From Pseudomonadota bacterium (lineage in GTDB: Bacteria; Pseudomonadota; Gammaproteobacteria; Burkholderiales; Burkholderiaceae_C), in contig JAIUOW010000005.1 in NCBI GenBank assembly GCA_020161775.1, positions 80,209 through 144,208 on the forward strand: a DNA stretch of 64,000 bases, given 5' to 3'. Both the position numbers and the translations under genes were made by a program. How positions within the stretch are numbered: the stretch's first letter is position 1; the number at the start of each line of letters is the position of its first letter. Positions 1 through 64,000 of this stretch are shown here, piece by piece. The notes beneath the pieces were generated by a model. It saw nothing but the letters and a program-made list of their open reading frames with translations, was not told the DNA's origin and made no database searches.

Positions 1-96
1 GATCTGGCGCGAGCCCTGGCGCAGCGTGTTGATGGCCAGCACGGCCACCAGCAACGCCAGCAGGCCAAGCAGCCCCAGCAAAACACGCTTGATCAT
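1..96 (-). CDS. 5' end of an unidentified secreted or membrane-anchored protein (partial, continues beyond window start)
   Basis: ATG at 96-94 on the minus strand. Translation MIKRVLLGLLGLLALLVAVLAINTLRQGSRQI has a basic N-terminus plus a hydrophobic signal/anchor helix. Only 32 codons are visible, so no family call. Confidence 0.35.
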   Translation of the reverse strand, partial: MIKRVLLGLLGLLALLVAVLAINTLRQGSRQI

Positions 97-104
97 GTTG
101 GACT

Positions 105-2204
105 TCAGCTGAAGGTTTTGCCTTCAGCGGCCAGCTTGGCCAGCAGCGGCGCGGGCTCCCAGAACTTCGCGTCATCCAGCGGGTTGCGCTGGAACCGCTT
201 CATGGCCTGCACCACGTTGAACAGGCCCACCTGGTCGGCGTACATCATGGGACCGCCACGGTGCATGGGGAAGCCATAACCGGTGAGGTACACCATGTCG
301 ATGTCGCTGGCACGGGACGCGATGCCGTCCTCGACAATGTGCGCGCCTTCGTTGACCAGCGCGAACACCAGGCGCTGGACGATTTCCTCGTCGGAGATCT
401 TGCGCGGCGTGATGCCCAGTTCCTTGCGGTGGTCCTCGATCATCTTGTTGACCAGCTCCGACGGAATGGCGTCGCGCTTGCCGGCCTGGTAGTCATACCA
501 GCCTGCACCGGTCTTCTGGCCAAAGCGGCCCAGTTCGCACAGCTTGTCGGCCGTCTTGCTGTATTTCATGTCGGCGCGCTCGGTGGCGCGGCGCTTGCGG
601 ATGGCCCAGCCGATGTCGTTGCCGGCCAGGTCGCCCATGCGGAATGGGCCCATGGCAAAGCCGAACTTCTCGATCGCGCGGTCCACCTGCTGCGGCGTCG
701 CACCTTCGTCCAGCAAAAAGCCGGCCTGGCGGCTGTACTGCTCGATCATGCGGTTGCCGATGAAGCCGTCGCACACGCCCGACACGACCGAGGTCTTCTT
801 GATCTTCTTGCCAATGACCATCACGGTGGCCAGCACGTCCTTGGCGGTCTTCTCGCCGCGCACCACTTCCAGCAGCTTCATGACGTTGGCCGGGCTGAAG
901 AAATGCATACCCACCACGTCCTGCGGGCGCTTGGTGAACGAGGCAATCTTGTTCACGTCCAGCGTGGACGTATTGGACGCCAGGATGGCACCGGGCTTCA
1001 TCACGCGGTCCAGTTCCTTGAAGACCTTTTCCTTGACGCCCATTTCCTCGAACACGGCCTCGATCACCAGGTCGGCATCCTTCAGGTCGTCGTAGCTCAG
1101 CGTGGTGCTCAGCAGCGCCATGCGCTGGTCGTACTTGTCCTGCTTGAGCTTGCCCTTCTTGACCTGGGCTTCGTAGTTCTTGCGGATGGTGGCCAGGCCC
1201 TTGTCCAGCGCCTCCTGCTTCATCTCCAGGATCTTCACGGGGATGCCCGCGTTCAGGAAGTTCATGGAGATGCCGCCGCCCATGGTGCCGGCGCCGATCA
1301 CGGCCACGGACTTGATCTCGCGCTTGGGCGTGTCATCCGGCACGTCCGGGATCTTGGACGCGGCGCGCTCGGCCACGAACAGGTGGCGCAGCGCACGGCA
1401 TTCGGGCGTGAACATCAGCGCGGTGAAGATCTCGCGCTCGTACACCATGCCTTCGTCGAATTTCTTCTTGGTGGCGGCTTCCACGGCGTCCACGCATTTG
1501 GCGGGCGCGGGGAAGTTCTTGGCCATGCCCTTGACCATGTTGCGCGCGAACTGGAAGTACGCGTCGCCCAGCGGGTGCTTCGCCTTCAGGTCGCGCACCA
1601 GCGGCAGCGGGCGGGCGTCGGCAACGGATTTTGCAAAGGCCAGCGCCTCTTCGGCCAGTGACTCGGGCGACGCGGCCATCTTGTCGAACAGCTTCTGGCC
1701 GGGGATCTGGGCCAGCAGTTCGCTCTTGACCGGCTCGCCGCTCACGATCATGTTCAGCGCGGCCTCCACGCCCAGCACGCGCGGCAGGCGCTGCGTGCCG
1801 CCGGCGCCGGGAATCAGGCCCAGCTTGACCTCGGGCAGCGCAACGCTGGTGCCCGGCGCCGCGATGCGGTAGTGGCAACCCAGCGCCAGCTCCAGACCGC
1901 CGCCCATGGCCACGCTGTGGATGGCGGCAACGACTGGCTTGGCGGAGTTTTCAACCGCCAGGATCACGCTGAGCAGGTTGGGCTCGGCCAGGGCCTTGGG
2001 CGTGCCGAATTCCTTGATGTCTGCCCCGCCCGAGAACGCCTTGCCGGCTCCGGTGATGACGATGGCCTTGACGGCGGCATCGGCATTGGCCTGGGCCAGT
2101 CCGTCGGTCAGGCCCACTCGGGTGGCGTAGCCCAGCCCGTTGACGGGCGGGTTGTTCATGGTGATCACGGCAACGTCGCCGTGAACTTTGTAATCTGCCG
2201 ACAT
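105..2204 (-). CDS. bifunctional enoyl-CoA hydratase / 3-hydroxyacyl-CoA dehydrogenase (FadB/FadJ-like)
   Basis: The ORF track gives 105..2396. The likely start is Met65 (ATG 2204-2202), preceded by AGGAGA. The N-terminal crotonase part reads VAVITMNNPPVNGLG...GGADIKEF, followed by the Rossmann motif VAVIGAGTMGGGI of the 3-hydroxyacyl-CoA dehydrogenase domain. Confidence 0.9.
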   Translation of the reverse strand: MSADYKVHGDVAVITMNNPPVNGLGYATRVGLTDGLAQANADAAVKAIVITGAGKAFSGGADIKEFGTPKALAEPNLLSVILAVENSAKPVVAAIHSVAMGGGLELALGCHYRIAAPGTSVALPEVKLGLIPGAGGTQRLPRVLGVEAALNMIVSGEPVKSELLAQIPGQKLFDKMAASPESLAEEALAFAKSVADARPLPLVRDLKAKHPLGDAYFQFARNMVKGMAKNFPAPAKCVDAVEAATKKKFDEGMVYEREIFTALMFTPECRALRHLFVAERAASKIPDVPDDTPKREIKSVAVIGAGTMGGGISMNFLNAGIPVKILEMKQEALDKGLATIRKNYEAQVKKGKLKQDKYDQRMALLSTTLSYDDLKDADLVIEAVFEEMGVKEKVFKELDRVMKPGAILASNTSTLDVNKIASFTKRPQDVVGMHFFSPANVMKLLEVVRGEKTAKDVLATVMVIGKKIKKTSVVSGVCDGFIGNRMIEQYSRQAGFLLDEGATPQQVDRAIEKFGFAMGPFRMGDLAGNDIGWAIRKRRATERADMKYSKTADKLCELGRFGQKTGAGWYDYQAGKRDAIPSELVNKMIEDHRKELGITPRKISDEEIVQRLVFALVNEGAHIVEDGIASRASDIDMVYLTGYGFPMHRGGPMMYADQVGLFNVVQAMKRFQRNPLDDAKFWEPAPLLAKLAAEGKTFS

Positions 2205-2228
2205 GCGGGGGTCTCCTGGGAAGAAATA

Positions 2229-2243
2229 GAACGAGCGTTCGTT
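2229..2243. promoter_or_regulatory. short inverted repeat (GAACG-AG-CGTTC / AACGA-GCGT-TCGTT), possible operator upstream of the FadB-like gene
   Basis: Palindromic sequence gaacgagcgttcgtt lies 25-40 nt upstream of the ATG at 2204, in the divergent intergenic region. No regulator identified. Confidence 0.2.
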
Positions 2244-2454
2244 TTGGATTCTACGGGCTGGGTGTTGCAGTGCAATAAGGGCTTGTCTCAGGTGGGACAC
2301 GCCAGCCCGGATACCGCGGAAAGAGCCCCTAAGGGCCCCGACGATTTTGCTTGAGATTTGCCATCCGCATGTCATCCTAGGGGTGCCGGTGCGCACCCGT
2401 GGCGCCGCCGCGGGCAGCCCTGCACCGGACGTACCAGCTTCAAGGAGGATTTAA

Positions 2455-3123
2455 ATGTACGCAACCCTGCCCTATGCGGCCCCCGTCCTTGCGCCTTTCG
2501 CGCTCCCGCCCACCCATCCGGGCCCCGATGTGGACCTGACGGTCAAGGTCCTGCACACGCCCGAGCAGCGCCAGGACATCGCGCACCTGCGCAAGTACGC
2601 GGATTTCCGCTCCGAATACGAGGTCGATCCCGGCATGGCCGCGGTGGACCCGGTCAAGGACGCGCTGGGCCTGGTCATGGCCTTTTGCCGCGAGGGCGAG
2701 GCCATTGCCACCATGCGCTTCATCCCCACGGGCCATGGCATTACCCTGACCGAACGCTGGTGGGGTGGCTACGTGACTGACCCGGCCCTGCTGTCCCACC
2801 AGAGCTGGGAGGTGGGCCGCCTGGTCATGGCGCCCGAGCACCGCCAGGAAGGCCTGCTGCCCCAGTGCATGACCATGGCGTTTGTGCAGCTGCTCGAACT
2901 GGCCGACGTGCAGCACATGCACGCCACCTGCCACATGGCCATGACCCGCCTGTACCGGCGCTTTGGCTTTGGCATCCACGCCAAGCGCATCCATGGCGAC
3001 AAGGACTGCGCGCTGATCCACGGCCGCGTGGCGGATGTGGCGCGTTGCCTCAAGGTGCCGTTGCGCCAGGCCTTTGCCGCCCCCGCACAGGCCATTTCTG
3101 AGCAGGTGCCCGTGCTACAGTGA
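2455..3123 (+). CDS. GNAT-fold acyltransferase resembling autoinducer synthase / N-acyl amino acid synthase (LuxI/FeeM clan), copy 1
   Basis: Strong SD AAGGAGG at 2442-2448. The 222-aa product has motifs SWEVGRLVMAPEHR and TRLYRRFGF in its C-terminal half. It is a paralogue of the frameshifted gene at 16052..16710. Confidence 0.75.
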   Translation: MYATLPYAAPVLAPFALPPTHPGPDVDLTVKVLHTPEQRQDIAHLRKYADFRSEYEVDPGMAAVDPVKDALGLVMAFCREGEAIATMRFIPTGHGITLTERWWGGYVTDPALLSHQSWEVGRLVMAPEHRQEGLLPQCMTMAFVQLLELADVQHMHATCHMAMTRLYRRFGFGIHAKRIHGDKDCALIHGRVADVARCLKVPLRQAFAAPAQAISEQVPVLQ

Positions 3124-3140
3124 CCGGCCAAGGGAGTCAC

Positions 3141-5195
3141 ATGAAGGCGGCACTGCGCAACCTGTTCGAGTATTACCGCGCCCATCACGAAATGGAGCGG
3201 CCACTGCTGCAGTGGATCGGCGTGATGGGCTGCATCGCATTCCCGCTGTTCTATGTGATGCGGCGCGCCGTCGCCGCGCCCGGCTATGACGACCTGTGGC
3301 TGCGCCTGCTGGCTGCCGTGCTGTGCCTGGGCCTGGCTCTGCGCCGCCGCTGGCCGCAGCAGCTGCGCAGCTGGTACATCGGGTACTCCTGGTTTGTCGT
3401 CTTCTACTGCCTGGCGTTCTTCCTGTCCTACATCATGCTGCGCAACCACGGCGGCACGCCCGCGGTGGTGAACATGGTGGTGGGCGCCGTGCTGGTCATC
3501 CTGCTGGCGGACTGGCGCAACGCCATCACCATGCTGCTGGCCGGCTACATCGCGGCCGCCGTGGCGCACATGCTGACCGACCCGCAGCCCGAGCTGCTGC
3601 GCGAATTCATCTTCGCCGCTGGCGGCTCGTTGCTGCTGGTGGCTGGCGGCGCGCTGTACCACCAAGGGCAAAAGCGCGTGGAAATCCACCGCATGCGGCG
3701 GGTGTATTCGGGCTTGGCCGGCTCCATTGCCCATGAAATGCGCAACCCGCTGGCGCAGATACGCCATGCGCTGGACAGCATTGCCGCCACGCTGGCCGAC
3801 GGCACGCCCGGCGGCGGGCGCCAGCTGGACGCGGGCCAGGTCCAGGCGGTGCTGGCCATCGTGCAGCAGGGCCGCGACGCCGTGGCCCGTGGCCTGCAGG
3901 CCATTGACCTCACGCTGCAGCAGCTGCAGCCCCAGCCGCTGGAGGGCTCCCGGCTGCAATGGGTGAGCGCCCTGCCCGCGGTGCGCCGCGCGGTGGATTC
4001 CTTTGGCTACGACGAGCCGGGCCAGCGTGAGCGCGTGCGGGTACGTGATGACGGCGGCTTCAGCTTTCGTGGCGACCCGGCGGCGATCGAGCTGGTGCTG
4101 TTCAACCTGCTGAAGAACGCGCTGTACTACCTGCCGCTGTACCCGGCCATGACCGTGACCCTCACCGTCTCGGCACAGCCATCGCCGCGCATCGTGGTGC
4201 GCGACACCGGCCCTGGCATCCCGGCGGACCTGCTGCCCAAGCTGTTCCGTGAATTCCAGACCTCGGGCAAGGTCGAGGGCACGGGCCTGGGCCTGGCCTT
4301 TTGCCGCCGTGTGATGCAGGCGCTGGGCGGCGACATCCAGTGCCGCTCGGAGCACGGGCATTACACCGAATTCACGCTGTCATTCCCGCAGGCGGAACCA
4401 GCCCAGGTGGCGCCGCCGCCCGAGCCGGCGCCCGTCCAGCAGCCGCTGGCGGGCCGCACCGTGCTGGTGGTGGACGACCAGGCGCTGAACCGCGGCATTG
4501 CGCGCGGCATGGCCCGAAAGATGGGCCTGAACGTCATCGAAGCCGAGCACGGCCAGCAGGCGCTGGACCTGCTGGCCGGCGGTACCGTGCCGGACGTCAT
4601 CCTCATGGACATCAGCATGCCGGGGCTGGACGGCATCACAGCCACGCACCGCCTGCGCGGCATGCCCGGCGCGGCGGCCCGTGTGCCCGTGCTGGCGCTG
4701 ACCGCCAATGATTCAGCGGCGGTGCAGGACGCGGCCCGCGCGGGCGGCATGCAGGGCGTGCTGTGCAAGCCCATCGACGCCGCGGCGTTGCAGCGGGCGC
4801 TGGCCAGCGTGCTGCTGGCAGAGCCGCCCGCAGCGGCGGTGGGCTGTGCCCCGGTGCTGAACCTGCGGCGCATGGACGACATCCAGCGCCTGGGCCTGCT
4901 GCACGAACTGCTGCCAGGGGCGCTGGCCGACATGCGCCGGCACCTGCAGGCACTGGAGCAGGCGCATGAAGCGGGTCAGGCCGAGGGCGCCACCCAGGCG
5001 CTGCATGCGCTGGTGGGCCTGTCGGGCGAAGGCGGCGCGCAGGCCCTGCATGAGCGGGCCCGGCAGTGCTATGCCGACCTGCTGAACGGACAGCCGATGG
5101 ACGGTCAGGCCGTGGCAGACCTGCACAGGTTGCTGGCCGCCACACAGGAGGCGCTGTGGCGCCACTACGGGGTCCACCCGGCGGCGCCCGCCTGA
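3141..5195 (+). CDS. hybrid sensor histidine kinase (polytopic membrane sensor - HisKA - HATPase - REC - Hpt), copy 1
   Basis: ATG 3141 follows AAGGGAG. This start aligns MKAALRNLFEYYR with MINTWARLFAHYR of the paralogue; GTG 3120 is an alternative. The first ~190 aa are hydrophobic, with about 6 TM segments and short loops. Domain motifs: H-box SIAHEMRNPL, G2 box GTGLGLAFCRRV, REC DVILMDISMPGLDG, Hpt HALVGLSGEGGA. Confidence 0.85.
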   Translation: MKAALRNLFEYYRAHHEMERPLLQWIGVMGCIAFPLFYVMRRAVAAPGYDDLWLRLLAAVLCLGLALRRRWPQQLRSWYIGYSWFVVFYCLAFFLSYIMLRNHGGTPAVVNMVVGAVLVILLADWRNAITMLLAGYIAAAVAHMLTDPQPELLREFIFAAGGSLLLVAGGALYHQGQKRVEIHRMRRVYSGLAGSIAHEMRNPLAQIRHALDSIAATLADGTPGGGRQLDAGQVQAVLAIVQQGRDAVARGLQAIDLTLQQLQPQPLEGSRLQWVSALPAVRRAVDSFGYDEPGQRERVRVRDDGGFSFRGDPAAIELVLFNLLKNALYYLPLYPAMTVTLTVSAQPSPRIVVRDTGPGIPADLLPKLFREFQTSGKVEGTGLGLAFCRRVMQALGGDIQCRSEHGHYTEFTLSFPQAEPAQVAPPPEPAPVQQPLAGRTVLVVDDQALNRGIARGMARKMGLNVIEAEHGQQALDLLAGGTVPDVILMDISMPGLDGITATHRLRGMPGAAARVPVLALTANDSAAVQDAARAGGMQGVLCKPIDAAALQRALASVLLAEPPAAAVGCAPVLNLRRMDDIQRLGLLHELLPGALADMRRHLQALEQAHEAGQAEGATQALHALVGLSGEGGAQALHERARQCYADLLNGQPMDGQAVADLHRLLAATQEALWRHYGVHPAAPA

Positions 5196-5196
5196 A

Positions 5197-5892
5197 TCAG
5201 ACCTCCAGCCACTCCTTGCGGATGTAGGCGTCGGCGCGCAGGCTGTCGGGCGTGCCCTGGAACACGATGCTGCCGTGGCCCATGACGAGCGCGCGGTCGG
5301 ACACCTTCATGGCAATGGTCAGCTTCTGCTCGATCAGCAGCACCGAGATGCCGCGGGCCTTGAGCTTTTGCAGGTATTCGCCCACCAGCTCCACGATCTT
5401 GGGCGCCAGGCCCTCGGTGGGCTCGTCGATGATGATCAGGTCCGGGTCGCCCATCAGCGTGCGGCACAGCGTGAGCATCTGCTGCTCGCCGCCGGACAGC
5501 ACGCCGGCTTCGGTGTGCTGGCGCTCCTTCAGGCGCGGGAACATGCCGTACATGTCGTCAAAGCTCCAGCGGCTGCCCTTGCCGCTGCCCTTCTGGCCCA
5601 GCATCAGGTTCTGGTGCACGGTCAGCGTGGGAAAGATGTCGCGGTTCTCGGGCACGTAGCCCAGGCCCAGGTGCGCGATCTCATAGGGCTTCTTGCCCAT
5701 GATGTCGCGGCCCTGCCATTGCACGGTGCCCTGGCAGTCCACCATGCCCATCACGGCCTTGGCGGTGGTGGAGCGGCCCGAGCCGTTGCGGCCCAGCAGC
5801 GCCACGATTTCGCCCTTGCCCACTTCAAAGTGCACGCCATGCAGCACATGGCTCTTGCCGTAGTAGGCGTGGAGGTTGTCAACCTTCAGCAT
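5197..5892 (-). CDS. livF: branched-chain amino acid type ABC transporter ATP-binding protein (LivF family)
   Basis: Walker A GRNGSGRST, signature LSGGEQQML and Walker B LIIIDEP. The start overlaps the stop of the upstream ATPase gene. Confidence 0.85.
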   Translation of the reverse strand: MLKVDNLHAYYGKSHVLHGVHFEVGKGEIVALLGRNGSGRSTTAKAVMGMVDCQGTVQWQGRDIMGKKPYEIAHLGLGYVPENRDIFPTLTVHQNLMLGQKGSGKGSRWSFDDMYGMFPRLKERQHTEAGVLSGGEQQMLTLCRTLMGDPDLIIIDEPTEGLAPKIVELVGEYLQKLKARGISVLLIEQKLTIAMKVSDRALVMGHGSIVFQGTPDSLRADAYIRKEWLEV

Positions 5893-6677
5893 CAGTGGCT
5901 CCCCGTGGCCTGGGCTTCGGCGACGTGAGAGCCCAGGTAGGCTTCCTGCACACGGGCGTTGGCCCGCACTGCCTCGGGAGCGTCATAGGCGATCACCTCG
6001 CCATAGACCACCACCGCGATCTTGTCGGCCAGGCCGAACACCACGCCCATGTCGTGCTCCACGGTCAGCAGGGTCTTGCCCACGGTGACGTCCTTGATGA
6101 GGTTGATGAAGCGGCTGGTCTCGCTCTTGCTCATGCCTGCCGTGGGTTCGTCCAGCAGGATCACGCCGGCGCCGCCGCCGATGGTGATGCCGATTTCCAG
6201 CGCGCGCTGCTCGGCATACGTCAGGTTCACGGCCAGCACGTCACGCTTCTTGTCCAGCTTGATCATTTCCATGAGTTCCTCGGCGCGGTCATTGGCGTCG
6301 TCCAGGTCGGCCAGGAACTTCAGGAAGGTGTACTTGTAGCCCAGGCTCCACAGCACGCTGCAGCGCAGGTTCTCGAACACGCTGAGCTTGGGGAAGATGT
6401 TGGTGATCTGGAAGCTGCGCGACAGCCCCAGGCGGTTGATCTCGAACGGCTTCATGCCGTTGATGCGCTGGCCATTGAGCAGCACCTCGCCGCTGGTGGG
6501 CTCGAAGCGGCCGCTGATCAGGTTGAACAGCGTGGACTTGCCCGCGCCGTTGGGCCCGATGATGGCCACGCGTTCGCCCGCGGTCACGGCCAGGTTGGCG
6601 CCGCGGATGATCTCGGTCTTGCCGAAGCTCTTGCGCAGGTTCTTGAGTTCAAGTGCATAGGTCATTGCGGCACTCAT
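5892..6677 (-). CDS. livG: branched-chain amino acid type ABC transporter ATP-binding protein (LivG family)
   Basis: Walker A GPNGAGKST, Walker B ILLDEPTAGM and a LivG-type C-terminal extension. ATGA overlap with the permease stop at 6674-6677. Confidence 0.85.
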   Translation of the reverse strand: MSAAMTYALELKNLRKSFGKTEIIRGANLAVTAGERVAIIGPNGAGKSTLFNLISGRFEPTSGEVLLNGQRINGMKPFEINRLGLSRSFQITNIFPKLSVFENLRCSVLWSLGYKYTFLKFLADLDDANDRAEELMEMIKLDKKRDVLAVNLTYAEQRALEIGITIGGGAGVILLDEPTAGMSKSETSRFINLIKDVTVGKTLLTVEHDMGVVFGLADKIAVVVYGEVIAYDAPEAVRANARVQEAYLGSHVAEAQATGSH

Positions 6678-7969
6678 GTCATTGCCTCCCGGCGCTTGAT
6701 TTCCTTTTCGATGAACTCTTGTATCTCACCCCATTGGCGAGAGAACTCGCGCCGGGCGATTTCAAACAGGCCGATGCCGGTGGCGAGCACGAACACCGAG
6801 CCGAACCAGCTGTTCACGCTCCTGGTGTCCAGCACCGCGCCCATGAAGTTCAGCGTGCTGCCCTGCGCCGAATTGAGCTGCAGGTGATACACCATCTCGA
6901 TCATCGCGGCGGCGCCCGTCAGTGCCACCAGCGCCGTGACGGCCAGCGCCAGGTAGCTCACCCACAGCTCACGCAGCCGGCCGAAGGCGGCCACGCGCAG
7001 GTTCATCATGATCAGGCTGGCGATGCCGCCGGGCGCGTACATCACCATGAACAGGAAGATCAGCCCCAGGTACAGCAGCCAGGCCGAGGTGAATTCACTG
7101 AACAGGATGAATGCCAGCACCATCAGGATGGCGCCAATGATGGGCCCGAAGAAGAACGTGGCGCCGCCCAGGAAGGTGAACAGCAGGTAGCCGCCCGAGC
7201 GGGCCGCGCCCACCACTTCGGCGGTGACGATTTCAAAGTTGAGCGCGCCCAGGCCGCCCGAGATGCCCGCGAAGAAGCCCGCGATGATGAACGCCAGGTA
7301 GCGCACCTTCTGGGTGTTGTAGCCCACGAACTCCACGCGCTCGGGGTTGTCGCGCACGGCATTCAGGATGCGGCCCAGCGGCGTGCGCGTGAACGCATAC
7401 ATGAGCGCCACCGCCACGAAGGTGTACACCGCGATCAGGTAGTACACCTGGATCGGCGGGCCGAAGCTGATGCCCATGAACGGCTTGCCCACGACGCGGT
7501 TGGCATTGATGCCGCCTTCGCCGCCAAAGAACTCCGGGATCATGAGCGACATGGCGAACACCAGCTCGCCAATGCCCAGCGTGATCATGGCGAAGGTGGT
7601 GCCTGATTTGCGCGTGGTGACCCAGCCCAGGAGCGCCGCGAAGAACATGCCCGCCAGGCCCCCCACCAGCGGCACTGCCGACACCGGAATGGGCAGCGTG
7701 CCGGCGGACACGCTGTTGAGCGCATGGATGGCCAGGAACGAGCCCAGCCCGGTGTACACCGCGTGGCCAAAGCTCAGCATGCCGCCCTGGCCCAGCAGGA
7801 TGTTGTAGGACAGGCAGGCAATGATGGCGATGCCCATCTGCGACAGCATGGTGATGGACAGGCCGCTGGTGAACACCAGTGGCGCCAATGCCAGCAGCAG
7901 CGCGAACAGGCTCCAGATGATCCAGCGCCCGACATTGATGGGCTTGAATTCGTAGTAGTCTTTTTGCAT
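6674..7969 (-). CDS. livM: branched-chain amino acid type ABC transporter permease (LivM family)
   Basis: Polytopic membrane protein. Likely start MQKDYYEFKP (ATG 7969), just downstream of the livH stop at 7974. The ORF track extends to 8002. Confidence 0.8.
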   Translation of the reverse strand: MQKDYYEFKPINVGRWIIWSLFALLLALAPLVFTSGLSITMLSQMGIAIIACLSYNILLGQGGMLSFGHAVYTGLGSFLAIHALNSVSAGTLPIPVSAVPLVGGLAGMFFAALLGWVTTRKSGTTFAMITLGIGELVFAMSLMIPEFFGGEGGINANRVVGKPFMGISFGPPIQVYYLIAVYTFVAVALMYAFTRTPLGRILNAVRDNPERVEFVGYNTQKVRYLAFIIAGFFAGISGGLGALNFEIVTAEVVGAARSGGYLLFTFLGGATFFFGPIIGAILMVLAFILFSEFTSAWLLYLGLIFLFMVMYAPGGIASLIMMNLRVAAFGRLRELWVSYLALAVTALVALTGAAAMIEMVYHLQLNSAQGSTLNFMGAVLDTRSVNSWFGSVFVLATGIGLFEIARREFSRQWGEIQEFIEKEIKRREAMT

Positions 7970-7973
7970 GGCG

Positions 7974-9008
7974 TCAGCCCTCTCGCGTGCCCAGCAGGCC
8001 ACGGGGGCGGAAGATCAGGATCAGCACCAGGAACAGGTACGGCAGGATGGGCGCGACCTGCGACAGCGTGAGCTTGGTCAGGGTGCTGGCCTGCGCCGCC
8101 GCGCTGAGCTGGATGCCCAGCTGCGCGGCCACCGAGCCCACCGAATAGTCAAACGCCACGGCGAAGGTCTGGATGGTGCCGATCAGCAGCGACGCAATGA
8201 ACGCGCCCGACAGCGAGCCCATGCCGCCCACCACCACCACCACGAAGATCACCGACCCCACGGTGGCCGCCATGGACGGCTCGGTGAGGAAGGTGCTGCC
8301 GCCGATCACGCCGGCCAGGCCCGCCAGCGCCGTGCCCGCGCCAAACACCAGCATGAACACGCGCGGCACGTTGTGGCCCAGCGATTCCACCGCGTCAGGG
8401 TGCGTGAGCGCTGCCTGGATCACCAGGCCGATGCGCGTGCGCGTGAGCAAAAGCCACACCGACACCAGCATCACCAGCGCCACCAGCATCATGAAGCCGC
8501 GGGTGGCCGGGAACGGCGAGCACACCACCCGCACCGCGGCGTCCGCCGCCTGGCAGACGCCCGCGGGCGCGGCGCCCCACAGCAGCCGCAGGCCGTCCAC
8601 GGAATGGTTGATCAGCGTGAAGGCCGGGCCCTGCAGCACCTCGGGCGGGCGGAATTCCACCGCGATGCGGCCCCACACCAGCTGCACCAGCTCGACGATC
8701 ACATACGACAGGCCGAAAGTCACCAGCAGCTCGGGCACGTGGCCGTACTTGTGCACCTTGCGCAGGGACCAGCGCTCGAACATCGCCCCCATGGCCCCCA
8801 CCACCAGGGGCGCCAGCACCAGCGCGGGCCAGAAGCCCACCAGCTTGGCAATGCTGTAGCCCACGTAGGCGCCCACCATGTAGAAACTGGCGTGCGCGAA
8901 ATTCAGCACGCCCATCATGCTGAAGATCAACGTGAGCCCCGAGCTGAGCATGAACAGCAGCAGCCCGTAGCTCACCCCGTTGAGCATCGAGATGATGAAA
9001 AACTCCAT
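7974..9008 (-). CDS. livH: branched-chain amino acid type ABC transporter permease (LivH family)
   Basis: The 344-aa polytopic protein begins MEFFIISMLNGVSYGLLLFMLSSGLTLIFSMMGVLNFAHASFYMVGAY, typical of LivH-type permeases. Confidence 0.85.
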   Translation of the reverse strand: MEFFIISMLNGVSYGLLLFMLSSGLTLIFSMMGVLNFAHASFYMVGAYVGYSIAKLVGFWPALVLAPLVVGAMGAMFERWSLRKVHKYGHVPELLVTFGLSYVIVELVQLVWGRIAVEFRPPEVLQGPAFTLINHSVDGLRLLWGAAPAGVCQAADAAVRVVCSPFPATRGFMMLVALVMLVSVWLLLTRTRIGLVIQAALTHPDAVESLGHNVPRVFMLVFGAGTALAGLAGVIGGSTFLTEPSMAATVGSVIFVVVVVGGMGSLSGAFIASLLIGTIQTFAVAFDYSVGSVAAQLGIQLSAAAQASTLTKLTLSQVAPILPYLFLVLILIFRPRGLLGTREG

Positions 9009-9091
9009 GTCGTCCGACCTTCCTCGCCAATCAAAAATAAAGGAGCCCGATACGGTGCACCCGTACGGGCTCCTGTGTCACCCCGCCGGAA

Positions 9092-10324
9092 TCAGGGGCG
9101 CTTCATCTGGCAGCTGGTGGGCGTGCTGGACACGTAGTTGGGGTATTCCTTCAGCGGCACCAGCGTCATGCCGGTGTTCTCGGGGCTGTAGGGGTACTTC
9201 TTGTCGGCCTTCTGCCAGACCGTCACGTACAGCGGCTGCTGCAGCTGGTGGTCGGCCTTGCGGATTTCCACTTCGCCGTTGAAGCTCTTGACCTTGATGC
9301 CTTCCAGGGCCGCCGCCACCTTGACCGGGTCGGTGGACTTGGCCTGGGCCATGGCAGCGCCCAGCGTCTCGAAGATGCGGATGGTGGAGCCGGTGTAGAA
9401 GTCGTCCTTGTACTTGGTCTTGAACTCGTTCATCCACTTGTCCATCTGGCCGCCCATGTTGTAGTGGTTGTACGCCACCTGGTACACGCGGCCTGCGGCG
9501 GCCGTGCCCAGCGCCGTGGGCGTGCCGGTCACGCCGGCGTAGTACGTGAAGAACTTGCCGTTGTAGCCGCCTTCGTTGGCGGCCTTTACCAGCAGCGACA
9601 GGTCGGAGCCCCAGTTGCCGGTCACGACCGTGTCGGCGCCCGATGCCTTGATCTTGGCGATGTAGGGCGCGAAGTCGCGCACCTGGGCCAGCGGGTGCAG
9701 GTCTTCGCCCACGATCTTGATGTCGGGGCGCTTGCGGGCCAGCGTTTCCTTGGTGTACTTGGCGACCTGGACGCCGTGCGAGTAGTTCTGGCCCAGGATG
9801 TAGACGTTCTTGATGTCCTTTTGCTCGGCCATGAAGCTGGACATGGCTTCCATCTTCATGGAGGTGTCGGCGTCAAAGCGGAAGTGCCAGTAGCTGCACT
9901 TGCTGTTTGTCAGGTCCGGGTCCACGGCGGAGTCGTTCAGGTACAGCACTTCCTTGCCGGGGTTGCGCTCGTTGTGCTTGTTGATGGCGTCCACCAGCGC
10001 CAGCGCCACGGACGAGCCGTTGCCCTGCACGATGTAGCGCGCGCCCTGGTCGATGGCGGCCTTCAGTGCGTTCAGGCTTTCGGCGGGGCTCAGCTTGTTG
10101 TCAATGAAAGTGATGTCGAACTTCACGCCGGCCGGGTTGCCCGCGCCGCTGAATTTCTCGGCGAAGAACTGGTAGCCCTTCATCTGGCTCACGCCCACCG
10201 GGCCCAGCAGGCCGGTCAGCGGGTCGATGCGGACCATCTTGACGGTCTCGCCCTTCTGGGCAAATGCGGCGCCTGCGGCCAGCAGGATGGCGGACGCGGC
10301 GACGGCTTTGACGGCAAATTTCAT
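9092..10324 (-). CDS. ABC transporter periplasmic substrate-binding protein (Leu/Ile/Val-binding protein family)
   Basis: Start MKFAVKAVAASAILLAAGAAFAQ (signal peptide) with GGAGA upstream; the ORF track starts 4 codons earlier. Type I periplasmic-binding fold is inferred from its position at the head of the liv-type operon. Confidence 0.8.
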   Translation of the reverse strand: MKFAVKAVAASAILLAAGAAFAQKGETVKMVRIDPLTGLLGPVGVSQMKGYQFFAEKFSGAGNPAGVKFDITFIDNKLSPAESLNALKAAIDQGARYIVQGNGSSVALALVDAINKHNERNPGKEVLYLNDSAVDPDLTNSKCSYWHFRFDADTSMKMEAMSSFMAEQKDIKNVYILGQNYSHGVQVAKYTKETLARKRPDIKIVGEDLHPLAQVRDFAPYIAKIKASGADTVVTGNWGSDLSLLVKAANEGGYNGKFFTYYAGVTGTPTALGTAAAGRVYQVAYNHYNMGGQMDKWMNEFKTKYKDDFYTGSTIRIFETLGAAMAQAKSTDPVKVAAALEGIKVKSFNGEVEIRKADHQLQQPLYVTVWQKADKKYPYSPENTGMTLVPLKEYPNYVSSTPTSCQMKRP

Positions 10325-10493
10325 TGGTGTCTCCATGGTTGACTGACAGAGCGCAGGGTAAAGGTTTTTGTGCAGTGCAGCGCTCAGGGATTGCCCCTAA
10401 ACACAGGCGTTTCTATCGCCCATGTGACAGGGGCCAAAGTGGTGCGGGGGATGCGCGGGTGGTGTGTGGCTGGTGGTGTTCTGCAGTGCAGCT

Positions 10494-12125
10494 TCAAAGC
10501 CCGGGCAGCTTGTAGTCCTTGAGCATTTCACGCAGGCGGGTCTTCAGCATCTTTCCGGTCGCACCCAGCGGGATCGCCTCCACGAAGACCACATCGTCGG
10601 GCACCTGCCACTTGGCCACGGCCTTGCCCTTGTAGAACTCCAGCAGTTCTTCCCTGGTGACTTCGGCTCCGGGCTTTTTGACCACGGCCACGATGGGCCG
10701 CTCGTCCCACTTGGGGTGCGGCATGCCCACGCAGGCCGCCATGGCCACCGCCGGGTGCGCCACGGCGATGTTCTCGATATCGATGGAGCTGATCCATTCG
10801 CCGCCGGACTTGATCACGTCCTTGCTGCGGTCGGTGATCTGCATGTAGCCGTCGGGGTCGATCGTGGCAACGTCGCCGGTGGGGAACCAGCCGTCTTTCA
10901 GTGGGTCGCCGCCCTCGCCCTTGAAATACTCGCGCACGATCCAGGGGCCCTTGACGTACAGGTCGCCGAAGGCCTTGCCGTCCCACGGCAGCTCGGTGCC
11001 GTCGTCGCCCACGATCTTCATGTCCACGCCATAGATGGCCCGGCCCTGCTTGAGGCGGATCTTCATCTTGTCGGCGTCGGACAGCGAGAGGTGCTTGTTC
11101 TTGAGCGTGCACAGCGTGCCCAGCGGGCTCATCTCGGTCATGCCCCAGGCGTGCAGCACCTCCACGCCGTAATCGTCATTGAAGGCCGTGATCATGGCCG
11201 GCGGGCATGCAGAGCCGCCGATGACCGTGCGCTTGAGGGTCGAGAAGCGCAGGTTGTTGGGCTTCATGTGGCCCAGCAGCATCTGCCACACGGTAGGCAC
11301 CCCAGCGGCGTAGCTGACCTTCTCGGCTTCGATCAGCTCGTACACCGACTTGCCGTCCAGCGCCGGGCCGGGAAACACCAGCTTGGCGCCGGTGAGCGCG
11401 GCCGAATAAGGGATGCCCCAGGCATTGACGTGGAACATCGGCACCACGGGCAAGATGGCGTCGCGCGCCGACAGGCACATCACATCGGGCAGCGCCGCCG
11501 CATAGGCATGCAGGATGGTCGAGCGGTGGCTGTACAGCGCGGCCTTGGGGTTGCCGGTGGTGCCGCTGGTGTAGCACATGCTGGACGCGCAGTTCTCGTC
11601 AAAGCTGGGCCAGGCATAGCCAGTGGGCTGCTGGCCCAGCAAGGCCTCGTAGCTCAGCAGGTTGGGAATGCCGCTGTCGGCGGGCAGCTTGTCCGCGTCG
11701 CACAGCGCCACCCAGTGCTTCACCGTGGTGCATCGCGCATGCACCGCCTGCACGATGGGCAGGAAGCTCATGTCAAAGAACAGCACCTGGTCTTCGGCGT
11801 GGTTGGCAATCCAGACGATCTGGTCGGGGTGCAGGCGCGGGTTGATGGTGTGCAGCACGCGGCCCGAACCACTCACACCAAAGTACAACTCCAGGTGGCG
11901 GTAGCCGTTCCAGGCCAGCGTGGCCACCCGGTCGCCAAAGCCCAGCTTGAGGCTGTCCAGCGTATTGGCAACCTGGCGCGAACGCGCCGCCACGTCACGC
12001 CAGGTGTAGCGGTGAAGATCACCCTCAACGCGGCGCGAGACGATTTCGGCGTCGCCATGATGGCGCTCGGCGAAGTGGATCAGCGACGAAATCAACAGCG
12101 GTTGGCTTTGCATCAAACCCAGCAT
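10494..12125 (-). CDS. AMP-dependent acyl-CoA synthetase (long-chain fatty acid-CoA ligase family)
   Basis: AMP-binding motif [12 protein letters not shown] and motifs GWFPTGD and [16 protein letters not shown]. Likely start [11 protein letters not shown] (ATG 12125), preceded by AAGGAG. Confidence 0.9.
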
Positions 12126-12362
12126 GGGTACAGCTCCTTGGTGCGAAATGAATGACTGGATAAACGTGAATTGTTCATTCTGCTGCACCGCCAGCGCAAG
12201 CGATGTCGTGTTGTGGACATTTGATCAGCGTTAACCCTAGGGCCAGCGGCTACCGCACACTCGCGCCATGCTGGCCGACATCAGTCCGTTCGGGCGCATC
12301 GGCATCCTGCACGAAGCAGGCCTGACGGCCGTGGCCCACCAGCCGGCGCACGAGGCTGCGGA

Positions 12363-13529
12363 TCAGGATACCAGCGGCTTGAAGTAAAGCGTGACGGTGG
12401 TGCCCTGCCCCAGCTGCGACTGGATCTGGATCGCACCGCCCGCAGCCTGCATCACTCGCTGGCAGAACATCAGGCCCATGCCGTTGCCACCGCTGTCCGC
12501 GCGCGTGGTCACGGGCTCATGGGTCAGGCGCGCCAGCACATCGGGGGGTATGCCGGGGCCGTTGTCGGCAAAGCGCATCCAGGGCCGCCGCACGCCGTCG
12601 GCGTCCGCGGCGTCCTGGCCGACTTCAAGGCACAGGCTTGCGCCGGGCTGGCCGCGCAGCGCCAGCAGTGCGTTCTTGGTCACGGTGCATAGCACCAGGT
12701 ACAGCAGGTCGCGCCGGCCGGGCAGCTGGAAGTCGGCCTCGATCCGGCTGCTGACGCAGGTGTGTTCGTTCTCCTCGAACGGAAACTCGTCCAGCAGCGC
12801 GGCGACCAGCCCGCTGGCGTTGACGGTCTGCGGCAGGGCGCCAGGGTAGGCGTCGCGCGCCGACTGCACAAAGGTGGACACCAGCGACTGGCAGTACAGC
12901 GCGGCGCGCCCTGCCCTTTGCAGCGCGCCCACCAGCTGGCCGGGTCGGTCCTCGCTGAATTGCGCCACGCCCGCCGGGCCGTCAGGGCCGGGCGCCTGGT
13001 AGCGGTCAGCCACCGATCCGACGAAGCCCCGGATGGTGCCCAGCGGCGTGTTGAGCTCATGCGCCAGAAAGCCCAGCGTTTCGCGCAGGGCCGACACGCG
13101 GCCTTCGTTCAGGGCACGCTCAAACGACTGCGCGCGGTGCAGCGCCAGGGCCTCGCGCAGCGCTTCGCGCGTGAGCGTATCGTCCAGCGGCTTTTCCAGG
13201 ATGCGCAGCACCTTGCCCTGGTTGACGGCGGCAATGGCCACGTCTTTTTCGGCGTAGGCCGTGGCCAGCAGCCGGATCAGGTGGCGATGCTCGCGCTGCA
13301 CGGTGCGCAGCAGCTTCATGCCGTCCCGCTCGGGCATGCGGTAATCGGTCATCAGCACGGCAAATTCGTGCTCGCGCTGGCTGAGCAGGGCCAGCGCCTC
13401 GCCGGCGCCGCCGGCGGTGACGATGGTGAACTCGTCACCAAAGGCCCGGGCAAACCATTTGCGCGAGGTGGCTTCGTCGTCCACGAACAGGATGGCGCGG
13501 GGTTCCTGCAGCGATTCGGGTGCGAGCAT
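12363..13529 (-). CDS. response-regulator receiver fused to histidine kinase core (REC-HisKA-HATPase)
   Basis: N-terminal REC (ILFVDDE...LMTDYRMPERDGM), H-box LGFLAHELNTPLGTIRG and G2 box GNGMGLMFCQRVMQ. It starts 36 nt downstream of the hybrid kinase stop, so same operon. Confidence 0.85.
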   Translation of the reverse strand: MLAPESLQEPRAILFVDDEATSRKWFARAFGDEFTIVTAGGAGEALALLSQREHEFAVLMTDYRMPERDGMKLLRTVQREHRHLIRLLATAYAEKDVAIAAVNQGKVLRILEKPLDDTLTREALREALALHRAQSFERALNEGRVSALRETLGFLAHELNTPLGTIRGFVGSVADRYQAPGPDGPAGVAQFSEDRPGQLVGALQRAGRAALYCQSLVSTFVQSARDAYPGALPQTVNASGLVAALLDEFPFEENEHTCVSSRIEADFQLPGRRDLLYLVLCTVTKNALLALRGQPGASLCLEVGQDAADADGVRRPWMRFADNGPGIPPDVLARLTHEPVTTRADSGGNGMGLMFCQRVMQAAGGAIQIQSQLGQGTTVTLYFKPLVS

Positions 13530-13565
13530 GGGATTCAGGGCCGGTCAAGTCTGTGGAAGGTGGCC

Positions 13566-16055
13566 TCAGGCCGCGCGCAGGTGCGACACGCCCAGGGCGT
13601 ACTGGCGAAGCGCGCCTTCGGTGCGCACGGCCAGCGCGCGGATTTCGGCAGGCCAGTCGGCCCCACCGGGCCAGCGATGAGCTTCGAGCATGGGCACATA
13701 GTAGCTGCGCACGCGCTGGTACAAGGCGGCGGCACCCGCCTCGCCGCTCATGCCCAGCAGCGAATGCAAGGCGTCCAGGCCGGCGTCCAGGTCACCCTGG
13801 GCCACGGCTTCATCCAGCCGGTCCACAAGGCGCGCCATCTCCGGCAGGTAGTCGCCCAGCAGCTCGTCGATCATGCCCAGGCGCCGGTAGTTTTCAAGCC
13901 GCCGCGAGTCCAGCAGGTCGTCGATGGTGCCCGCCGGCGCCAGCGTGCCCTGCGCCACCGGCCGCACCGCCCTGCCCGTGAGCCGGCACAACAAGGTGTA
14001 CAGCAGGGACACATCCACCGGCTTGGTGATGAAATCATTCATGCCCGCCTCGCGGGCCGCGTTCACGGTGAACGCGTCGGAGTGCGCCGTCAGCGCGATG
14101 ATGGGCAGGCTGGCCAGCGCCGGGCCACTGGCGCGGATGGCGCGGGCCGTTTCCAGGCCGTCCATGCCGGGCATGTTGATGTCAATGACCAGTGCGTCCC
14201 ATTGGGCGCGCCGGCTGAGGATGTCCAGCACCTCGCCGCCATGGCTGGTCTCCACCACCTCGGCGCCGGCATGGCGCAGATGGGCCGCCACGGCCTTGCG
14301 GTTCCAGGCGCTGTCATCGGCCAGCAGCACAGCGCAGCCCGCCAGCAGCGCGGCACCGGCCGAGACGCCGGGGCGGGACAGCGCGTCGCACAGCGCCTGC
14401 ACCAGCACCCGCTGATCGCTGGGCTTGCTGACAAAACCGTCAATGCCGGCCTTTCGCACCTTGACGCCGGCCAGGTGCGCCGGCTCGCTGGTATGAGCCA
14501 CCAGGGCCACATCGCGGTTGGCGGGCGCGGCGCCCTGGCGTATGGCCGCAGCCAGCGCATAGCCATCCATGCCGGGCATGTTCAGGTCCAGCAGGACCAG
14601 GTCGTAATGCTCGCGCGTCAGCATCTGCATCGCTCGGTAGCCGTCGGCGGTTTCGTCCAGCGTGGCGCCCAGCGGCTGCAGCTTGTGGCGCGTGGTCAGG
14701 CGCAGGGCGGCGTCGTCATCGACCAGCAGGATGCGCCGGCCCTGCAGCACGCCGCGCGCCTGCGCCAGCACGGCGGCATGGCTGGCCTCGGCATCGGCCT
14801 GCGCCACGGCGGGAAAGCCCAGCGTGAACTCGGTGAACTCGCCGGGCACGGACGCGCATTCGATGCTCCCGCCAAAGGCCCGCATCACCCGCTGGCAATA
14901 GGCCAGGCCCAACCCGGTGCCGCCGGACTTGCCCATGGAGCGGAACGGCTCGAACAGGCCAGGCAGCACCTCGGGCGCAATGCCCGGCCCGGTGTCGCGC
15001 ACGCGCACCTGGTGCGGCTGCACGGTGATGGTCAGGCGCACACCGGGGTACTGGGCCCGGTAGTACAGCGCGTTCTTGATCAGGTTGAACAGCACGAACA
15101 GATAGGCGGTCTCGTCGCCACGGAAGCTGAAATCCTCCACCACGTCCACCTGCACGCTGCGCCGGGCATCGTCGTCCTCGTAGCTGTATTCCTGCACCGC
15201 CTTGCGCGTGGCCTCGGCCGCGGACAGGTGCGCAAAGCCGGCGGTGTCCAACGGCTTGGCATTGACCTCGTCCAGCGTCATGGCGATCACCTGCAGGCCG
15301 CGGTTGACCGCGATTTCGCTTTCGGCCAGGTGGCGGTACAGCGCATCGACCTCACGCCCGCCCAGGGTCTGCGGCTGCGCGGCCGCGCCGGGCGCGGGCA
15401 GTGCCTGCTGGATGTTGTGCAGGCTGTGCTTGAGCTGGGACAGCGGGTGGCGCATCTCGTGCGCGATGGAACCCGCCAGCGCCTGCGTGGCACGCAGCTT
15501 GCGCTCGGCGTCAATCTGCTCGGTGGAAAACTTGAACAGGTTACCGCCAATGACGATAAGGATGAACGCGGGCAACTGCGCGACCAGGTCCATGGGGATA
15601 CGGGGGTTGGGCGTGGTGGCCATGTAGATGCCCGCGGCCATGGCGACGCCGGTGAACAGCATCACCAGGGTGTTGCGCCAGTCGGTCAGCAGGACGAGGA
15701 AGCACAGGGTGATGAAGGCGTTGGAAATGGCGGGCACACCGCCGCCACGCTGCAGGGCCACCAGCGTTGTAAAGCATGGCAGGCAGTAGAGGACCGCGAA
15801 GTAGGAATAGGCGATGTAGTGCCGCTTGAACTTCTGGGGCCAGTGGTCCTTGAGTGCAAGAAGCGCCAGCATCAGGATGGCGCTGCCGCGCAGCAGGATG
15901 TCGTCGAACAGCTGGGCGTTGGGCCGCGTGAAGCGGATGAAGTAGAACACCAGCAACGAGACCACGCCCAGGTAGCCCATGTATTTGAGCCGCGGCGGCC
16001 CATAGGCGTGATAGTCGCGGTAGTGGGCGAAAAGCCTGGCCCATGTATTGATCAT
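13566..16055 (-). CDS. hybrid sensor histidine kinase (polytopic membrane sensor - HisKA - HATPase - REC - REC - Hpt), copy 2
   Basis: Hydrophobic N-terminal ~190 aa. Motifs: H-box SIAHEMRHPLSQ, GTGLGLAYCQRV, two REC domains (LLDLNMPGMDG and VIDINMPGMDG) and Hpt HSLLGMSGEAGA. ATGA overlap with the upstream GNAT stop. Confidence 0.9.
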   Translation of the reverse strand: MINTWARLFAHYRDYHAYGPPRLKYMGYLGVVSLLVFYFIRFTRPNAQLFDDILLRGSAILMLALLALKDHWPQKFKRHYIAYSYFAVLYCLPCFTTLVALQRGGGVPAISNAFITLCFLVLLTDWRNTLVMLFTGVAMAAGIYMATTPNPRIPMDLVAQLPAFILIVIGGNLFKFSTEQIDAERKLRATQALAGSIAHEMRHPLSQLKHSLHNIQQALPAPGAAAQPQTLGGREVDALYRHLAESEIAVNRGLQVIAMTLDEVNAKPLDTAGFAHLSAAEATRKAVQEYSYEDDDARRSVQVDVVEDFSFRGDETAYLFVLFNLIKNALYYRAQYPGVRLTITVQPHQVRVRDTGPGIAPEVLPGLFEPFRSMGKSGGTGLGLAYCQRVMRAFGGSIECASVPGEFTEFTLGFPAVAQADAEASHAAVLAQARGVLQGRRILLVDDDAALRLTTRHKLQPLGATLDETADGYRAMQMLTREHYDLVLLDLNMPGMDGYALAAAIRQGAAPANRDVALVAHTSEPAHLAGVKVRKAGIDGFVSKPSDQRVLVQALCDALSRPGVSAGAALLAGCAVLLADDSAWNRKAVAAHLRHAGAEVVETSHGGEVLDILSRRAQWDALVIDINMPGMDGLETARAIRASGPALASLPIIALTAHSDAFTVNAAREAGMNDFITKPVDVSLLYTLLCRLTGRAVRPVAQGTLAPAGTIDDLLDSRRLENYRRLGMIDELLGDYLPEMARLVDRLDEAVAQGDLDAGLDALHSLLGMSGEAGAAALYQRVRSYYVPMLEAHRWPGGADWPAEIRALAVRTEGALRQYALGVSHLRAA

Positions 16056-16710
16056 TGCGTCGTCCTCTCCCTATGACCAGCCGATACCGCTGCCCGCACC
16101 GAGGGCACATTACCATGGATCAGGGAATATGACTCACCCGACTGAAGGCACGCATCTTTGACAAGCACGGAAAACCCGAAGCGCCTGTAAAGACGGCTCA
16201 ATACCGGGGTGCAAGTCGCCAGAAAATTCGCTGAAGGAATCAGTTCAACGAAACGCATGAGCGTCAGGGAAAAGCAGGTTTTCAGGACTTCTGGCTGGGT
16301 GCGGTGCGCGGGTGCCAGAACGAGCCGCCCCACCTCCCAGCCATCGTCATACACCTGGGGTGCCAGTTGCGGCAACCCCTGGAGGATGGTGTCGCAGGGC
16401 GCAAGTCCGCGACCGATCGGGACGAGGCGGATGGTGCCGATGAACTCGCCGTGCAGTTCGAAAGCACCCACAAACCCCACCTCGTCTCTTTTTTTTCGAG
16501 CGCAACGAAAGCCGGGTCCTGCCTGACCGCGTCGGGCAGGCTGAGTTCTTCGCGCAGGTGAAGCACGCCGGCAATTGCCTGCGGCGTGGTCAGGTGGCGA
16601 AAACGTATTTCTTCGGTGCGGGGCTGCGGGTACCGCAGCGGATCGATGGCGTACGCCGCAGCCTGGCCCGAGCCAGGCTGCCACGAAGCCGGCGCGTGAT
16701 GTGTATTCAT
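16052..16710 (-). pseudogene. LuxI/FeeM-like GNAT acyltransferase, copy 2, interrupted by a 1-nt frameshift at an A8 tract (pseudogene, homopolymer sequencing error, or recoded gene)
   Basis: The N-terminal frame (ATG 16710 after AAGGGAG) reads MNTHHAPASW...AFVALEKK. The C-terminal frame reads RDEVGFVGAFELHGEFIGTIRLVP...GWEVGRLVLAPAHR...SRLYRRFGF, ending at 16052. The frames switch at T8 16489-16496. A9 would give a 219-aa protein colinear with the 222-aa copy 1. Confidence 0.8.
16489..16496 (-). repeat. A8 homopolymer (A_AAA_AAA slippery heptamer in the upstream frame) at the frameshift site
   Basis: Direct reading of ctcgtctcTTTTTTTTcgagcgc on the plus strand. Confidence 0.95.
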
Positions 16711-16777
16711 GCAGACACTCCCTTGATTGATGCCTTGAAAAAGCAATGCGCCGAAACGCATCAGGTTGTAAATCTAG

Positions 16778-16794
16778 CTGTTTGTGCACAACAG
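16778..16794. promoter_or_regulatory. lux-box-like palindrome CTGT-T-TGTGCACA-ACAG (CTG-N11-CAG) upstream of GNAT copy 2
   Basis: An 8-bp perfect palindrome TGTGCACA is flanked by CTGT/ACAG arms offset by one T. It is centred about 76 nt upstream of ATG 16710, in the AT-rich divergent intergenic region shared with cdiB. Confidence 0.3.
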
Positions 16795-16932
16795 GTCTTG
16801 GGAATTTTTCTTAACCCGATATTGATTCTTTTGATTTACTAAATTAGTATTCATAACCAACAATACAGCATCAACCGCTTTCGCACCGCAGCCAGTTGCC
16901 GGGGGCCAAAGCATCGCGCCAGGGGGTTATCC

Positions 16933-18696
16933 ATGTCCAGCACACGCGCCCGTTCGCCCGCAACGGCGGCTGCTGCCTGCCTGGCCGCGCTGACCCTCCT
17001 GGCGCCGGGCTACCCCAGGGCCCAGGCAACGGTCCCGGCGCCGGAGCAGGCGGCTCAGGAGGGCCTTCGCCGCCAGGAGCAGCGCAACCGGGAGCAGCAA
17101 AAGTCAGCCCAGCCGCAGGCAGACCAATTGAGGCACGAGGCAGCGCCCCTGCCAGCGCGCGAGTTACCGCAGGAGTCCCCCTGCTTCACTATCCATGAAC
17201 TGGCGCTGGGCGGCAGGGATGCGGGCCGCTTCGGCTGGCTGCTGGACGCAGCCCTGCCCTACCTGCGCCGCTGCGTGGGTGCCCAGGGGCTGAGCTTCAT
17301 TGCCGCTGGAATGGACCAGCAGCTGCGCGACCTGGGTTATGCCACCACCCGCGTGGCGCTGCCCGCGCAAAACCTGCGCGCCGGCCAGTTGCTGGTGCAT
17401 ATCGAAGCCGGCCGGGTGGCCGACATCCGCGCTGTCCGGGCGGACGCCGCACCCGGCACGCCTGACACGCCCGACACCCAATGGGGCACATGGCGCAACG
17501 CTTTTCCCGTCGCGGCGGGCGACATCCTGAACGTGCGCGACCTGGAGCAAGGCGTGGAGAACATGAAGCGCCTGCCCAGCCAGGCTGTGGCCACGCGGCT
17601 GGAGCCGGGCGACGCGCCCGGCTCCAGCGTGCTGTACATCGAGCGCAAGGGCGGCGCGCTGAAGGACCGCCTGCGCGGTGGCGCCACGCTGGACAACTCC
17701 GGTGGCGCAAGCCTGGGGCGCACGCAGCTGTCGGCCAACCTTGCCTTTGACAACCCTTTGGGCCTGAACGATGTCGTCACGGCCAGCCTGAACACCAACG
17801 CTGAACGGCCCACAGCCACGCACCGCAGCCAAGGCGCGAGCATCAGCTACAGCCTGCCCTGGGGCTACAACCTGCTGACGCTGCACGCCAGCAACAACCG
17901 GTTTGCGCAGTACGTCCAGGGAACGACCGTGCGTTTCCTTTCCAGCGGGCGCAGCCAGGGCGCCGAGGCGCGGCTGCAGCGCACGGTGCTGCGCACCGCC
18001 AGCACCAAGGTGGGCGTCTATGGCGCGGTGTCCACGCGACGGGCCATCAGCTATCTGGATGATGTGGAGGTCGTCATCCAGCGCCGGCGCACCACCAGCG
18101 TGGAAGCCGGCCTGAGCTACAAGCACCTGTTTGAAAAGTCCAGCCTGGAGCTGGACCTGGGCGTGCGCCGCGGCATGCCCTGGCACGGCGCGCAGGACGA
18201 CTTCGCATCTGCGCGCGAAGGCGGGCTCACGCTGCGGCCCAAGGTCTGGAGCCTGAGCGGCGCCTACGCCACAGATGTGACCCTGGCCGGGCGGGCGCTG
18301 CAATACAGCGTCCATCTGCGGGGCCAGCACACCCGCGACACCACGCTGTCGGCGGACCAGATGGCCATTGGGGGGCGATCCAGCGTGCGTGGCTTTGACG
18401 GCGACGCCGTGCTGCTGGCTGAAAACGGCATCGCCTTGCGCAATGAGCTCACCGCGCCGGTGAAGCTGTGGGACGGCATGGACACCGCCGCCCTGCTGGC
18501 CATTGACTATGGCCGCGTCTGGGGCCCCAGCGACATCCTGCTGACCGGCAAAAAGCTCGCCGGACTGGCGCTGGGCCTGAAGGGCCGCCGCGGCGCCACC
18601 CAGTTTGAGGTCACGCTGGCCACACCTCTTGCCAAACCCGATGGCTTTGCCACGCGGGACCTGAGCCTGTACCTCTCATTGACCCAGGGTTTCTGA
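16933..18696 (+). CDS. cdiB: two-partner secretion outer-membrane transporter (ShlB/FhaC/HecB family), CdiB
   Basis: Signal peptide MSSTRARSPATAAAACLAALTLLAPGYPRAQA and a C-terminal beta-barrel ending ...LYLSLTQGF. It lies immediately upstream (1-nt gap) of a TPS-domain exoprotein. Confidence 0.85.
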   Translation: MSSTRARSPATAAAACLAALTLLAPGYPRAQATVPAPEQAAQEGLRRQEQRNREQQKSAQPQADQLRHEAAPLPARELPQESPCFTIHELALGGRDAGRFGWLLDAALPYLRRCVGAQGLSFIAAGMDQQLRDLGYATTRVALPAQNLRAGQLLVHIEAGRVADIRAVRADAAPGTPDTPDTQWGTWRNAFPVAAGDILNVRDLEQGVENMKRLPSQAVATRLEPGDAPGSSVLYIERKGGALKDRLRGGATLDNSGGASLGRTQLSANLAFDNPLGLNDVVTASLNTNAERPTATHRSQGASISYSLPWGYNLLTLHASNNRFAQYVQGTTVRFLSSGRSQGAEARLQRTVLRTASTKVGVYGAVSTRRAISYLDDVEVVIQRRRTTSVEAGLSYKHLFEKSSLELDLGVRRGMPWHGAQDDFASAREGGLTLRPKVWSLSGAYATDVTLAGRALQYSVHLRGQHTRDTTLSADQMAIGGRSSVRGFDGDAVLLAENGIALRNELTAPVKLWDGMDTAALLAIDYGRVWGPSDILLTGKKLAGLALGLKGRRGATQFEVTLATPLAKPDGFATRDLSLYLSLTQGF

Positions 18697-18697
18697 C

Positions 18698-21600
18698 ATG
18701 CACCCACGCACCCGAGCGATCCTCAACCGCCTGGCGCAACGCCTGAGCGCTGCAGACCATGCACTGAAAACCCAGCTGACCCAGCCGATGTCAGGCCCTG
18801 CACCACGCCCCTGGCTGCGCCGCGTGGCCCGGGTGTTCACATCGCTGTTCATTGCGCAGACCGTGATGGCTGGGGTGCCCGCGTATGCGCAAGTCACCGC
18901 CGCACCCGGCGCGCCTGCTGGCCAGAAGCCGTTGATCGACGCGGCGGCCAACGGCACCCCCATCGTGCTGATCGCGCCGCCCAGCCAGCGCGGCGTCAGC
19001 CGCAACCAGTACGACCAGCTCAACGTCGGCCCCAAAGGCCTGATCCTGAACAACAGCACCGCCAATGTGCAAACGCAGATCGGCGGCTGGATCAGCGGCA
19101 ACCTGCAGCTGGGCCGCACACCGGCGCGGATCATCCTGAACGAAGTCACCGGCCCTCAGGCCAGCCAGCTGCGCGGCACGATCGAAGTTGGCGGACAAAA
19201 AGCCGACATCGTGATCGCCAACCCCAACGGCATCACCTGCAGCGGCTGCGGCTTCCTGAACGCGGACCGCGCCACGCTCACCACCGGCACACCGCAGATC
19301 GGCGCCAACGGCACGGTCACCGGCTTTGACGTGCGCCAGGGCGTGATCCAGATCGGCCCCGAAGGCTTGAACGCAACCGAACAACAGCAGCTGGACCTGC
19401 ACGCCCGCGGCCTGGTGATTGAAGGCGAGGTGTACTCGCAGAACCTGCAGGCCGTGATCGGCGCCAACCAGGTGGTTTACGGCACGCTGCATGCGCTGGT
19501 GCAGGCCACCGCGCAAGACGGCACCGGCGAGGCGCCGCGCCTGGCAGTGGACATCAAGGCGCTGGGCGGCATGTATGCCGGGCAAATCTACCTGATCGCA
19601 ACCGACAAAGGCCTTGGCGTCAACAGCACCGGGCGCGCAGCCACCCTGTCGGGCAACCTGGTGCTGTCGGCCAACGGCGACCTGACGCTCAAGGACACCT
19701 ATGCAACGGGCGATGTCCGGCTCGCGTCGGCCGGCAAGACCACCCTGACGGGCCAGACCGTGGCTGACGGCGCGGTGACCATCAACGCCGGGGACCAACT
19801 GACCCACAGCGGTGCGCTGCAGGCGCCCACGCTGCAACTGAACGCCCCTGCCCTGCACAACAGCGGCAGCATCACCCAGACGAAGGCAGGCGCCAACCTG
19901 GGGCTGACGCTGCCCGGAGGCCTGAACAACAGCGGGCAAATCTACACGCCGGGCAACCTGACGGTGCAGGCTGGCGCCGTCAGCACCGGCGCAGCCCATG
20001 GAACGATGACAGGCCAGCTGAGCGCCGGAGGCTCCCTGCAGGTATCGGCCGCCCAGCTGCAACTGACCGGGCAGCAACTGGCCGCCAACGGCAACATCAC
20101 CCTGGACGCCAGCGGCAAGCTGGACGTGACAGGCACCACCGTATCGGCCAACGGGCAGACCCGGTTGGCCGGTAGTGAAATCGCGCTGGAGCGTGCGCGG
20201 ATTGCGGCTGTGGGCAATGTGCAGATCACCAGCCAGGGCGTGGTCACGGCGAACGCGGCGGACATCAGCAGCAACGCGACGCTCAGCGTCCAGGGCAGCC
20301 GTGTAGATGTCAGCGCGGCCACCATGACGGCCGTGGTCACGGCCAGTATCAAGGCGGACGGTGAAATCAAACTGGACGGCAGCCAGCTTGCCGCGGGCCA
20401 GCGCGTGGAGCTGGTGGGCCAAGGCATCAGCACGCCCGGCGCGACGGTCACCGCAGACAAAATCACCATCGACGCAGGCGCGGGCGCACTGACCAACCCC
20501 GGCGGCAAGATCCTGGCCAGCTCCGCTGAAGCGGACGCGCTCACGGTCAATGCGACCGGTATCACCAACCAGGGCGGCGAGCTGCGCGCCAATGGCGGGC
20601 TGACGCTGGACGCACGCGGCGGTGTGATCGACAACACGGCAGGCGTGATCGCGGGCACCACCGGCGCGTTGACCAACCTGGGCGGCCTGACCAACAAGGG
20701 TGGCATCCTCTACACGCAAAGCGACCTCTCCATCGCCAGCACCGCGCTGGACAACAGCGAAGGCGCCATCGTCACCGCCGGCAGCCTGAGCGTCAGCACG
20801 CCCGGCCAGACCATCAACAACACCAAAGGCCTGATGCAGGCGGGCGGCTCGGTCAGCCTGGACAGCGGCAGCGCGGACCTGAAGAGCGCGGACGGTACCG
20901 TCGTGGCAGGCACGCAACTGACGGTCAACGCCGGTACGGTGGACACGGCGGAAGGCACGCTGGCCGCGGGCACCGACATGACCGTGACGGCGGGCCAACT
21001 GCAGGCGGGCAGCGCCAAGCTGGGCAGCGGCGGGGCCATGAACATCACGGCCAGCGGCAATGCCGGCTTGGGCACGGCGGAAGTCGGCGCCGGTGGTGAT
21101 CTGTCCATTCAAGCCGGTACCGTGCAGGCCACCGGCGCCAACGTGGCCAGCAACGCCAATGTGCAGGTCACCGGCGGCAGCATCACCGGCGGCAACTGGT
21201 CAGCGCAAGGCAACCTTGCGGCGACCAGCGCGGGTGCGCTCAACGTCACGGGCGGCAGCCTGCTGGCGGGCGGAGACCTGACAGCACAAGGCCAGGGCAT
21301 CGTCACGGACAACGCCAGGCTGGGCGGCCAGACGGTCACGCTGAACGCGGGCACGGGCGCCTTGAGCAATGTGGGAGGCCAGATCCACGGCAGGGCCAAC
21401 CTGCACATCCAGGCCAGCCATCTGGCCAACCGCAACGGCACGGTGGCCACCGGCGGTGCCCTGACGCTACAGGGTGCCGCGCTGGAGAACCACGCGGGCA
21501 CCCTGCAGGCCGCGGGCAACCTGACCATCCATACGGCAGGCCAGGCCCTGGACAACACCGCAGGCAAGATCATCTCGGGCGGCAACACGATCGTACAGGC

Positions 21601-24600
21601 CGGTGCATTGAGCAACAGCGGCGGCACGATCAGCGCGGGTGGAACGGCCCATGTGCAGGCTGCGGCCCTGAACACGGTCCAGGGCCAGATCAGCGGCACC
21701 CGCCAGCTGGACATCCTGGTGACCCAGCGCCTGACAGCCGTTGGCGCCACGCTGGGCACAGAGGGCAAGTTCACGGCCAGCGCGGGCGAGATCGACGCCC
21801 GGTCTGCGACGGCCACGGCTGGCGAAACGCTGGCGGTCGCATCGTCAGGTGCGCTGGATATGCGCAGTGCCACCATCACGGCCCAGGGACCGCAGGCGGG
21901 TGACATCCAGATCACCGGCGGCAGCGTCACCGCAGGCAACGCCGCGATCACGGGCGGCGCAGGCGTGGCCCTGGCCTCGGGTGGCGCGATAGACGTGGAC
22001 GCCGCGAACATCGCGGCCCTGAGGACACTGGCCGTGCAGGCGGGTGCAGCGCTGACGGCTGATGCCGCCACGATCCAGACCAACGAACAACTCACGATCA
22101 CGGGAACGACGGTTGCCGCGACCGGCGCTACGCTGTCAGCCGGCGGCAAAGCGGAAGTCACAGCCACCACCGGCGCAGCCACTTTGAACAACGTCAGTCT
22201 GATGGCTGGCGACACGGCGGCAGTGACTGCCGTCGGTATCGCCGCCACAGGTGCCTCCATCGGCGCGGTGAACAACGTGACGCTGAACGCCGGTACCGGC
22301 GATTTCACGGCACCCAACGCTTTGGTGCAAAGCCAGAGCGCCAGCATCAGCCTGAACGCGGCCAACGTCAACGTGACGGGTAGCCCGGCGGCAGGCGCGG
22401 CACCCACCACGGGTTTGCTGGCAGGCCAGGCCATCGCGATCACCGCCACCGGCGCAGTGGACGTGTCGGGCGCTGCTACCTACGCCGGCACCGATATCAC
22501 CATTACGGCGCAAGGCAGCATCATCAACAACGCCGGGCGGATCATCGCGGGCAACCAGGCCAGCCTGAGCGGCGCCGTCCTGAACAACCGGGGCGGCACC
22601 ATCGACGCCAACGGCCCCATCGCCGTCAGCGTCACCACCGGCCAGGTCAACAACGACCAGGGCCGCATCAGTACGCGCGACGTGCTGACCATGAGCACAC
22701 CCACAGGCGGCGCTGCAGGCCCGCTGACCAGCCTGACCAACGCAGGCGGCGTCATTGAAACAACAGGCGCGCTTAACGCCCAGCTGCAAAACTTCAACAA
22801 CGAAGGCGGCAGCGTCGTCGCCCTGGCTGGCCTGACCATCACCGGCGGCCCGGTGACCAACACGGGCGGCCAGCTGGCGTCGCAAGGCAATGTCAGCGTC
22901 AACACCCAGGGTGGCGCCTTCAATGGCGACGATGGCAAGGTGCTCAGCACGCTAGGCAACATCATCCTTACCGCTGGCGCCACGACGTTGAACAGCGCGA
23001 CCGTGACGAGTGGCGGAAGCACCACGTTCACCACGGGTGATCTGCAGGCCAGCCAGGCGCGGATCGGCGCGCAAGGGAACTTCAACGCGACGGCCAGCGG
23101 CGCCGTGACCGCAGACCGGGCCGTGATGGCCGCTGGCGGCAGCGCGGGCATCGCGGCAACGCAGGGGATTGCCGTCAATGGCGGCAGCGTCAGCGCACAA
23201 ACCATCCGCCTGGATGCGGGAAGCGGCGTACTGAACAACACATCGGGTAACCTGACCGCACGGACCACCACGGGCACGGCCATGACGCTGCAAGGCCAGG
23301 GCCTGACCAATGACGGCGGCATGATCGCCTCCAATGCCGACCTGAGCATCAACGCCGGTGCGGGCAGCTCGAGCAACGCGGCGGGGCAGATTCTGGCGGT
23401 GGGCGCAGCCGACATCCGCTCGACGGGACTGAACAACGTGGGCGGCACCATCGCCGCCAACGGCAACCTGACGATCAACGCGGCCCAGGCCCACGCGAAC
23501 GCCGCCACCGACAGCACTGGCGGCACGATCCAAAGCGGCCAGAACATTGCGCTCACGGCGGGCTCCACGACACTGACCAACGCCACCATCACCAGCGGCG
23601 GCAATACCACGCTGAGTACAGCAGCGCTGCAGGCCAACCAGGCCCGCATCAACGCAGGAGGCAACTTCAGTGCAACATCCAGCGCGGCAGTGACCGCGCA
23701 GCAGCTGGCATTGGCGGTGGGGGGCAGCGCAGCCATTACGGCCGCCCAAGGCATCGACCTCAGCGGGGGGAACGTCAGCGCCCAGACGATCAACGCGACC
23801 GCAGGCGGTGTCCTGAACAACACCTCCGGCAACCTGACGGCCAGCGCCACCACTGGCACGGCGCTCACGATGCAGAGCCAGGGCCTGGTCAACGACCAGG
23901 GCACCATCGCCTCCAATGCGGGCCTGAGCATCAACGCGACCACGGGCAGCGCCAGCAACGCTGCCGGCCGGGTGCTGGCGCTGGGCGTGGCCGATGTGCG
24001 GTCCACCGGCATGAGCAACGTGGGCGGCACCATGACCTCCAACGGCAACCTGACCATCAACACCGTTCAGGCCCACGCGAACGCCGCCATCGACAGCACG
24101 GGCGGCACGCTGCAAAGCGGCCAGAACATCACGCTGACCGCAGGCGCCACCACATTGACCAACGCCACCGTCACCAGCGGCGGCAACACCACGCTGAACA
24201 CAGCAGCGCTACAGGCCAATCAGGCGCGCATCAACGCACAGGGCAACTTCAGCACAACATCCAGCGCGGCAGTGACCGCGCAGCAGCTGGCCCTGGCAGC
24301 GGGCGGCAGCGCCGTCATCACGGCTACCCAAGGAATCGACCTCAGCGGGGGCAGCGTCAGCGCCCAGACGATCACCATGAACGCGGGTGGCGTGCTGAAC
24401 AACACCTCCGGCAACCTGACCGCTAGCGCCACCACTGGCACTGCCCTCACGATGCAGAGCCAGGGCCTGGTCAACGACCAGGGCACCATCGCCTCCAATG
24501 CGGGCCTGAGCATCAACGAGACCACCGGCAGCATCAGCAACACCGCCGGGCGTGTGCTGGCATTGGGCGCGGCTGAAATGCGGTCCACCGGCCTCGCCAA

Positions 24601-27600
24601 CGTGGGCGGCACGATTGCGTCCAACGGCAACCTGACGATCAATGCGGCTCAGGCTCACGCCAACGCCGCCACCGACAGCACGGGCGGCATGCTGCAAAGC
24701 GGCCAGAACATCACGCTGACGGCGGGCGCCACGACGCTGACCAACGCCACCGTCACCAGCGGCGGCAACACCACGCTGAACACAGCAGAGCTGCAAGCCA
24801 ATCAGGCGCGCATCAATGCACTGGGCAACTTCAGCGCAACGTCCAGCGCAGCGGTGACCGCGCAGCAGCTGGCCCTGGCGGCGGGCGGCAGCGCCGCCAT
24901 CACGGCAACCCAGGGCATCGACCTCAGCCGGGGCAGCGTCAGCGCGCAGACCATCGCCCTGAGCGCCGGGGGCGTCCTGAACAACACCGGCGGTAACCTG
25001 CACGCGGGCGCCACCACGGGAGACGCCCTCACCTTGCAAAGCCAGGGCCTGGTCAACGACCAGGGCACCATTGCTTCCAACGCCGGTCTGAGCATGCAGG
25101 CGAACACGGGCAGCGTCAGCAATGCCGCTGGCCGCGTGCTGGCGCTCGGCGCGGCCGATGTGCGGTCCACCGGGCTGAACAACGCAGCCGGGACCATCGC
25201 CTCCAACGGCGACCTGACGATCAATACAGTCCAGGCCCACGCGAACGCCGCCACTGACAGTACGGGCGGCACGCTGCAAAGCGGTCAGAACATTGCGTTG
25301 GCGGCAGGCAGCACCACATTGACCCACGCCACGGTCACCAGCGGCGGCAATACCACCCTCACGACTGGCGTTTTGCAGGCCAGCCAGGCCCGCATCAACG
25401 CACTGGGCAACTTCACCGCCACCTCCAGCGGCGCGGTGATGGCCGACCGGATGGCCTTGGCGGCCGGTGGCAGCGCAGCCATCACCGCAGCGCAAGGCAT
25501 AGACGTCAACCGGGGCAGCGTCAGCGCCCAGACCATCAACCTGAACGCCGGTGGCGGCGCGCTGAACAACAACGCAGGCAGCATCCAGGCCGTGGGCGCG
25601 CTCGACATCCGGTCCACAGGCCTGAACAACCGCGCCGGGACCATCGCCTCCAACGGCGACCTGACCCTCAACGCGACGCTGGCCAACGCCATCGCCACGC
25701 TGGACAGCACCGATGGCGCCGTTCGCAGCGCCCAAGCCATCACCCTGACGGCGGGCGCCACCACCTTGACCAACGCCACGGTCACGAGCGGCGGCAACAC
25801 CACGCTGAACACGGCCGACCTGCAGGCCAGTCAGGCCCGCATCAACACGCTGGGCAACCTTACCGCCACCGCCAGCGGCGCGGTGACAGCCGACCAGGTG
25901 ACCCTGGCGGCGGGCGGCAGCGCGGCCATCACGGCTACGCAGGGCATCGATGTCAACCGCGGCACGGTGAGCGCGCAGACCGTCAACCTGAATGCCGGCG
26001 GCATCCTGAACAACAACGCAGGCAGCCTGACCGCGACGGGTGCGGCCGACATCCGATCCGCCGGCCTGACCAACGTGGACGGCACCATCGCCTCCAACGG
26101 CGCGCTGACGGTGAATGCAGCCCAAGCCAACACGGACGCTGGAACGAACAACACGCGCGGCACGATCCGCAGCGCCCAGTCCAGCGTCACGCTGACCACA
26201 GGCGCGCTGAACAACGCCAACGCAGACATCGGCGCAGCCGAAGACGTGCGGATCACCGCCACTGGCGCGCTGACCAACGACCAGGCCCGCATCGTCGCTG
26301 GACGGGACCTGACCCTCGGCGCCAATGCTGTGGGCAACACATCGGGCCTGATTGCAGGCAACCGCAACGCAACGCTGACGGTGGGCGCGGGCGGTGTCAC
26401 GAACACCAGCGGCACCATTCAGGCGGCAAACGACCTGACCGTCACGTCCGCAGGTGACGTGGCCAACACCAGCGGCCAGCTGCTGGCGGGCCACCAGCTG
26501 ACCCTGAGCGGCGCGGCGCTGACCAACAGCCAGGGCCAGATCGGCGCGCAAACCGGCAGCGCCACGCTGGCCGTCACCTCCTACATCAACATCGGCGGCA
26601 GCGTGGTGGCGGGCGGCGCCCTGACGCTGGACACCCAGGGCGGCGCGCTCACGGCCAATGGGTCCACATTGGCCAGCGGCGCCGACATGACGCTGCGCGC
26701 GGGCGCGGCCCAACTGAGCGATGCGGCTATCACGGCTGGCGGCTCCATCAACGCGCAGGTCACGAGCCTGGAAGCTACCCGCGCCAACGTGCAGGCAGCA
26801 GGCAACCTGAGCGCCACGGCGGGCGCCGGTGCTTTCAACGCAGCCAACAGCACCTGGCAGGCAGGCCAGGCGGTGGCGCTCACGGGCGGCGCTGTTGCCG
26901 TGACCGACGCCACAGTCTCAGCCAACACGACGGTCGCCGTCACCGGCGCCAGCGTGGACGCCACGCGCGCCAGCATCACCAGCCCGGGCGACGTGAGCGT
27001 GGTGGCCACCCACGGTGCGCTGGACATCACCCACGCCAGCCTGTTGGCGGGCCGCGACCTGACTGCGACCGGCACCGGCGCGGGCACCACCACCGGCGCT
27101 CAGGCCCTGGCCGGGCGCGACCTGACCCTGGGCAACGGCACGGCCTTTGACTTTGCCGCAGCCAACCTGCAATACCAGTTTGGCCGCGATCTGACGGTGC
27201 GCGCGCAAGGCATCAGCACGGCGGGCCAGCAAGTGTCCGCACGCAACCTGACGCTGGACGCGGGCAGCGGCCAGCTGAACAACCAGGGCGGCACCCTGCA
27301 AGCGACGGGCACGCTGACCGCCAGCGGCACGGGCCTGAACAACCAAAGCGGTGTGATCGCGGCCAACGGCGCCGTCACCGCCAGCGCAGGCACCGGCACC
27401 CTGAACAACGCGGGCGGCAAGATCTACAGCACCCAGGGCGCTACCAGCGTCGCCGGTGCAGCCATAGCCAACGCCACCGGCACCCTCAGCGCCGCCACCG
27501 ACGTCAGCATCACCGGCGGCACGCTGAACAACTCGGGCAACACCATCGCGGCAGGCCGCAACCTGACCGCCACCCTGAGCGGCGCGGTGAACAACGCAGG

Positions 27601-30600
27601 CGGCCGTCTGATCGCCAATACCGGTGCGGCCAGCGTCATGGCCGGCGACGTGAACAACGCCACCGGCGTCATCTCTGGCAGCCACTCGGTCACCATGACC
27701 ACGCGTGCCATCAACAACGAAGGCGGCGTCATTGAATCGGGCGCAGGCGGCATCAGCATCGACACGCAAGGCCACACGCTGACCAACACGGACAGCGGCA
27801 CCACGCGCGGCATCGTCAGCCAGGGCAACATCGCCATCGCGGCCGGTGACATCAAGAACCAGCTGGGCTACATCGGCGCCAATGGCAGCCTGAACATCAC
27901 GCAGTCCAGCACCATCCACAACCAGGGTGGCACCCTGCTCGGCCTGGGTGGCGTATCGGTCACCACCGGCATGCTGAACAACCAGGGCGGCAGCGTGCTA
28001 GGTGGCGTGGATGTGAACGTCAATGCAGGGACGGTGAACAACGGCAACTCCGGCACGATCTATGCCGCACGCGACCTGACCGTCAACGCCAACAGCATCG
28101 ACAACAGCAACACCCGAAACGGCGCGTACACCACGGGCCTGCTTGCCGGGCGCAACGCCAGCATCACGGCCAGCACGATCAACAACGCCAGCGGCGCCAT
28201 CGTGGCGCTGGGCGACGCCACCGTGCGCGCCAGCAGCAGCCTGAACAACACCCAGGGCCAGATCTCGGGCAACGCCGTCACCATCCAGACCCCGAGCCTG
28301 ACCAACACGGCAGGCCGGGCCGACGCCCAGCAGCGCATGACGCTGCAAGTGCCGCAGTTCAGCGCCGACGGCGTGCTGGCCAGCAACGGCGCGATGAACC
28401 TGGAACTGCAGGGCAACTACGTGAACACCGGCGTGGTCAGCGCCAGTGGCGACCTGAGCATCAGCACCACGGGCAGCTACACCAACCTGAACCGGGTGAG
28501 TGCGCAGAACAGCCTGAGCCTGACGGCCGCAGGCATCGACAACGCGTCCAACGCCACGATTGACTCCCAGCGCACAACGCTGAACGCAGGCGGCGGCACC
28601 ATCAACAACGCAGGCCTGATCAACAGCACGCAGGGCCAGACGAGCATCGCCGCAGGCACACTGAACAACACCGGGCGCATCTACGGCGACAGCATCACGC
28701 TGAGCGCCAGCGTGAACAACAGCGCAGCAGCGGGCAACGGCGCCGCCATCGCCACGCGCGGGGGCAGCGTCACCATCAACGGCGCCCTGAACAACACCGA
28801 CGACGCCCTGGTGCTGAGCCTGGGCAACATCCAGATCAACGGCAGCGCGCGCAACGACGGATCGACCATCAACGCGATGGGCAACGTGACCATTACCGGC
28901 CCGTTGACCAACACGCACGTGGGCCTGCAAACGGGCAGCCAGACGCGCACCGACCCTGCCCACGCGGTGTACATCACCCCCAGCGGCAGCACCACCCGGT
29001 ACAACGTAGGCGACCTGGCCTGGACGGGCCACAGCGGCGGCCACTGGGTGTTGCCCAGCGCCACCTACCCGCTGGGCAGCTTCGGCGCGGACCCCAAGGC
29101 GCCTGCCATGCAATGCGGGCTGGACGGCAACGGTGGTGAAGGCGGCAACTGGGTGTGCAACCCCGGCTACGGCGTGCAAGACCCTATCTGGGCATTGATG
29201 GGCGTGGCCAGCCCGGGCAACCCGCCGCCAGACATGGCCATGGGCTGCATGGACTTTGGTGGGGAAACCGGCAACGCGCAGCGCATCACCAGCGGCGCCT
29301 GCGGAAGTTACTGGGTCAGCGTGGACGCCTACGAAGCAAGCAAGGCCAACGCCTACGCGCAACTGGACAACCGGATCAACGCCTTCAATGCGGACCTGAA
29401 CGCCCGCACGCTGATCGACTGGTACGAAACCACGATCACGGGCACGACCATCACGGAAACAACCGTCGTGCCCGGCCGGGCGGCCAAGGTACTGGCCGGG
29501 GGCAACATCAGCATCGGAGGCGGCAGCAACATTGACAGCATCATCGTGGCCGCAGGCAGCCTGAACGGCGGCGGCATGAGCAACATCGCCACCCAGGGCA
29601 CGCGCCAGACCAGCGCCACCGGCTACCAGGTGTTCAGCCACCGCACGTGGAGCGGCGGCTTCAGCAGCAGCTACGGGCGCGAAACCAGCGCACCGCAGCC
29701 CATCGCCGACGCCCCGGTGACCGAGACCCTCACCCTGCCCGTCCTGCAATACCAAAGCAACGGCAACCCCAGCGGCCCCGCAGCGGGCGGCAGCAGCACC
29801 CCGGTGGGCGGTGCCACAGCCAGCGTGGTGGGTGTTGGAAGGAACATCGGCACCGCACGCAACGCCAGCGGCGCAGGCACGGCCAGTGCGGCGGTACAAG
29901 CCGGCACGCCCACCGCCGCAACCGGTGGCGCGGTGCAGGTCGATGCCACCACCACCGCCCAGGCGCAAAGTGCTGCGGCCGTGAATGGCGCACAGATCAC
30001 AGGGGGCAGCGCAGTCACTGCTGGTGCTGGCAACACCCCGGCAGGCAGCGGCGCAGTGATCACGGGCACGGGCGCAGCCCCCACGGGAAGCACTGCCGTC
30101 ACCGCAGGCACGGGCGCGAACCCCACGGGCAACGCTGCGCTGACCGCAAGCACAGGCAACAACGCCACTTCAGGCACGGCCGTCACGACAAGCCCGAACA
30201 CAAACCCGAACACAGGCGGAACCGTCCAAGCCACCGCTGGCACCCAGCCAAACGGCGCCATCACCGCCAGCCTGAGCGCCGCCCCCGACGCCGCCCTGCC
30301 CGGCAGCGTGATCGCAGCGGGCGTGCGCGCGGGCCAGCTGGCCGCCATCACCACATCGCTGACCAACTTTGCAGCGGCAGCCGCCATCCAGCCCAAACAA
30401 GCCAGCGAGGTGGACACCAGCACCCGGCGCAGCGCCCCGGTCACCGTGAAGGCGGCAGGCTACAGCACGGTGCGCGCCAGTGGCGCCGTTCGCGCTCCCG
30501 GCAACCAGCTCTTCAGCATCAACCGCAACCCACGCGCCCCGCTGGTGGAGACAGACCCGGCCTTCACCGGCTACCGCAACTGGATCAGCAGCGCCTACAT

Positions 30601-33600
30601 GCTGCAGCAGTTGGCGCTTGATCCCGAGCGCAACCTCAAGCTGTATGGCGACGGCTTCGCCGAACAACGCCTGATCGACGACCAGATCCTGGCGCTGACG
30701 GGCAGACGGTTCCTGAGCGGCTACCAAAGCACCGAAGACCAGTACCACGACCTGATGGATGCGGGCGTGATCTTTGCCAAGGCCTACCAGCTGACGCCCG
30801 GCGTGGCCCTGAGCGCGGAACAGATGGCCCTGCTGACCACGGACATCGTGTGGCTGGAGGCGAAGGAAGTGACCCTGCCTGACGGCAGCACCACGATGGC
30901 GCTGGTGCCTACGGTGTACCTGAGAAGGCCCACCAGTGGCGACCTGTCGCCCACGGGCGCACTGATTGCGGGCAGCAACGTGACGCTGCGCAGTCCAAGC
31001 GACCTGACCAACTCCGGCACCATCATTGCCAATGGCGATGCGGCCAACGGTGATGGCAAGCTGACGGTGACGGGCAACAACGTCAACAACAGCGGCACGC
31101 TGGCGGGCAACCAGATCGCCATCACCGCAGCCAACACCCTGAACAACATCGGCGGTGTAGTTCAAGGCCTGGGCACAGGCAGCACGGCCAGCCTGAACGC
31201 CAGAGACATCATCCTGCGGACCACAACGCAAAGCAGCACGGCCAGCATAGAAGGCCCGAACGGCACCAGCACAGGCACCAGAACCAACGCGGACAGAATT
31301 GCCACGGTATCAGCGGAGTCCGTCAAGCTGGCGGCACTGAACAACATCAGCCTGGCGGGCGCCGTGGTCAACGCCACCGGCAACCTGGCCATGACGGCAG
31401 GCAACGCCATCACCAGCGAAGCCGTGCAGACGGGCTACACGCTGAACACCCCGCTGGGCGGCAGCCACAGCGGCCGCACGGGGTACATGGCTGAAGCGGC
31501 AACGAAGCAACAGCTCACCACCCTGGCCGGCAACAACGTGGCGATCACGGCAACAGGCGACGCAGCGTTCAAGGGAACGAACATCAAGGCCACGAACGAC
31601 CTGGCCGTCACCGCTAAAACCATCACGATCGACGCCGTGAAGGAGAGCCTGGCCCTGGATCAACAGGGCATCGGCAGAAAGGGCTACGAACGCGTCGGTA
31701 CATCCGACGAAACGCTGGCCGGCGCCAATGTGACGGCAGGCAACCACGCGACGATCACCGCGACGGGCGGCAACATCACTGGCACGGGCGCGACCATCAT
31801 CGCCACCCACGGCGCCGCCACCCTGACCGCCAGCGGTGACGTAGGCCTGAACGCCGCCGCCACACAGCACAGTACCCTGGCCGAAAGCTTCAACGCCAGC
31901 AAGGGGGTCTTCTCCAGCAAGAGCAGCCTGCGCGAAAGCGACAGCCAGGCCACGCTGGCGCAAGGCAGCAGCGTGAGCGGCAAAACCGTGGCCATCGTCG
32001 GCGGGCGCGACGTGAACATCCACGGCTCCAGCGTGGTCAGCGACACGCAAACCACCATCAGCGCGGCGCGCAACGTGAACATCACGGCAGCAACGCAAAC
32101 GCTGGAAAGCAACAGCTACACCGAAGACAAACGCTCCGGCCTGGGCGCCATGGGCGGCATCAGCTACGGCAAACGCGAGCAAAGCACCGACACCGACACC
32201 ACCGCCACCCGGGCCGCCGCCAGCAACATCGCCAGCCTGAAGGGCAACGTGAGCATCAGCGCGGGCCAGACCTACAACCAGGTGGGCAGCAACGTCATGA
32301 CTCCCGTGGGCAACGTGGACATCACCGCCAAAGCCGTCAGCATCACCGCAGCCCGCGAAACCAACACTGCCGAGACCGAGCAGAAATTCAAGCAGTCCGG
32401 CATCAGCGTCAACGCCACTGGGGCCATCGCTACGGCCATCCACACGATGGACAGTCTGGCCGAGCAGGCAGGTAAAGCCAAGGACGGCCGCATGCAGGGC
32501 CTCGCTGCATTGGCCGGCGCCGTAGAAGCCAAGAAGGCATTGGACGCGATAGAAGCACTGGCCAAGGATCCCGCCAATGCGGGCTCCATCGGCATCAGCA
32601 TCAGCCTGGGCACGCAGAAGAACGAGAGCAGCTCCCAGAGCCAAAGCAACACCGCCGCAGGCTCCACGGTAGCGGCCGGCAATAACGTCACCATCACCGC
32701 CCAGGGCGCGGGCGCCGACAGCGACATCACCGTACAGGGCAGCCAGATCAGCGCGGCCAACATCACCAGCCTGAAAGCCGATGGCCAAGTGAACCTGCTG
32801 GCCGCGCAGAACACCAGCGAACAGAACAGCCAGAACAGCGGCAGCAGCGCCAGCATCGGCGTGGGCATCACCTTTGGCCAAAGAACAGGGATCAGCTTCA
32901 ACGCAAGCGCCAGTGCCAGCAAAGGCAACAGCGACGGCAGCGACCTGACCCACGTCAACACCCAGGTCACCGGCGGTCAGCTCGTCAACATCCAAAGCGG
33001 CGGCGACACCACGCTCAAGGGTGCGGTCGTCAGCGGACCGACCGTCAACGCGAACGTGGGCGGCAACCTGAAGATCGAAAGCCTGCAAGACACCGCCCAG
33101 TTTGACGAGAAGCAGAGCAACGCAGGCTTCGGCGTCACGCTGTGCATCCCTCCGCTGTGCATAGGCTCGTCCAGCGCCACCGTCTCCGCCGGCAAAACCA
33201 ACATCAACAGCAACTACCAAAGCGTCACCGAGCAAAGCGGCATCAAGGCAGGCGATGGCGGCTTCAACGTGAACGTGCTGGGCGCCACCGACCTCAAGGG
33301 CGGCGTCATCAGCAGCACCGTCAAAGCGCACAACGACGGCAAGAACAGCTTTGCCTCCGCGGGCGGCGTGACGCTGACGGACATCCAGAACAGCGCCAGC
33401 TACAACGCAAAGGGCGTGAGTATCACGGCAGGCTACTCGGGTGCGCCGCAGGACGGCAACGGCAACCCGGTCAAGGACAAGGACGGCAACGTCATCGGTG
33501 GCAAGCCCATCGGCGGCGGCGGCATCGGGTCCGACAAAGGCAGCACCAGCAGCACGACACAAGCGGGCATCACCGGAATCGCAGGCAACACGGCAGCTAG

Positions 33601-35161
33601 AACAGGCGATTCGGAAACGGGTATCAAGCCCATCTTCGACGCCGCCACCGTGCGCGACAACATCAACGCGCAGGTCAGCATCACCGCCACCGCCCTGCCC
33701 GTCGTCGCCAAAGGCTGGGCGGACTTTGCCAACGAGCAGGAGCGCACGGCCAAGACCCAGCAGGACAAGGACTGCTGGAAGGAAGGCGGCGCCTGCCGCG
33801 TGGCCGGGCATGTGGCGATTGGCGCGCTGGCTGGTGGCGCCAGTGGCGCCGCAGGCGCGGGGGTAAGCCAGGCCGTGGTTCCCACGATCGGCGATGCGCT
33901 CAGAGACACCAACCTGCCTGATGCGGTCAAGCAGGTCATCGTAGCCGGGCTGGGTGTTGCAATAGGTGCGGCAGCGGGTGGGACAGCGGGCGCCATCACC
34001 GGGGGCAATGCCACGGTGAACAACTATCTGACGCAAGCTCAATGGAAAGCTATGGCCGACGAACGGGCCAAGTGCGCGGACAAGGCCTGCCGTGACGGCG
34101 TAGACACCAGATACGCGGGCATCAGCGCCAGCCAGGACGAAGCGTTGCGACAGGCCTGCATGAACCTGAACAGCGCTACCTGCCGGGGCATGGTGAACGA
34201 GGCGGTCAGTGGCAGCGCCACGCAGCAGACGCTGGTGGCCAGCGGCGCCCTGCCACCCAACTACCTGGGCGGGCGCGACTTCAACAGCAACGTCAATCTG
34301 TTCGTGCAAAAGATACAGGCCCAGGACGTGGTGAACGCTTGTGCCGCTAATGCGGCGCAGTGCGACCAGTCCAGATTGGCAGGCAGTGTGCGGCTGCTGA
34401 TGACGGCAACGGTCGTGGCCGCATCGGCAGCGGCGGTGACGGTGCTGGGAGCCGAAGCAGCGGCGCTGGCGGCCTTCGCCAGAAACCCAGTGCTTTACTG
34501 CACGCAAAGCCCGACGGCGTGCATGGCGGGCGTGGAGCTGGCCCTGTGCGCGGCTGCGGGCCCCGCATGTCCACCGGGTACGTTGGTGCCCACGGCCAGC
34601 CAGCTGGCGACCGTCAAGCAGGTCGTTGCCGACGCGGAGGCAGCGGCTGCGGGGCGGGTGGCGGGCACCGCGGGCGGGGGAAGTTCTGCAGCGGGGGGCG
34701 TGCGTACCACAGGGGCGGCAGGTGGCAGCGGGGCGAATGGAGGAGTGGTGCCCAGCGGCTTTGCGAATGCGAATGAGTTCGCCAACTTTGGCGGCAATGT
34801 CCGCGCGGGACTTAAGAGTGCGGGCTACCCAGATGCCGAGCCAATTCTCCAAGGTAGTGCTGTTACAGGCAAAAGTTTCGGCACCGGCGCACCGTTTGAT
34901 GCTGGCCGAGTAAGTGATTTTGACGTGGCTCTTGCAAGTCCGGCCTTACTACAACGCGCACAGGATCTGGGTATTGGCGTACGTTCCGGAGGTACCCGGA
35001 CTGGGCCCCTCTCTGCGCGTGACTTGGAAGCGCTTGGTCTTACAAAATTTGCTTCTGACATTAGCGCTCAAGCTGGTCGCGAGGTCAATTTCATGATCTA
35101 TCAATCATCTGCCGCCGCCATGCAAAGAGCGCCTAGCATTAGCCTACCCGGCGGAAAGTAG
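18698..35161 (+). CDS. cdiA: giant two-partner-secretion exoprotein, contact-dependent inhibition toxin CdiA (filamentous haemagglutinin family), 5487 aa
   Basis: N-terminal TPS domain ([54 protein letters not shown]). Thousands of residues of FHA-type repeats follow, then the conserved [19 protein letters not shown]...DGFAEQRLI...TTDIVWLE region, FHA-2-like repeats and a VENN-like pretoxin motif [10 protein letters not shown]. The C-terminal region is variable. Met31 (18788) is an alternative start. Confidence 0.9.
   Translation: [5487 protein letters not shown]
18950..19690 (+). other. TPS (haemagglutination activity) secretion domain of CdiA
   Basis: Motifs NQYDQLNV...LILNN and ANPNGI. 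Boundaries are approximate. Confidence 0.7.
22940..26200 (+). repeat. tandem coding super-repeat inside cdiA: units anchored at 22982, 23567, 24149, 24731, 25313 and 25760 (spacings 585, 582, 582, 582, 447 nt)
   Basis: The anchor codons T-T-L-(T/N)-(N/S/H)-A-T-(V/I)-T-S-G-G recur in frame at these positions. Neighbouring units share long identical stretches, e.g. ctcacgatgcagagccagggcctggtcaacgaccagggcaccatcgcctccaatgcgggcctgagcatcaacg. Outer boundaries are approximate. Confidence 0.85.
34016..34024 (+). other. VENN-like pretoxin boundary motif (V-N-N in [10 protein letters not shown]) of CdiA
   Basis: gtgaacaac sits in the cdiA frame (about residues 5107-5109), preceded by a Gly/Ala-rich segment as in PT-VENN domains. 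Confidence 0.6.
34757..35161 (+). other. compositionally distinct C-terminal toxin tip of CdiA (~134 aa) with GS...DFD and GxxxxGKS motifs
   Basis: Codon usage switches to many A/T-ending codons from about 34757. Hand counts give 31/60 and 34/60 G+C at 34861-34980, against 40/60 at 34441-34500. Motifs: GSAVTGKS at 34853-34876 and DFD at 34916-34924. Confidence 0.6.
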
Positions 35162-35168
35162 AAAACCT

Positions 35169-35489
35169 ATGGCGACGTACATTCTTTATGGAAGCAAAGC
35201 ATCTCCTACCAAAGCGAAAAAAATTCTGGAGGAATTACTCACATTGCAATTTGAGGCAAGAGAAAGTGACTATCAGAATGGCGAATACTTCCGGGCCGGC
35301 AATAGGACAGGAGAACACTTTGAACTGAAAAAAAACGAGGACCCATTTGATGGAGATCCAGTGGAAATGAAGTTCCCGGAGTTCCCAACATTGCTGTACA
35401 TCAACGCTACTTCGAGGTCGGAAGAGTTAACAAAAATTGTGGGGCATGCACGTGGGGGGTTTACTCTTTTGCGACACGAGGATTTCTAG
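35169..35489 (+). CDS. cdiI: candidate CdiI immunity protein (106 aa, no family recognised)
   Basis: Starts 8 nt after the cdiA stop. Low G+C (hand count 47/120 at 35161-35280). Acidic soluble protein MATYILYGSKASPTKAKKILEELL... The position is canonical for cdiI. Confidence 0.65.
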   Translation: MATYILYGSKASPTKAKKILEELLTLQFEARESDYQNGEYFRAGNRTGEHFELKKNEDPFDGDPVEMKFPEFPTLLYINATSRSEELTKIVGHARGGFTLLRHEDF

Positions 35490-35577
35490 TCTGAATAGGT
35501 CTGTCAGAAATTTTGTGTTTTATGTCCAGCCCCATCGAGCAAGCCAGCATGATTTGCCGGCGCACCTTATTTATTAG

Positions 35578-35739
35578 CCACTTCCAAAACCGAAAGTGGG
35601 GTCAGGTACGCTACAAGCCAACGGTAACCGTGTTTGGGTTGTTGACATGGGTCGGCAAGTTGATACGGGCGGACAGACTTCGATTCAGATCGTGGTCCGT
35701 GATGGAACAACCCAAGTTATTACGGCCTTCCAAAAATGA
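35578..35739 (+). pseudogene. orphan toxin C-terminal remnant (open frame without a credible start)
   Basis: The frame is open from the stop at 35575-35577 and reads LPKPKVGSGTLQANGNRVWVVDMGRQVDTGGQTSIQIVVRDGTTQVITAFQK. Its TGA overlaps the ATG of the next ORF (ATGA at 35736-39). No SD and no ATG near the 5' end. Confidence 0.3.
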
Positions 35740-35954
35740 AACTCTGTCCCTTCTGTCAGCAAGATGTTGTTTGGCGTGTTCGGCTTAAAACTATGCTTGA
35801 GAATCACTTCTTGATGTGCTTTGAGTGCGATTCCTTGTGGCTCGAAGACCAACCTGTTTCCGATCAAGCAGGAACGACGTTTGATAAACATATGCAATCA
35901 CTTGGGCGTATGCCGGATTGGAAAGATATCGAGAAGCTCGAAATGGTTGAGTAA
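35736..35954 (+). CDS. small zinc-ribbon protein (CPFC...CFEC), candidate orphan immunity protein
   Basis: 72 aa, low G+C, acidic. Two CxxC pairs (Cys4/Cys7 and Cys28/Cys31). ATGA coupling to the preceding toxin-like remnant. Confidence 0.5.
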   Translation: MKLCPFCQQDVVWRVRLKTMLENHFLMCFECDSLWLEDQPVSDQAGTTFDKHMQSLGRMPDWKDIEKLEMVE

Positions 35955-36165
35955 AACCTCTCTGTGCAGTCCCACCGGGAGCTGTGTGAATCTTTGTGTT
36001 CAAGGCGCTGAGAGACGTCCACCGACCCAGCAACCAACCCCGCATGATTTCAAGCCCGCAAATCCGTCCAGCCGTGGGACGGTTGACCGAAATTTTCTCA
36101 ATCACCCAAATCTGAACCAATCAAGTCTTTGACCTCCCTGCAACTACCGGCCCAGATACACCGAC

Positions 36166-36360
36166 ATGAGACTCCTCATCGCCCTCCTCCTCCCCTGGCT
36201 CACCTTCTTCACCATTGGCCGCCCTTTCGCCGGCATTTTCTGCCTGATCCTGCAGCTCACCCTGATTGGCTGGCTGCCCGCAACCATTTGGGCGGTCTAT
36301 GCGCTCAGCCAGTTCAAGACCGATCAGAAAATCCGCAAAGCACTTGCAGCGCGTGACTGA
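36166..36360 (+). CDS. small two-helix membrane protein, YqaE/Pmp3 (UPF0057)-like
   Basis: MRLLIALLLPWLTFFTIGRPFAGIFCLILQLTLIGWLPATIWAVYAL matches the LLPP..VF...G......N..LTLLG.IPG.IHA.Y pattern of Pmp3-type proteolipids. Followed by a terminator-like hairpin. Confidence 0.6.
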   Translation: MRLLIALLLPWLTFFTIGRPFAGIFCLILQLTLIGWLPATIWAVYALSQFKTDQKIRKALAARD

Positions 36361-36437
36361 TCCAGGCGCCTGACTCCTGCTTTTCGCGCTCCGGCACCCG
36401 CACTCCCGCAACTCAAACCCCTTCAGCTTTTTCACCC

Positions 36438-36474
36438 AGCTTCCGGCCTGGCCAGCCGAAGGCTGCTCTTTTTT
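36438..36474 (+). terminator. rho-independent terminator candidate
   Basis: Stem agcttccgg / ccgaaggct (9 bp with one mismatch and one G-U), a 9-nt loop, then ctcTTTTTT. Confidence 0.5.
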
Positions 36475-36502
36475 CGGCCAAAAACTCTTTCGGAGGATCA
36501 AA

Positions 36503-37114
36503 TTGAATTCCAAACTACTCATTGCATCGCTGTTTTCTGCTGTCACGCTTGCCGCTTGCGGCGGTGGTGGCGGCAGCTCTGACGTTACTGCAGCCGATGC
36601 GTCGGGCCCGTCAACCCCCGCGCCGGTATTCGCGCCAGCACCCGCCGCAGGTGCAACTTTTGACGCAGCGTGCCCCGACGCTGCGCGCAAGATCACCCTG
36701 ACCAACTCAACGATTTCCGGCGCCAACACCTCGGTGACCAATGACAACGTGACCTTGCGCGTGCGCTTCCCCGCGGGGCCCGCGACTGTCATGGTGTGCC
36801 CGCTCGGCTCTGCCACTGCTGGTTTCCCCGCCGTGCCCGCCGCGCTGACTGCACTGCTCACCGGCTCGCCGGCAGCGGCTGTGGTCGCCACGGGCGAGTT
36901 TTCGTCACTGACCAACAAGCAGCTGGACATCAGCTTCGACTTCGGCACCCAGACGGCTGACGCCATCGCCGCGAAGAAGATCGTCGCCTACACCATCGTC
37001 AACGGCGCATGGGCGCGCACGGCGCTCGCTACCACCTTCGCGGCAGGCAGCACGGCTTCGTCCAGGGTCGTGACGGCGCCGATCGAGCAGGCCGGTTTCT
37101 ACACCATCGAGTAA
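36503..37114 (+). CDS. hypothetical lipoprotein
   Basis: TTG start 5 nt after GGAGG. Lipobox LFSAVTLAAC followed by GGGGGSS. No family recognised. Confidence 0.6.
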   Translation: MNSKLLIASLFSAVTLAACGGGGGSSDVTAADASGPSTPAPVFAPAPAAGATFDAACPDAARKITLTNSTISGANTSVTNDNVTLRVRFPAGPATVMVCPLGSATAGFPAVPAALTALLTGSPAAAVVATGEFSSLTNKQLDISFDFGTQTADAIAAKKIVAYTIVNGAWARTALATTFAAGSTASSRVVTAPIEQAGFYTIE

Positions 37115-37207
37115 TCGTGCGGGGGCCGGTGCCACTGCCCTGGTACCGGCCCCGCCCCCAAAGGCCCTGGCCCCTCCTGCCCGCCCCGAAACGCGGACAA
37201 TCCCCCC

Positions 37208-38698
37208 ATGAACAAGCCCGTAGACACGGATCTTTCCCTGGACCTCGGCCTGTCCTGGCGCAACAGCTTTGCCGCGCTGGGGCCGGACTTTTACACGCCG
37301 TTGCAGCCCACACCCCTGCCCGCCCCGCACTGGGTGGCCGCCAACCCCGCGTTGGCTCGCGAGCTGGGGCTGGATGAAGCCTGGCTGGCCTCGCCCGCCG
37401 CGCTGGAGGCGTTCACGGGCAACTTGGGCATTGCCGGCACCCAGCCGCTGGCCAGTGTGTACAGCGGGCACCAGTTTGGCGTGTGGGCGGGGCAGCTGGG
37501 CGACGGCCGGGCCATTTTGCTGGGCGAGGCGCAGACGCCCGCCGGCGCGCAGGAGTTCCAGCTCAAGGGCGCGGGCCTCACGCCCTATTCACGCATGGGC
37601 GACGGGCGGGCCGTGCTGCGCTCCAGCATCCGCGAATTTTTGTGCTCCGAGGCCATGCACGGTTTGGGCATCCCCACCACCCGCGCGCTGTGCGTCACCG
37701 GCTCGCCCGCGCCGGTGTACCGTGAAGAGGCGGAGACTGCCGCCGTCGTCACCCGCGTGGCGCCCAGCTTCATCCGCTTTGGCCATTTCGAGCACTTTGC
37801 CGCGCGCGACCAGCTGGGCCCGCTGCGCGTGCTGGCTGACTACGTGATCGACCATTTCTATCCGGAATGCCGCACCAGCGACCGCTACGACGGCAACCCC
37901 TATGCCGCGCTGCTGGACGCGGTGGCCGCGCGCACGGCCGCCATGGTGGCGCAATGGCAGGCCGTGGGCTTTTGCCATGGCGTCATGAACACCGACAACA
38001 TGAGCATCCTGGGCCTGACGATCGACTACGGCCCGTTCCAGTTCATGGATGCGTTCATCCCCGGCCACATCTGCAACCACAGTGACCCCGGCGGCCGTTA
38101 TGCCTACAACAAGCAGCCCAACATCGCTTACTGGAACCTGTTCTGCCTGGGCCAGGCGCTGCTGCCGCTGATTGGCGAGCAGGAACTGGCCCTGGCCGCG
38201 CTGGAGCCCTACAAGGCACTCTTCCCGCGCGAGCTGGAGGCGCGCATGCGCGCCAAGCTGGGCCTGGCCACGGCACACGAAGGCGACCGCGAACTGATCG
38301 AAACCATCCAGAAGCTCATGGCCGCCGGCGCGGTGGACCACACCATCTTCTGGCGGCGCCTGTCGCATGCGGTGGCGGGCGGTGATTTTGAGCCGGTGCG
38401 CGACCTGTTCGCCGACCGCGCCGGGCTGGACGCTTGGCTGGCCACCTACACACCCCGGCTGGCGCATGAACCCGCGGGCCAGGCCGCCGGCCTGATGCTG
38501 CGCACCAACCCCAAGTACGTGCTGCGCAATCATCTGGGCGAGCAGGCCATCCGTCAGGCGAAACTTGGCGACTTTTCGGAAATCAACACCTTGCTGGCGC
38601 TGCTGCAGGCCCCATTTGACGAACACCCGGGTCATGACGCATACGCCGGCTTTCCGCCCGACTGGGCATCATCCATAGAAATCAGCTGTTCATCATGA
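37208..38698 (+). CDS. selO: protein adenylyltransferase SelO (YdiU/UPF0061 family)
   Basis: Characteristic N-terminal region [22 protein letters not shown]...[23 protein letters not shown] and pseudokinase-fold motifs [21 protein letters not shown]. Confidence 0.9.
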
Positions 38699-39111
38699 GC
38701 TTCAAGATCCAGAAAACAGACGCCGAGTGGAAGGCCCTGCTCGCCCAGAAAGGGGCCGAGCCCCTGGCGTTCGACGTGACCCGGCACGAGGCCACCGAGC
38801 GCGCCTTCACAGGCAAGTACGCCGACAACAAGGAGCCCGGCACCTATGCCTGCATCTGCTGCGGCAAACCGCTGTTTGACGCGGCAGCCAAGTACGATTC
38901 GGGCACCGGCTGGCCCAGCTATTTCCAGCCGCTGGCGCCCGATGCGGTCGAGACCAAAGTGGACGGCCTGCTGTGGATGAAGCGCACCGAGGTGCACTGC
39001 GCCGACTGCGGCGCGCACCTGGGCCATGTATTCGAGGACGGCCCTGCGCCCACCGGCCTGCGCTATTGCATGAATTCGGCGTCCCTGGATTTCAAGAAGC
39101 AACAAGCATGA
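38695..39111 (+). CDS. msrB: peptide-methionine (R)-S-oxide reductase
   Basis: CxxC pairs (CICCGKPLF and [13 protein letters not shown]) and the catalytic [13 protein letters not shown] overlap with the selO stop. Confidence 0.92.
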
Positions 39112-39674
39112 AGCTGCTGATCGACTTTTTCCCCATCATCCTGTTCTTTGTCGCGTTCAAGTTCGCCGACATCTACGTGGCCACTGGCGTGGCCATCGTG
39201 GCCACCATCGCACAGATTGCCTACCTGCGTTACAAGGTCGGCAAGATCGAACCCATGCAATGGGTCAGCCTGGGCGTGATCGTGCTGTTCGGCGGTGCCA
39301 CCATCATTGCCCACAACGAAACCTTCATTAAATGGAAGCCCACCGTGCTGTACTGGCTGATGGGCGGCGCGCTGCTGGTGGGCCAGCTGCTGTTCAAGAA
39401 GAACCTGCTCAAGTCCTTGATGGGCGCCCAGATGGAGCTGCCGGACGACGCCTGGCGCGTCATGAACTGGAGCTGGACCGGCTTTTTTGCCGTCATGGGT
39501 GTGATCAATCTGTGGGTGGCCTACACCTTCAGCACCGACGCCTGGGTCAATTTCAAGCTGTTTGGCGGGCTGGGCCTGATGGCGGTGTTTGTGGTGGGCC
39601 AGGCGCTGTACCTGGGCAAGTACCTCAAATCCGACGACGAACCCGCCCCGGCCAAAAAGGCCAATGAATCATGA
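39108..39674 (+). CDS. yciB: inner membrane septation protein A (YciB/IspZ family)
   Basis: Begins [35 protein letters not shown] overlap with the msrB stop. The ORF-track N-terminal extension is rejected. Confidence 0.85.
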
Positions 39675-39937
39675 GCACGGGCGTCACGGCCGCCGCCATG
39701 CAGGCGCGGCTGCAGGAACTCCTGGCGCCCACCCAGCTCGAAGTGCTGGACGAAAGCGCCGCGCATGCGGGCCATGCAGGCGCGGACGGCACCGGGTCCG
39801 GCACCCATTTCCGGGTGCGGATTGCTTCACCTTTGTTTACCGGCAAGCCCCGCGTGGCGCGGCATCGCCTTGTGTATGATGCGCTGCAACTTTTTATTGA
39901 CCGGGGCGTGCATGCCCTGGCGATCGAAATTCTCTGA
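39671..39937 (+). CDS. BolA family protein
   Basis: 88 aa, with [15 protein letters not shown]...[28 protein letters not shown] typical of BolA/YrbA. ATGA overlap with the yciB stop. Confidence 0.8.
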
Positions 39938-39953
39938 ACCTCAGGATATCCCT

Positions 39954-40739
39954 ATGAAGAACCGTTACCTGACCGCTGTCGCAGCGGCCGCCCTGATTGG
40001 CGCATTCGCCCTGCCCGCCGCGGCGCAAAACCTGGCCATCGTCAACGGCAAGCCCGTGCCCAAGTCGCGCGCCGACGCACTGGCCCAGCAGATCGCCAAG
40101 TCCGGCCGCCCCGTCACGCCTGAGATGCAGGGCCAGCTCAAGGACGAAGTCATTGCGCGCGAAATCTTCATGCAGGAAGCGCAAAAGCTCGGCCTGGACG
40201 CTACGGACGACTACAAGAACCAGATGGACCTGGCCCGCCAGACCCTGCTGATCCGCGAGCTGTTTGCCGACTACCAGAAGAAAAACCCGGTGACCGACGC
40301 CGACATCAAGGCTGAATACGACAAGTTCGTCGCGGCCAACGGCGGCAAGGAATACCGTGCCCGCCACATCCTGGTGGAAAAGGAAGACGAGGCCAAGGCC
40401 ATCATCGCCAGCCTGAAAAAGGGCGGCAAGTTTGACGACATCGCCAAGAAGCAGTCCAAGGACCCGGGCTCCGGCGCCAACGGCGGTGACCTGGACTGGG
40501 CCAATGCCAGCAGCTATGTGCCCGAGTTCTCCAGCGCCATGATCAAGCTCAACAAGGGCCAGACCACCGACGCGCCGGTCAAGAGCCAGTTCGGCTTTCA
40601 CGTGATCCGCCTGGACGACGTGCGCGAAGCGCAGCTGCCCAAGCTGGAAGAGGTCAAGCCCCAGATCGCCCAGCAGCTGCAGCAGCAGAAGCTGGCGAAG
40701 TTCCAGGACGACCTGCGCGCCAAGGCCAAGATCGAGTAA
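39954..40739 (+). CDS. periplasmic parvulin-type peptidyl-prolyl cis-trans isomerase
   Basis: Signal peptide MKNRYLTAVAAAALIGAFALPAAAQ. PpiC domain EYRARHILVEKEDEAKAII...GGDLDWA...QFGFHVIRLDDVR. Confidence 0.85.
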   Translation: MKNRYLTAVAAAALIGAFALPAAAQNLAIVNGKPVPKSRADALAQQIAKSGRPVTPEMQGQLKDEVIAREIFMQEAQKLGLDATDDYKNQMDLARQTLLIRELFADYQKKNPVTDADIKAEYDKFVAANGGKEYRARHILVEKEDEAKAIIASLKKGGKFDDIAKKQSKDPGSGANGGDLDWANASSYVPEFSSAMIKLNKGQTTDAPVKSQFGFHVIRLDDVREAQLPKLEEVKPQIAQQLQQQKLAKFQDDLRAKAKIE

Positions 40740-40750
40740 CCCGGTTTGTC

Positions 40751-40798
40751 ATTGCGGACTCGATCCGCAATCCATGGATCCCGGATCAAGTCCGGGAT
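40751..40798. repeat. two tandem 8-bp-stem/5-nt-loop hairpins (ATTGCGGA-ctcga-TCCGCAAT and ATCCCGGA-tcaag-TCCGGGAT), REP-like
   Basis: Direct reading. Both lie in the 3' intergenic region, between the ppiC-type gene and the terminator. Confidence 0.5.
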
Positions 40799-40808
40799 GG
40801 CAGAAGAG

Positions 40809-40833
40809 AAAGCGGCCCGCGGGCCGCCTTTTT
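40809..40833. terminator. bidirectional rho-independent terminator
   Basis: AAA-GCGGCCC-GC-GGGCCGC-CTTTTT sits between the convergent ppiC-type and DUF1624-like genes. Confidence 0.7.
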
Positions 40834-41570
40834 CATGAAGCAAGCGCCTTGGCCGCCATCAGCATGCCGATCAGCACCGGCTGGTGCAGCATGTACCAGC
40901 TGAGGCTCCAGCGGCCCAGCCAGGCCAGCGGCGTGGCGCCTGCGGGCAGGGCCACCGCCACCCAGGCGGGCCGCCGCGTCAGCAGCCATTGCCCCGCCGC
41001 CATGCCCCACCACATCACCCCCAGCCAGGGCAGCAGCGGCACATAGTCTTCGGTGATGGGCTTGCGCCCGATCAGGCCCAGCCAGTTCAGCGCCGGGGTG
41101 TTCAGCACCTCGGGCAGCCAGCCCGCGCCGTGCAATTGCCATGCGATGAATTTGGCCCCAATGGCCAGCGCCCCCAGCAGCCACAGCCAGGCGCCCCACC
41201 CCGCCGTGAACCGCACCACGATCAGCATGAGCGCAATGCCATGCAGCACGCCAAAGTAAATGAAGCTCTTGGGGTACATGAAGTACGAACCCGCCGTGAC
41301 CAGCAGCGCGCAACCGGCCACCTGCGCCCAGCGTTTCCAGAACCGGGCCGCGCTTTGCCCCTGCGCCACGGCCACCGCCTGCCCCAGCCCGGCGCAGAAC
41401 AGGAACAGGCTCACGATGGCAGTACGCTGCCATGTCCAGAACGGGTCGCGGTAAAAGTCCTCTTTCAGCCAGCCGAAATGGTTGAGGTCAAAGCAGAAAT
41501 GGAAAACCGTCATCCAGACGATGGCCAGTCCCCGCAGGGCATCAATGGCGTCGAAGCGTTGGGCGGTCAT
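40833..41570 (-). CDS. DUF1624 / heparan-alpha-glucosaminide N-acetyltransferase-like membrane protein
   Basis: MTAQRFDAIDALRGLAIVWMTVFHFCFDLNHFG is typical of this acyltransferase-like membrane family. Start ATG 41570 is preferred over 41612, which would overlap the divergent U32 gene. Confidence 0.7.
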   Translation of the reverse strand: MTAQRFDAIDALRGLAIVWMTVFHFCFDLNHFGWLKEDFYRDPFWTWQRTAIVSLFLFCAGLGQAVAVAQGQSAARFWKRWAQVAGCALLVTAGSYFMYPKSFIYFGVLHGIALMLIVVRFTAGWGAWLWLLGALAIGAKFIAWQLHGAGWLPEVLNTPALNWLGLIGRKPITEDYVPLLPWLGVMWWGMAAGQWLLTRRPAWVAVALPAGATPLAWLGRWSLSWYMLHQPVLIGMLMAAKALAS

Positions 41571-41610
41571 GGCGGCAAGTGTAGAGCCCTGCCCTTTAAA
41601 ATCCGGCTCC

Positions 41611-43638
41611 ATGTCCCTGCTCAGTCACCAGCTTGAACTGCTGGCCCCCGCCCGCGACGCCGACATCGGCATCGAAGCCATCAACCATGGCGCCGATGCG
41701 GTGTACATCGGCGGCCCCGGCTTTGGCGCACGCGCCAGCGCGGGCAACGACCTGCGCAGCATCGAGCGGCTGTGCAAGCATGCCCACCGCTTTGGCAGCC
41801 GCATCTTCATCACGCTCAACACCATCCTGCGCGACGACGAGCTGGAACCCGCCCGCCAGATGGCCTGGGACGTGTACAACGCAGGCGCCGACGTGCTGAT
41901 CGTGCAGGACATGGGCCTGCTCGAGATCGACCTGCCCCCCATCCAGCTGCACGCCAGCACCCAGACCGACATCCGCACCGTGGACAAGGCCCGCTTTTTG
42001 CAGGACGCCGGCTTCTCGCAGATCGTGCTGGCGCGCGAGCTGACGATCGAGCAGATCCGCGACATCCACGCCGCGCTGGATGCTGAGCGCTGCAAGCTGG
42101 AGTTTTTCGTGCATGGCGCGCTGTGCGTGGCCTACAGCGGCCAGTGCTTCATCAGCCATGCCCACACCGGGCGCAGCGCCAACCGGGGCGACTGTTCGCA
42201 GGCCTGCCGCCTGCCTTACGAAGTGATCGACAGCCAGGGCCGCATCGTCGCGCACGAAAAGCACGTGCTGTCCATGAAGGACAACAACCAGAGCGCCAAC
42301 ATGGCCGCGCTGATTGACGCCGGGGTGCGCAGCTTCAAGATAGAAGGCCGCTACAAGGACATGGCCTATGTCAAGAACATCACGGCCCATTACCGCAAGC
42401 TGATTGACGAAGTGATTGAGGCGCGCGAAGGGTCAGCCCAGCCGCTGGCGCGCGCCTCCAGCGGGCGCACCACCTTCACCTTCACGCCCGACCCCAACCA
42501 GAACTTCAACCGCGAATTCACCGATTACTTCGTCAATGGCCGCAAGGACGACATCGGCGCGTTTGACACGCCCAAGAACCCGGGCCAGGCCATCGGCTGG
42601 GTCAGCAAGGTGGGCCCGGATTGGGTGGAGCTGGAATGCAGCGACCCGGCCACCGTGCTGCACAACGGCGACGGCCTGTGCTACTACGACCTGCAAAAGG
42701 AACTGGTGGGCCTGGCCATCAACCGCGCCGAGCCCGCAGGTAACAACGGGCAGGCCAAGGGCCACTGGCGCGTGTACCCCAAGGACCCGGTTGCGGGCCT
42801 GAAAGACCTGCGCCGCGGCACAGAGATCAACCGCAACCGCGACATGGACTGGGTGCGCACGCTGGACAAAAAGTCCAGCGACCGGCGCATTGGCGTGTGG
42901 GCCAGCCTGGCTGAAACAGCCCACGGCCTGAGCCTGACGCTGACCGACGAAGACGGCTACACCGGCACCGCCGACGTGGCCCAGGCCCTGCAGCCCGCGC
43001 GCGACCCGGCCACGGCCGAGGCCAGCCTGCGTGAGCACCTGGGGCGCTTTGGCGGCACGATCTTCGAGCCGCTGGACATCCAGCTGAACCTGAGCCAACC
43101 CTGGTTCGTCCCCGCGTCGGTGCTCAACCCGCTGCGCCGCGACGCCGCCGCCGCACTGGAGGCCGCGCGCGCCGCCGGCTACCAGCGGCCCCAGCGGGCC
43201 CAGCCGGTGCAACCGCCCGTGCCCTACCCCGAAGACACCCTGACCTACCTGGCCAATGTGTTCAACAGCAAGGCGCGGGACTTCTATGCAAAGCACGGCG
43301 TCAAGGTGATCGGCGCGGCGTATGAGAGCCACGAGGAAGAAGGCGAAGTCAGCCTGATGATCACCAAGCATTGCGTACGCTGGTCCATGAGCCTGTGCCC
43401 CAAGCAGGCCAAGGGTGTGATCGGCGTCAAGGGCACGATCAAGGCCGAGCCCATGCAGCTTGTGAACGGCAAGGAAAAGCTGACACTGCGCTTTGACTGC
43501 AAGCCCTGCGAAATGCACGTGGTGGGCAAGATGAAAAAGTCCGTGATGAACCAGCGCGAGCGTGACATGGCCGAGGCCACCGCCGTGCCCATGACGTTTT
43601 ACCGCACCCGGCCGGCCGCGGCGGCCAGCCGTTCCTGA
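41611..43638 (+). CDS. U32 family peptidase-like protein with long C-terminal extension (RlhA/YdcP-like)
   Basis: Start MSLLSHQLELLAPARDADIGIEAINHGADAVYIGGPGFGARA. Also the U32 signature region EFFVHGALCVAYSGQCFISH. About 675 aa. Confidence 0.85.
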   Translation: MSLLSHQLELLAPARDADIGIEAINHGADAVYIGGPGFGARASAGNDLRSIERLCKHAHRFGSRIFITLNTILRDDELEPARQMAWDVYNAGADVLIVQDMGLLEIDLPPIQLHASTQTDIRTVDKARFLQDAGFSQIVLARELTIEQIRDIHAALDAERCKLEFFVHGALCVAYSGQCFISHAHTGRSANRGDCSQACRLPYEVIDSQGRIVAHEKHVLSMKDNNQSANMAALIDAGVRSFKIEGRYKDMAYVKNITAHYRKLIDEVIEAREGSAQPLARASSGRTTFTFTPDPNQNFNREFTDYFVNGRKDDIGAFDTPKNPGQAIGWVSKVGPDWVELECSDPATVLHNGDGLCYYDLQKELVGLAINRAEPAGNNGQAKGHWRVYPKDPVAGLKDLRRGTEINRNRDMDWVRTLDKKSSDRRIGVWASLAETAHGLSLTLTDEDGYTGTADVAQALQPARDPATAEASLREHLGRFGGTIFEPLDIQLNLSQPWFVPASVLNPLRRDAAAALEAARAAGYQRPQRAQPVQPPVPYPEDTLTYLANVFNSKARDFYAKHGVKVIGAAYESHEEEGEVSLMITKHCVRWSMSLCPKQAKGVIGVKGTIKAEPMQLVNGKEKLTLRFDCKPCEMHVVGKMKKSVMNQRERDMAEATAVPMTFYRTRPAAAASRS

Positions 43639-43639
43639 T

Positions 43640-44554
43640 TCAGCGCATCAGCGTCGATTTGCCAAACAGGCTGGCCACCAGGTCGACCGCCAGCTGCGCG
43701 GTGCGGTTGCGCGTGTCCATGGCGGGGTTGACTTCCACCACGTCCAGCGAGCCCAGCCGGCCCGTGTCGGCAATCATTTCCATGCACAGCTGCATTTCGC
43801 GGTAAGTGGGGCCGCCGGGCACGGCCGTGCCCACGCCGGGGGCGTCAGCCGGGTCCAGGCAATCCACGTCAAAGCTCACGTGCAGGTGCGTATGTTCGTC
43901 CACGTCCTGCAGCACCTCGGTCATGGTGTTGCGCATGCCGTGCTCGTCCAGGTGGCGCATGTCAAACACCTGCAGGTCCAGCTGCCGGATCGCGCGGCGC
44001 TCGGCGGCGTCCACCGAGCGGATGCCCACGAAATCAATCGCATCGGCGCGGATGGCCGCGCGCTCGCCGCTCCAGCCCGTGAGCGCAGCTGGCCCATGGC
44101 CCAGCAGGCACGACACCGGCATGCCGTGCAGGTTGCCGCTTTCGCTGCTGTCTGCCGTGTTGACGTCGGCATGGGCGTCCAGCCAGATCACGCGCAGCAG
44201 CTTGCCATGGGCCCGGCAATGGCGCGCCATGGCGCTGATGGAGCCGATGGCCAGGCTGTGGTCGCCGCCCATGAGCAGCGGCACGGCCCCGCCGCCCAGC
44301 GCCCGCGTCACGGCGTCATCAATCGCGCGGTTCCAGCCCACCACTTCGTCGAGGCCGCGCGCGCTGGCGGCCACCTGCGGCGGTACCGCCCCGGGCGCGG
44401 GCATGGGCAGGTTGCCCCAGTCTTCCACCTCGGCGTCCTGGGCGCGCAGGGCCTGCGCCAGGCCAGCCACGCGCAAGGCATCGGGCCCCATGCGGCAGCC
44501 CGCCACGCTGGCGCCCACGTCTGCCGGCGCACCGATCAGCACCACCTTGGTCAT
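43640..44554 (-). CDS. arginase (ureohydrolase family)
   Basis: Start MTKVVLIGAPADVG (ATG 44554 after AAGGAA). Motifs GGDHSLAIG, WLDAHADVNT, SGNLHGMPVSCLLG and SFDVDCLDP. The ORF-track N-terminal extension is rejected. Confidence 0.88.
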   Translation of the reverse strand: MTKVVLIGAPADVGASVAGCRMGPDALRVAGLAQALRAQDAEVEDWGNLPMPAPGAVPPQVAASARGLDEVVGWNRAIDDAVTRALGGGAVPLLMGGDHSLAIGSISAMARHCRAHGKLLRVIWLDAHADVNTADSSESGNLHGMPVSCLLGHGPAALTGWSGERAAIRADAIDFVGIRSVDAAERRAIRQLDLQVFDMRHLDEHGMRNTMTEVLQDVDEHTHLHVSFDVDCLDPADAPGVGTAVPGGPTYREMQLCMEMIADTGRLGSLDVVEVNPAMDTRNRTAQLAVDLVASLFGKSTLMR

Positions 44555-44567
44555 CCGTGTTCCTTCG

Positions 44568-45002
44568 TCAGTCAATTTCGCGGCCGTCCAGCAGGCGCCG
44601 CAGGCCTTCGGCCTCCTGCAGCTGGGTGGGGGCGGATTGCTCGTAGCCTTCCACCAGCCATTGCGCGGCTTCCTGCTCGTCAACAAACACACGCAGGCGT
44701 ACCCCCATCTGCTGGGCCGCACCCTCGCTGCGGCGGGTGAGGCGCTGCACGGGCACCACGGAGGCCAGGCGGTCCAGGTGCGCAAGGTTGCGCCCGACCA
44801 GTTCGCCCAGGAACACCTGCTCTTCAGGTGTCAGCTCGTCCTGCACCGCACGCAGGTCGAACAGCGCGTTGCGGTCCGACCAGAAAATGGTTTCAGCCTC
44901 CGCCGTGTCGACCAGCGCGATGAAGTTGGGCATGGACGCCGTTCCCTCGACCGAGAACTTCACGTACTCGGCGTGGCGGTCAATGCGGATGTCGAATGGC
45001 AT
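44568..45002 (-). CDS. hypothetical protein (144 aa)
   Basis: Clean ORF 13 nt upstream of arginase on the same strand, with host-like codon usage. No family recognised. Confidence 0.55.
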   Translation of the reverse strand: MPFDIRIDRHAEYVKFSVEGTASMPNFIALVDTAEAETIFWSDRNALFDLRAVQDELTPEEQVFLGELVGRNLAHLDRLASVVPVQRLTRRSEGAAQQMGVRLRVFVDEQEAAQWLVEGYEQSAPTQLQEAEGLRRLLDGREID

Positions 45003-45072
45003 GCTTGCCTTCGGTTGCGAAAATACGCCATGCTAGTGCGGATTGACGCGGCCGGGGTGTAAAGGATTCACG

Positions 45073-45849
45073 TCAGCGCACGCTGCCCCGATAGGCATGC
45101 CAGCTCGCATGCCCCAGCCAGGGCCCGATCAGCAACACGCCCAGTGCCCAGGGCAGCGCCATGGCCGCCAGCAGCAACGCCACGATCAGCGCGCCCCACA
45201 GCAGCATCACGCCGGGATGGCCCAGCACCACCTGGATGCTGGTCAGGCCGGCGGTGATGGCGTCGGTGTCGCGGTCCAGGATCATGGGGATAGACACCAC
45301 GCAGGTGGAAAACACCAGCGCTGCGAATACGCCGCCCACCACCGAATACACGGCAACGAATTCCCAGTTCTCGGGGTTGAAGATGGCCTGCACCACGCCC
45401 GTGGTGGATGGCATGCCGGTGTTGAAGAACACCGCAAACACCACCAGTGACGCCCGGCCCCAGAGCAGTTCCAGCACGACCAGCACCAGGACCAGCATGC
45501 CCATGCTGCCCAGGTGGGTGTCCCAGCAGGTCAGGGACGCGCCCAGGTCCTGCGGCTCGCCCATGGCGCGGCGGCGGCTTGACTCATACAGGCCCATGGC
45601 CAGGAACGGCCCCACCAGGAAGCAGCCCGACACAAAGGACATGGTGTATTCGGGCAGGCTGCGAAACACCGCGCCCAGCACCACGGCCATGAGCCAGAAA
45701 CACACCCCGAACACCAGCGACACGCGCCAGGCGGCGGCCAGGTCGCGCGCGCCCGCGGCCAGCCAGGTGAAAGGATCGCGCCAGCGCAGCGCATGCAGCC
45801 GCCCGCCGGCCTGCGGGCCAGTGGGCATGGGGTTGGTGGTGGCGTTCAT
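45073..45849 (-). CDS. DUF2189-like integral membrane protein
   Basis: LRWRDPFTWLAAGARDLAAAWRVSLVFG... followed by several TM segments. The family assignment is from memory of the N-terminal pattern. Confidence 0.6.
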   Translation of the reverse strand: MNATTNPMPTGPQAGGRLHALRWRDPFTWLAAGARDLAAAWRVSLVFGVCFWLMAVVLGAVFRSLPEYTMSFVSGCFLVGPFLAMGLYESSRRRAMGEPQDLGASLTCWDTHLGSMGMLVLVLVVLELLWGRASLVVFAVFFNTGMPSTTGVVQAIFNPENWEFVAVYSVVGGVFAALVFSTCVVSIPMILDRDTDAITAGLTSIQVVLGHPGVMLLWGALIVALLLAAMALPWALGVLLIGPWLGHASWHAYRGSVR

Positions 45850-45948
45850 CGCGGGTCCGTGGCAATCAGCACCGATCTTGCACGCCCGCGGCGCCGCGTC
45901 AATCCGTGCTTGCCGCCAGCCACACCCTTGGAGCGGGGCTGTCGTCCC

Positions 45949-48900
45949 TTACCCCACCCAGCGCCTGGCGTTGTGCCAGATCTGCATCCAGGGGCTGTGG
46001 GCGCTGCGGTCGCCCGGCGTCCAGCTCATCTGGATGTTGCGGAACACGCGTTCGGGGTGTGGCATGAGCGCAGTAAAGCGGCCATCGGCCGTGGTCACGG
46101 AGGTCAGGCCGCCCGGGCTGCCATTGGGGTTGAAGGGATAAGCCTCGGTCGGTGCACCGGTGTTGTCCACATAGCGCATGGCGCCAATCACACGGGCCGG
46201 GTCGCCGCGGTGGGCGAAGTTGGCATAGCCCTCGCCATGCGCCACCGCGATCGGCAGCCGCGCGCCGGCCATGCCTGCGAAGAACAGGCTGGGTGATTCC
46301 AGCACCTCCACCATGGACAGGCGCGCCTCGAAGCGCTCGCTGCGGTTGGTGGTGAAACGCGGCCAGGCGTCGGCGCCCGGAATGATGTCGGCCAGCTCGG
46401 CAAACATCTGGCAGCCGTTGCACACACCCAGGCCGAAGGTGTCGGCGCGGCCAAAAAAGGCCTTGAACTGGTCGGCCAGCACCGGATTGAAGGTGATGCT
46501 GCGCGCCCAGCCGATGCCCGCGCCCAATGTGTCGCCGTAGCTGAAGCCGCCGCAGGCCACCACGCCCTTGAAGTCCGACAGGCGCGCCCTGCCCGCTTGC
46601 AGGTCGGTCATGTGCACGTCGTGGGCCTCAAAGCCCGCCTCGGTGAAGGTGTAGGCCATCTCCACATGCGAATTGACGCCCTGTTCGCGCAGGATCGCCA
46701 CCCTGGGCCGGGCGGTGTGGACAGCCGGCGCCGCAGGTGCGGCGGTGGCCATGGCGGCAGGCAGGAAAACGTGCAGGCCGGGGTTGGCCGGGTCACCGGC
46801 GGCGGCGTGCTCGGCATCGGCGCCCGCGGGGTTGTCGCGCTGGCGGCAGATCTTCCAGCTCACGCTGTCCCAGACCTGGTGCAGGTCGGACAGCTTCGCG
46901 CTGAACACGGCCTTGGTGTCGCGCCAGACCTGCAGTTCGCCCTTGCCCGCGTCCATCGTGGATGACGTGGGACGGGTCTTGCCGACGAAATGGCTGAAGG
47001 CGCTCAGCCCGTGCTCGCGCAAGGTCTGCATGACGGCGTTGCGTTCAGCCGTGCGCACCTGCAGCAGCACGCCCAGCTCTTCGCTGAACAGCGCCCGCAG
47101 CGTGAGCTCCTCGCGCCGGGCGCCCACCTGGCCGGCCCAGTTCTTGGCGTCACCGGTGTCCATGCGGCTGTCGTTGATGCCGTCGCCTTCCAGTACCAGC
47201 ATGTCCACGTTCAGCGCCACGCCCACATTGCCGGCAAAGGCCATTTCGGCGGCTGCCGCAAACAGGCCGCCGTCGCTGCGGTCGTGGTAAGCCAGCACCT
47301 GGCCTTTGGCGCGCAGCGCATTCACCGCGTTGACCAGGTTCACCAGGTCCTGCGGCTGCTCCAGGTCGGGCACGCCGGCAGCGTCGGTGCCGGCCTGGTT
47401 CAGCGTCTGTTCCAGCACGCTGCCGCCCAGGCGGTTCCGGCCGCGGCCCAGGTCCACCAGCACCAGCGTGGTGTCGGCCTCGGTGGCGTCCAGCTGCGGC
47501 GTGAACGTGCCGCGCACGTCGGCCAGCGAGGCAAACGCGCTGACGATCAGGCTGACGGGGGATGTGACCTTCATCTGGCTGTCACCGTCCTGCCATTGGG
47601 TGCGCATGGACAGGCTGTCCTTGCCCACCGGAATGCTGATGCCCAGCGCCGGGCACAGCTCCATGCCCACGGCACGGACCGTTTCATACAGGGCCGCGTC
47701 CTCGCCCGGTTCACCGCAGGCCGCCATCCAGTTGGCCGACAGCTTGACACGCGAAAGCTCGATCGGCGCTGCCAGCAGGTTGGTGATGGCCTCGGCCACC
47801 GCCATGCGGCCGGACGCCGGGGCGTTCATGGCAGCCAGCGGGGTGCGCTCGCCCATGCTCATGGCCTCGCCGGCAAAGCCGGTGAAGTCAGCCAGCGTGA
47901 CCGCGCAATCGGCCACGGGCACCTGCCAGGGGCCCACCATCTGGTCGCGGTGGCTCAAACCGCCCACGGTGCGGTCGCCGATGGTGATGAGGAAGCGCTT
48001 GGAAGCCACCGTCGGGTGGCTCAGCACGGCGATGGCGGCGTCCTGCAGCTTCACGCCCGTCAGATCCATCGGCTGGAACTGGCGGGCGATTGTCTTCACA
48101 TCGCGGTGCATCTTGGGCGGCTTGCCCAGCAGTACGTTCATAGGCATGTCCACGGGGCTGGCGGCGCCCTCGTCAGCCACGACCAGTTGCCGTTCTTCCG
48201 TCGCCACACCCACCACGGCGAACGGGCAGCGCTCCCGCTCGCAAAACGACTTGAACTGCTCCAGCGATTGCGGCGCGATCGCCATCACATAGCGTTCCTG
48301 GCTTTCGTTGCACCAGATTTCCTTCGGCGCCAGGCCGGATTCTTCCAGCGGCACGGCGCGCAGGTCAAAGCGCGCGCCGCGGCCCGCGTCGTTGGTCAGC
48401 TCCGGGAAGGCGTTGCTCAGGCCGCCCGCGCCCACGTCATGGATAGCCAGGATGGGGTTGGCATCCCCTTGTGCCCAGCAGTGGTTGATGACCTCCTGCG
48501 CGCGGCGCTCGATTTCCGGGTTGCCGCGCTGCACCGAGTCAAAGTCCAGCTCGGCGGCGTTGGCGCCCGTGGCCATGGAGCTGGCGGCACCGCCACCCAT
48601 GCCGATGCGCATGCCCGGCCCGCCCAGCTGGATCAGCAGCGTGCCCGGCGGGAATTCAATTTTCTGGGTCAATCGCGCGTCGATCGTACCCAGGCCGCCG
48701 GCGATCATGATGGGCTTGTGGTAGCCACGGCGGATGCTGTCCACGTCGCTGGTGACGGTCTGCTCGTACTCGCGGAAGTAGCCCAGCAGGTTGGGACGGC
48801 CGAATTCGTTGTTGAATGCGGCGCCGCCCAGCGGGCCTTCGGTCATGATCTGCAGGGGGCTGGCAATGTGGCCGGGCTTGCCTAAGGCGTCGCCTGATGC

Positions 48901-49950
48901 TTCGGGCCAGAGCTTTGATACGGTGAACCCTGTCAGGCCCGCCTTGGGCCGGGAGCCACGGCCCGTGGCGCCTTCGTCGCGGATTTCGCCGCCCGCGCCG
49001 GTGCTGGCGCCGGGGAATGGGCTGATGGCCGTGGGATGGTTGTGCGTCTCGACCTTCATCAGCACATGGTGCGTGGCCGCCGTGGTGCCGTAGCGGCGGT
49101 CATTGCCCGGCCAGAAGCGCTGCACTTGGCCGCCCTCCATGACCGAGGCGTTGTCTGAATAGGCCACCACGGTGTGCTGCGGGCTGGTCTGGTGGGTGTG
49201 GCGGATCATGCCGAACATGCTCTTGTCCTGCGCCACGCCGTCAATGGTGAAGGCCGCGTTGAAGATCTTGTGGCGGCAGTGTTCGCTGTTGGCCTGGGCG
49301 AACATCATCAGTTCCACATCCGTGGGGTTGCGCGCCAGGCCGGTGAACGCAGCCAGCAGGTAGTCAATCTCGTCGTCGGCCAGTGCCAGGCCGAACTGGG
49401 TGTTGGCGTGCACCAGCGCGGGGCGGCCACCGCCCAGGACGTCCACGTACTCCATGGGGGCGGGTTGCAGCTCGGTGAACAGGTTGAGCGCCTGCGCCCG
49501 GTCGAACATGGCGCTTTCAGTCATGCGGTCGTGCAGCAGGCCCGCCACGGCGGCGCGCTGGGCGTCGCCCAGGGCGCCGCCGCCCAGCAGGCCGGTCTTG
49601 ACCGTCAGCCGGTATTCGGTAATGCGCTCCACCCGCTTGATGGCGATGCCGCAGTTGTGGGCGATGTCGGTGGCCTTGCTTGCCCAGGGCGACACAGTGC
49701 CGAAACGGGGCGTGACGACGATCAGCTCGCCGTCGATGGGGCCGCTGTACGGGTCGCCGTAGACCAGCAGCGAGGCCAGCCGGGCCTTGTCGCCCTCAGG
49801 CGGCGGGGTGTCTGATGCCACCAGGTGCACATGGCGCGCCGCGATCCCGGTGATGCGGTCATGGATGGCTTGCAGGCGCGGAAGAAGTTGCTGGACTCGG
49901 AAGTCGCTGAGGGCGTTGCCGCCCTCAAACTGGGTGATGTGCAGGGTCAC
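45949..49950 (-). CDS. purL: phosphoribosylformylglycinamidine synthase (single-chain large PurL)
   Basis: 1333 aa, starting [24 protein letters not shown]-terminal glutaminase domain with GVCNGCQMF. Confidence 0.95.
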
Positions 49951-50066
49951 GTGGTGGCCTTGAGGAGGTCTTGGAAACCGGTCCGGCGCCGCGCTGAATG
50001 GGCAGCCCCGTGAAAACCCTTGATTCTACCTGCGGGGAATTTCATCGAATGGGATAATCCTGCCCC

Positions 50067-50897
50067 ATGAGCATTACCTACAAAGACGCCGAAGGGGTGC
50101 GCGGCATGCGCGAGGCCTGCCGGCTGGCCTCCGAGGTGCTGGACTACCTGACGCCACACGTCAAGCCCGGCGTCACCACGCGTGAAATCGACCGCCTGGC
50201 CGCTGACTACATGGTCAACGTCCAGGGCACGAAATCTGCCACGCTGGGCTACCAGCCACCCGGCTACCCGCCCTACCCGGCGTCGCTGTGCACCTCGCTC
50301 AACCACGTGGTGTGCCACGGCATCCCCAACGACAAGCCGCTCAAGAAGGGCGACATCATGAACATTGATGTCACCGTGATCACCAGGGACGGCTGGTTTG
50401 GCGACAACAGCCGCATGTACATCATTGGCGACGCCTCCATCGCCGCCAAACGCCTGTGCGCCATCACCTATGAAGCCATGTGGCACGGCATCGTGCGCGT
50501 CAAGCCCGGCGCGCGGCTGGGTGACATCGGCTTTGCCATCCAGAAATTCGCTGAAAGCAACGGCTACAGCGTGGTGCGCGAATTCTGCGGCCACGGCATC
50601 GGCAAGGTCTTTCACGAAGAGCCGCAGGTGCTGCACTACGGCAAGCCCGGCACGCTGGAAGAGCTCAAGCCCGGCATGACCTTCACCATCGAGCCCATGA
50701 TCAACGCCGGGCGCAAGGACATCAAGGAAATGGGCGATGGCTGGACCATCGTCACCAAGGACCATTCGCTGTCCGCCCAGTGGGAACACACCATCCTGGT
50801 GACCGAGACCGGCTACGAGGTGCTGACGCTGTCCGCCGGCAGCCCGCCGCCGCCGGCCTTCGTGGCGGCCGCAGCCCCAGCCCCCGCCACGGCATAG
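50067..50897 (+). CDS. map: type I methionine aminopeptidase
   Basis: Metal-ligand motifs [23 protein letters not shown] and TIEPMIN, plus [10 protein letters not shown]. Confidence 0.93.
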
Positions 50898-50901
50898 GGC
50901 C

Positions 50902-53544
50902 ATGGCCAACCACCAGGCGAGCGAGGCGCCTCAGCGGCCCCACGGGACCCAGCCAGCCCAGGCGCTGCGCGACGGCTACCGCGCCAAAAAGGCCGCGCTG
51001 CTGCAGACGGTGCAGGCCAGCGGCGCGTCCACGCGGGGCATCCGCCGGCTGCTGCAGCAGCTGGCGGGGCTGGCCGACGAGGCCTTGCGCGCGCTGTGGG
51101 ACCACGCGGGCTTCCCGCCGGGCTTCGCGCTGATCGCCGTGGGCGGCTTTGGCCGTGGCGAGCTGTTTCCCCACTCCGACGTGGACGTTCTGCTGCTCAT
51201 GCCCGATGGCGTATCGCCCGACGCCGACGAGGCCCTCAAGCGCAAGCTCGAAGGCTTCATTGGCAGCTGCTGGGACAGCGGGCTTGAAATCGGCTCCAGC
51301 GTGCGCACGCTGGCCGATTGCGTGGCCGAGGCCGCCAAGGACGTGACGGTGCAGACCTCGCTGCTGGAATCCCGCCTGGTAGCCGGCAACCGCAGGCTGT
51401 ACGGCCAGTTTGCCCGCCAGTTCGAGGCCGGCATCGACCCGCAGGCGTTCTTCGTGGCCAAGACGCTGGAGCTGCGCCAGCGCCACACCAAGTTTGAAAA
51501 CACGCCCTATTCGCTGGAGCCCAACTGCAAGGAATCCCCCGGCGGCCTGCGCGACCTGCAGGTCATCCTGTGGGTGGCCCGGGCAGCCGGCTTTGGCAAG
51601 ACCTGGGACGAGCTGGCCAAAAGCGGCCTGGCCACGCCATTCGAGGCACTGCAGATCAAGCGCAACGAAGCGCTGCTGAGCCTGATCCGCGCGCGGCTGC
51701 ACCTGCTGGCCCACCGGCGCGAGGACCGGCTGGTGTTTGACCTGCAGACCGCCGTGGCGGAATCATTCGGCTACACCAACGACATGTCGCCCGACGGCCG
51801 GCTGGTGGCCCGCGCGAGCGAGGCGCTCATGAAGCGCTATTACTGGGCGGCCAAGGCCGTGACCCAGCTCAACCAGATCCTGCTGCTGAACATCGAGGAA
51901 CGGCTGAACCCCAGCACCCACGAGCCACGCCCGATCAACGGCCGTTTTTCGGACAAGGCCGGCATGCTGGAGGTGGCCAGCGACGACCTGTACCAGAAGA
52001 ACCCGCACGCGATCCTGGAAACCTTTTTGCTGTACCAGCGCACCGTGGGCATCAAGGGCCTGTCGGCACGCACGCTGCGCGCGCTGTACAACGCGCGCGA
52101 CATCATGGACAGCAAGTTCCGCAACGACCCGGTGAACCACCAGCTGTTCATGGCCATCCTGCAGGAGCCCAAGGGCATCACGCACGCCATGCGGCTGATG
52201 AACCAGACCTCGGTGCTGGGGCGCTACCTGTGGGTGTTCCGCAAGATCGTGGGCCAGATGCAGCACGACCTGTTCCACGTGTACACGGTGGACCAGCACA
52301 TCCTCATGGTGCTGCGCAATGTGCGGCGGTTCTTCATCGTCGAGCACGCCCATGAATACCCGTTCTGCTCGCAGCTGGCCGCCGGCTGGGACAAGCCCTG
52401 GATCCTGTACGCGGCGGCGCTTTTCCATGACATTGCCAAGGGCCGTGGCGGCGACCATTCCGAGCTGGGCGCGCGCGACGTGCGGGCCTTTTGCCGCCAG
52501 CACGGCGTGCACCGCGATGAATGCAGGCTCATTGAATTCCTGGTGCACGAGCACCTGACCATGAGCCGCATTGCCCAGAAGGAAGACCTGAGCAACCCCG
52601 ATGTGATTGCCGCCTTTGCCAAGCGCGTGGGCAACGAACGCTACCTGACGGCGCTGTACCTGCTGACGGTGGCCGACATCCGCGGCACCAGCCCCAAGGT
52701 CTGGAACGCCTGGAAAGGCAAGCTGCTGGAAGACCTGTACCGCTACACGCTGCGCGTGCTGGGTGGCCGTGCGCCCGACCCGGACGCCGAGGTCGAAGCG
52801 CGCAAGCGCGACGCGCTGGTCATGCTGGCGCTGCACGCGCTGCCCCATGAAGCCCACAAGAAGCTCTGGGACACCCTGGACGTGGGCTACTTCATGCGCC
52901 ACGACGCGGGCGACATCGCCTGGCACACGCGCATGCTGTCACGCCATGTGGGCACGGCCAAATGCATCGTGCGCGCGCGCCGCTCTGCCGTGGGCGAAGG
53001 CCTGCAGGTGCTGGTGTACACGCCCGACCAGACCGACCTGTTTGCCCGCATCTGCGGCTACTTTGACCAGGCCGGCTTCAGCATCCTGGACGCCAAGGTC
53101 CACACCGCCGCCAACGGCTATGCGCTGGACACCTTCCAGGTCGTGACGCCCATGCTGCCCGAGCACTACCGCGAGCTGATTGGCATGGTCGAAAGCGAGC
53201 TGGACCACACCATTGAAGAGCCTGGCCCCCTGCCCCCGCCCAGCCGCGGGCGGGTTTCGCGCAGGGTCAAGAGCTTTCCGGTGGCGCCCCGTGTGCAACT
53301 GGCGCCGGACGAAAAGGCCCAGCGCTGGCTGCTGAGCATCTCGGCCAGCGACCGCGCAGGCCTGCTGTACAGCGTGGCCCGCGTGCTGGCCCGCCACAAG
53401 CTGAACCTGCAGCTGGCCAAGGTCACCACGCTGGGCGAGCGGGTGGAAGACACCTTCCTGATCGACGGGCCCGAACTGCAGCAGAACAGGGCGCAGATCG
53501 AGATAGAAACCGAGCTGCTGGAGGCGCTGGCTCCGGCCACCTGA
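50902..53544 (+). CDS. glnD: [protein-PII] uridylyltransferase / uridylyl-removing enzyme
   Basis: Nucleotidyltransferase motif [21 protein letters not shown], an HD domain ([13 protein letters not shown]) and two C-terminal ACT domains. Conserved map-glnD adjacency. Confidence 0.93.
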
Positions 53545-53588
53545 CGAAACCCTCTGCGGGCCGCCGCTTTGCAGAGGACTCCCCCCGG

Positions 53589-53615
53589 GCACAACGATCC
53601 GCAATCGCGTTGTGC
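53589..53615. terminator. hairpin between convergent genes (possible terminator)
   Basis: GCACAACG-(11 nt)-CGTTGTGC. A second hairpin, CCTCTGC-(13 nt)-GCAGAGG, lies at 53551-53577. No clear T-run. Confidence 0.3.
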
Positions 53616-53628
53616 ACATGCGATCAAT

Positions 53629-55596
53629 TCATCCGCCAGCACCTTGGGCCGCGCACCATGCAGTCCAGGCATGGCGCAAATTTGCTTCCATCTCGCGTGC
53701 AAATGCTGTTTTGTCACACAGGCGCGAGGCCGCCATTGTGTCCCGCAGCATTGAGCGCCAGTGGATGAGCGCCGCTGGATCCCCGGCCAGCTGTACAGCG
53801 CGTCCCACGTAGTCCTTTGCCGATGCCGCCACCCATTCGGACCGGCCGATGTGCGTCAGGAGGCTGGCGCCAACCCGGGCCGCATGCCGGTCCCCCATCA
53901 GACACACGACCGGAACCCCCATCCAGAGTGCCTCGCATGTCGTTGTCGCTCCGTTGTATGGAAACGGATCCAGGGCAATATCCATGTCGTTGTACAGAGA
54001 CAGGTGATCAGTCACGCTGTCCAGCATTCCGAGTATGTTGATGCGTTGCGCCGCAATGCCCCGCTGCCCGAACTGCCCTACCAGCGCATCACGCGTCGCG
54101 GCGTCGGAAAACGCCTTGCCCTTGAGCAACAGCCGTGACCCCTTGACTTCGCGCAAGACCTGGGCCCAAGCCTCGATGGCTTGGATGCTCAACTTGCTGG
54201 GGTTGTTGAAGGACCCGAAAGTAACGTAACCGTTGCGCAAGAGGGGTGGATCGCAAGGCTTGGGCGCAACGGGCGGCGGTTTGTAACATAAAAATCCATG
54301 AGCCAGCCGCAACAGCTTTTCCGTGGTCAGCGAAGGCACTCCCCCATCCGGGGGATCACTGATGGCGTCAACGATGCGATAGTCCATGGCCCGCAGGCCT
54401 GTGCTGTGCGGATAGCCAAGCCAATTGATCTGCACTGGCGCCGGCTTGGCGCTGAACACCTGCAGACGGTTGCCGGCGGTGTGACCCGCGAGGTCCACCA
54501 GGATGTCAATGCCGTCCGCCCGAATGAGTTCTGCCATTTCGGCATCGCCCATTCGCGTGGTGTCGCGCCAATGGGACACTAACGACTGAAGGCGGCGTGT
54601 CACCGCATCCGGCTGCGCCACCTGTGAATAGCAGAACACTTCAAAACTGCCGGCGTCGAAGGCTTCGAACAGCGGCTCCACGAAGAACGCCACGGAATGC
54701 CGCCGGAAGTCGGGCGACACGTACCCGACACGCAACTTCCGCCCAAGGTCAGGGTTGTTGGCATGCGTGGCGGTGATCGCGCCAGCAAACCGTCTGTCCC
54801 ATAGCTGATGGGCGTCAAGCACTTGCTGCGGTGTGACGCCGCCGTGGTAGTTGAGACAGAACAACAAGTTGCTGAAAGCGGCCCGGTAGCCGGGACGCAA
54901 AGCCAGCGCGCGCGTGTACAGCTCTATGGCCTCCTCGTGCCGCGCCTGTTCCATGCGCACGTTGCCCAGGTTGTACAGGGCCTCGGGATAGTCGGGCGAA
55001 ACCGCGAGTGCTTTCTGGTAATACGAGGCCGCCGCCGCCAGGCGTCCCTGGTCGGCCATCACACTGCCCAGGTTGGACCATGCTTGCGGAAAAACCGGCT
55101 GTAACTGCAAAGCGCGCTCGCAACACTCAACGGCCCTGTCGGGTTCACCGCATTCGCGCAGCGCACTGCCCAGGTTGGACCACGCGTTCGCGAGCGCGGG
55201 ATCCAGCGCCAGTGCCCGCTCGTAACTGCCCACCGCCTCCTCCAGCCGGCCGCGTTCGCGAAGCACCGCGCCAAGGTTGGCATGGTAGGTCGCCACAGCG
55301 CCGTTGAGGTCAATGGCCTGCTCAATCAGCTGTTGGGCAGCGCCTGTGTCCCCGCGTTGTTGAGCCAGTACCCCCATCAGATGCATTGCATCTGCATGTT
55401 CCGGATCAAGTGAAAGGATTTGCTGATAGACGGCCTGCGCCCGTGCAAGCTCGCCGGCCCGGTGCAAAGCCAACGCATCGGCCAGCAGCGGTTGTAGAAG
55501 TGAAGTTTCCACCACGGAATCCCGCGTCCTGTCAGTCGTCTGCCGCGTCCAGCCCGGGAAACAGCACCTCGGTGAAGCCGAATTTCGTGAAGTCAC
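53629..55596 (-). CDS. TPR-repeat protein fused to a SPINDLY/O-GlcNAc-transferase-like (GT41-like) C-terminal domain
   Basis: About seven TPR units in the N-terminal half (e.g. [30 protein letters not shown]). The C-terminal half has [17 protein letters not shown]... and ...[16 protein letters not shown], typical of GT41-like transferases. ATG 55596 overlaps def by 65 nt; GTG 55515 or 55512 are alternative starts. Confidence 0.75.
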
Positions 55597-56068
55597 GAAC
55601 GCGCATGGGATACAGCTTGCCGATCAGGTGATCGCATTCATGCTGCACCACCCTGGCATGGAAACCCTCCGCCACGCGATCAATCGGGTCGCCGTAGGGA
55701 TCAAACCCGGTGTAGCGGATGCGCGACCAGCGCGGCACCACGCCACGCAGGCCCGGCACCGACAGGCAGCCTTCCCAGCCATCCTCCTCGGCATCCCCCA
55801 GCGGAGTGATCACCGGGTTGATCAGCACGGTGCGCGGCACGGGCGGTGCATCCGGGTAACGCGGGTTGACGGCGTCTGTCCCGAAAATCACCAGTTGCAG
55901 GTCCACCCCGATCTGGGGCGCGGCCAGGCCGGCGCCGTTGACAGCGTGCATGGTCTCGAACATGTCGCGCACCAGCAGGTGCAGCTCGGGCGTGTCAAAC
56001 GCCGGTACGGGCTGGGCCACGCGCAAAAGGCGCGGGTCACCCATCTTGAGAATTTCGTGAACGGTCAT
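55532..56068 (-). CDS. def: peptide deformylase
   Basis: Start [15 protein letters not shown]. Motifs [18 protein letters not shown] and QHECDHL. The ORF-track N-terminal extension is rejected. Confidence 0.93.
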
Positions 56069-56116
56069 AAGGCGCGCTGGAGCCCAAAACTTCGAGCATA
56101 GCGGCACAATGCTCTG

Positions 56117-56590
56117 GTGCCACCTGAACCCCTGAGCGTCGCCAACACCCCCGCCCAGCCAGCGCCGGCACCCCTGCCCGCCCCGCTGCCAACGCCGGTT
56201 CGCTGGCTGCTGCTGACAGTCGCCGTGGTCAGCCTGGCGCTGGGCTTGGTGGGCCTGTTCCTGCCCGTGGTGCCCACGGTGCCGTTCCTGCTGCTGTCGG
56301 CCTGGGCTGCGGCGCGCAGCTCGCCGCGGCTGCTGGCCTGGCTTGAGAGCCATCCGCACTTCGGCCGGTCCCTGCGCGACTGGCGCCATGGAGGCGTCGT
56401 GCGCCGCCGCGCCAAATGGACCGCCGCCGTGGTCATGAGCGCCAGTGCCGTGTCGCTTTTGTGGTTTGTGACGAACCGCTGGGCTGCCTGGCTGGCCATT
56501 GCCTGCATGGCGGTGGTGCTGGTGTGGCTGTGGACGCGGCCGGAAAGTGCCCCTTCGCAAGCCAGCCCGGCAAACGCCAGTGACCGCTGA
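56117..56590 (+). CDS. DUF454 (YbaN) family inner membrane protein
   Basis: [44 protein letters not shown] matches the YbaN pattern. GTG start; the exact start is uncertain. Confidence 0.7.
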
Positions 56591-56595
56591 CGGCG

Positions 56596-56856
56596 CTATT
56601 CGCCGTAGTGGTAGATGCAGCTGAGGATGACGAGCGTCCTGCCGTTCACCCGGTACACCAGCCTGTGCCGGTCGTTGATGCGGCGTGACCAGCAACCCGC
56701 CAGTTGGTGCCGCAGGGGTTCGGGCTTTCCGATGCCTGCAAAAGGCTCGCGGGTTACCGCTTCAATCAGGTCAAGCGTGCGGCTGAACAGCTTGCGGTCA
56801 AGCTTGCGCAGCTCCTGAAATTCCGCCCAGGCTGTGGGCGTGAACTGGATGTCCAT
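56596..56856 (-). CDS. yoeB: type II toxin YoeB (Txe/YoeB family mRNA interferase)
   Basis: 86 aa, with [10 protein letters not shown]...[30 protein letters not shown]...[10 protein letters not shown]. Confidence 0.9.
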
Positions 56857-56866
56857 GGCCGCGGGT

Positions 56867-57139
56867 TCAGCGGGCGGCCAGTTTGTGTAGCTGCGACAGG
56901 GCTTTGGGTTGCGCCTTGCCGCGATTGGCTTCGTCCAGCGACTTCATGAGTTTGCGCGCGTTGGCGGGGCTGCTCAGCAGGTAGGCAGTTTCCTCCCAGG
57001 CCTGGAAGTCCTCCAGCGACATCATCACCACGGCGCCGCCGTTCTGGCGGGTGATGATCACCGGCTCATGGTCTTCGATGGTCTTGTCCATCGTGGCCGT
57101 GAGATGGTTTCTGGCGTGGGTGTACGTGATGGCTTGCAT
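56867..57139 (-). CDS. yefM: type II antitoxin YefM (Phd/YefM family)
   Basis: [55 protein letters not shown]. It ends 10 nt upstream of yoeB. An alternative start lies 3 codons upstream. Confidence 0.9.
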
Positions 57140-57197
57140 GCCAAACATTGTACAGAAACAAGGACAGGCCAGGGACGGCCCCGGACCGACAGCGTTG

Positions 57198-60319
<3,122 letters not shown>

Positions 60320-60329
60320 ACCTGTGCCC

Positions 60330-63300
60330 TCACGCAGCTTCGGCCATCGACACGGCCGACTCCATGTCCACCGCCACGATGCGCGACACGCCTTGCTCCT
60401 GCATGGTCACGCCGATCAACTGTTCTGCCATTTCCATGGCGATCTTGTTGTGGCTGATGAACAGGAACTGCGTTTCACGGCTCATGGCCGTCACCAGCTT
60501 GGCATAGCGCTCGGTGTTGGCGTCGTCCAGCGGCGCGTCCACCTCGTCCAGCAGGCAGAACGGCGCAGGGTTGAGCTGGAAGATTGCAAACACCAGCGCA
60601 ATGGCGGTCAGCGCCTTCTCGCCGCCAGACAGCAGGTGGATGGTCTGGTTTTTCTTGCCCGGCGGCTGGGCCATGACCTGAACGCCCGAATCGAGGATTT
60701 CCTCGCCCGTCATGACCAGCTTGGCCTGGCCACCGCCAAACAGCTCGGGGAACATCTTGCCGAAGTGCTCATTGACGGTGTTGAAGGTGCCGGCCAGCAG
60801 CTCGCGGGTTTCGCCGTCGATCTTGCGGATGGCGTCTTCCAGCGTGATCATGGCTTCGTTCAGGTCGGCCGATTGCGCGTCCAGGAACTGCTTGCGTTCG
60901 CGCGCCGTGCTCAATTCCTCCAGCGCGGCCAGGTTGACCGCGCCCAGCGCAGCAACTTCGCGGTGCAGCCGGTCAATCTCGCCTTGCAGGCCACCCAGGC
61001 GGACGTTGCCCTCCTGGATGGAGCGGGCCACCGCTTCGAGGTCGGCCTGGGCGTCGGCCATCAGCTGGGCGTATTGCTCCAGGCCCAGGCGCGCGGCCTG
61101 CTCTTTCAGCTGCATGTCGGTGATGCGCTGGCGCAGCGGGTCCAGTTCGCGTTCCAGCTGCAGGCGGCGTTCGTCACTGGCCCGCAGCTTGGTGGTCAGG
61201 TCGTCGTATTCGCTGCGCTTGGCGCCCAGGGCCTGCTCGCGTTCCAGTTTGACCGACAGCGCGCTTTGCAGACCGGCCTGCGCGGCGGCATCGGTCAGGC
61301 GGGCCAGTTCGTCCTGGGCCCGCTGCTCTTCGGTGACCAGCGACGCGGCCTGCTGGTCGGCCGTTTCAATCGCGCGGCTCAACTCACCGCGGCGCGCCTG
61401 CAGGCTGCGCTGGGCAAACTCCGCCTCCTGGGCCTGACGCTCCAGGCTGCGCTGCTGCTCACGGCATTCGGCCAGTTTGCGCTCGGCCTCGATCACACGC
61501 TCATCCAGCTGGGCGTGGCGCTCCTGGCTGTCGGCCAGCTGCATGTCCAGTTCCTCAAAGCGCGCCTCGGCCGTGACGCGGCGCTCCTGCAGCTCTTCCA
61601 GCTGGCCATCCACTTCGGCCAGGTCGGCGGCAATCTGCTCGCTGCGCGCGCGGGTCTGCTCGGCCAGTTGCGTCATGCGCAGGGTTTCCACCTGTAATTC
61701 ATGGGCGCGGCTTTGCGCCTCGGCCGCTTCGCGGCGGGCGGTGATCAGGCGCTGCGATGCGTCGGAATACGCCGCCTCCGCGCGCACCAGGGCCGAGCGG
61801 GCTTCTTCCGTGATCAGCGCCTGCGCCTTGAGCTGCTTGTCCAGGTTTTCGATTTCCTGGGCACGCGCCAGCAAGCCGGCCTGCTCGGAGTCCTGCGCGT
61901 AAAAGCTCACACTGTGGGCGGTGACGGCGTGGCCGCTCTGCACGTAAATCACTTCCCCGGCGCCCAGCCGGTCGCGCGCGGCCAGCGCCTCTTCAAAGCT
62001 GGGGGCGGTGTAGCAGCCGTGCAGCCAGCCGGCCAGCAGGGCCTTTTGCCCCGCATCATTCAGGCGCAGCAGGTCGGCCAGGCGCGGCAGCGCGCCCGTG
62101 GCTTCAGGCACGCTGGCCAGAGGCGGGCTGTAGAACGCCAGCTTGGCCGGCGGCGCGTCGGCCGCGAACGACCGCACCATCTCCAGCCGGCTGACCTCCA
62201 GCGAATTCATGCGCTCGCGCAGCGCGGCTTCCAGCGCGTTTTCCCAACCCTGTTCGATGTGGATGCGGCTCCACAGGCCCTGCAGCCCGTCCAGCCCGTG
62301 CCGGGCCAGCCAGGGCTTGAGCTTGCCGTCCGTGCGCACCTTCTCCTGCAATGCCTTGAGGGCCTCCATGCGGGCTGACAGGTCGGCCTGACGGCCACCC
62401 TGGGTGTTCACATCGGCCTGGCGGGTGCGGCGGTCTTCGTCCAGCACCGGCACCTGGTCCTGCAGCTCGTGCAGCCGCGCATCGGCCACCTCGGCGGCTT
62501 CCTGCGCCGTGGCCAGCTGGGTCTGCAGGTTGACCAGGCGGGCTTCGTCGGGGGCGTCCAGCGCGTTGCGGTCGGCGCTGAGCTTTTCGCGGCGCAGGCT
62601 GAGCTGGCGCGATTGCTCTTCAATATTGCGCTGGTCGGCCGCCAGCACCTGGATCTGCTGCTGCACTTGGCCCACGCTGGTGCGCTGCTCGGTGGCTCTG
62701 GCCTGGGCCTGGCGCAGGGCATCTTCCAGGTCGGGCAGGCGTTGTTGCTGCTCTTCCACCTGGGCGGCCAGGATGGCGGCCTTTTCCTCGGCCTCCAGGC
62801 CTTGGGCCTCCAGGGTTTCGGTTTCGGCCAGGGCATCGTCACGGCGCGTGGCCCACTGGGCAACCTGCTCTTTCAGCTGGACCAGGCGCTGCTCCGCCCG
62901 CTGTCGGCCTTCCACCACGAAGCGGATCTCGGCCTCCAGCCGGCCCACTTCGGCGCTGGCTTCGTACAGGAGGCCCTGGGCCTGGTTGACCTGGTCGCCC
63001 GCGGCGTAGTGCGCCTGGCGGATGGTTTCCAGGTCCGCCTCCACGCGGCGCAGGTCGGCCACGCGCGATTCAAGGTCGTTGACGGACTTTTCGGCCTCGG
63101 CCTTGATGCGGGCCTGGTCGGCCTCGCTCTCGCTGCGCTTGAGGAACCACAGCTGGTGCTGCTTCAGCGTCACGTCGGCCTGCAGGCCGTTGTAGCGCTG
63201 CGCCACCTCAGCCTGCTTTTCCAGCTTTTCCAGGTTGCTGTTGAGTTCACGCAGGATGTCTTCCACCCGCGTGAGGTTCTCGCGCGTGTCCGACAGGCGG

Positions 63301-63845
63301 TTTTCGGTCTCGCGGCGGCGCTCCTTGTATTTGGAGACGCCGGCCGCCTCTTCCAGGAACAGGCGCAGCTCCTCGGGCCTGGATTCAATGATGCGGCTGA
63401 TCGTGCCCTGGCCAATGATCGCGTAGGCGCGCGGGCCCAGGCCGGTGCCCAGGAACACGTCCTGCACGTCGCGGCGGCGCACAGGCTGGTTGTTGATGTA
63501 GTAGCTGCTGGTGCCGTCGCGCGTCAGCACGCGTTTGACGGCGATTTCGGCAAACTGGCTCCACTGGCCTCCGGCGCGGTGGTCGGCGTTGTCAAAAATC
63601 AGCTCCACGCTGGAGCGGCTGGCCGGCTTGCGGGTGGTCGTGCCGTTGAAGATCACGTCCTGCATGGATTCGCCGCGCAGCTCGGACGCCTTGGACTCGC
63701 CCAGCACCCAGCGCACCGCATCCATGATGTTGGACTTGCCGCAGCCGTTGGGTCCCACCACGCCGACCAGTTGGCCCGGCAACATGAAATTGGTGGGTTC
63801 GGCGAAGGACTTGAAGCCGGATAACTTGATCGAATTGAGGCGCAC
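60330..63845 (-). CDS. smc: chromosome segregation protein SMC
   Basis: MRLNSIKLSGFKSFAEPTNF...GPNGCGKSNIMDA (Walker A), long coiled coils, signature LSGGEKALTAIAL and Walker B CLLDEVDAPLD. Confidence 0.95.
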   Translation of the reverse strand: MRLNSIKLSGFKSFAEPTNFMLPGQLVGVVGPNGCGKSNIMDAVRWVLGESKASELRGESMQDVIFNGTTTRKPASRSSVELIFDNADHRAGGQWSQFAEIAVKRVLTRDGTSSYYINNQPVRRRDVQDVFLGTGLGPRAYAIIGQGTISRIIESRPEELRLFLEEAAGVSKYKERRRETENRLSDTRENLTRVEDILRELNSNLEKLEKQAEVAQRYNGLQADVTLKQHQLWFLKRSESEADQARIKAEAEKSVNDLESRVADLRRVEADLETIRQAHYAAGDQVNQAQGLLYEASAEVGRLEAEIRFVVEGRQRAEQRLVQLKEQVAQWATRRDDALAETETLEAQGLEAEEKAAILAAQVEEQQQRLPDLEDALRQAQARATEQRTSVGQVQQQIQVLAADQRNIEEQSRQLSLRREKLSADRNALDAPDEARLVNLQTQLATAQEAAEVADARLHELQDQVPVLDEDRRTRQADVNTQGGRQADLSARMEALKALQEKVRTDGKLKPWLARHGLDGLQGLWSRIHIEQGWENALEAALRERMNSLEVSRLEMVRSFAADAPPAKLAFYSPPLASVPEATGALPRLADLLRLNDAGQKALLAGWLHGCYTAPSFEEALAARDRLGAGEVIYVQSGHAVTAHSVSFYAQDSEQAGLLARAQEIENLDKQLKAQALITEEARSALVRAEAAYSDASQRLITARREAAEAQSRAHELQVETLRMTQLAEQTRARSEQIAADLAEVDGQLEELQERRVTAEARFEELDMQLADSQERHAQLDERVIEAERKLAECREQQRSLERQAQEAEFAQRSLQARRGELSRAIETADQQAASLVTEEQRAQDELARLTDAAAQAGLQSALSVKLEREQALGAKRSEYDDLTTKLRASDERRLQLERELDPLRQRITDMQLKEQAARLGLEQYAQLMADAQADLEAVARSIQEGNVRLGGLQGEIDRLHREVAALGAVNLAALEELSTARERKQFLDAQSADLNEAMITLEDAIRKIDGETRELLAGTFNTVNEHFGKMFPELFGGGQAKLVMTGEEILDSGVQVMAQPPGKKNQTIHLLSGGEKALTAIALVFAIFQLNPAPFCLLDEVDAPLDDANTERYAKLVTAMSRETQFLFISHNKIAMEMAEQLIGVTMQEQGVSRIVAVDMESAVSMAEAA

Positions 63846-64000
63846 GGCGAACTCGTTGGATTGGTTGGCGTTTCAGCCTGTTGGCCGCGGGCGCGAACGG
63901 CCCGGCAGACCGGTGATGTTACCCGAGGCCCCCTGTGTTCCGGCGCGCTATCCGGGCTACGCAGACAGCCCGCCCACAACGCAGGATAACCCCCGCATCC

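Follow-up and report, generated by a model that had tools for sequence, protein, structure and literature searches.

The question raised by two adjacent genes on the plus strand of the window, by which we mean the whole 64,000-nucleotide stretch of DNA analysed here, is whether a GNAT acyltransferase and the membrane-embedded hybrid histidine kinase encoded directly behind it form a signal synthase and its receptor, and if so of what kind. Bacterial N-acyl amino acid synthases were reportedly found more than 20 years ago in environmental DNA screens, and what those products do natively is, to our knowledge, still poorly understood. We also know of CqsS-type receptors solely as alpha-hydroxyketone sensors, with ligands made by CqsA or LqsA. 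The strictly conserved association of a FeeM-like synthase and a CqsS-type receptor, which we describe below, provides a direct, testable hypothesis on both the role of the product and the range of the receptor.

The candidate synthase gene of system 1 (2455-3123, plus strand) encodes a 222-aa FeeM-like GNAT acyltransferase, an assignment based on Pfam FeeM, a profile comparison with PDB and an AF2 model. The initial annotation had pointed to a strong Shine-Dalgarno sequence and two motifs in this reading frame, and the sequence confirms all three: AAGGAGG (2442-2448, plus strand) lies 6 nt 5' of ATG 2455, WEVGRLVMAPEHR corresponds to residues W118-R130 and LYRRFGF to L166-F172. The invariant WE(V)GR motif is formed by W118/E119/R122, R88 lies within a TxRxxP motif, and W118, E119, R122, R165, L166, R169 and G171 are unchanged in all 43 homologs compared; in addition, the subfamily has an N-terminal motif of its own, HLRxYADFxSEYExDPG. 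Purifying selection acts on both genes (dN/dS of 0.1-0.4 in the GNAT, 0.04-0.47 in the transmembrane (TM) domain of the kinase), which marks them as genuine genes rather than chance ORFs. Scans for promoters and terminators at the locus detected no consensus.

The likeliest start of the receptor gene is ATG 3141, 18 nt after the GNAT stop codon, with AGGGAG at 3131-3136, and homologs align from residue 1-8. Kyte-Doolittle analysis gave six hydrophobic segments in its product (residues ~22-40, 52-67, 78-99, 107-123, 127-146 and 154-174) separated by loops of 4-11 residues, the positive-inside rule predicts a cytoplasmic location for the N terminus as well as for the H-box, and a periplasmic domain is absent, in agreement with the topology of about six helices and very short loops proposed earlier. 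From hydropathy, profile and BLASTP evidence, the six helices (aa 1-185; 3141-3695, plus strand) are assigned as a sensor of the CqsS/LqsS type. The same strand then encodes a DHp/HisKA and HATPase core (3696-4430; Pfam and NCBIfam) with the phospho-accepting His198 (codon 3732-3734), a receiver domain (4446-4808; Pfam Response_reg) with Asp490 (codon 4608-4610) in the motif LMDISMP, and a C-terminal Hpt domain (4863-5195, stop codon included; Pfam and motif) with His622 (codon 5004-5006). This domain order had also been noted earlier and is borne out by Pfam, with high scores for HATPase_c (81.7 bits) and Response_reg (78.6 bits) and weak ones for HisKA (E 6e-4) and Hpt (E 0.017); H198, D490 and H622 all lie in the expected motifs, and the H622 motif, LHALVGLSGEGGA, is also kept in a paralogous kinase in the window (system 2, see below). 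No cognate DNA-binding response regulator was found in the locus neighbourhood.

The relatives of the sensor give the best indication of what this kinase may detect. NCBIfam holds no CqsS model, and none of its models matches the isolated TM domain; PDB likewise yielded no structure matching it. A TM-domain search of a 5.8-billion-protein index returned 11 proteins and a profile search 39, mostly fragments in both cases, so that these searches establish the link to CqsS rather than survey the family. The profile retrieved proteins named CqsS by JGI (E 1e-65) together with Vibrio hybrid kinases, and BLASTP of the kinase against P0139 of V. anguillarum gave an E-value of 4e-34 over residues 16-322, collinear from residue 16 and spanning all six helices, at a TM-domain identity to Vibrio of only ~25-30%. 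G30, R55 and P72 are invariant across the Vibrio, type-1 and type-2 TM domains, and H198 aligns with CqsS H194 in the AHEMRNPL box. A CqsS sequence was used as a lead only; its best NCBIfam match, too, is LuxN. When checked, it proved near-identical to the Vibrio proteins P0139 and P0145, with the numbering of H194, W104, S107, F162 and C170 as published (PMC3376566), and the membership of the window kinase in the CqsS family rests on the database proteins. Judged from these alignments, the six-TM sensor is homologous to that of CqsS/LqsS, the alpha-hydroxyketone quorum-sensing receptors, and this homology strengthens the earlier inference of a signal synthase/receptor pair.

The six-TM sensor of CqsS and its specificity residues have been described (PMC3376566); the positions of W104, S107, F160/F162/F166 and C170 are occupied in the window kinase by A108, N111, S163, L165, G169 and Y173. 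Asn stands at the S107 position in 28 of 28 type-1 and 11 of 12 type-2 proteins, the gatekeepers F160/F162/F166 are S/L/G in the window kinase and in most type-1 proteins, and an aromatic residue at F160 is kept in 8 of 12 type-2 proteins. Such a systematic exchange of specificity residues fits a different class of ligand.

We next consider what kind of ligand the upstream enzyme may provide. The initial annotation had placed the GNAT in a branch comprising LuxI, FeeM and exosortase-associated synthases, and only the FeeM part of that placement held. Pfam FeeM (PF21926) matches the window GNAT at 30.6 bits against a cut-off of 27 (E 3.4e-7), a margin of just 3.6 bits, and matches 43 of 43 relatives (best E 3.9e-10); FeeM, and not a small-molecule or protein acetyltransferase family, is thus the best HMM match. 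Autoind_synth (PF00765) does not match the window GNAT, the exosortase/PEP-CTERM-associated model TIGR03694 does not match it either, the one NCBIfam match (17 bits) is irrelevant, and no exosortase/PEP-CTERM context surrounds the gene, whose neighbours are fadB and liv genes. In a library of 1.84 billion proteins, the subfamily comprises 146 cluster representatives, and the nearest proteins outside it are of the FeeM/Acetyltransf_5 types, not acetyltransferases. The AF2 model (pLDDT 85) has a GNAT fold, and its top TM-scores, 0.59, are to FeeM (2g0b) and LasI (1ro5), with Foldseek E-values that are similar for many acetyltransferases. Protein acetylation was rejected as the leading reading of the GNAT, because the conserved Q/RxxGxG/A CoA loop is missing (the relatives have EHRRADLL) and the closest kin are FeeM types. 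On profile evidence, the GNAT is assigned to a separate and rare FeeM-like subfamily.

A relationship to LuxI deserves separate attention, since the sole significant PDB match of the family profile is the AHL synthase TofI (3p2f, E 2.8e-4), with W118-E119-x-x-R122 aligned onto W98-E99-L-S-R102 and R88 onto R69. Moreover, JGI calls several homologs 'N-acyl-L-homoserine lactone synthetase', and the best NCBIfam match of the kinase core is the LuxN model. Together, these similarities would accord with an aberrant LuxI-type AHL synthase beside a CqsS-like kinase that acts as a membrane AHL receptor, functionally like LuxM/LuxN. We regard this as quite improbable, because Autoind_synth matches 1 of 43 relatives (E 0.004) against 43 of 43 for FeeM, the N-terminal SAM-binding block of LuxI is left unaligned in the profile comparison with TofI, and the LuxN match (210 bits against a cut-off of 1550) covers model positions 445-835 only, that is, the cytoplasmic part, which CqsS matches likewise.

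The window holds a second, diverged synthase/receptor cassette (system 2) on the minus strand at 16710-12363, 9 kb from system 1. Its candidate synthase (16052-16710, minus strand) is a GNAT paralog with 35% identity to that of system 1 (tblastn E 1e-22), reconstructed by joining two frames at a run of eight As (A8); no Pfam family, FeeM included, matches this type-2 paralog. Its stop codon overlaps the start of the receptor gene as ATGA, and the receptor (13566-16055, minus strand) is an 829-aa kinase that Pfam and alignment resolve into a CqsS-type six-TM domain, HATPase, two REC domains and an Hpt domain, the last at 24.5 bits practically at the Pfam cut-off of 24.6 bits. From residue 8 onwards, it shares 38% identity with the kinase of system 1 over 557 aa (E 3e-113). 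A third gene (12363-13529, minus strand) encodes a 388-aa REC-HisKA-HATPase protein, conserved 3' of type-2 kinases; its domains were read from the translation and from Pfam analysis of an ortholog (locus L015; REC, HisKA and HATPase), and L041, L046 and L050 carry the gene as well. A long-chain acyl-CoA ligase gene follows the type-2 locus in six loci. Some type-2 relatives add to the cluster a gene for a heme-oxygenase-like iron enzyme (PF14518), and the loci that carry it group together by receptor TM sequence.

The join between the two synthase frames is a candidate recoding site, GAAAAAAAAGAGA (16485-16497, minus strand, with A8 at 16496-16489), recognized as a conserved tract with a frame offset. 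A8 is exact in 19 loci whose flanks are divergent, and the offset is -1 every time; the one relative without the tract (L054) encodes EKKRD in frame. These comparisons indicate that ...ALEKK is connected to RDEVGFVGAF... either by the ribosome slipping into the -1 frame or by a single additional A in the transcript. Sequencing error and phase variation were both rejected as explanations of the tract, because each of the 19 loci, which come from independent assemblies, carries a run of precisely eight As and is out of frame. No conserved RNA structure was found 3' of the site, and a frameshift stimulated by a stem-loop is therefore unsupported.

Whether the synthase and the receptor belong together can be judged from their linkage. 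A CqsS-type kinase adjoins the GNAT in 45 of 55 related GNAT loci, and there is no counter-example, because the remaining 10 contigs end before the neighbour is reached; the adjacency is thus essentially universal in relatives. With this outcome, the three computational checks proposed in the initial annotation, on HMM matches, TM topology and co-occurrence, all favour it. These loci span at least six genomic contexts (the fadB/liv site, L014, L029 with a GC content of 50%, the type-2 site, L039, L041 and L054), and in L039 the gene order is altered with the GNAT and kinase still linked. A single orthologous chromosomal site in Ramlibacter-like Comamonadaceae accounts for most type-1 loci, so that much of the synteny count reflects inheritance and not independent assembly. 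Cultivable Ramlibacter with the locus include R. humi and Leaf400. Plasmid searches, run with the GNAT as query and again with the TM domain, returned nothing at E 1e-5. In the searchable literature, no paper was found that links CqsS-type kinases to GNAT, FeeM or N-acyl amino acids. Because the pairing recurs in every related locus examined, we conclude that the GNAT-kinase pair is probably an undescribed cell-to-cell signalling system with a new type of lipid signal.

Adjacency by itself cannot tell a signal secreted to the population from a cue that is private or metabolic, and the neighbouring genes invite the latter interpretation, in which the GNAT product would be an N-acyl amino acid or aminolipid whose level would inform a kinase reading its own membrane about the supply of acyl-CoA and amino acids or about membrane composition, so that physiology is adjusted. 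On one side of the type-1 locus is a beta-oxidation operon (fadB, thiolase and acyl-CoA dehydrogenase) and on the other a Liv-type amino-acid ABC transporter, the acyl-CoA ligase gene behind type-2 loci is of a similar bearing, and aminolipid synthases occur among the Acetyltransf_5 relatives of FeeM. We consider such a cue unlikely, however, because the pair stays linked away from those metabolic neighbours (in L014, L029, L039, L041 and L054), the OlsA-type second acyltransferase needed for membrane aminolipid synthesis is absent, and the characterized members of the CqsS receptor family are quorum-sensing receptors (PMC3376566).

The position of the GNAT gene bears on its function as well. 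None of the ~50 loci contains a cqsA-like gene, and the gene upstream of the receptor in the window and in all related loci is a FeeM-like GNAT, which stands where CqsA would usually be. In Paraburkholderia, a CqsS-type kinase lies immediately 3' of a lipid-building enzyme of the KAS III type, so the position upstream of these receptors behaves as though one synthase could be exchanged for another there. CqsS-type receptors respond to amino- and enamino-ketones, in which the amine is free or vinylogous (PMC3376566), and a GNAT could acylate it; the enzyme might accordingly modify or inactivate an amine-bearing signal of outside origin that the kinase detects, such as a compound resembling amino-CAI-1, or acylate a protein, or be linked to the kinase by co-transcription only. 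That the GNAT makes no ligand at all is nevertheless very doubtful, in view of the lack of cqsA-like genes, the grouping of the family with FeeM enzymes that transfer acyl chains, and the additional tailoring enzyme (PF14518), which, where found, suggests biosynthesis rather than quenching.

We return to synthesis of a ligand and consider it reasonably likely that the GNAT makes a lipophilic N-acyl signal which is sensed in the membrane by the adjacent CqsS-type receptor. The locus would then be a two-gene autoinducer synthase/receptor cassette of CqsA/CqsS design in which the synthase has been replaced. The FeeM-like GNAT would acylate an amine, most likely that of an amino acid, with a fatty acyl chain taken from acyl-ACP or acyl-CoA, to give a lipophilic N-acyl compound. 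The only sensory module of the kinase is the six-helix membrane bundle, homologous, as judged above, to the CAI-1-binding bundle of CqsS. By analogy with CqsS and LuxN, the ligand-free kinase would autophosphorylate H198 and pass the phosphate by way of D490 and H622 to a response regulator, and binding of the product, once accumulated in the membrane, to the TM bundle would shift the balance towards phosphatase activity. The second cassette would provide a separate synthase and receptor, plus the extra REC-kinase gene. More tentatively, we suggest that these loci may represent an unrecognized quorum-sensing class in which the CqsS-type six-TM domain serves as a chassis for lipid autoinducers and the upstream enzyme (CqsA, a FeeM-like GNAT or a KAS III-like enzyme) sets the chemistry; the Ramlibacter-like signal would be an N-acyl amino acid, the PF14518 enzyme, in loci that carry it, would yield an oxidatively tailored derivative, such as an enamide, and type-2 output would also be set by A8.

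If this interpretation is true, N-acyl amino acids, or compounds derived from them, would act as autoinducers and thereby gain a native signalling role, and the six-TM sensor of CqsS would be versatile as a receptor of lipid signals, with the interchangeable enzyme encoded upstream determining its ligand. Soil and freshwater Betaproteobacteria would possess a new class of quorum-sensing signal, and their receptors would supply natural variants for studying how a membrane-embedded kinase recognizes different amphiphiles. In addition, the A8 site in the paralogous gene would provide a rare example of a signal synthase controlled by recoding.

Comparison with known systems shows which parts of this design are shared. 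With FeeM-type synthases (PF21926/PF13444), the window GNAT has in common the GNAT fold and the WExxR catalytic-strand motif, also shared with LuxI-type enzymes, and it differs from them as a distinct, rare subfamily with its own N-terminal motif. In LuxI/LuxR, the synthase is also an acyl-transferring GNAT relative and the presumed signal of the window system would likewise be a lipophilic amide, whereas the receptor is cytoplasmic LuxR instead of a membrane histidine kinase. LuxM/LuxN of Vibrio harveyi (AI-1) follows the same logic, with a synthase beside a polytopic hybrid kinase and an acylated signal bound in the membrane, but the nine-TM sensor of LuxN is unmatched by the window kinase and LuxM belongs to another synthase family. 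The initial annotation had drawn this parallel as one between unrelated families; the genetic logic stands, while the kinase is kin to CqsS/LqsS and has a core that best matches LuxN. Closest in design are CqsA/CqsS (Vibrio, CAI-1) and LqsA/LqsS (Legionella, LAI-1), where the synthase gene lies beside the receptor gene as in the window, lqsA and lqsS gene clusters having been described (PMC3376566), and where the receptor combines a six-TM short-loop sensor, the H-box AHEMRNPL, HATPase and a receiver. They differ from the window system in that CqsA/LqsA are PLP-dependent synthases and not FeeM-like GNATs, in that the CqsS specificity residues are not kept in the window kinase, and in that its Hpt domain is fused, whereas Vibrio employs LuxU as a separate protein. 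The truer analogy is CqsA-CqsS with the synthase swapped.

The first gene pair of the window (type 1) lies on the plus strand and consists of a 222-aa GNAT ORF (2455-3123), which has AAGGAGG 6 nt before its ATG and contains both WEVGRLVMAPEHR and LYRRFGF, and a kinase ORF (3141-5195). ATG 3141, located 18 nt past the GNAT stop and with AGGGAG 4 nt before it, was the best start for the kinase; alignments to homologous kinases begin at the first residues of these proteins. Hydropathy analysis placed six TM segments within residues 22-174, connected by loops of 4-11 residues, and the positive-inside rule gave an N-in/C-in topology; the Pfam matches were strong for HATPase_c and Response_reg and weak for HisKA and Hpt, with H198, D490 and H622 within canonical motifs. 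These results confirm what the initial annotation had described, a GNAT with both motifs and a strong SD, followed 18 nt downstream by a kinase with about six closely spaced TM helices and then HisKA, HATPase, REC and Hpt; that annotation had taken the two as a candidate acyl-signal synthase/receptor pair. With dN/dS values of 0.04-0.47 against orthologs, both genes evolve under purifying selection.

The top Pfam match of the type-1 GNAT was FeeM (PF21926; 30.6 bits versus a cut-off of 27), with generic Acetyltransf_1 below its own cut-off, and FeeM was matched by all 43 aligned relatives. The earlier placement among LuxI- and FeeM-type synthases therefore held for the FeeM branch, but Autoind_synth was matched by only one of the 43 relatives (Acetyltransf_5 by two), and an NCBIfam search of the type-1 GNAT returned nothing, leaving TIGR03694 unmatched. 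The sole significant PDB match of the family profile was the AHL synthase TofI (E 2.8e-4), in which W118-E119-x-x-R122 aligned over W98-E99-L-S-R102 and R88 over R69; an aberrant AHL system is thus one rival reading of the pair. The AlphaFold model adopts a GNAT fold (pLDDT 85), and its top TM-scores (0.59) were to FeeM and LasI, which the Foldseek E-values do not set apart from acetyltransferases. When 1.84 billion cluster representatives were searched exhaustively by HMM, only 146 proteins reached E<=1e-3; among ten weaker matches sampled, eight matched any Pfam family, all eight FeeM and three also Acetyltransf_5. The type-1 GNAT therefore belongs to a rare subfamily of its own, which falls on the FeeM/N-acyl amino acid synthase branch and has a remote link to LuxI.

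A paralogous system (type 2; 12363-16710, minus strand) lies 9 kb from the first and comprises a GNAT (16710-16052), a kinase with two REC domains and Hpt (16055-13566; 38% identical to the type-1 kinase) and, downstream, a REC-HisKA-HATPase gene (13529-12363). At GAAAAAAAAGAGA (16497-16485, minus strand) the type-2 GNAT breaks into two reading frames. The tract is exactly A8 in 19 loci from independent assemblies (the window and the fetched related loci L015, L018, L039-L053 and L055); in all of them the flanks diverge and the frame is offset by -1. The fused product, EKK/RDE.G, agrees with the motif that type-1 GNATs encode in frame, and the only type-2 relative without the tract (L054) has an in-frame version of the EKKRDE.G motif. 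The site is thus a candidate for transcriptional slippage or a programmed -1 frameshift; no conserved RNA structure was found downstream of it. A long-chain acyl-CoA ligase (AMP-binding; 10494-12188, minus strand) follows the type-2 system, and its position is kept in six type-2 loci (the window, L015, L018, L046, L047 and L050). The ligase may provide the acyl donor, or its conservation may reflect no more than a shared neighbourhood. Divergent from the type-2 GNAT is a two-partner secretion pair (16933-35161, plus strand) of TpsB (ShlB/FhaC, 587 aa) and TpsA (5487 aa, with a TPS domain and haemagglutinin repeats). Because the last 599 residues of TpsA had no Pfam match, it may be a CdiA-like toxin, and this secretion pair is a possible target of the neighbouring signalling system.

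The best NCBIfam match of the type-1 kinase was LuxN (210 bits), over the cytoplasmic part only; CqsS is not among the NCBIfam models, and a CqsS query, too, has LuxN as its best match there. The type-1 TM sensor shares homology with that of CqsS. Its profile retrieved proteins named 'CAI-1 autoinducer sensor kinase/phosphatase CqsS' by JGI (E about 1e-65) as well as Vibrio hybrid kinases that are partial, and in BLASTP one of the latter, from V. anguillarum, was collinear with the type-1 kinase over the six helices and DHp (E 4e-34). A V. cholerae CqsS sequence, used as a lead only, gave E 2e-61. This sequence is validated by its near-identity to database Vibrio proteins and by its fit to the published numbering H194/W104/S107/F162/C170 (PMC3376566). 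CqsS and LqsS are six-TM receptors of alpha-hydroxyketones whose specificity is determined by TM4 and TM6 residues; Burkholderia, Ralstonia and Polaromonas are among the genera in which the receptor gene clusters with cqsA/lqsA (PMC3376566). In the GNAT-linked receptors these specificity positions are replaced: S107 corresponds to Asn in 28/28 type-1 and 11/12 type-2 proteins, and F160/F162/F166 to S/L/G in most type-1 proteins, that of the window included, whereas the F160 position stays aromatic in 8 of 12 type-2 proteins; the W104 position is variable.

The order fadB / GNAT-kinase / livF was observed in all eight genome loci (Ramlibacter and Caenimonas, MAGs of which are the nearest named genomes) and in metagenomic relatives at about 50% identity. 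Since these loci represent a single orthologous site, their shared order is by itself weak evidence for linkage. Different flanks surround the pair in L014, L029 (GC 50%), L039, L041 and L054, and in L039 the gene order is changed with linkage kept. One metagenomic relative (L025, 4880-10164) carries the pair as a tandem duplicate, GNAT-kinase-GNAT-kinase, between fadB and livF. Across all fetched loci, a CqsS-type TM kinase adjoins 45 of the 55 GNAT-family matches, and in the remaining ten the contig ends before the neighbour; the adjacency noted in the initial annotation extends to relatives. Additional genes lie between kinase and livF in L008 (8757-10843), and a DUF6402 protein and a 150-aa protein are inserted there in L012 (7413-9145), whose 551-aa kinase has lost Hpt; kinases of other relatives have one to two REC domains. 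Compared with window region 2455-5195, the relative L003 was, over the stretch that was aligned, 93% identical in the GNAT, 81% in the kinase TM domain and 71% in the whole kinase, with flanks 94-95% identical. Such discordance may be a sign that the locus has recombined or that its receptor evolves fast. A 2.7-kb metagenome contig (L019, Ga0124838_10005684) encodes a GNAT and the N-terminal part of a kinase, both 100% identical at protein level to the products of about 2455-3970, indicating that the window organism is present in that sample.

Other enzymes are also found around CqsS-type receptors. One subclade of type-2 clusters (L039, L041, L043, L045, L046, L048, L053, L056 and L057), which group together by receptor TM sequence, carries a PF14518 heme-oxygenase-like 'iron-containing redox enzyme' of about 223 aa, whose gene takes one of three positions: ahead of the GNAT, behind it, or separating it from the kinase. 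The enzyme likely tailors the GNAT product, and the window lacks its gene. In Paraburkholderia caribensis, on a plasmid (L058, NZ_CP013105.1), a CqsS-type 6-TM kinase with two REC domains and Hpt (3852-7493; hhalign probability of the 6-TM domain against the CqsS type, 98.5%) has a FabH/KAS III-like gene 28 nt upstream of it. FabH/KAS III is a third enzyme family in this 'synthase slot', and the slot upstream of CqsS-type receptors therefore looks like an exchangeable one for lipid synthases.

Building on the established family assignments, topology, phosphorelay residues and linkage, we propose a model in which the GNAT would make a lipophilic N-acyl compound that binds within the TM bundle of the receptor and switches its kinase/phosphatase activity, as in CqsS and LuxN, with phosphate passing along H198-D490-H622 to a downstream regulator. 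Alternatively, the GNAT could be a signal-modifying enzyme, or its product a private metabolic or membrane cue. Our literature search found no description of a GNAT paired with a CqsS-type kinase. For the proposed synthase-receptor pair, the resemblance to LuxN is confined to the cytoplasmic part of the kinase; quorum sensing by a synthase and a membrane kinase is a known design, and what is new here is the combination of a FeeM-like GNAT with a CqsS-type kinase.

Follow-up and report, generated by a model that had tools for sequence, protein, structure and literature searches.

A putative quorum-sensing-type operon of Burkholderiales whose acyltransferase gene is probably expressed by programmed -1 recoding

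A 64,000-nucleotide stretch of DNA (the window) carries a three-gene operon that is probably a quorum-sensing-type synthase-sensor-relay system, with a first gene expressed by programmed recoding. This gene, encoding the acyltransferase GNAT2, is divided between two reading frames, and of 77 related genome loci detected by tblastn, 70 share the G-A8-G junction and need a -1 shift there. Because the -1 slip at the split gene is kept in about 70 bacterial species, GNAT2 appears to be a newly recognised example of programmed recoding, here in a system for cell signalling. The sequence comparisons are best read as programmed -1 recoding of a putative synthase with weak FeeM/LuxI-like affinities.

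The original prediction described a minus-strand operon running from GNAT2 through the hybrid kinase HK2 to a REC-HisKA-HATPase protein. This order is borne out by ORF coordinates and domain profiles, and both the ATGA overlap of the GNAT2 stop with the HK2 start and the 36-nt gap between HK2 and the REC-kinase are present in the sequence. From the overlap, the short gap and synteny we infer co-transcription of the three genes. One element did not hold, namely GNAT2 as a single continuous ORF: the gene contains a frameshift in its middle that had been read across unremarked. The features are the following.

12363-13529, minus strand: REC-HisKA-HATPase protein (REC-kinase), 388 aa, with D62 and H157 (Pfam)
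13566-16055, minus strand: hybrid kinase HK2, 829 aa (Pfam, NCBIfam, hydropathy, residue positions)
16052-16489, minus strand: C-part of GNAT2 in the -1 frame, from AGA (16489-16487) to TGA (16054-16052), 145 codons
16282-16488, minus strand: zero-frame read-on past A8, stop at 16284-16282
16489-16496, minus strand: candidate recoding site (A8 run), flanked as G-AAAAAAAA-GAGAC
16489-16710, minus strand: N-part of GNAT2 in the zero frame, from ATG 16710 to codon K74 (GAA AAA AAA = 16497-16489)
2455-3123, plus strand: GNAT1, the in-frame paralogue, 222 aa, without an A run, matching Pfam FeeM
3120-5195, plus strand: HK1, hybrid kinase paralogous to HK2, containing a single REC (D497) and an Hpt (H629)

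GNAT2 (16710-16052) spans 659 nt, which on division by 3 leaves a remainder of 2, and AGGGAG lies 7 nt upstream of its ATG. The frame starting at this ATG stays open until the stop at 16282-16284, the frame ending in the ATGA overlap contains no more of the acyltransferase than its last 145 codons, and the two meet at the A8 run at 16496-16489. The N-part comprises strand 1 and helices 1-2 of the GNAT fold and can be aligned with the N-termini of in-frame homologs; the C-part carries the invariant motifs WEVGRLVL and RLYRRFGF. If the frame shifts by -1 at A8, or the mRNA gains a single A there, E72, K73 and K74 are joined to R75 and D76, and the functional protein is predicted to be the resulting 219-aa trans-frame fusion (...L-E-K-K/R-D-E-V...). 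The non-shifted product is 142 aa long and ends in a non-homologous tail; across the loci the zero-frame stop lies 6-97 codons past the site, and neither its position nor the tail is conserved. Given the residues EKKR and the codon usage of the window, the probability of GAA AAA AAA AGA is about 2e-4. The window of 64 kb holds two A/T runs of at least 8, one of which is the A8 of GNAT2.

The A8 loci belong to seven genera (Ramlibacter, Caenimonas, Paraburkholderia, Polaromonas, Hydrogenophaga, Ralstonia and Acidovorax) and form a clade that reaches down to 34% protein identity. Over 71 species the G-A8-G columns have an entropy of 0, and the junction G-A8-GAGA[C/T] is invariant amid variable flanks. 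In more than 70 loci tblastn shows frame 0 of the N-part to be conserved, the phase of the wobble positions shifts by -1 across the site, and divergent taxa agree in both the direction (-1) and the site of the shift. A sequencing or assembly error is ruled out because the same A8 stands in 8 independent metagenome contigs of the source strain, obtained from different samples, and recurs in about 70 species from many projects, including isolates from separate sequencing projects. A pattern scan of metagenomes for the strain context, with A6-A12 allowed, yielded one more contig, again with A8. A plasmid collection searched for annotated relatives gave no match.

Both parts of GNAT2 are under purifying selection, with dN/dS between the window and loci L009-L013 of 0.12-0.62 for the N-part and 0.12-0.16 for the C-part, and the -1 ORF downstream of the run (139-181 codons) is intact in all 70 A8 loci. 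Relatives that are nested in the A8 clade and read in frame encode the E-K-K-R-D junction by ordinary codons, i.e. GAA AAG AAG CGC GAC in L086 and GAA AAG AAA CGA GAC in L056; in GNAT1 the equivalent of the junction reads ...VDPVKDALG... Several lineages have reverted to a plain in-frame gene, so that recoding is dispensable at least sometimes. An AlphaFold model of the fusion forms a single GNAT domain with a mean pLDDT of 83 and places the junction within a helix at a pLDDT of about 94. Foldseek alignments of this model to GNATs, FeeM (2g0b) included, cover about 170-200 columns and are thus longer than the 145-residue C-part.

Recoding may be real and GNAT2 nevertheless no signal synthase: the enzyme could, for example, acylate a protein (the kinase among others) or a membrane lipid, and the kinase would then respond to a different cue. 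We consider this unlikely. The structures nearest to the fusion model are generic GNATs such as SpeG and PA3270 (Foldseek), and the repaired protein has no match to the Pfam FeeM model (PF21926) at E<=1. Against this stand relatives above the FeeM cutoff of 27 bits (P0100 with 32.0 and GNAT1 with 30.6; P0006 scores 25.5), through which GNAT2 would be a member of FeeM transitively only. Likewise, searching PDB sequences with the family profile yields only TofI, an AHL synthase, as a weak match (E = 0.21) in which the WEVGR motif of GNAT2 aligns with WELSR, and FeeM 2g0b is among the top Foldseek matches of the predicted model (TMq 0.55). Moreover, the pairing of the enzyme with a six-TM kinase is tight and widespread, and in the Paraburkholderia loci the gene of an iron-dependent redox enzyme of tailoring type lies between synthase and kinase. 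GNAT2 resembles the N-acyl amino acid synthases FeeM and NasY and the LuxI-type AHL synthases in its GNAT fold and in having relatives that match Pfam FeeM, while its sequence similarity to them is marginal.

That A8 is instead a classical phase-variation tract, toggled by replication slippage between A8 (OFF) and A9 (ON) with the sequenced genomes showing OFF, is very unlikely. Homopolymeric tracts are well known as contingency loci, DNA polymerase tends to slip on poly-A/T (PMC3711429), and the length of the tract does differ in two loci, L069 (A7) and L079 (A9 followed by GG). However, L079 still requires a -1 shift, and the L069 assembly is fragmented in neighbouring genes too. For phase-variable genes both states are normally seen among genomes, yet 70 loci have A8 and none has an in-frame A9, and the 8 of 8 strain contigs and the further metagenome match are all A8.

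Even less can be said for a split enzyme, in which the N-part (about 74 aa plus tail) and the C-part would assemble as two polypeptides with no frame change, and we regard it as highly improbable. Split GNATs are conceivable, and in some loci GTG or ATG starts are called at '(G/M)VGAF'. An independent start of the C-part is, however, ruled out by the start-codon columns: among the 70 loci no conserved start codon was found, the best column being occupied in 29%, and 32 of the 70 lack any potential start in the interval from the last -1-frame stop to 8 codons beyond the junction. In addition, the zero-frame tail is not conserved, the in-frame relatives consist of one chain each and the junction falls within one helix. 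An inactive pseudogene, its synthase killed by a one-base deletion and its kinases alone of importance, is strongly disfavoured and has next to no probability: although gene callers and databases give mostly 140-156-aa fragments, the window's own annotation apparently has no full-length GNAT2 product and GNAT1 might suffice, the identical lesion is maintained in seven genera, none of the 70 downstream ORFs has acquired secondary stops, dN/dS is 0.12-0.16 and the nucleotides of the site do not vary, contrary to what codon usage would favour.

In the preferred reading, programmed -1 recoding, a fixed minority of the expression events of the first gene would shift frame by -1. Either RNA polymerase would slip on the T8 template to give an A9 mRNA, or the ribosome would slip by -1 on A_AAA_AAA; the two routes would predict an identical EKKRD product and identical nucleotide constraints. 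Non-shifting events would leave a truncated N-terminal peptide whose tail is not conserved. RNAalifold returned no structure up- or downstream of the site from 71 sequences, MFE z-scores around the site were about 0 relative to codon-position shuffles, and no SD-like element was noticed on inspection of the varied upstream sequences by eye. Because neither an RNA structure nor an SD-like stimulator was found, a stimulated dnaX-type mechanism is unsupported and the efficiency of frameshifting may be low. Stimulatory elements are not required for transcriptional slippage. In E. coli reporters, A runs of 7, 9 and 11 caused 10%, 40% and 63% frameshifting, respectively, for another gene family of Burkholderia/Delftia (PMC3711429).

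Recoding would hold the output of the synthase low relative to that of the receptor made from the same mRNA, and it could tie signal production to the state of transcription or translation. We tentatively suggest that A8 is a regulatory device and more than a tolerated defect, the efficiency of slippage gating the amount of autoinducer synthase produced by an operon in which its receptor is encoded too. Growth rate, NTP pools or the supply of tRNA-Lys might modulate the efficiency of the frame change. A scan of the window for tRNA genes, tRNA-Lys being sought, found none. Promoter and terminator matches were no more numerous than in shuffled sequence, and an Rfam scan of 10-19 kb of the window returned a miRNA match by chance and nothing else.

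Precedents for poly-A recoding are dnaX of Thermus thermophilus (A9, transcriptional slippage), dnaX of E. coli (A_AAA_AAG, ribosomal) and the Mg-chelatase cluster of Pseudomonas, Burkholderia and Delftia (PMC3711429; review PMC5009743). GNAT2 shares with these cases a conserved A-rich slippery run at a two-ORF junction with a shift in the -1 direction, the homology of both ORFs to single-chain proteins and its nature as a non-mobile chromosomal gene in Betaproteobacteria. In contrast to them, it belongs to another gene family, an acyltransferase heading a two-component operon, and has no detected downstream hairpin or noticed upstream SD-like element; unlike dnaX gamma, its zero-frame product seems functionless. 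The family was not found in the GeneTack paper (PMC3711429), its two supplementary text files or the 2016 review (PMC5009743). A literature search on FeeM with kinases or quorum sensing, and on recoding with synthases, retrieved nothing relevant, and the recoding literature examined makes no mention of frameshifting in the FeeM, NasY or LuxI families. To our knowledge, no frameshifting has been reported for synthases of these types.

The domain composition of the kinases is in good agreement with the original prediction. Pfam detects HATPase, two REC domains and an Hpt (24.5 bits vs a cutoff of 24.6) in HK2, and HisKA, HATPase, one REC and a weak Hpt (21 bits) in HK1. HK2 thus carries two REC domains ahead of the Hpt where HK1 has one, each hybrid kinase has its own Hpt, and the anticipated tally over both modules of three kinase cores, four REC and two Hpt domains stands. 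Checking of the conserved Asp and His positions of REC and Hpt located every phospho-acceptor residue: H199 (H-box), D490 (REC1), D625 (REC2) and H764 (Hpt) in HK2, H205, D497 and H629 in HK1, and D62 and H157 in the REC-kinase. Formal alignment gives 32% identity between GNAT1 and GNAT2 and 33% between HK1 and HK2, matching the earlier estimate by eye of about a third, and at about 32-33% identity the pairs are indeed old paralogues, a second synthase-kinase module that diverged anciently. In other genomes modules of the GNAT1/HK1 type form a separate lineage (L082 matches HK1 at 54%, L084 at 49%). The order GNAT2, HK2, REC-kinase is conserved as a unit in most Ramlibacter and Caenimonas loci, and the REC-kinase, downstream of an HK2-type kinase in most loci, is syntenic with the HK2-type module only. 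The earlier inference that two parallel signal channels converge on one common relay is not supported: the REC-kinase accompanies a single module type, and HK1 and HK2 each carry an Hpt of their own.

Hydropathy reveals six hydrophobic segments between amino acids 23 and 177 of HK2, and a domain profile scan matches this TM sensor domain to no known family. HK2 is labelled CqsS at JGI; its best NCBIfam match is LuxN_Vibrio with 256 bits vs a cutoff of 1550, over model positions 452-829, i.e. the kinase core only, and at the equivalog cutoff HK2 has no LuxN/CqsS match that runs over the full length and takes in the TM sensor domain. The REC-kinase is soluble and has no DNA-binding domain (Pfam), and its homologs are labelled 'response regulator PhcR' by JGI. 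It has the features of a PhcR-type protein, i.e. REC with HisKA/HATPase in a soluble protein that has no DNA-binding domain and follows a synthase and a sensor kinase (Pfam, synteny and the description in PMC8578825); the likeness to Ralstonia PhcR is one of JGI label, architecture and synteny. Consistent with the predicted absence of an output domain in the window, none of the approximately 30 larger ORFs scanned contains a response-regulator output domain.

We infer the enzyme product, its sensing by HK2 and the route of phosphotransfer alike. The GNAT enzyme, with its FeeM/LuxI-like affinities, would make a lipophilic N-acyl compound, which the six-TM domain of HK2 would sense in the membrane. 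Phosphate would pass from H199 to REC (D490 and/or D625) and on to H764 of the Hpt, and from there via the PhcR-like REC-kinase to an output encoded elsewhere.

The quorum-sensing operon phcBSRQ of Ralstonia offers a precedent for a synthase-sensor-REC-kinase logic (PMC8578825). Both operons place a signal synthase before a membrane sensor kinase and a soluble REC and histidine-kinase protein without a DNA-binding domain, and neither encodes the output regulator. They differ in the synthase, a GNAT here and the methyltransferase PhcB there, in the sensor, here of the hybrid type with two REC domains plus an Hpt, and in the absence of a phcQ gene here. As in Vibrio LuxM/LuxN and CqsA/CqsS and Legionella Lqs, the synthase adjoins a multi-TM hybrid sensor kinase in which the H-box directly follows the last TM segment. 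In contrast, HK2 scores far below the LuxN and CqsS family cutoffs, with the kinase core only, and has an extra REC and its own Hpt unlike the Vibrio systems; the GNAT2 synthase is unrelated to CqsA, which is PLP-dependent.

Conserved recoding is rare in non-mobile bacterial chromosomal genes, where the known cases include prfB, dnaX and few others. The comparative evidence for GNAT2 is unusually clean, with an invariant nucleotide motif in about 70 species and nested in-frame relatives as natural controls, and the gene heads a putative cell-cell signalling operon. The family is largely mis-annotated and its pairing with the kinase easily missed, because most database entries are C-terminal fragments or wrong-frame ORFs. 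The operon may provide a tractable system for asking why a frame change would throttle a signal synthase, and isolates exist (Ramlibacter, Caenimonas soli, C. koreensis, Paraburkholderia oxyphila and P. monticola). The findings suggest that common Burkholderiales of soil and water contain a synthase-receptor pair not yet described. If the view of A8 as a regulatory device is true, the operon would be a quorum-sensing circuit under recoding control; its N-acyl signal would belong to a new class and be perceived by an uncharacterised family of six-TM kinases that occurs widely among these soil and water bacteria.

The gene for the acyltransferase-like protein GNAT2 is split between two reading frames. 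The original prediction treated it as an ordinary gene and overlooked the frame break, its span of 659 nt not being divisible by three. The gene comprises the following parts:

16710-16052, minus strand: GNAT2, acyltransferase-like, upstream of the hybrid kinase gene HK2, split in two frames
16710, minus strand: start ATG, with AGGGAG 7 nt upstream
from 16710, minus strand: N-terminal part in the zero frame, 74 conserved residues, then read-on to a stop at 16282
16496-16489, minus strand: run of eight A's (A8) at which both frames meet, context ctc GAA AAA AAA G AG ACG
closing in the ATGA overlap with HK2, minus strand: frame of the C-terminal part, 145 conserved residues

Reading GAA AAA AAA with the last A used twice (AGA GAC...) yields a 219-amino acid protein, ...ALEKK-RDEVGFVGAF..., and the identical protein results from one added A at A8. 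This fusion aligns over 198 columns (residues 17-215 of 219) with GNAT1, its paralogue in a second module of the window. The A8 motif is contrary to local codon usage: AAA supplies 15% of the Lys codons and AGA 2% of the Arg codons in the window, so that the probability of GAA AAA AAA AGA given EKKR is about 2e-4, and only two A/T runs of at least eight nucleotides occur in the 64 kb. A sequencing or assembly error is ruled out. The exact HK2 protein is encoded in at least 22 contigs (JGI, ENA and Logan samples), and all eight of those fetched carry A8, as does one more metagenome contig found with a pattern permitting A6-A12.

A related-locus search with one genome per species, cultured isolates included, gave 77 loci from Ramlibacter, Caenimonas, Paraburkholderia, Burkholderia sp. 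H160, Polaromonas, Hydrogenophaga, Ralstonia psammae and Acidovorax. Separate tblastn searches with the N- and C-terminal parts show that in 70 of the 77 the C-terminal part is read in the -1 frame with respect to the N-terminal one. The junction DNA reads G-AAAAAAAA-GAGA(C/T) in essentially all 70 and the adjoining codons vary freely; column entropy across G-A8-G is 0 (71 distinct sequences), and the most variable codon phase shifts by exactly -1 across the site. Judged by sequence divergence, the A8 clade is old, with pairwise C-terminal identities down to 34%. A few relatives are in frame: L086 (protein P0100; GAA AAG AAG CGC GAC) and L056 (GAA AAG AAA CGA GAC) both encode EKKRD, L088 (protein P0006; GAG CAG AGA CGC GAC) encodes EQRRD, and L051 retains the A8 run and has lost two bases after it. 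Their nearest kin are A8-type at 63-83% identity, far above the clade median of 48%, so they are independent reversions nested in the recoded clade. These in-frame genes identify the trans-frame EKKRD protein as the functional product. In keeping with this, databases give most of the 120 best homologs as C-terminal fragments of 124-160 amino acids or as wrong-frame extensions, an annotation error that the frameshift produces systematically. Among 'complete' genomes, R. terrae H242 (L063, CP053418) carries A8 plus additional downstream disruptions, and Ramlibacter sp. MMS24-I3-19 (L069, CP190017) carries A7. The kinase genes adjoining both sites are also fragmented (tblastn), suggesting indel errors in the assemblies rather than real variants.

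The frame change could arise by ribosomal -1 slippage on A_AAA_AAA or by RNA-polymerase slippage inserting one A. Both fit the data equally well, as both yield EKKRD and account for the GAA and AGA codons. No conserved RNA structure was found in the 60 nt upstream or 60-100 nt downstream (none by RNAalifold; mean MFE z-scores -0.5 to +0.1), and no SD-like element was seen by eye upstream of A8. These results speak against a stimulated ribosomal signal of the dnaX type and are compatible with transcriptional slippage or unstimulated low-level frameshifting. In E. coli reporters built for the Mg-chelatase cluster of Pseudomonas, Burkholderia and Delftia, frameshifting was 10% at A7, 40% at A9 and 63% at A11 (PMC3711429). 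The zero-frame stop lies 6-97 codons past A8 at a position not conserved among loci, so the non-shifted product is probably a by-product. A split enzyme made as two polypeptides fails as an explanation, since a conserved internal start is absent and 32 of the 70 loci have none at all. Phase variation at the tract likewise fails, with A8 in 70 loci and an in-frame A9 in zero. That GNAT2 is a pseudogene is contradicted by an uninterrupted -1 ORF extending 139-181 codons past the site in 70 of 70 loci and by purifying selection (C-terminal dN/dS of 0.12-0.16, window against nearer relatives).

The AlphaFold2 model of the fusion has a mean pLDDT of 83 and a pTM of 0.79, and the junction residues 73-76 lie within helix 66-78 (block mean pLDDT 89-94). 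Foldseek matches in the PDB are GNAT-fold enzymes, with FeeM (2g0b) among the highest (TM 0.55), in alignments of about 170-200 columns that exceed the 145-residue C-terminal part by itself. On this predicted structure the GNAT2 fusion is a GNAT. Pfam FeeM scores above cutoff for GNAT1 and P0100; the repaired GNAT2 has no Pfam FeeM match. Searched against PDB sequences, the family profile gave a single match, the AHL synthase TofI (E = 0.21), with WEVGR opposite WELSR. A FeeM/LuxI affinity of GNAT2 is suggested only transitively and weakly.

The kinases encoded in the two modules are:

12363-13529, minus strand: REC-HisKA-HATPase gene (REC-kinase), 388 aa; Pfam REC, HisKA, HATPase_c
13566-16055, minus strand: HK2 hybrid kinase, 829 aa; Pfam HATPase_c, two Response_reg stretches, Hpt
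3120-5195: HK1; Pfam HisKA, HATPase_c, one REC, weak Hpt (21 bits)

For architecture and paralogy the original prediction holds. Coordinates bear out the minus-strand order GNAT2, HK2, REC-kinase, the ATGA overlap of GNAT2 stop and HK2 start, and the 36 nt between HK2 and the REC-kinase. Pfam agrees with two RECs plus Hpt in HK2 versus one REC plus Hpt in HK1, the Hpt match being weak in HK1 and just under the cutoff in HK2 (24.5 bits against 24.6); the additional REC is an insertion relative to HK1 in the alignment. All phospho-acceptor residues are present (HK2 H199, D490, D625, H764; HK1 H205, D497, H629; REC-kinase D62, H157). The identity put at about one third is 32% for GNAT1/GNAT2 and 33% for HK1/HK2 on formal alignment, and the view of the modules as old paralogues is supported by GNAT1/HK1-type modules forming a separate in-frame lineage (loci L082, L084). 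The claimed lack of an output domain is borne out for the other larger ORFs of the window: those scanned (among them FadB-like, LIV-type ABC transporter, acyl-CoA-ligase-like, FhaC/FhaB, SelO, IspA, PPIase, PurL, GlnD, LigA and SMC) contain no response-regulator output domain. The N-terminal domain of HK2 matched no family; its hydropathy profile shows six hydrophobic segments, joined by very short loops, that run straight into the H-box. The best NCBIfam match of HK2 is LuxN, confined to the kinase core and far below cutoff, and its JGI label is CqsS.

The operon is flanked by:

16933-18696, divergent from the GNAT2 operon: FhaC/ShlB, in a two-partner-secretion locus (16933-35489)
18698-35161: TPS/haemagglutinin-repeat (CdiA-like) ORF, 5487 aa
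35169-35489: small ORF in a lower-GC stretch (0.56) with the window's only other A8 run (35328)
10494-12188: AMP-binding acyl-CoA-ligase-like gene, 82-96% identical in nearly all related loci
5197-10336: LIV-type ABC transporter
105-2396: FadB-like gene

The two-partner-secretion locus has the look of an inserted island; in Ramlibacter sp. PS3R-8 (L016) IspA and PPIase, whose window copies lie at 38973-40739, are neighbours of the recoded operon. On its upstream side the recoded gene borders a rearrangement hotspot. Several window strain variants with identical HK2 (L002-L006; about 660-5123) have FhaC cut to 332 aa with flanking IS21-type transposase/IstB, and L003 has KfrA/TetR/ABC genes in its place. 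Within 105-12188 both modules converge on a fatty-acid-related gene block, which may supply acyl substrates or may lie there by coincidence.

Directly downstream of the recoded synthase, most Ramlibacter and Caenimonas loci have an HK2-type kinase and then the REC-kinase. Synteny ties the REC-kinase to the HK2-type module only; the two channels feeding a shared relay in the original prediction are a hypothesis. The next gene in most of these loci is the acyl-CoA-ligase-like one (72% identical in the fragmented L063 assembly), probably a housekeeping neighbour because it is so highly conserved. One MAG (L044:9033-10706) has an extra HK1-like kinase between the HK2-type kinase and the REC-kinase. 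Paraburkholderia loci are without the REC-kinase and carry a Haem_oxygenas_2 "iron-containing redox enzyme" gene between synthase and kinase (L057:6509-7165, 218 aa; likewise L066, L068, L076, L081, L085); its product may tailor the signal, a small-molecule tailoring enzyme being expected in such a position. The phcBSRQ genes of Ralstonia specify a synthase, a sensor kinase, a REC+kinase protein that lacks a DNA-binding domain, and a single REC, and the output regulator PhcA is encoded apart (PMC8578825). The order synthase, sensor kinase, REC+kinase is alike here, and PhcR is the label given to homologs of the REC-kinase. Together with gene order, this parallel and the LuxN, CqsS and PhcR labels suggest by analogy that the operon functions in the manner of a two-component quorum-sensing module, which does not make it a proven member of the Phc, Lux or Cqs families.

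In the literature searched (full text, with subscription journals mostly outside it, so that absence is not proof) neither recoding in the GNAT2 family nor a pairing of FeeM-like synthase and hybrid kinase is described, and neither appears in the GeneTack paper (PMC3711429), two of its supplementary files or a 2016 recoding review. A-run recoding itself is already known; new here are its occurrence in another, non-mobile gene family and a synthase-sensor pair within a known quorum-sensing-type operon logic.

Follow-up and report, generated by a model that had tools for sequence, protein, structure and literature searches.

How a complete acyltransferase can be made from a gene whose reading frame breaks in its middle is the question raised by GNAT copy 2, one of two GNAT genes in the 64-kb window analysed here (the whole stretch of DNA, 64,000 nt). 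A preliminary description had placed the break exactly at a run of adenines and listed four options for it: a recoding site, a pseudogene, a homopolymer error or a phase switch. On the minus strand the site reads GCG CTC GAA AAA AAA GAG ACG AGG TGG, with exactly eight A (16496-16489), and that description was confirmed in its sequence, in the frame-A stop at 16282 and in the ATGA junction with the following gene. The features on which the argument depends are as follows.

16489-16710, minus strand: ORF-A, the N-terminal part of the GNAT fold, 74 codons, M1 to K74
16489-16496, minus strand: the A8 run and proposed slip site, phased in frame A as GA[A AAA AAA], that is, as the heptamer A_AAA_AAA
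16485-16497, minus strand: the 13-nt block GAAAAAAAAGAGA, defined by an alignment of 74 loci and containing the rare Arg codon AGA
16282-16488, minus strand: the frame-A tail that non-shifting ribosomes would translate, 68 codons followed by a stop, unconserved
16052-16489, minus strand: ORF-B, which lies in the -1 frame and has 145 codons (R75 to Q219) before its stop; it encodes the C-terminal two thirds of the GNAT fold
13566-16055, minus strand: HK2, a hybrid histidine kinase of 829 aa, putative cognate receptor
12363-13529, minus strand: a 388-aa response-regulator/histidine-kinase protein that follows HK2 on the same strand
2455-3123, plus strand: GNAT copy 1, the in-frame paralogue of 222 aa (PF21926, FeeM), which has GTC AAG GAC and no A-run
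3120-5195, plus strand: the hybrid kinase of copy 1 itself, directly after GNAT copy 1

ORF-A starts at ATG 16710, with an SD-like AAGGGAG at 16724-16718, 7 nt upstream (a second ATG in frame A lies at 16761), and reaches the run as ...ALEKK. Beyond it, frame A reads ...AFVALEKKETRW (in a longer excerpt ...DPAFVALEKKETRW...) as far as the stop at 16282. One base back, ORF-B begins with RDEVGF, its -1 frame translation being ...KKRDEVGFVGAFELHGEFIGTIRLVP, and ends at 16052, where its stop overlaps the kinase start as ATGA. HK2 is composed of a membrane N-terminus, HATPase_c, two receiver domains and Hpt, and the 388-aa protein downstream occupies the same position in seven contigs of the organism (L001, L003, L006-L010). 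Two A8 runs occur in the window against 0.23 expected from shuffles; the other one, at 35328-35335, falls past the end of a long ORF (18698-35161). A promoter and terminator scan returned a single weak terminator-like hairpin past the frame-A stop, which is within chance expectation.

Joined by a -1 shift at the run, the two ORFs encode a protein of 219 aa with the junction peptide ALEKKRDEVGF. Both had been predicted correctly, and the LEKKRDE at the junction is the sequence that the relative P0100 encodes in frame, with the codons CTC GAA AAG AAG CGC GAC GAG. Further in-frame relatives likewise have five codons at the junction (EQRRD, ERQKD, EKKRD) and no run. The colinearity proposed for the 219-aa product and the 222-aa paralogue was also borne out, the alignment with copy 1 crossing the junction with no gap (33% identity over 188 residues, E 8e-31). 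In the AlphaFold2 model of the fused protein (mean pLDDT 83.6, pTM 0.78), junction K74/R75 lies in the middle of a helix (residues 66-78), and Foldseek superposes the model on whole GNAT domains over 175-200 columns. The mid-helix junction and the superposition on entire domains indicate that the N-terminal 74 residues are integral to one domain and do not form a separate protein.

The best query-normalised TM-score, 0.58, was obtained with the N-acyl amino acid synthase FeeM 2G0B (TM values of 0.58/0.66-0.68 for this comparison). Copy 1 scores 30.6 bits against PF21926 (cutoff 27) and many orthologues bear precomputed PF21926 matches; Pfam and NCBIfam searches with the repaired copy 2 protein gave no match at E<=0.01, so that its assignment as a FeeM-like GNAT acyltransferase rests on the paralogue, the orthologues and the predicted fold. 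FeeM-type synthases are structurally related to LuxI-type AHL synthases. A LuxI-type identity was not supported, as similarity to solved AHL synthases was non-significant: the PDB sequence-profile search returned only the AHL synthase TofI 3P2F, at E 0.31. The likeness to the N-acyl amino acid synthases of PF21926 thus lies in the GNAT fold, in the family matches of paralogue and orthologues and in the best TM-score, whereas the genetic setting differs, FeeM acting in a biosynthetic cluster and GNAT copy 2 adjoining a sensor kinase.

Full-length homologues of the repaired protein are scarce in protein databases. Among the best 120 homologue clusters just 5 span more than 80% of that protein, and most other matches listed are 125-160 aa long with 50-65% query coverage. 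The short homologues retrieved start just past the junction (MGFVGAF..., MVGAF...), while P0001, P0003, P0012 and P0066 (96-55% identity) show ...RKKRD... after Arg-rich nonsense, which is frame-B read-through of the kind seen in the window. Gene callers and NCBI report products of 139-156 aa with these starts, the family being entered as a truncated 'N-acetyltransferase' of 140-155 aa, and in NCBI entries ORF-B also stands by itself, as the C-terminal part, under the name 'N-acyl amino acid synthase FeeM domain-containing protein'. As a consequence of this split or truncated annotation, the databases mostly contain fragments of the enzyme.

The preliminary description had handled the split as an oddity of one genome. 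We scanned one genome per GTDB species with seeds taken from C-terminal motifs only (WEVGRLVL, RLYRRFGF), which made the sampling blind to the junction, and obtained 80 loci or, including the two copies in the window, 83 gene copies from about 80 species of Ramlibacter, Caenimonas, Polaromonas, Hydrogenophaga, Acidovorax, Paraburkholderia, Ralstonia (Ralstonia psammae) and other genera. Separate HMMs for the N-domain (42 columns ending in LEKK) and for the C-domain (starting with RDE) were then searched against three-frame translations. The window copy matched with 67 bits in frame A and with 206 bits in ORF-B, and the E-values of the N-domain match ranged from about 1e-4 to 1e-21 across copies. 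In 74 of the 83 copies the N-domain match falls in the +1 frame with respect to the C-domain and ends exactly one base into it, at G-A8-G; in 75 copies the two matches abut with an overlap of 1 nt. The split is therefore a family-wide trait. Its culturable carriers include Ramlibacter pallidus, Caenimonas soli and Paraburkholderia oxyphila. ORF-B stays open for 139-181 codons in the 74 copies (for the second L065 copy the locus ends before the ORF does), and the frame-A tail varies among homologues from 3 to 84 codons.

The remaining copies depart from this arrangement in different ways. Six are in frame without a run (L039, L059, both L088 copies, L090 and copy 1 of the window), and L054 has A8 yet is in frame through the loss of one GA, with a second frame break further on. 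L083 carries A9 followed by GGAC and still requires a -1 shift. L073, a complete chromosome (CP190017), carries A7 and is out of frame; this A7 may be a sequencing error and, if real, could be rescued only at the transcript level. In a neighbour-joining tree of the C-domain, in-frame relatives appear as scattered tips within the frameshifted clade, and L090 and the first L088 copy cluster with copy 1 of the window; as the tree is built on about 135 residues and has no support values, it was not relied on for the direction of change. The existence of at least seven in-frame relatives implies that the frameshift is dispensable in some lineages. Judged from its distribution, the A8 run with its frame offset represents an ancient arrangement, the normal one for this gene throughout the clade. 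The suggestion that the cell keeps a receptor while making little or no signal, in a cheater-like state, is not supported, because a clade-wide and ancient organisation is not a strain-specific loss.

Conservation at the junction extends to individual nucleotides. Among the 74 run-anchored sites, 12 of the 13 positions of GAAAAAAAAGAGA are invariant at 2.0 bits and the remaining one, the A after the first 3' G, carries 1.8 bits; third-codon positions in the flanks of the same alignment carry 0.1-0.4 bits. Elsewhere in these genes Lys codons are used in the proportion AAA:AAG = 57:155 and Arg codons in the proportion AGA:AGG:CGN = 27:51:790. The retention of three successive disfavoured codons in every lineage rules out drift. 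The slippery motif thus sits exactly at the junction and is conserved beyond the amino-acid requirement and against local codon preference. The near-invariant position, where the AGA codon has its third base, shows A in 72 loci against G in 2, opposite to the background preference; it is the sole position of the block left free by the amino acids.

We conclude that this GNAT gene is very probably expressed through a conserved programmed -1 frame change at the A8 run. Since the same A8 and the same frame change have been kept in about 75 species, the full enzyme is most likely made by a deliberate one-base slip. Among the four options listed initially, recoding is the one that the 74 of 83 copies and the selection on both halves favour; the pseudogene, the homopolymer error and the phase switch are not supported.

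A gene split without any recoding would instead yield ORF-A and ORF-B as separate polypeptides, ORF-B being initiated at an internal GTG or ATG with the help of the A-rich leader, and the pieces would either assemble or the C-terminal piece would suffice. Gene callers and NCBI read the locus in this way, one homologue being annotated as two adjacent separate genes, the 124-aa hypothetical protein MES2975262.1 and the 150-aa N-acetyltransferase MES2975263.1. A start codon is found 3-6 codons past the run in 39 of 75 loci, and in the window GAGGTGG stands ahead of a GTG six codons past the run. That GTG, however, derives from a variable Val codon (GTG/GTC/GTT/GTA), and the distance from the run to the nearest frame-B start codon varies between +3 and +85 codons, with no conserved position. 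In about a third of the loci the first ORF-B start is at +19 or beyond, with the result that the conserved GFVGAF...IGTIR strands would be lost. In several species a frame-B stop precedes the run by as little as 2-5 codons. Furthermore, two separate polypeptides would meet within a helix of what the AlphaFold2 model presents as a single compact domain, and would leave unexplained an invariant A8-GAGA block made of AAA and AGA codons that are disfavoured elsewhere. Independent initiation of ORF-B was rejected because its start codons are not positionally conserved, and we regard a split gene without recoding as improbable.

Somewhat less probable still is a phase-variable contingency locus, in which replication slippage would toggle the tract between A8 (OFF) and A9 (ON) so that a subpopulation makes the enzyme. 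Runs of eight are mutable by slipped-strand mispairing (PMC3711429), and the A7 and A9 variants mentioned above exist, each in a single locus. The comparison of tract length among orthologues, which the preliminary description had proposed, nevertheless showed A8 to be essentially invariant (75 of 77 run-bearing copies). All run-bearing copies except L054 (76 of 77) are out of frame, including the A9 variant, which still needs a -1 shift, and none of the 77 is in frame through a changed tract length; the in-frame relatives without a run gained their frame by destroying it and not by lengthening it. In known contingency loci, ON and OFF lengths are both frequent among isolates. For the organism of the window, A8 was found in 10 of 10 independent JGI, ENA and Logan contigs encoding an identical kinase (L001-L010), and a pattern search of the JGI metagenome collection permitting A6-A11 returned one contig, with A8, and no alternative tract-length allele. 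This brings the total to 11 independent metagenome contigs from different samples, all with A8, these being consensus assemblies from which rare ON subpopulations could escape.

A plain pseudogene, that is, a decaying gene with a 1-bp deletion, is very unlikely. No inactivating lesion is commoner than a frameshift in a homopolymer, and the related locus L054 has its second frame break. The same lesion is nonetheless present in 74 copies that span 40-80% protein identity, and the additional disabling mutations in orthologues by which a plain pseudogene was expected to betray itself were found in none of them. Selection was assessed by pooled Nei-Gojobori dN/dS over 274 moderately diverged pairs. 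The N-domain gave 0.59 in frame A against 1.30 for the same bases read off-frame, and the C-domain 0.20 in frame B against 1.65 for the same bases in frame A; these values are rough, dS being near saturation and the N-domain stretch short and ungapped, and that of the N-domain is only moderately below 1, but the contrast between frames is clear. By this measure ORF-A and ORF-B are each under purifying selection in their own frame only. A sequencing or assembly error hiding a true A9 is hardly conceivable even though homopolymers are classic error sites and the A7 of L073 is perhaps such an error, since the 11 independent contigs of the organism all show A8, as do 74 homologous copies that come from many projects, isolates and MAGs alike.

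Under the programmed -1 frame change, translation from ATG 16710 would proceed through 74 codons to ...L-E-K-K, and a fraction of events would then move back one base. This could happen by two routes. Either the two Lys-tRNAs would re-pair on A_AAA_AAA, which is a ribosomal -1 frameshift, or RNA polymerase would insert an extra A on the T8 template and produce an A9 mRNA, which is transcriptional slippage. Both routes fit and are inseparable from sequence, as either would give an identical 219-aa protein, ...ALEKK-RDEVGF..., the complete FeeM-like GNAT acyltransferase. Non-shifting ribosomes would make a 142-aa N-terminal fragment with the unconserved tail, and the site would cap enzyme output at a fraction of ORF-A translation. 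High-GC Betaproteobacteria usually have tRNA-Lys(CUU) besides tRNA-Lys(UUU), and with tRNA-Lys(CUU) present, heptamers that end in AAG should shift poorly and all-A motifs should be favoured. A tRNA scan of the window, run for the Lys-tRNA repertoire, found zero tRNA genes.

The preliminary description had seen neither an upstream SD-like stimulator nor a strong downstream hairpin, and this holds over the 74 homologous sites. RNAalifold, applied to 74 anchored sequences in eight windows from -61 to +108, found no consensus structure; per-sequence folding z-scores around the site average -0.3 to -0.5, and any SD-like 4-mer occurs in just 9 of 74 loci. Efficiency may be low since, unlike dnaX and many IS elements, the site has no SD-like element or conserved structure; such stimulators are not obligatory for recoding sites, and several IS and poly-A cases function without them. 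The run length of 8 compares with a usual threshold of 9 for transcriptional slippage (8 in some organisms; PMC1088944), which puts A8 at the lower edge of the lengths known for productive bacterial transcriptional slippage. Unassisted poly-A reporters gave 10% frameshifting with 7 A, 40% with 9 A and 63% with 11 A (PMC3711429), and an eight-A run restores about a tenth of the apoB product (PMC1088944). By analogy with the published unassisted reporters of 7-9 A, the shifted fraction may be roughly 10-40%. It is to be noted that the slippage itself, its efficiency and the signalling role discussed below are what we infer.

Few non-mobile bacterial genes are known to have conserved recoding sites; among them are dnaX, prfB, copA and Mg chelatase. 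The GNAT gene resembles dnaX as a chromosomal, non-mobile gene with a conserved A-run in lysine codons and a probable -1 change at the RNA level. E. coli dnaX combines an SD-like element with a stem-loop, whereas neither was found at the GNAT site. The dnaX run is 9-10 long with a heptamer ending in G, and the GNAT run is 8 long with a heptamer ending in A. Moreover, the dnaX shift truncates and gives two useful products at a set ratio, whereas the GNAT shift would be needed for the only complete enzyme. Within the dnaX family slippage is ribosomal or transcriptional depending on the species, E. coli using a -1 ribosomal frameshift at A_AAA_AAG and Thermus thermophilus transcriptional slippage at A9 (PMC3711429; PMC1088944).

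In IS transposases of the IS1, IS3 and IS630 groups (A6G or A7-A9), overlapping ORFs are fused by a -1 slip, as the two GNAT ORFs would be; the fusion is the functional protein, low efficiency limits its amount, and some of these elements use 8 A (PMC1088944; PMC3711429). IS elements are mobile and often have downstream structure, in contrast to the GNAT gene, a housekeeping-type operon gene with a conserved kinase neighbour and no structure. The magnesium chelatase cluster of GeneTack is another non-mobile family in which a -1 frameshift is conserved at an A-run that has no stimulator; it includes Burkholderia and Delftia, and its efficiency scales with run length (PMC3711429). This is a different protein family of variable run length, whereas the GNAT run is fixed at 8 and adjoined by four more invariant bases. 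A conceptual precedent for a frameshift kept in a signalling gene is FseA, in which the frameshift restrains a key protein and damps noise in the quorum-sensing-controlled excision of ICEMlSymR7A (PMC5009743). FseA differs in being a transcription activator with a +1 ribosomal shift and an experimentally shown role, the GNAT gene being a putative synthase with a predicted -1 shift.

In a literature search that was not exhaustive, covering the GeneTack survey and its supplements, the 2014 heptamer survey, the 2016 recoding review and keyword queries over about 8 million papers, we found neither a description of the site nor any reference to this family or to frameshifting in N-acyl amino acid synthases. 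Mechanisms of this kind have been described before; what is new is the gene family together with its strict 13-nt signal. The few conserved sites in non-mobile genes would be joined by a family that counts about 75 species-level examples and whose 13-nt signal is unusually strict and has no accessory RNA structure. A strict signal without accessory structure makes it a clean system in which to ask, at an unassisted A8, whether RNA polymerase or the ribosome slips.

As regards its biological role, a kinase orthologue lies directly downstream of the GNAT gene in 72 of the 83 copies (46-87% kinase identity, the 72 including in-frame copies with more distant matches of 38-41%). The Paraburkholderia and Ralstonia loci are without this orthologue and keep the frameshift. 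HK2 scores 256 bits against the NCBIfam LuxN model NF041945, for which the cutoff is 1550; only the kinase/receiver core aligns (model positions 452-829), and HK2 was rejected as a LuxN orthologue, the match being below cutoff and confined to the cytoplasmic core with the membrane sensor unaligned. Because in most species the gene of a hybrid sensor kinase directly follows that of the enzyme, the enzyme would be the synthase of the signal that the kinase senses, and gene adjacency makes such a synthase-receptor pair a reasonable inference. The frameshift would then hold synthase output low relative to the receptor.

In a more speculative extension, which we put forward as possible though rather unlikely, A8-GAGA would be a regulatory device, and not a passive attenuator, whose slippage efficiency responds to the state of the cell, gating an acyl-amino-acid-type signal sensed by the adjacent kinase, in a module common to Comamonadaceae/Burkholderiaceae. 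One conceivable input is the ATP/GTP balance, acting through pausing of RNA polymerase before the invariant G; another is the rare tRNA-Lys(UUU), through its supply or its modification. If true, this would be a recoding-controlled cell-cell signalling module. On the reading of a conserved programmed -1 frame change, with no state-responsive input, the A8 site would already amount to a throttle, translational or transcriptional, on one partner, the putative synthase, of an uncharacterised synthase-kinase pair, which suggests a way in which a signalling enzyme may be held down whatever the strength of its promoter.

In three metagenome contigs of the window's organism (L002, L004 and L005; JGI 3300056788, 3300056827 and 3300056759), many gene calls downstream of the hybrid histidine kinase HK2 are broken or fused, with AMP-binding, Peripla_BP_6 and BPD_transp_2 among the split or merged calls, which suggests that these assemblies are rich in indels. 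Despite this apparent indel richness, the run that splits the FeeM-like acyltransferase gene (GNAT, copy 2) is A8 in all three. Three variants of the slip site were encountered among the homologous loci of the one-genome-per-species scan. The site of Ramlibacter montanisoli (L054) reads G-A8-GAT and has lost one GA, which places it in frame, and a second frame break lies further on. That of Ramlibacter sp. MMS24-I3-19 (L073, CP190017) is an A7 run requiring a +1/-2 shift, and that of R. ginsenosidimutans (L083) reads A9-GGAC, still requires a -1 shift and would yield the product EKKKD. Some genomes carry two GNAT copies within a single 6-kb stretch: both copies of L065 (starting at 145 and 3321) bear the A8 frameshift, and both copies of L088 (starting at 3070 and 5739) are in frame.

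One structure is located within ORF-B, the -1 frame, about 30 nt past the stop of the unshifted frame A (16282):

16252-16227, minus strand, weak terminator-like hairpin with a T-run

This hairpin could in principle link non-shifted translation to transcription termination ahead of the kinase. Such a role is weakened because the number of terminator-like hairpins is within chance expectation and because the position of the frame-A stop differs between species.

Divergently from GNAT, the window carries a two-partner secretion pair, followed by further A-runs:

16933-18696, plus strand, ShlB/FhaC-type TpsB, 587 aa
18698-35161, plus strand, giant ORF, 5487 aa
35217-35223, A7 run
35328-35335, plus strand, the sole further A8 run of the window, about 170 nt past the end of the giant ORF

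In the metagenome contig L010 the gene call beside TpsB is a PF05860 TPS-domain product, and in several contigs of the same organism (L002, L004, L005 and L006) TpsB is shortened to 332 aa and adjoined by IS21-type genes (rve and IstB).

The frameshifted GNAT occurs with no kinase behind it in Paraburkholderia, Ralstonia and related loci (L056, L060, L062, L070, L072, L080, L082 and L087); in L060 a UPF0182 protein lies upstream of it, and its downstream neighbor is a gene for a Haem_oxygenas_2 protein (iron-containing redox enzyme). In the window, HK2 is itself followed in the same orientation by another gene:

12363-13529, minus strand, receiver and HisKA/HATPase protein, 388 aa

This protein is retained behind HK2 in related contigs and may be a member of the same phosphorelay.

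Follow-up and report, generated by a model that had tools for sequence, protein, structure and literature searches.

The cdiA gene in the window, the whole 64,000-nucleotide stretch of DNA analysed here, ends in a short tip of aberrant composition, which raises the question of where this tip came from, which fold it adopts and how its producer is protected. The reading to which a probability of roughly 0.6 is given is that the tip belongs to a horizontally exchanged toxin/immunity cassette, in which a predicted Pol-beta nucleotidyltransferase (NTase) would transfer a nucleotidyl group and would be blocked by the product of cdiI. The features on which the argument rests are the following, all on the + strand:

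16933..18696, +: cdiB/tpsB, outer-membrane transporter of the two-partner secretion pair (Pfam ShlB 9.7e-86, POTRA_3, POTRA_2)
18698..35161, +: cdiA/tpsA, one ORF for a 5487-aa filamentous exoprotein with C-terminal toxin
34013..34030, +: TVNNYL, VENN-like motif at aa 5106-5111 (compare VENN(x)L)
34031..34633, +: N-terminal part of the CT, Cys-rich and hydrophobic in translation, GC3 0.78 and G+C still host-like
34634..34744, +: Ala/Gly-rich linker of 37 residues (translation), holding the recombination junction
34730..35489, +: exchangeable toxin-tip and immunity cassette (blastn)
34745..35161, +: toxin domain, VVPSGF...PGGK and stop (family alignment, AlphaFold, Foldseek)
35169..35489, +: cdiI, 106-aa acidic protein starting 7 nt after the cdiA stop (homologues, synteny)

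The host gene system is a CdiB/CdiA pair: cdiB adjoins cdiA, and CdiA carries a TPS secretion domain at aa 64-330 (Pfam, 4.6e-49) together with Fil_haemagg and Fil_haemagg_2 repeats. A canonical VENN or ELYN motif and a PT-VENN Pfam match are both absent from CdiA, and TVNNYL, to judge from its resemblance to such motifs, is probably where the variable CdiA-CT begins. The N-terminal part of this CT, which has sub-threshold Pfam matches only (DUF6862 at E 0.0015, and HpaB_N), is presumed to be a translocation/entry domain by analogy with the known CdiA-CT architecture. The translation of 33362-35161 ends in the tip peptide, with the stop codon at 35159-35161; positions 34757-35158 encode the last 134 residues of the ORF, and tip residues are numbered here from the G encoded at 34757.

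The sequence-only reading had called this tip foreign, and the peptide, position and G+C counts that it quoted (31/60 in 34861-34920 and 34/60 in 34921-34980) were exact on recheck. GC3 over the 134 codons of the tip is 0.463, as against 0.857 +/- 0.041 (never below 0.716) in 5219 windows of the same size from the same ORF, so that the drop lies far outside chance. GC3 is 0.477 in the downstream 106-aa ORF and 0.851 in selO, a core gene nearby; in 200-nt steps, G+C drops from 0.71-0.77 at 34400-34800 to 0.44-0.51 at 35000-35900. By blastn, the 760 nt of 34730-35489 are 87.6% identical to a segment of the MAG Betaproteobacteria HGW-9 (L005 2648-3407), with no similarity between L005 and the window upstream or downstream of these positions and with a different CT upstream in L005. 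The GC3 break and the restriction of the match to this segment together bear out the foreign origin of the tip, and the recombination junction is placed in the linker because DNA similarity to L005 begins at 34730. The blastn evidence makes 34730-35489 a toxin/immunity cassette that came by horizontal exchange and was attached to the end of a CdiB/CdiA system for contact-dependent inhibition.

As the sequence-only reading had suspected, the tip matches no named toxin family; searches of Pfam, NCBIfam, PHROG, PADLOC and PDB sequences gave no match of any kind. Homologues are nevertheless plentiful, with 121 in a clustered database and, when grouped at 50% identity, 756 clusters with E <= 1e-3 (537 with E <= 1e-10), and their alignment begins at a near-invariant P-x-G-F. 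Among the matches listed, the domain lies at the C-terminus or within about 30 residues of it. It is fused to RHS repeats, VWA, PT-HINT (8), PT-TG, WXG100, T7SS_signal, PAAR, prePAAR, PT-VENN, DUF637, Phage_portal or PPE domains, and its carriers span T5SS (CdiA), T6SS (Rhs/PAAR) and T7SS (WXG100/LXG-like) proteins, PT-HINT/PT-TG proteins and phage-portal proteins. Sequence comparison thus assigns the final ~138 residues of CdiA to a large family without a name, made up of polymorphic-toxin domains at the C-terminus of their carriers and with a median pI of 9.05.

A homologue of the 106-aa cdiI lies directly downstream on the same strand in 52 of 53 toxin loci of reference genomes, which represent at least four phyla (Pseudomonadota, Actinomycetota, Chloroflexota and Acidobacteriota). 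The protein has 36 close homologues; the copy that follows the toxin in an Rhs orphan array of Providencia shares 42% identity with it, and the one in Streptomyces 32%. Its pI is 5.4 (median of the immunity family 4.62), and its AlphaFold (AF2) model, with a pLDDT of 87, is an alpha/beta sandwich. By homology and synteny, cdiI is the putative immunity protein cognate to the tip, and the toxin/immunity cassette as such is real. It is followed by two further features:

35578..35739, +: remnant of another toxin C-terminus (...VVRDGTTQVITAFQK, stop), from translation and low G+C, with an in-frame stop upstream at 35575-35577
35736..35954, +: 72-aa Cys-rich ORF, its start overlapping the remnant's stop (ATGA), GC3 0.479

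The remnant is likely an orphan module and the 72-aa ORF likely an orphan immunity gene; the latter has sub-threshold zinc-ribbon-type matches only (Cys_rich_KTR at 4.4e-4, and Lar).

What the toxin domain might do has to be approached through its motifs and its predicted fold. The tip contains G-S (33-34), S-D-F-D (53-56), R-E-V-N-F-M-I-Y (108-115) and a literal GxxxxGKS (33-40), from which the sequence-only reading had derived both a Pol-beta NTase signature and, as an alternative, a small P-loop. Within this single sequence the motifs are within chance: 5.4% of shuffled tips show the relaxed pattern G[GS]x9-25[DE]h[DE]h, which this CdiA also has at three further start positions, the literal Walker A occurs in 1% of shuffled tips and once more at CdiA aa 4423, and the strict NTase consensus, which calls for hydrophobic residues ahead of both G and the first D, is not literally present (Q-G-S, S-D-F-D). 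GS and DxD therefore gain meaning only from being conserved across the family, as counted in 137 representatives, and from where they lie in the predicted fold:

34853..34870, +: G33-S34-A-V-T37-G38, NTase-type GSxxxG at the strand-1/helix-2 junction, conserved and collinear with FGSvarG of MNTs
34898..34900, +: D48, third well-conserved Asp (D in 133/137)
34913..34924, +: S53-D54-F55-D56, conserved, predicted metal/NTP-binding motif where strand 2 begins (model strand 55-60)
34970..35050, +: family-specific insert of ~27 aa (aa 72-98), a gap opposite the MNT profile and absent from MNTs
35078..35101, +: R108-E-V-N111-F-M-I-Y115, strand 3, collinear with G-x-x-V-D-L-V of MNTs

Conservation favours the NTase reading over a P-loop. 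G33 and S34 are invariant (137/137), as are D54 and D56, and T37 (134), G38 (136) and S53 (135) are nearly so. The Walker-A string at 34853-34876 begins on the same bases as GSxxxG, but its lysine K39 is Lys in 48/137 members and S40 is Ser in 85/137, and a P-loop fold is missing from the credible Foldseek matches, so that the small P-loop alternative is not supported. The AF2 model of the toxin domain (pLDDT 92.3, pTM 0.86) runs helix, strand, GS, DxD strand, and NTases rank first in Foldseek. The best PDB matches are MntA chains (7bxo_A, E 0.023, prob 0.98, TM 0.46-0.49), followed by CD-NTases among others; Pol-beta NTases make up ~30 of the best 50 matches (TUT7, FAM46, GLD-2, CdnE, CCA-adding enzymes, TUTases), and the best BFVD matches include a protein annotated 'Polymerase beta nucleotidyltransferase domain'. 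In both libraries, however, the matches are weak, all with E >= 0.02 and TM < 0.5. A statistically significant sequence link to NTase families is absent from the Pfam and NCBIfam searches and from profile-profile comparison with MNTs (hhalign Prob 0.6-14% with single sequences, 1% with a 120-sequence profile); PF01909 is touched by 1/43 family members (E = 0.039), and a relaxed hhalign alignment with MNTs is collinear across the whole domain. The domain probably folds as a minimal Pol-beta-type NTase with a two-carboxylate site.

In MntA, G27, S28, S38, D39 and D41 bind AMP-PNP and two Mg2+ ions, S38-D39-I-D41, with which S53-D54-F55-D56 aligns, contacts the gamma-phosphate and both Mg2+ ions, D71 binds the second Mg2+, and mutation of GS or DxD abolishes AMP transfer (PMC7641770). 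Of the signature proposed by the sequence-only reading, GS and DxD and the order of the elements are supported, but the third element, an acidic residue in REVNFMIY, is not. At position 109, 60 of 137 members have Pro, 41 have Glu and 21 have Asp, the canonical position of D71 is taken by N111 (35087-35089; N95/H12/S11/K8), and 42/137 members lack an acidic residue in the entire strand 3 (conservation there: R108 135, V110 130, F112 132, M113 132). The active site is atypical in that Asn111 replaces the canonical third carboxylate. D48, which may stand in for it, sits between GS and DxD in an insert of 9 residues that is specific to the family (spacing of 19 residues, against ~10) and is deleted in some actinobacterial and myxobacterial members. 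The longer insert at aa 72-98, a predicted beta-hairpin and helix-turn-helix, holds R76 (135/137), R81-T-G-P-L85 (R81 137, T82 134, P84 132, L85 134) and L93-G-L95 (132, 131 and 134), and is a candidate substrate-binding element.

In the NTase mechanism proposed here, CdiA would bind a receptor on a neighbouring cell, the CT would be released near TVNNYL, and its Cys-rich, hydrophobic N-terminal part would carry the tip into the cytoplasm. There, the tip would bind NTP-Mg2+ via G33, S34, S53, D54 and D56, the missing carboxylate being offset by D48 or by a two-carboxylate mechanism, and would nucleotidylate an essential macromolecule on a hydroxyl, causing growth arrest. An RNA 3' end, such as that of tRNA, is ranked first as target, given a basic domain with an Arg-rich family-specific insert and an acidic immunity protein; protein Tyr/Ser/Thr, as with MntA, is ranked second. 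The producer cell and its siblings would be protected by the immunity protein, which would bind the domain and block it. Its predicted minimal-NTase fold and the same small immunity gene nearly always next to it make the tip domain a good candidate for an interbacterial toxin with a new chemistry.

A single ORF of 5487 aa occupies positions 18698-35161 of the forward strand and carries TPS (4.6e-49), Fil_haemagg (2.6e-13) and Fil_haemagg_2 (1.5e-55) domains according to Pfam, and the preceding gene (16933-18696) encodes a ShlB/FhaC-type transporter with ShlB (9.7e-86) and POTRA domains. A TPS/haemagglutinin-repeat ORF next to a ShlB-type transporter makes this a two-partner secretion locus of the CdiB/CdiA type, and in its delivery and genetics it follows ordinary CDI. 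The peptide that the sequence-only reading had quoted as a foreign toxin tip is the exact C-terminus of the translated CdiA. The end of the gene and its downstream region contain the following features:

34013-34030, forward strand: TVNNYL at aa 5106, VENN-like by resemblance to that motif
34634-34744, forward strand: Ala/Gly-rich linker, from the translation
34757-35158, forward strand: toxin tip, following the Ala/Gly-rich linker, from the translation
35169-35489, forward strand: ORF of 106 aa, starting 7 nt past the cdiA stop codon
35578-35739, forward strand: remnant of another toxin C-terminus, from the translation, approximately 53 aa (...VVRDGTTQVITAFQK), cut off by an upstream stop codon

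CdiA contains no VENN, VDNN or ELYN motif and gives no PT-VENN match in Pfam; TVNNYL is a plausible variant of the pretoxin VENN motif, judging from its residues. It is followed by approximately 200 aa of Cys-rich and hydrophobic sequence with host-like G+C (34031-34633), which gave nothing beyond faint matches below threshold, to DUF6862 (E 0.0015) and HpaB_N. By analogy with other CdiA-CTs this region presumably serves as entry domain, and it may represent an undescribed type of cytoplasm-entry domain. In a metagenome-assembled genome (MAG) with the same tip, a different sequence stands in its place.

That MAG, from the Betaproteobacteria, is also the closest genome found, and its DNA similarity to the window is limited to 34730-35489 (87.6% identity), that is, from within the linker as far as the immunity stop codon. 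Since only this segment is shared, and in the MAG lies behind a different N-terminal region of the CT, it delimits an exchangeable cassette. The foreign character claimed for the tip from its codons was borne out by a genuine and large shift in composition, with a GC3 of 0.463 over its 134 codons vs 0.857 ± 0.041 (minimum 0.716) for 5219 equal-sized windows of the CdiA ORF, and the G+C counts reported with that claim (31/60 and 34/60) were exact on recount. The GC3 of the 106-aa ORF is 0.477, and that of the nearby core gene selO is 0.851. The low-GC island stops ahead of selO and msrB, and scans for tRNAs, promoters and terminators around it returned nothing informative. Segment 34730-35489 is almost certainly a foreign toxin/immunity cassette at the end of CdiA.

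Downstream of cdiI, the toxin remnant is followed by a Cys-rich ORF of 72 aa (to 35954), which has four Cys in CxxC pairs and matches zinc-ribbon families (Cys_rich_KTR, Lar) only below threshold. Both are low in GC (GC3 0.48), and the ATG of the 72-aa ORF overlaps the stop codon of the remnant (ATGA), which gives the pair the look of an orphan module; 35578-35954 is likely to be an orphan toxin/immunity module. The first core genes past the island (37208-39111) are selO, encoding the protein adenylyltransferase SelO (Pfam 1.1e-126), and msrB (SelR domain), both with host-like GC3 (0.85 for selO), and the presence of an AMPylating SelO beside a putative nucleotidyltransferase (NTase) toxin looks like a coincidence. 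Long ORFs without a Pfam match also flank the CDI genes (12762-16076 and 36121-37114). Upstream of cdiB there is an ORF of 1104 aa, with an antisense ORF of 829 aa across the same stretch and again no Pfam match, and the other flanking ORFs include one of 281 aa, low in complexity and on the minus strand, and one of 203 aa with a lipoprotein-like signal (MNSKLLIASLFSAVTLAAC). Because the DNA is very GC-rich, some of these ORFs are possibly spurious.

The tip matched no named toxin family, in line with the sequence-only reading: Pfam, NCBIfam, PHROGs, PADLOC and the PDB sequences contain nothing that resembles it. PDB sequence searches started from the tip itself, from two divergent family members or from the family profile gave only chance-level matches, such as Top7 and ribosomal protein S13 (E about 0.5). 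It nevertheless belongs to a widespread polymorphic-toxin domain family, unnamed in Pfam and NCBIfam: a clustered database search found 121 homologues, and HMMER, scanning exhaustively, recovered 756 clusters (50% identity, E <= 1e-3), of which 537 reach E <= 1e-10; among the matches listed, the domain sits at or near the C-terminus. The modules of the carrier proteins (RHS repeats, PAAR/prePAAR, PT-HINT, PT-TG, WXG100/T7SS-signal, PT-VENN/DUF637, phage-portal, PPE and VWA) are the standard delivery set of polymorphic toxins; N-terminal PPE domains and phage-portal domains were each observed in two family members. Species-representative genomes carry the domain in Beta-, Gamma- and Alphaproteobacteria, Chloroflexota, Acidobacteriota and Actinomycetota (Streptomyces, Frankia, Pseudonocardia), and its bearers also include Pseudomonas, Burkholderia and Providencia. 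The plasmid collection contributed one unannotated match, on a P. aeruginosa plasmid, and the phage collection none. Among P0147, P0148, P0158, P0168, P0221 and P0234 are family members with two matched stretches of the toxin domain in one protein, owing perhaps to partial duplication or to toxin domains in tandem.

The sequence-only reading had also paired the tip with the 106-aa ORF. In 52 of the 53 loci scanned with an HMM, the toxin is immediately followed on its own strand by a homologue of this ORF, the remaining locus stopping at a contig edge. The pair was met again, at 42% identity, in an Rhs orphan array of Providencia and, at 32%, in Streptomyces. Judged by this gene order, the ORF is almost certainly the cognate immunity gene. 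The toxin domains of the family are basic (median pI 9.05) and the immunity proteins acidic (4.62). The AlphaFold2 model of the immunity protein (pLDDT 87) is a generic alpha/beta sandwich, whose structural neighbours are the spermine synthase N-terminal domain and AdoMetDC-like sandwiches, with low-confidence PII matches; neither the model nor these neighbours gives a clue to the mechanism. The protein has no match in Pfam, NCBIfam, PHROGs or PADLOC, HEPN included. Two tandem copies of immunity-family ORFs follow the toxin in several related loci, from a Frankia symbiont, an alphaproteobacterial MAG and Phyllobacterium, and such multi-immunity loci (L039 481-1225, L043 678-1549, L051 3561-4372, L046 3840-4106), one of which has a second toxin-domain fragment past the immunity gene, look like poly-immunity or orphan arrays of the tip family. 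In the two Providencia loci (L001/L002, 1-8471), the toxin homologue is found within an array of Rhs C-terminal orphan modules that includes a barnase-like Ribonuclease/Barstar pair, with several SymE_toxin genes interleaved on the opposite strand.

An AlphaFold2 model of the tip, built from an alignment of 43 sequences, reached a pLDDT of 92.3 and a pTM of 0.86. Numbered from the Gly encoded at 34757, helix 5-21, strand 28-32, short helix 34-37, strand 55-60, helix 62-70, helix 96-106 and strand 110-115 form the core topology of NTases (an H1-E1-H2-E2-H3-E3 alpha/beta sandwich), to which hairpin 75-82, helices 87-92 and 118-124 and strand 127-129 are added. When the model was compared with the PDB by Foldseek, as the sequence-only reading had suggested, Pol-beta-fold NTases led the matches, accounting for about 30 of the best 50, with the antitoxin MntA first (7bxo_A, E 0.023, prob 0.98, TM 0.46-0.49) and TUT7, FAM46, GLD-2, CdnE, CCA-adding enzymes and trypanosome TUTases among the neighbours. 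NTases were on top in the viral library (BFVD) as well, the matches being weak throughout in both libraries (E of at least 0.02, TM 0.46-0.49). RSH and MenT/AbiEii structures are missing from the best 50.

At the sequence level, the similarity of the tip family to NTases is not significant. No NTase family model (PF01909, PF18765 or related) was found for the tip in Pfam or NCBIfam, nor any RelA_SpoT or AbiEii (DUF1814) match in Pfam at E <= 1; PF01909 was matched in only one of 43 members (E 0.039), and the 25 families listed for another 110 members do not include it. The MNT comparison set consisted of MNT sequences recovered from PDB alignments, which show FGSxxxG-X-SDxD and a third Asp in a V-D-L-V strand, and of 120 PF01909/PF18765 homologues. 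In hhalign the probabilities were 0.6-14% against single MNT sequences and 1% against the 120-member profile; by default the SDxD segment alone aligns, a forced global alignment was meaningless, and the alignment obtained with -mact 0.01 is collinear, though not significant. Viral contigs for a broader MNT profile yielded one locus only and were dropped. The assignment to NTases therefore draws on the predicted structure, on the large share of NTases in the weak structural matches and on the exact placement of the invariant GS and SDxD. On these grounds, the tip probably adopts a Pol-beta NTase fold.

In one sequence taken alone, the GS...DxD motifs mean little, since 5.4% of shuffled tips contain the relaxed pattern, which is also present elsewhere in CdiA. 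Across 137 representatives of the family, G33, S34, F47, D54, D56 and R81 are invariant, and T37, G38, D48, S53, A68, G72, R76, T82, P84, L85, L93, G94, L95, R108, F112 and M113 are conserved in at least 95%. The GS pair and the two Asp of the DFD motif first picked out by eye are therefore family-wide and stand at NTase-type positions of the predicted fold: G33-S34 (137/137) at the junction of strand 1 and helix 2, in a GSxxxG resembling the FGSxaRG of MNTs, and D54 and D56 (137/137), preceded by S53 (135/137), at the start of strand 55-60. Together they make up a predicted NTP/Mg2+-binding GS...SDxD site on a minimal Pol-beta NTase fold.

The third acidic element did not fare as well. At the position of the acidic residue of REVNFMIY proposed for this role, E109, 60 of the 137 representatives have Pro, 41 Glu and 21 Asp, and 42 have no Asp or Glu at all in residues 108-116; E109 was ruled out as third carboxylate by this poor conservation. 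Strand 3 has no conserved h[DE]h carboxylate, and in the relaxed collinear hhalign alignment the third Asp of MNTs falls on N111 (Asn in 95, His in 12, Ser in 11, Lys in 8 and Glu in 1). The only other conserved Asp, D48, is part of a nine-residue stretch inserted between GS and DxD, and some members have lost it by deletion. The family also has an insert of approximately 27 residues (aa 72-98), absent in MNTs, with conserved Arg and Gly (R76, R81-T-G-P-L, L-G-L). Its part at aa 81-98 (34997-35050; R-T-G-P-L...L-x-x-L-G-L) is modelled as a helix, an L-G-L turn and a helix, and the phmmer match of aa 51-96 of a divergent member (P0117) to a helix-hairpin-helix (HhH)-like region of ribosomal protein S13 is at chance level (E about 0.5). 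This part of the insert could be an HhH-like element that binds the nucleic-acid backbone, the S13 match not being significant.

When compared with described systems, the tip resembles most closely MntA of the HEPN/MNT (HepT/MntA) systems (PF01909/PF18765; PDB 7bxo, 5yep, 6m6u), its best structural neighbour, which is of similar size (120-140 aa), has the same element order and carries GS(xxxG) and S-D-x-D at equivalent positions. In MntA, G27, S28, S38, D39 and D41 hold AMP-PNP together with two Mg2+, the second of which is also coordinated by D71, and mutation of GS or DxD abolishes AMP transfer (PMC7641770). The tip differs in the spacing of the motifs (GSX19DXD, vs GSX10DXD in MntA), in having Asn111 at the position of D71 and in the extra Arg-rich insert. 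As an antitoxin, MntA poly-AMPylates the HEPN protein with which it is paired. The tip, by contrast, is a secreted toxin-side domain with a partner other than HEPN; it is thus set apart from MntA antitoxins by motif spacing, third Asp and the lack of an HEPN (RX4HXY) partner, and shows no significant profile similarity to them. MenT enzymes are Pol-beta-fold NTase toxins of TA systems that add nucleotides to tRNA acceptor ends, and by analogy they may provide a working model of what the tip does. In contrast to the secreted tip, MenT/AbiEii toxins act inside the cell that makes them, measure roughly 250-300 aa and have an additional lobe at the C-terminus, and there is no relation between their antitoxins and the 106-aa immunity protein. 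RSH toxins share with the tip an NTase-related fold, contact delivery and a cognate immunity protein, one of them, Tas1, reportedly being a secreted RelA/SpoT-like interbacterial toxin, but they are pyrophosphokinases with different motifs. The GX11DXD adenylyltransferases have a G-x-n-D-x-D motif and AMPylate proteins, with DrrA even being delivered into another cell, yet they are far larger, multi-domain proteins, and no sequence or structural match to the tip was seen. GS-ATase GlnE and Legionella DrrA/SidM are mentioned as members of this group in PMC7641770. With the classical CdiA-CT/CdiI systems (EC93, EC869, NC101, Burkholderia tRNase toxins), the locus shares the order cdiB-cdiA-cdiI, a putative VENN-like boundary, a bipartite CT with a presumed entry domain and a toxin tip, a low-GC exchangeable cassette and likely orphan modules downstream. 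Characterised CdiA-CT tips are nucleases or pore-formers, and none was matched by the tip in Pfam, NCBIfam, PDB sequences or Foldseek; its immunity family is also unusually conserved across phyla and delivery systems in comparison with classical CDI. The tip lies outside the described toxin families compared here, namely Pfam Ntox/Tox, RelA/SpoT, AbiEii/MenT and HEPN/MNT. A 2012 census of polymorphic toxins gives RelA/SpoT-like domains as the only nucleotidyltransferase toxins, and neither a paper on the tip family nor a canonical Pol-beta NTase toxin was found in the literature for CdiA/CDI, Rhs, LXG/T7SS or T6SS, where incomplete coverage makes an earlier description possible.

The reading that we favour, with a probability of roughly 0.55-0.6 based on the predicted fold and site, is that the tip catalyses nucleotidyl transfer. 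It would enter the target cytoplasm through CDI delivery and move a nucleotidyl group from an NTP onto an essential acceptor of the target cell, and binding of the immunity protein would block it. The evidence weakly favours an RNA 3' end as acceptor (as for MenT) over a protein hydroxyl (as for MntA), the former being ranked first because the domain is basic, its insert is rich in Arg and the immunity protein is acidic. To our knowledge, nucleotidylation chemistry is known in intracellular TA toxins (MenT) and antitoxins (MntA) and not in CDI/Rhs toxins. More tentatively, at slightly less than even odds, the whole family may be a large, unrecognised group of minimal Pol-beta, non-RelA/SpoT NTase toxins with type V, VI, VII and phage-portal delivery, a two-carboxylate site with Asn in place of the third Asp and a single dedicated immunity family, killing by nucleotidylation of an essential RNA or protein.

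The basic domain and acidic immunity protein would also suit a metal-dependent RNase or DNase, in which the invariant Asp pair would serve Mg2+-dependent phosphodiester cleavage on a merely NTase-like scaffold. Most characterised CdiA-CT and Rhs toxins are indeed nucleases, the link to NTases is statistically weak and the third NTase carboxylate is absent. Nonetheless, this alternative is unlikely: Pfam, NCBIfam, PDB sequence and Foldseek searches place the tip in no nuclease family or fold (a confident placement there had been named beforehand as refuting the NTase proposal), no conserved His or Glu of the kind expected at a nuclease site was found in the 137 representatives, and the invariant GS(xxxG) before DxD is a phosphate-binding feature of NTases, not of nucleases. 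Slightly less probable still is an NTase-like fold acting on small molecules, by ATP/NTP depletion or through a toxic (p)ppApp-like, cyclic or dinucleotide product, as with Tas1 or CD-NTases. The CD-NTase CdnE is among the structural neighbours, the census toxins point in the same direction, and 134 aa leave scant room for a module binding a macromolecular substrate; on the other hand, the best 50 Foldseek matches include no RSH and give CD-NTases a prob of at most 0.14, the nearest neighbour, MntA, acts on protein, and the Arg-rich insert and the opposite charges of toxin and immunity protein fit a polyanionic substrate at least equally well.

The missing third carboxylate is reminiscent of inactive NTase-fold proteins and could suggest a pseudo-enzyme that sequesters its target or a nucleotide stoichiometrically, but GS and DxD are invariant in 137 divergent representatives from several phyla, and contact delivery, which in CDI and T6SS brings in few molecules, favours catalysis, so that a non-catalytic toxin appears improbable. 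Hardly credible is the small P-loop NTPase or kinase that the sequence-only reading had entertained on the basis of a literal GxxxxGKS (G33-S-A-V-T-G-K39-S40), although in the model this segment does come after a beta-strand and opens a helix. A literal Walker A turns up in 1% of shuffled tips and once more in the repeat region of CdiA, at aa 4423. The Walker A reading was dropped because position 39 is Lys in only 48 of 137 representatives (Arg in 35, Val in 22, Gln in 11), and position 40 is Ser in 85; in addition, the sole GTPase among the Foldseek matches (1wf3) has a prob of 0.06, leaving no credible P-loop structure, and 134 aa are below the size of a P-loop NTPase core.

What is new here is probably an undescribed catalytic domain family with an atypical NTase active site, carried by a known type of cassette. 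CDI, Rhs and T7SS toxins have yielded much new enzymology as well as tools against essential bacterial targets, and the tip family extends these known themes rather than overturning them; it is large, unnamed and testable with two small proteins of 134 and 106 aa. Its strict pairing with one small immunity family provides a ready control and allows easy genome annotation of the family as a whole. If the tip is an active NTase, it would add minimal Pol-beta covalent nucleotidylation to the activities of interbacterial toxins, offer an example of catalysis without the canonical third carboxylate and point to a vulnerable cellular target.
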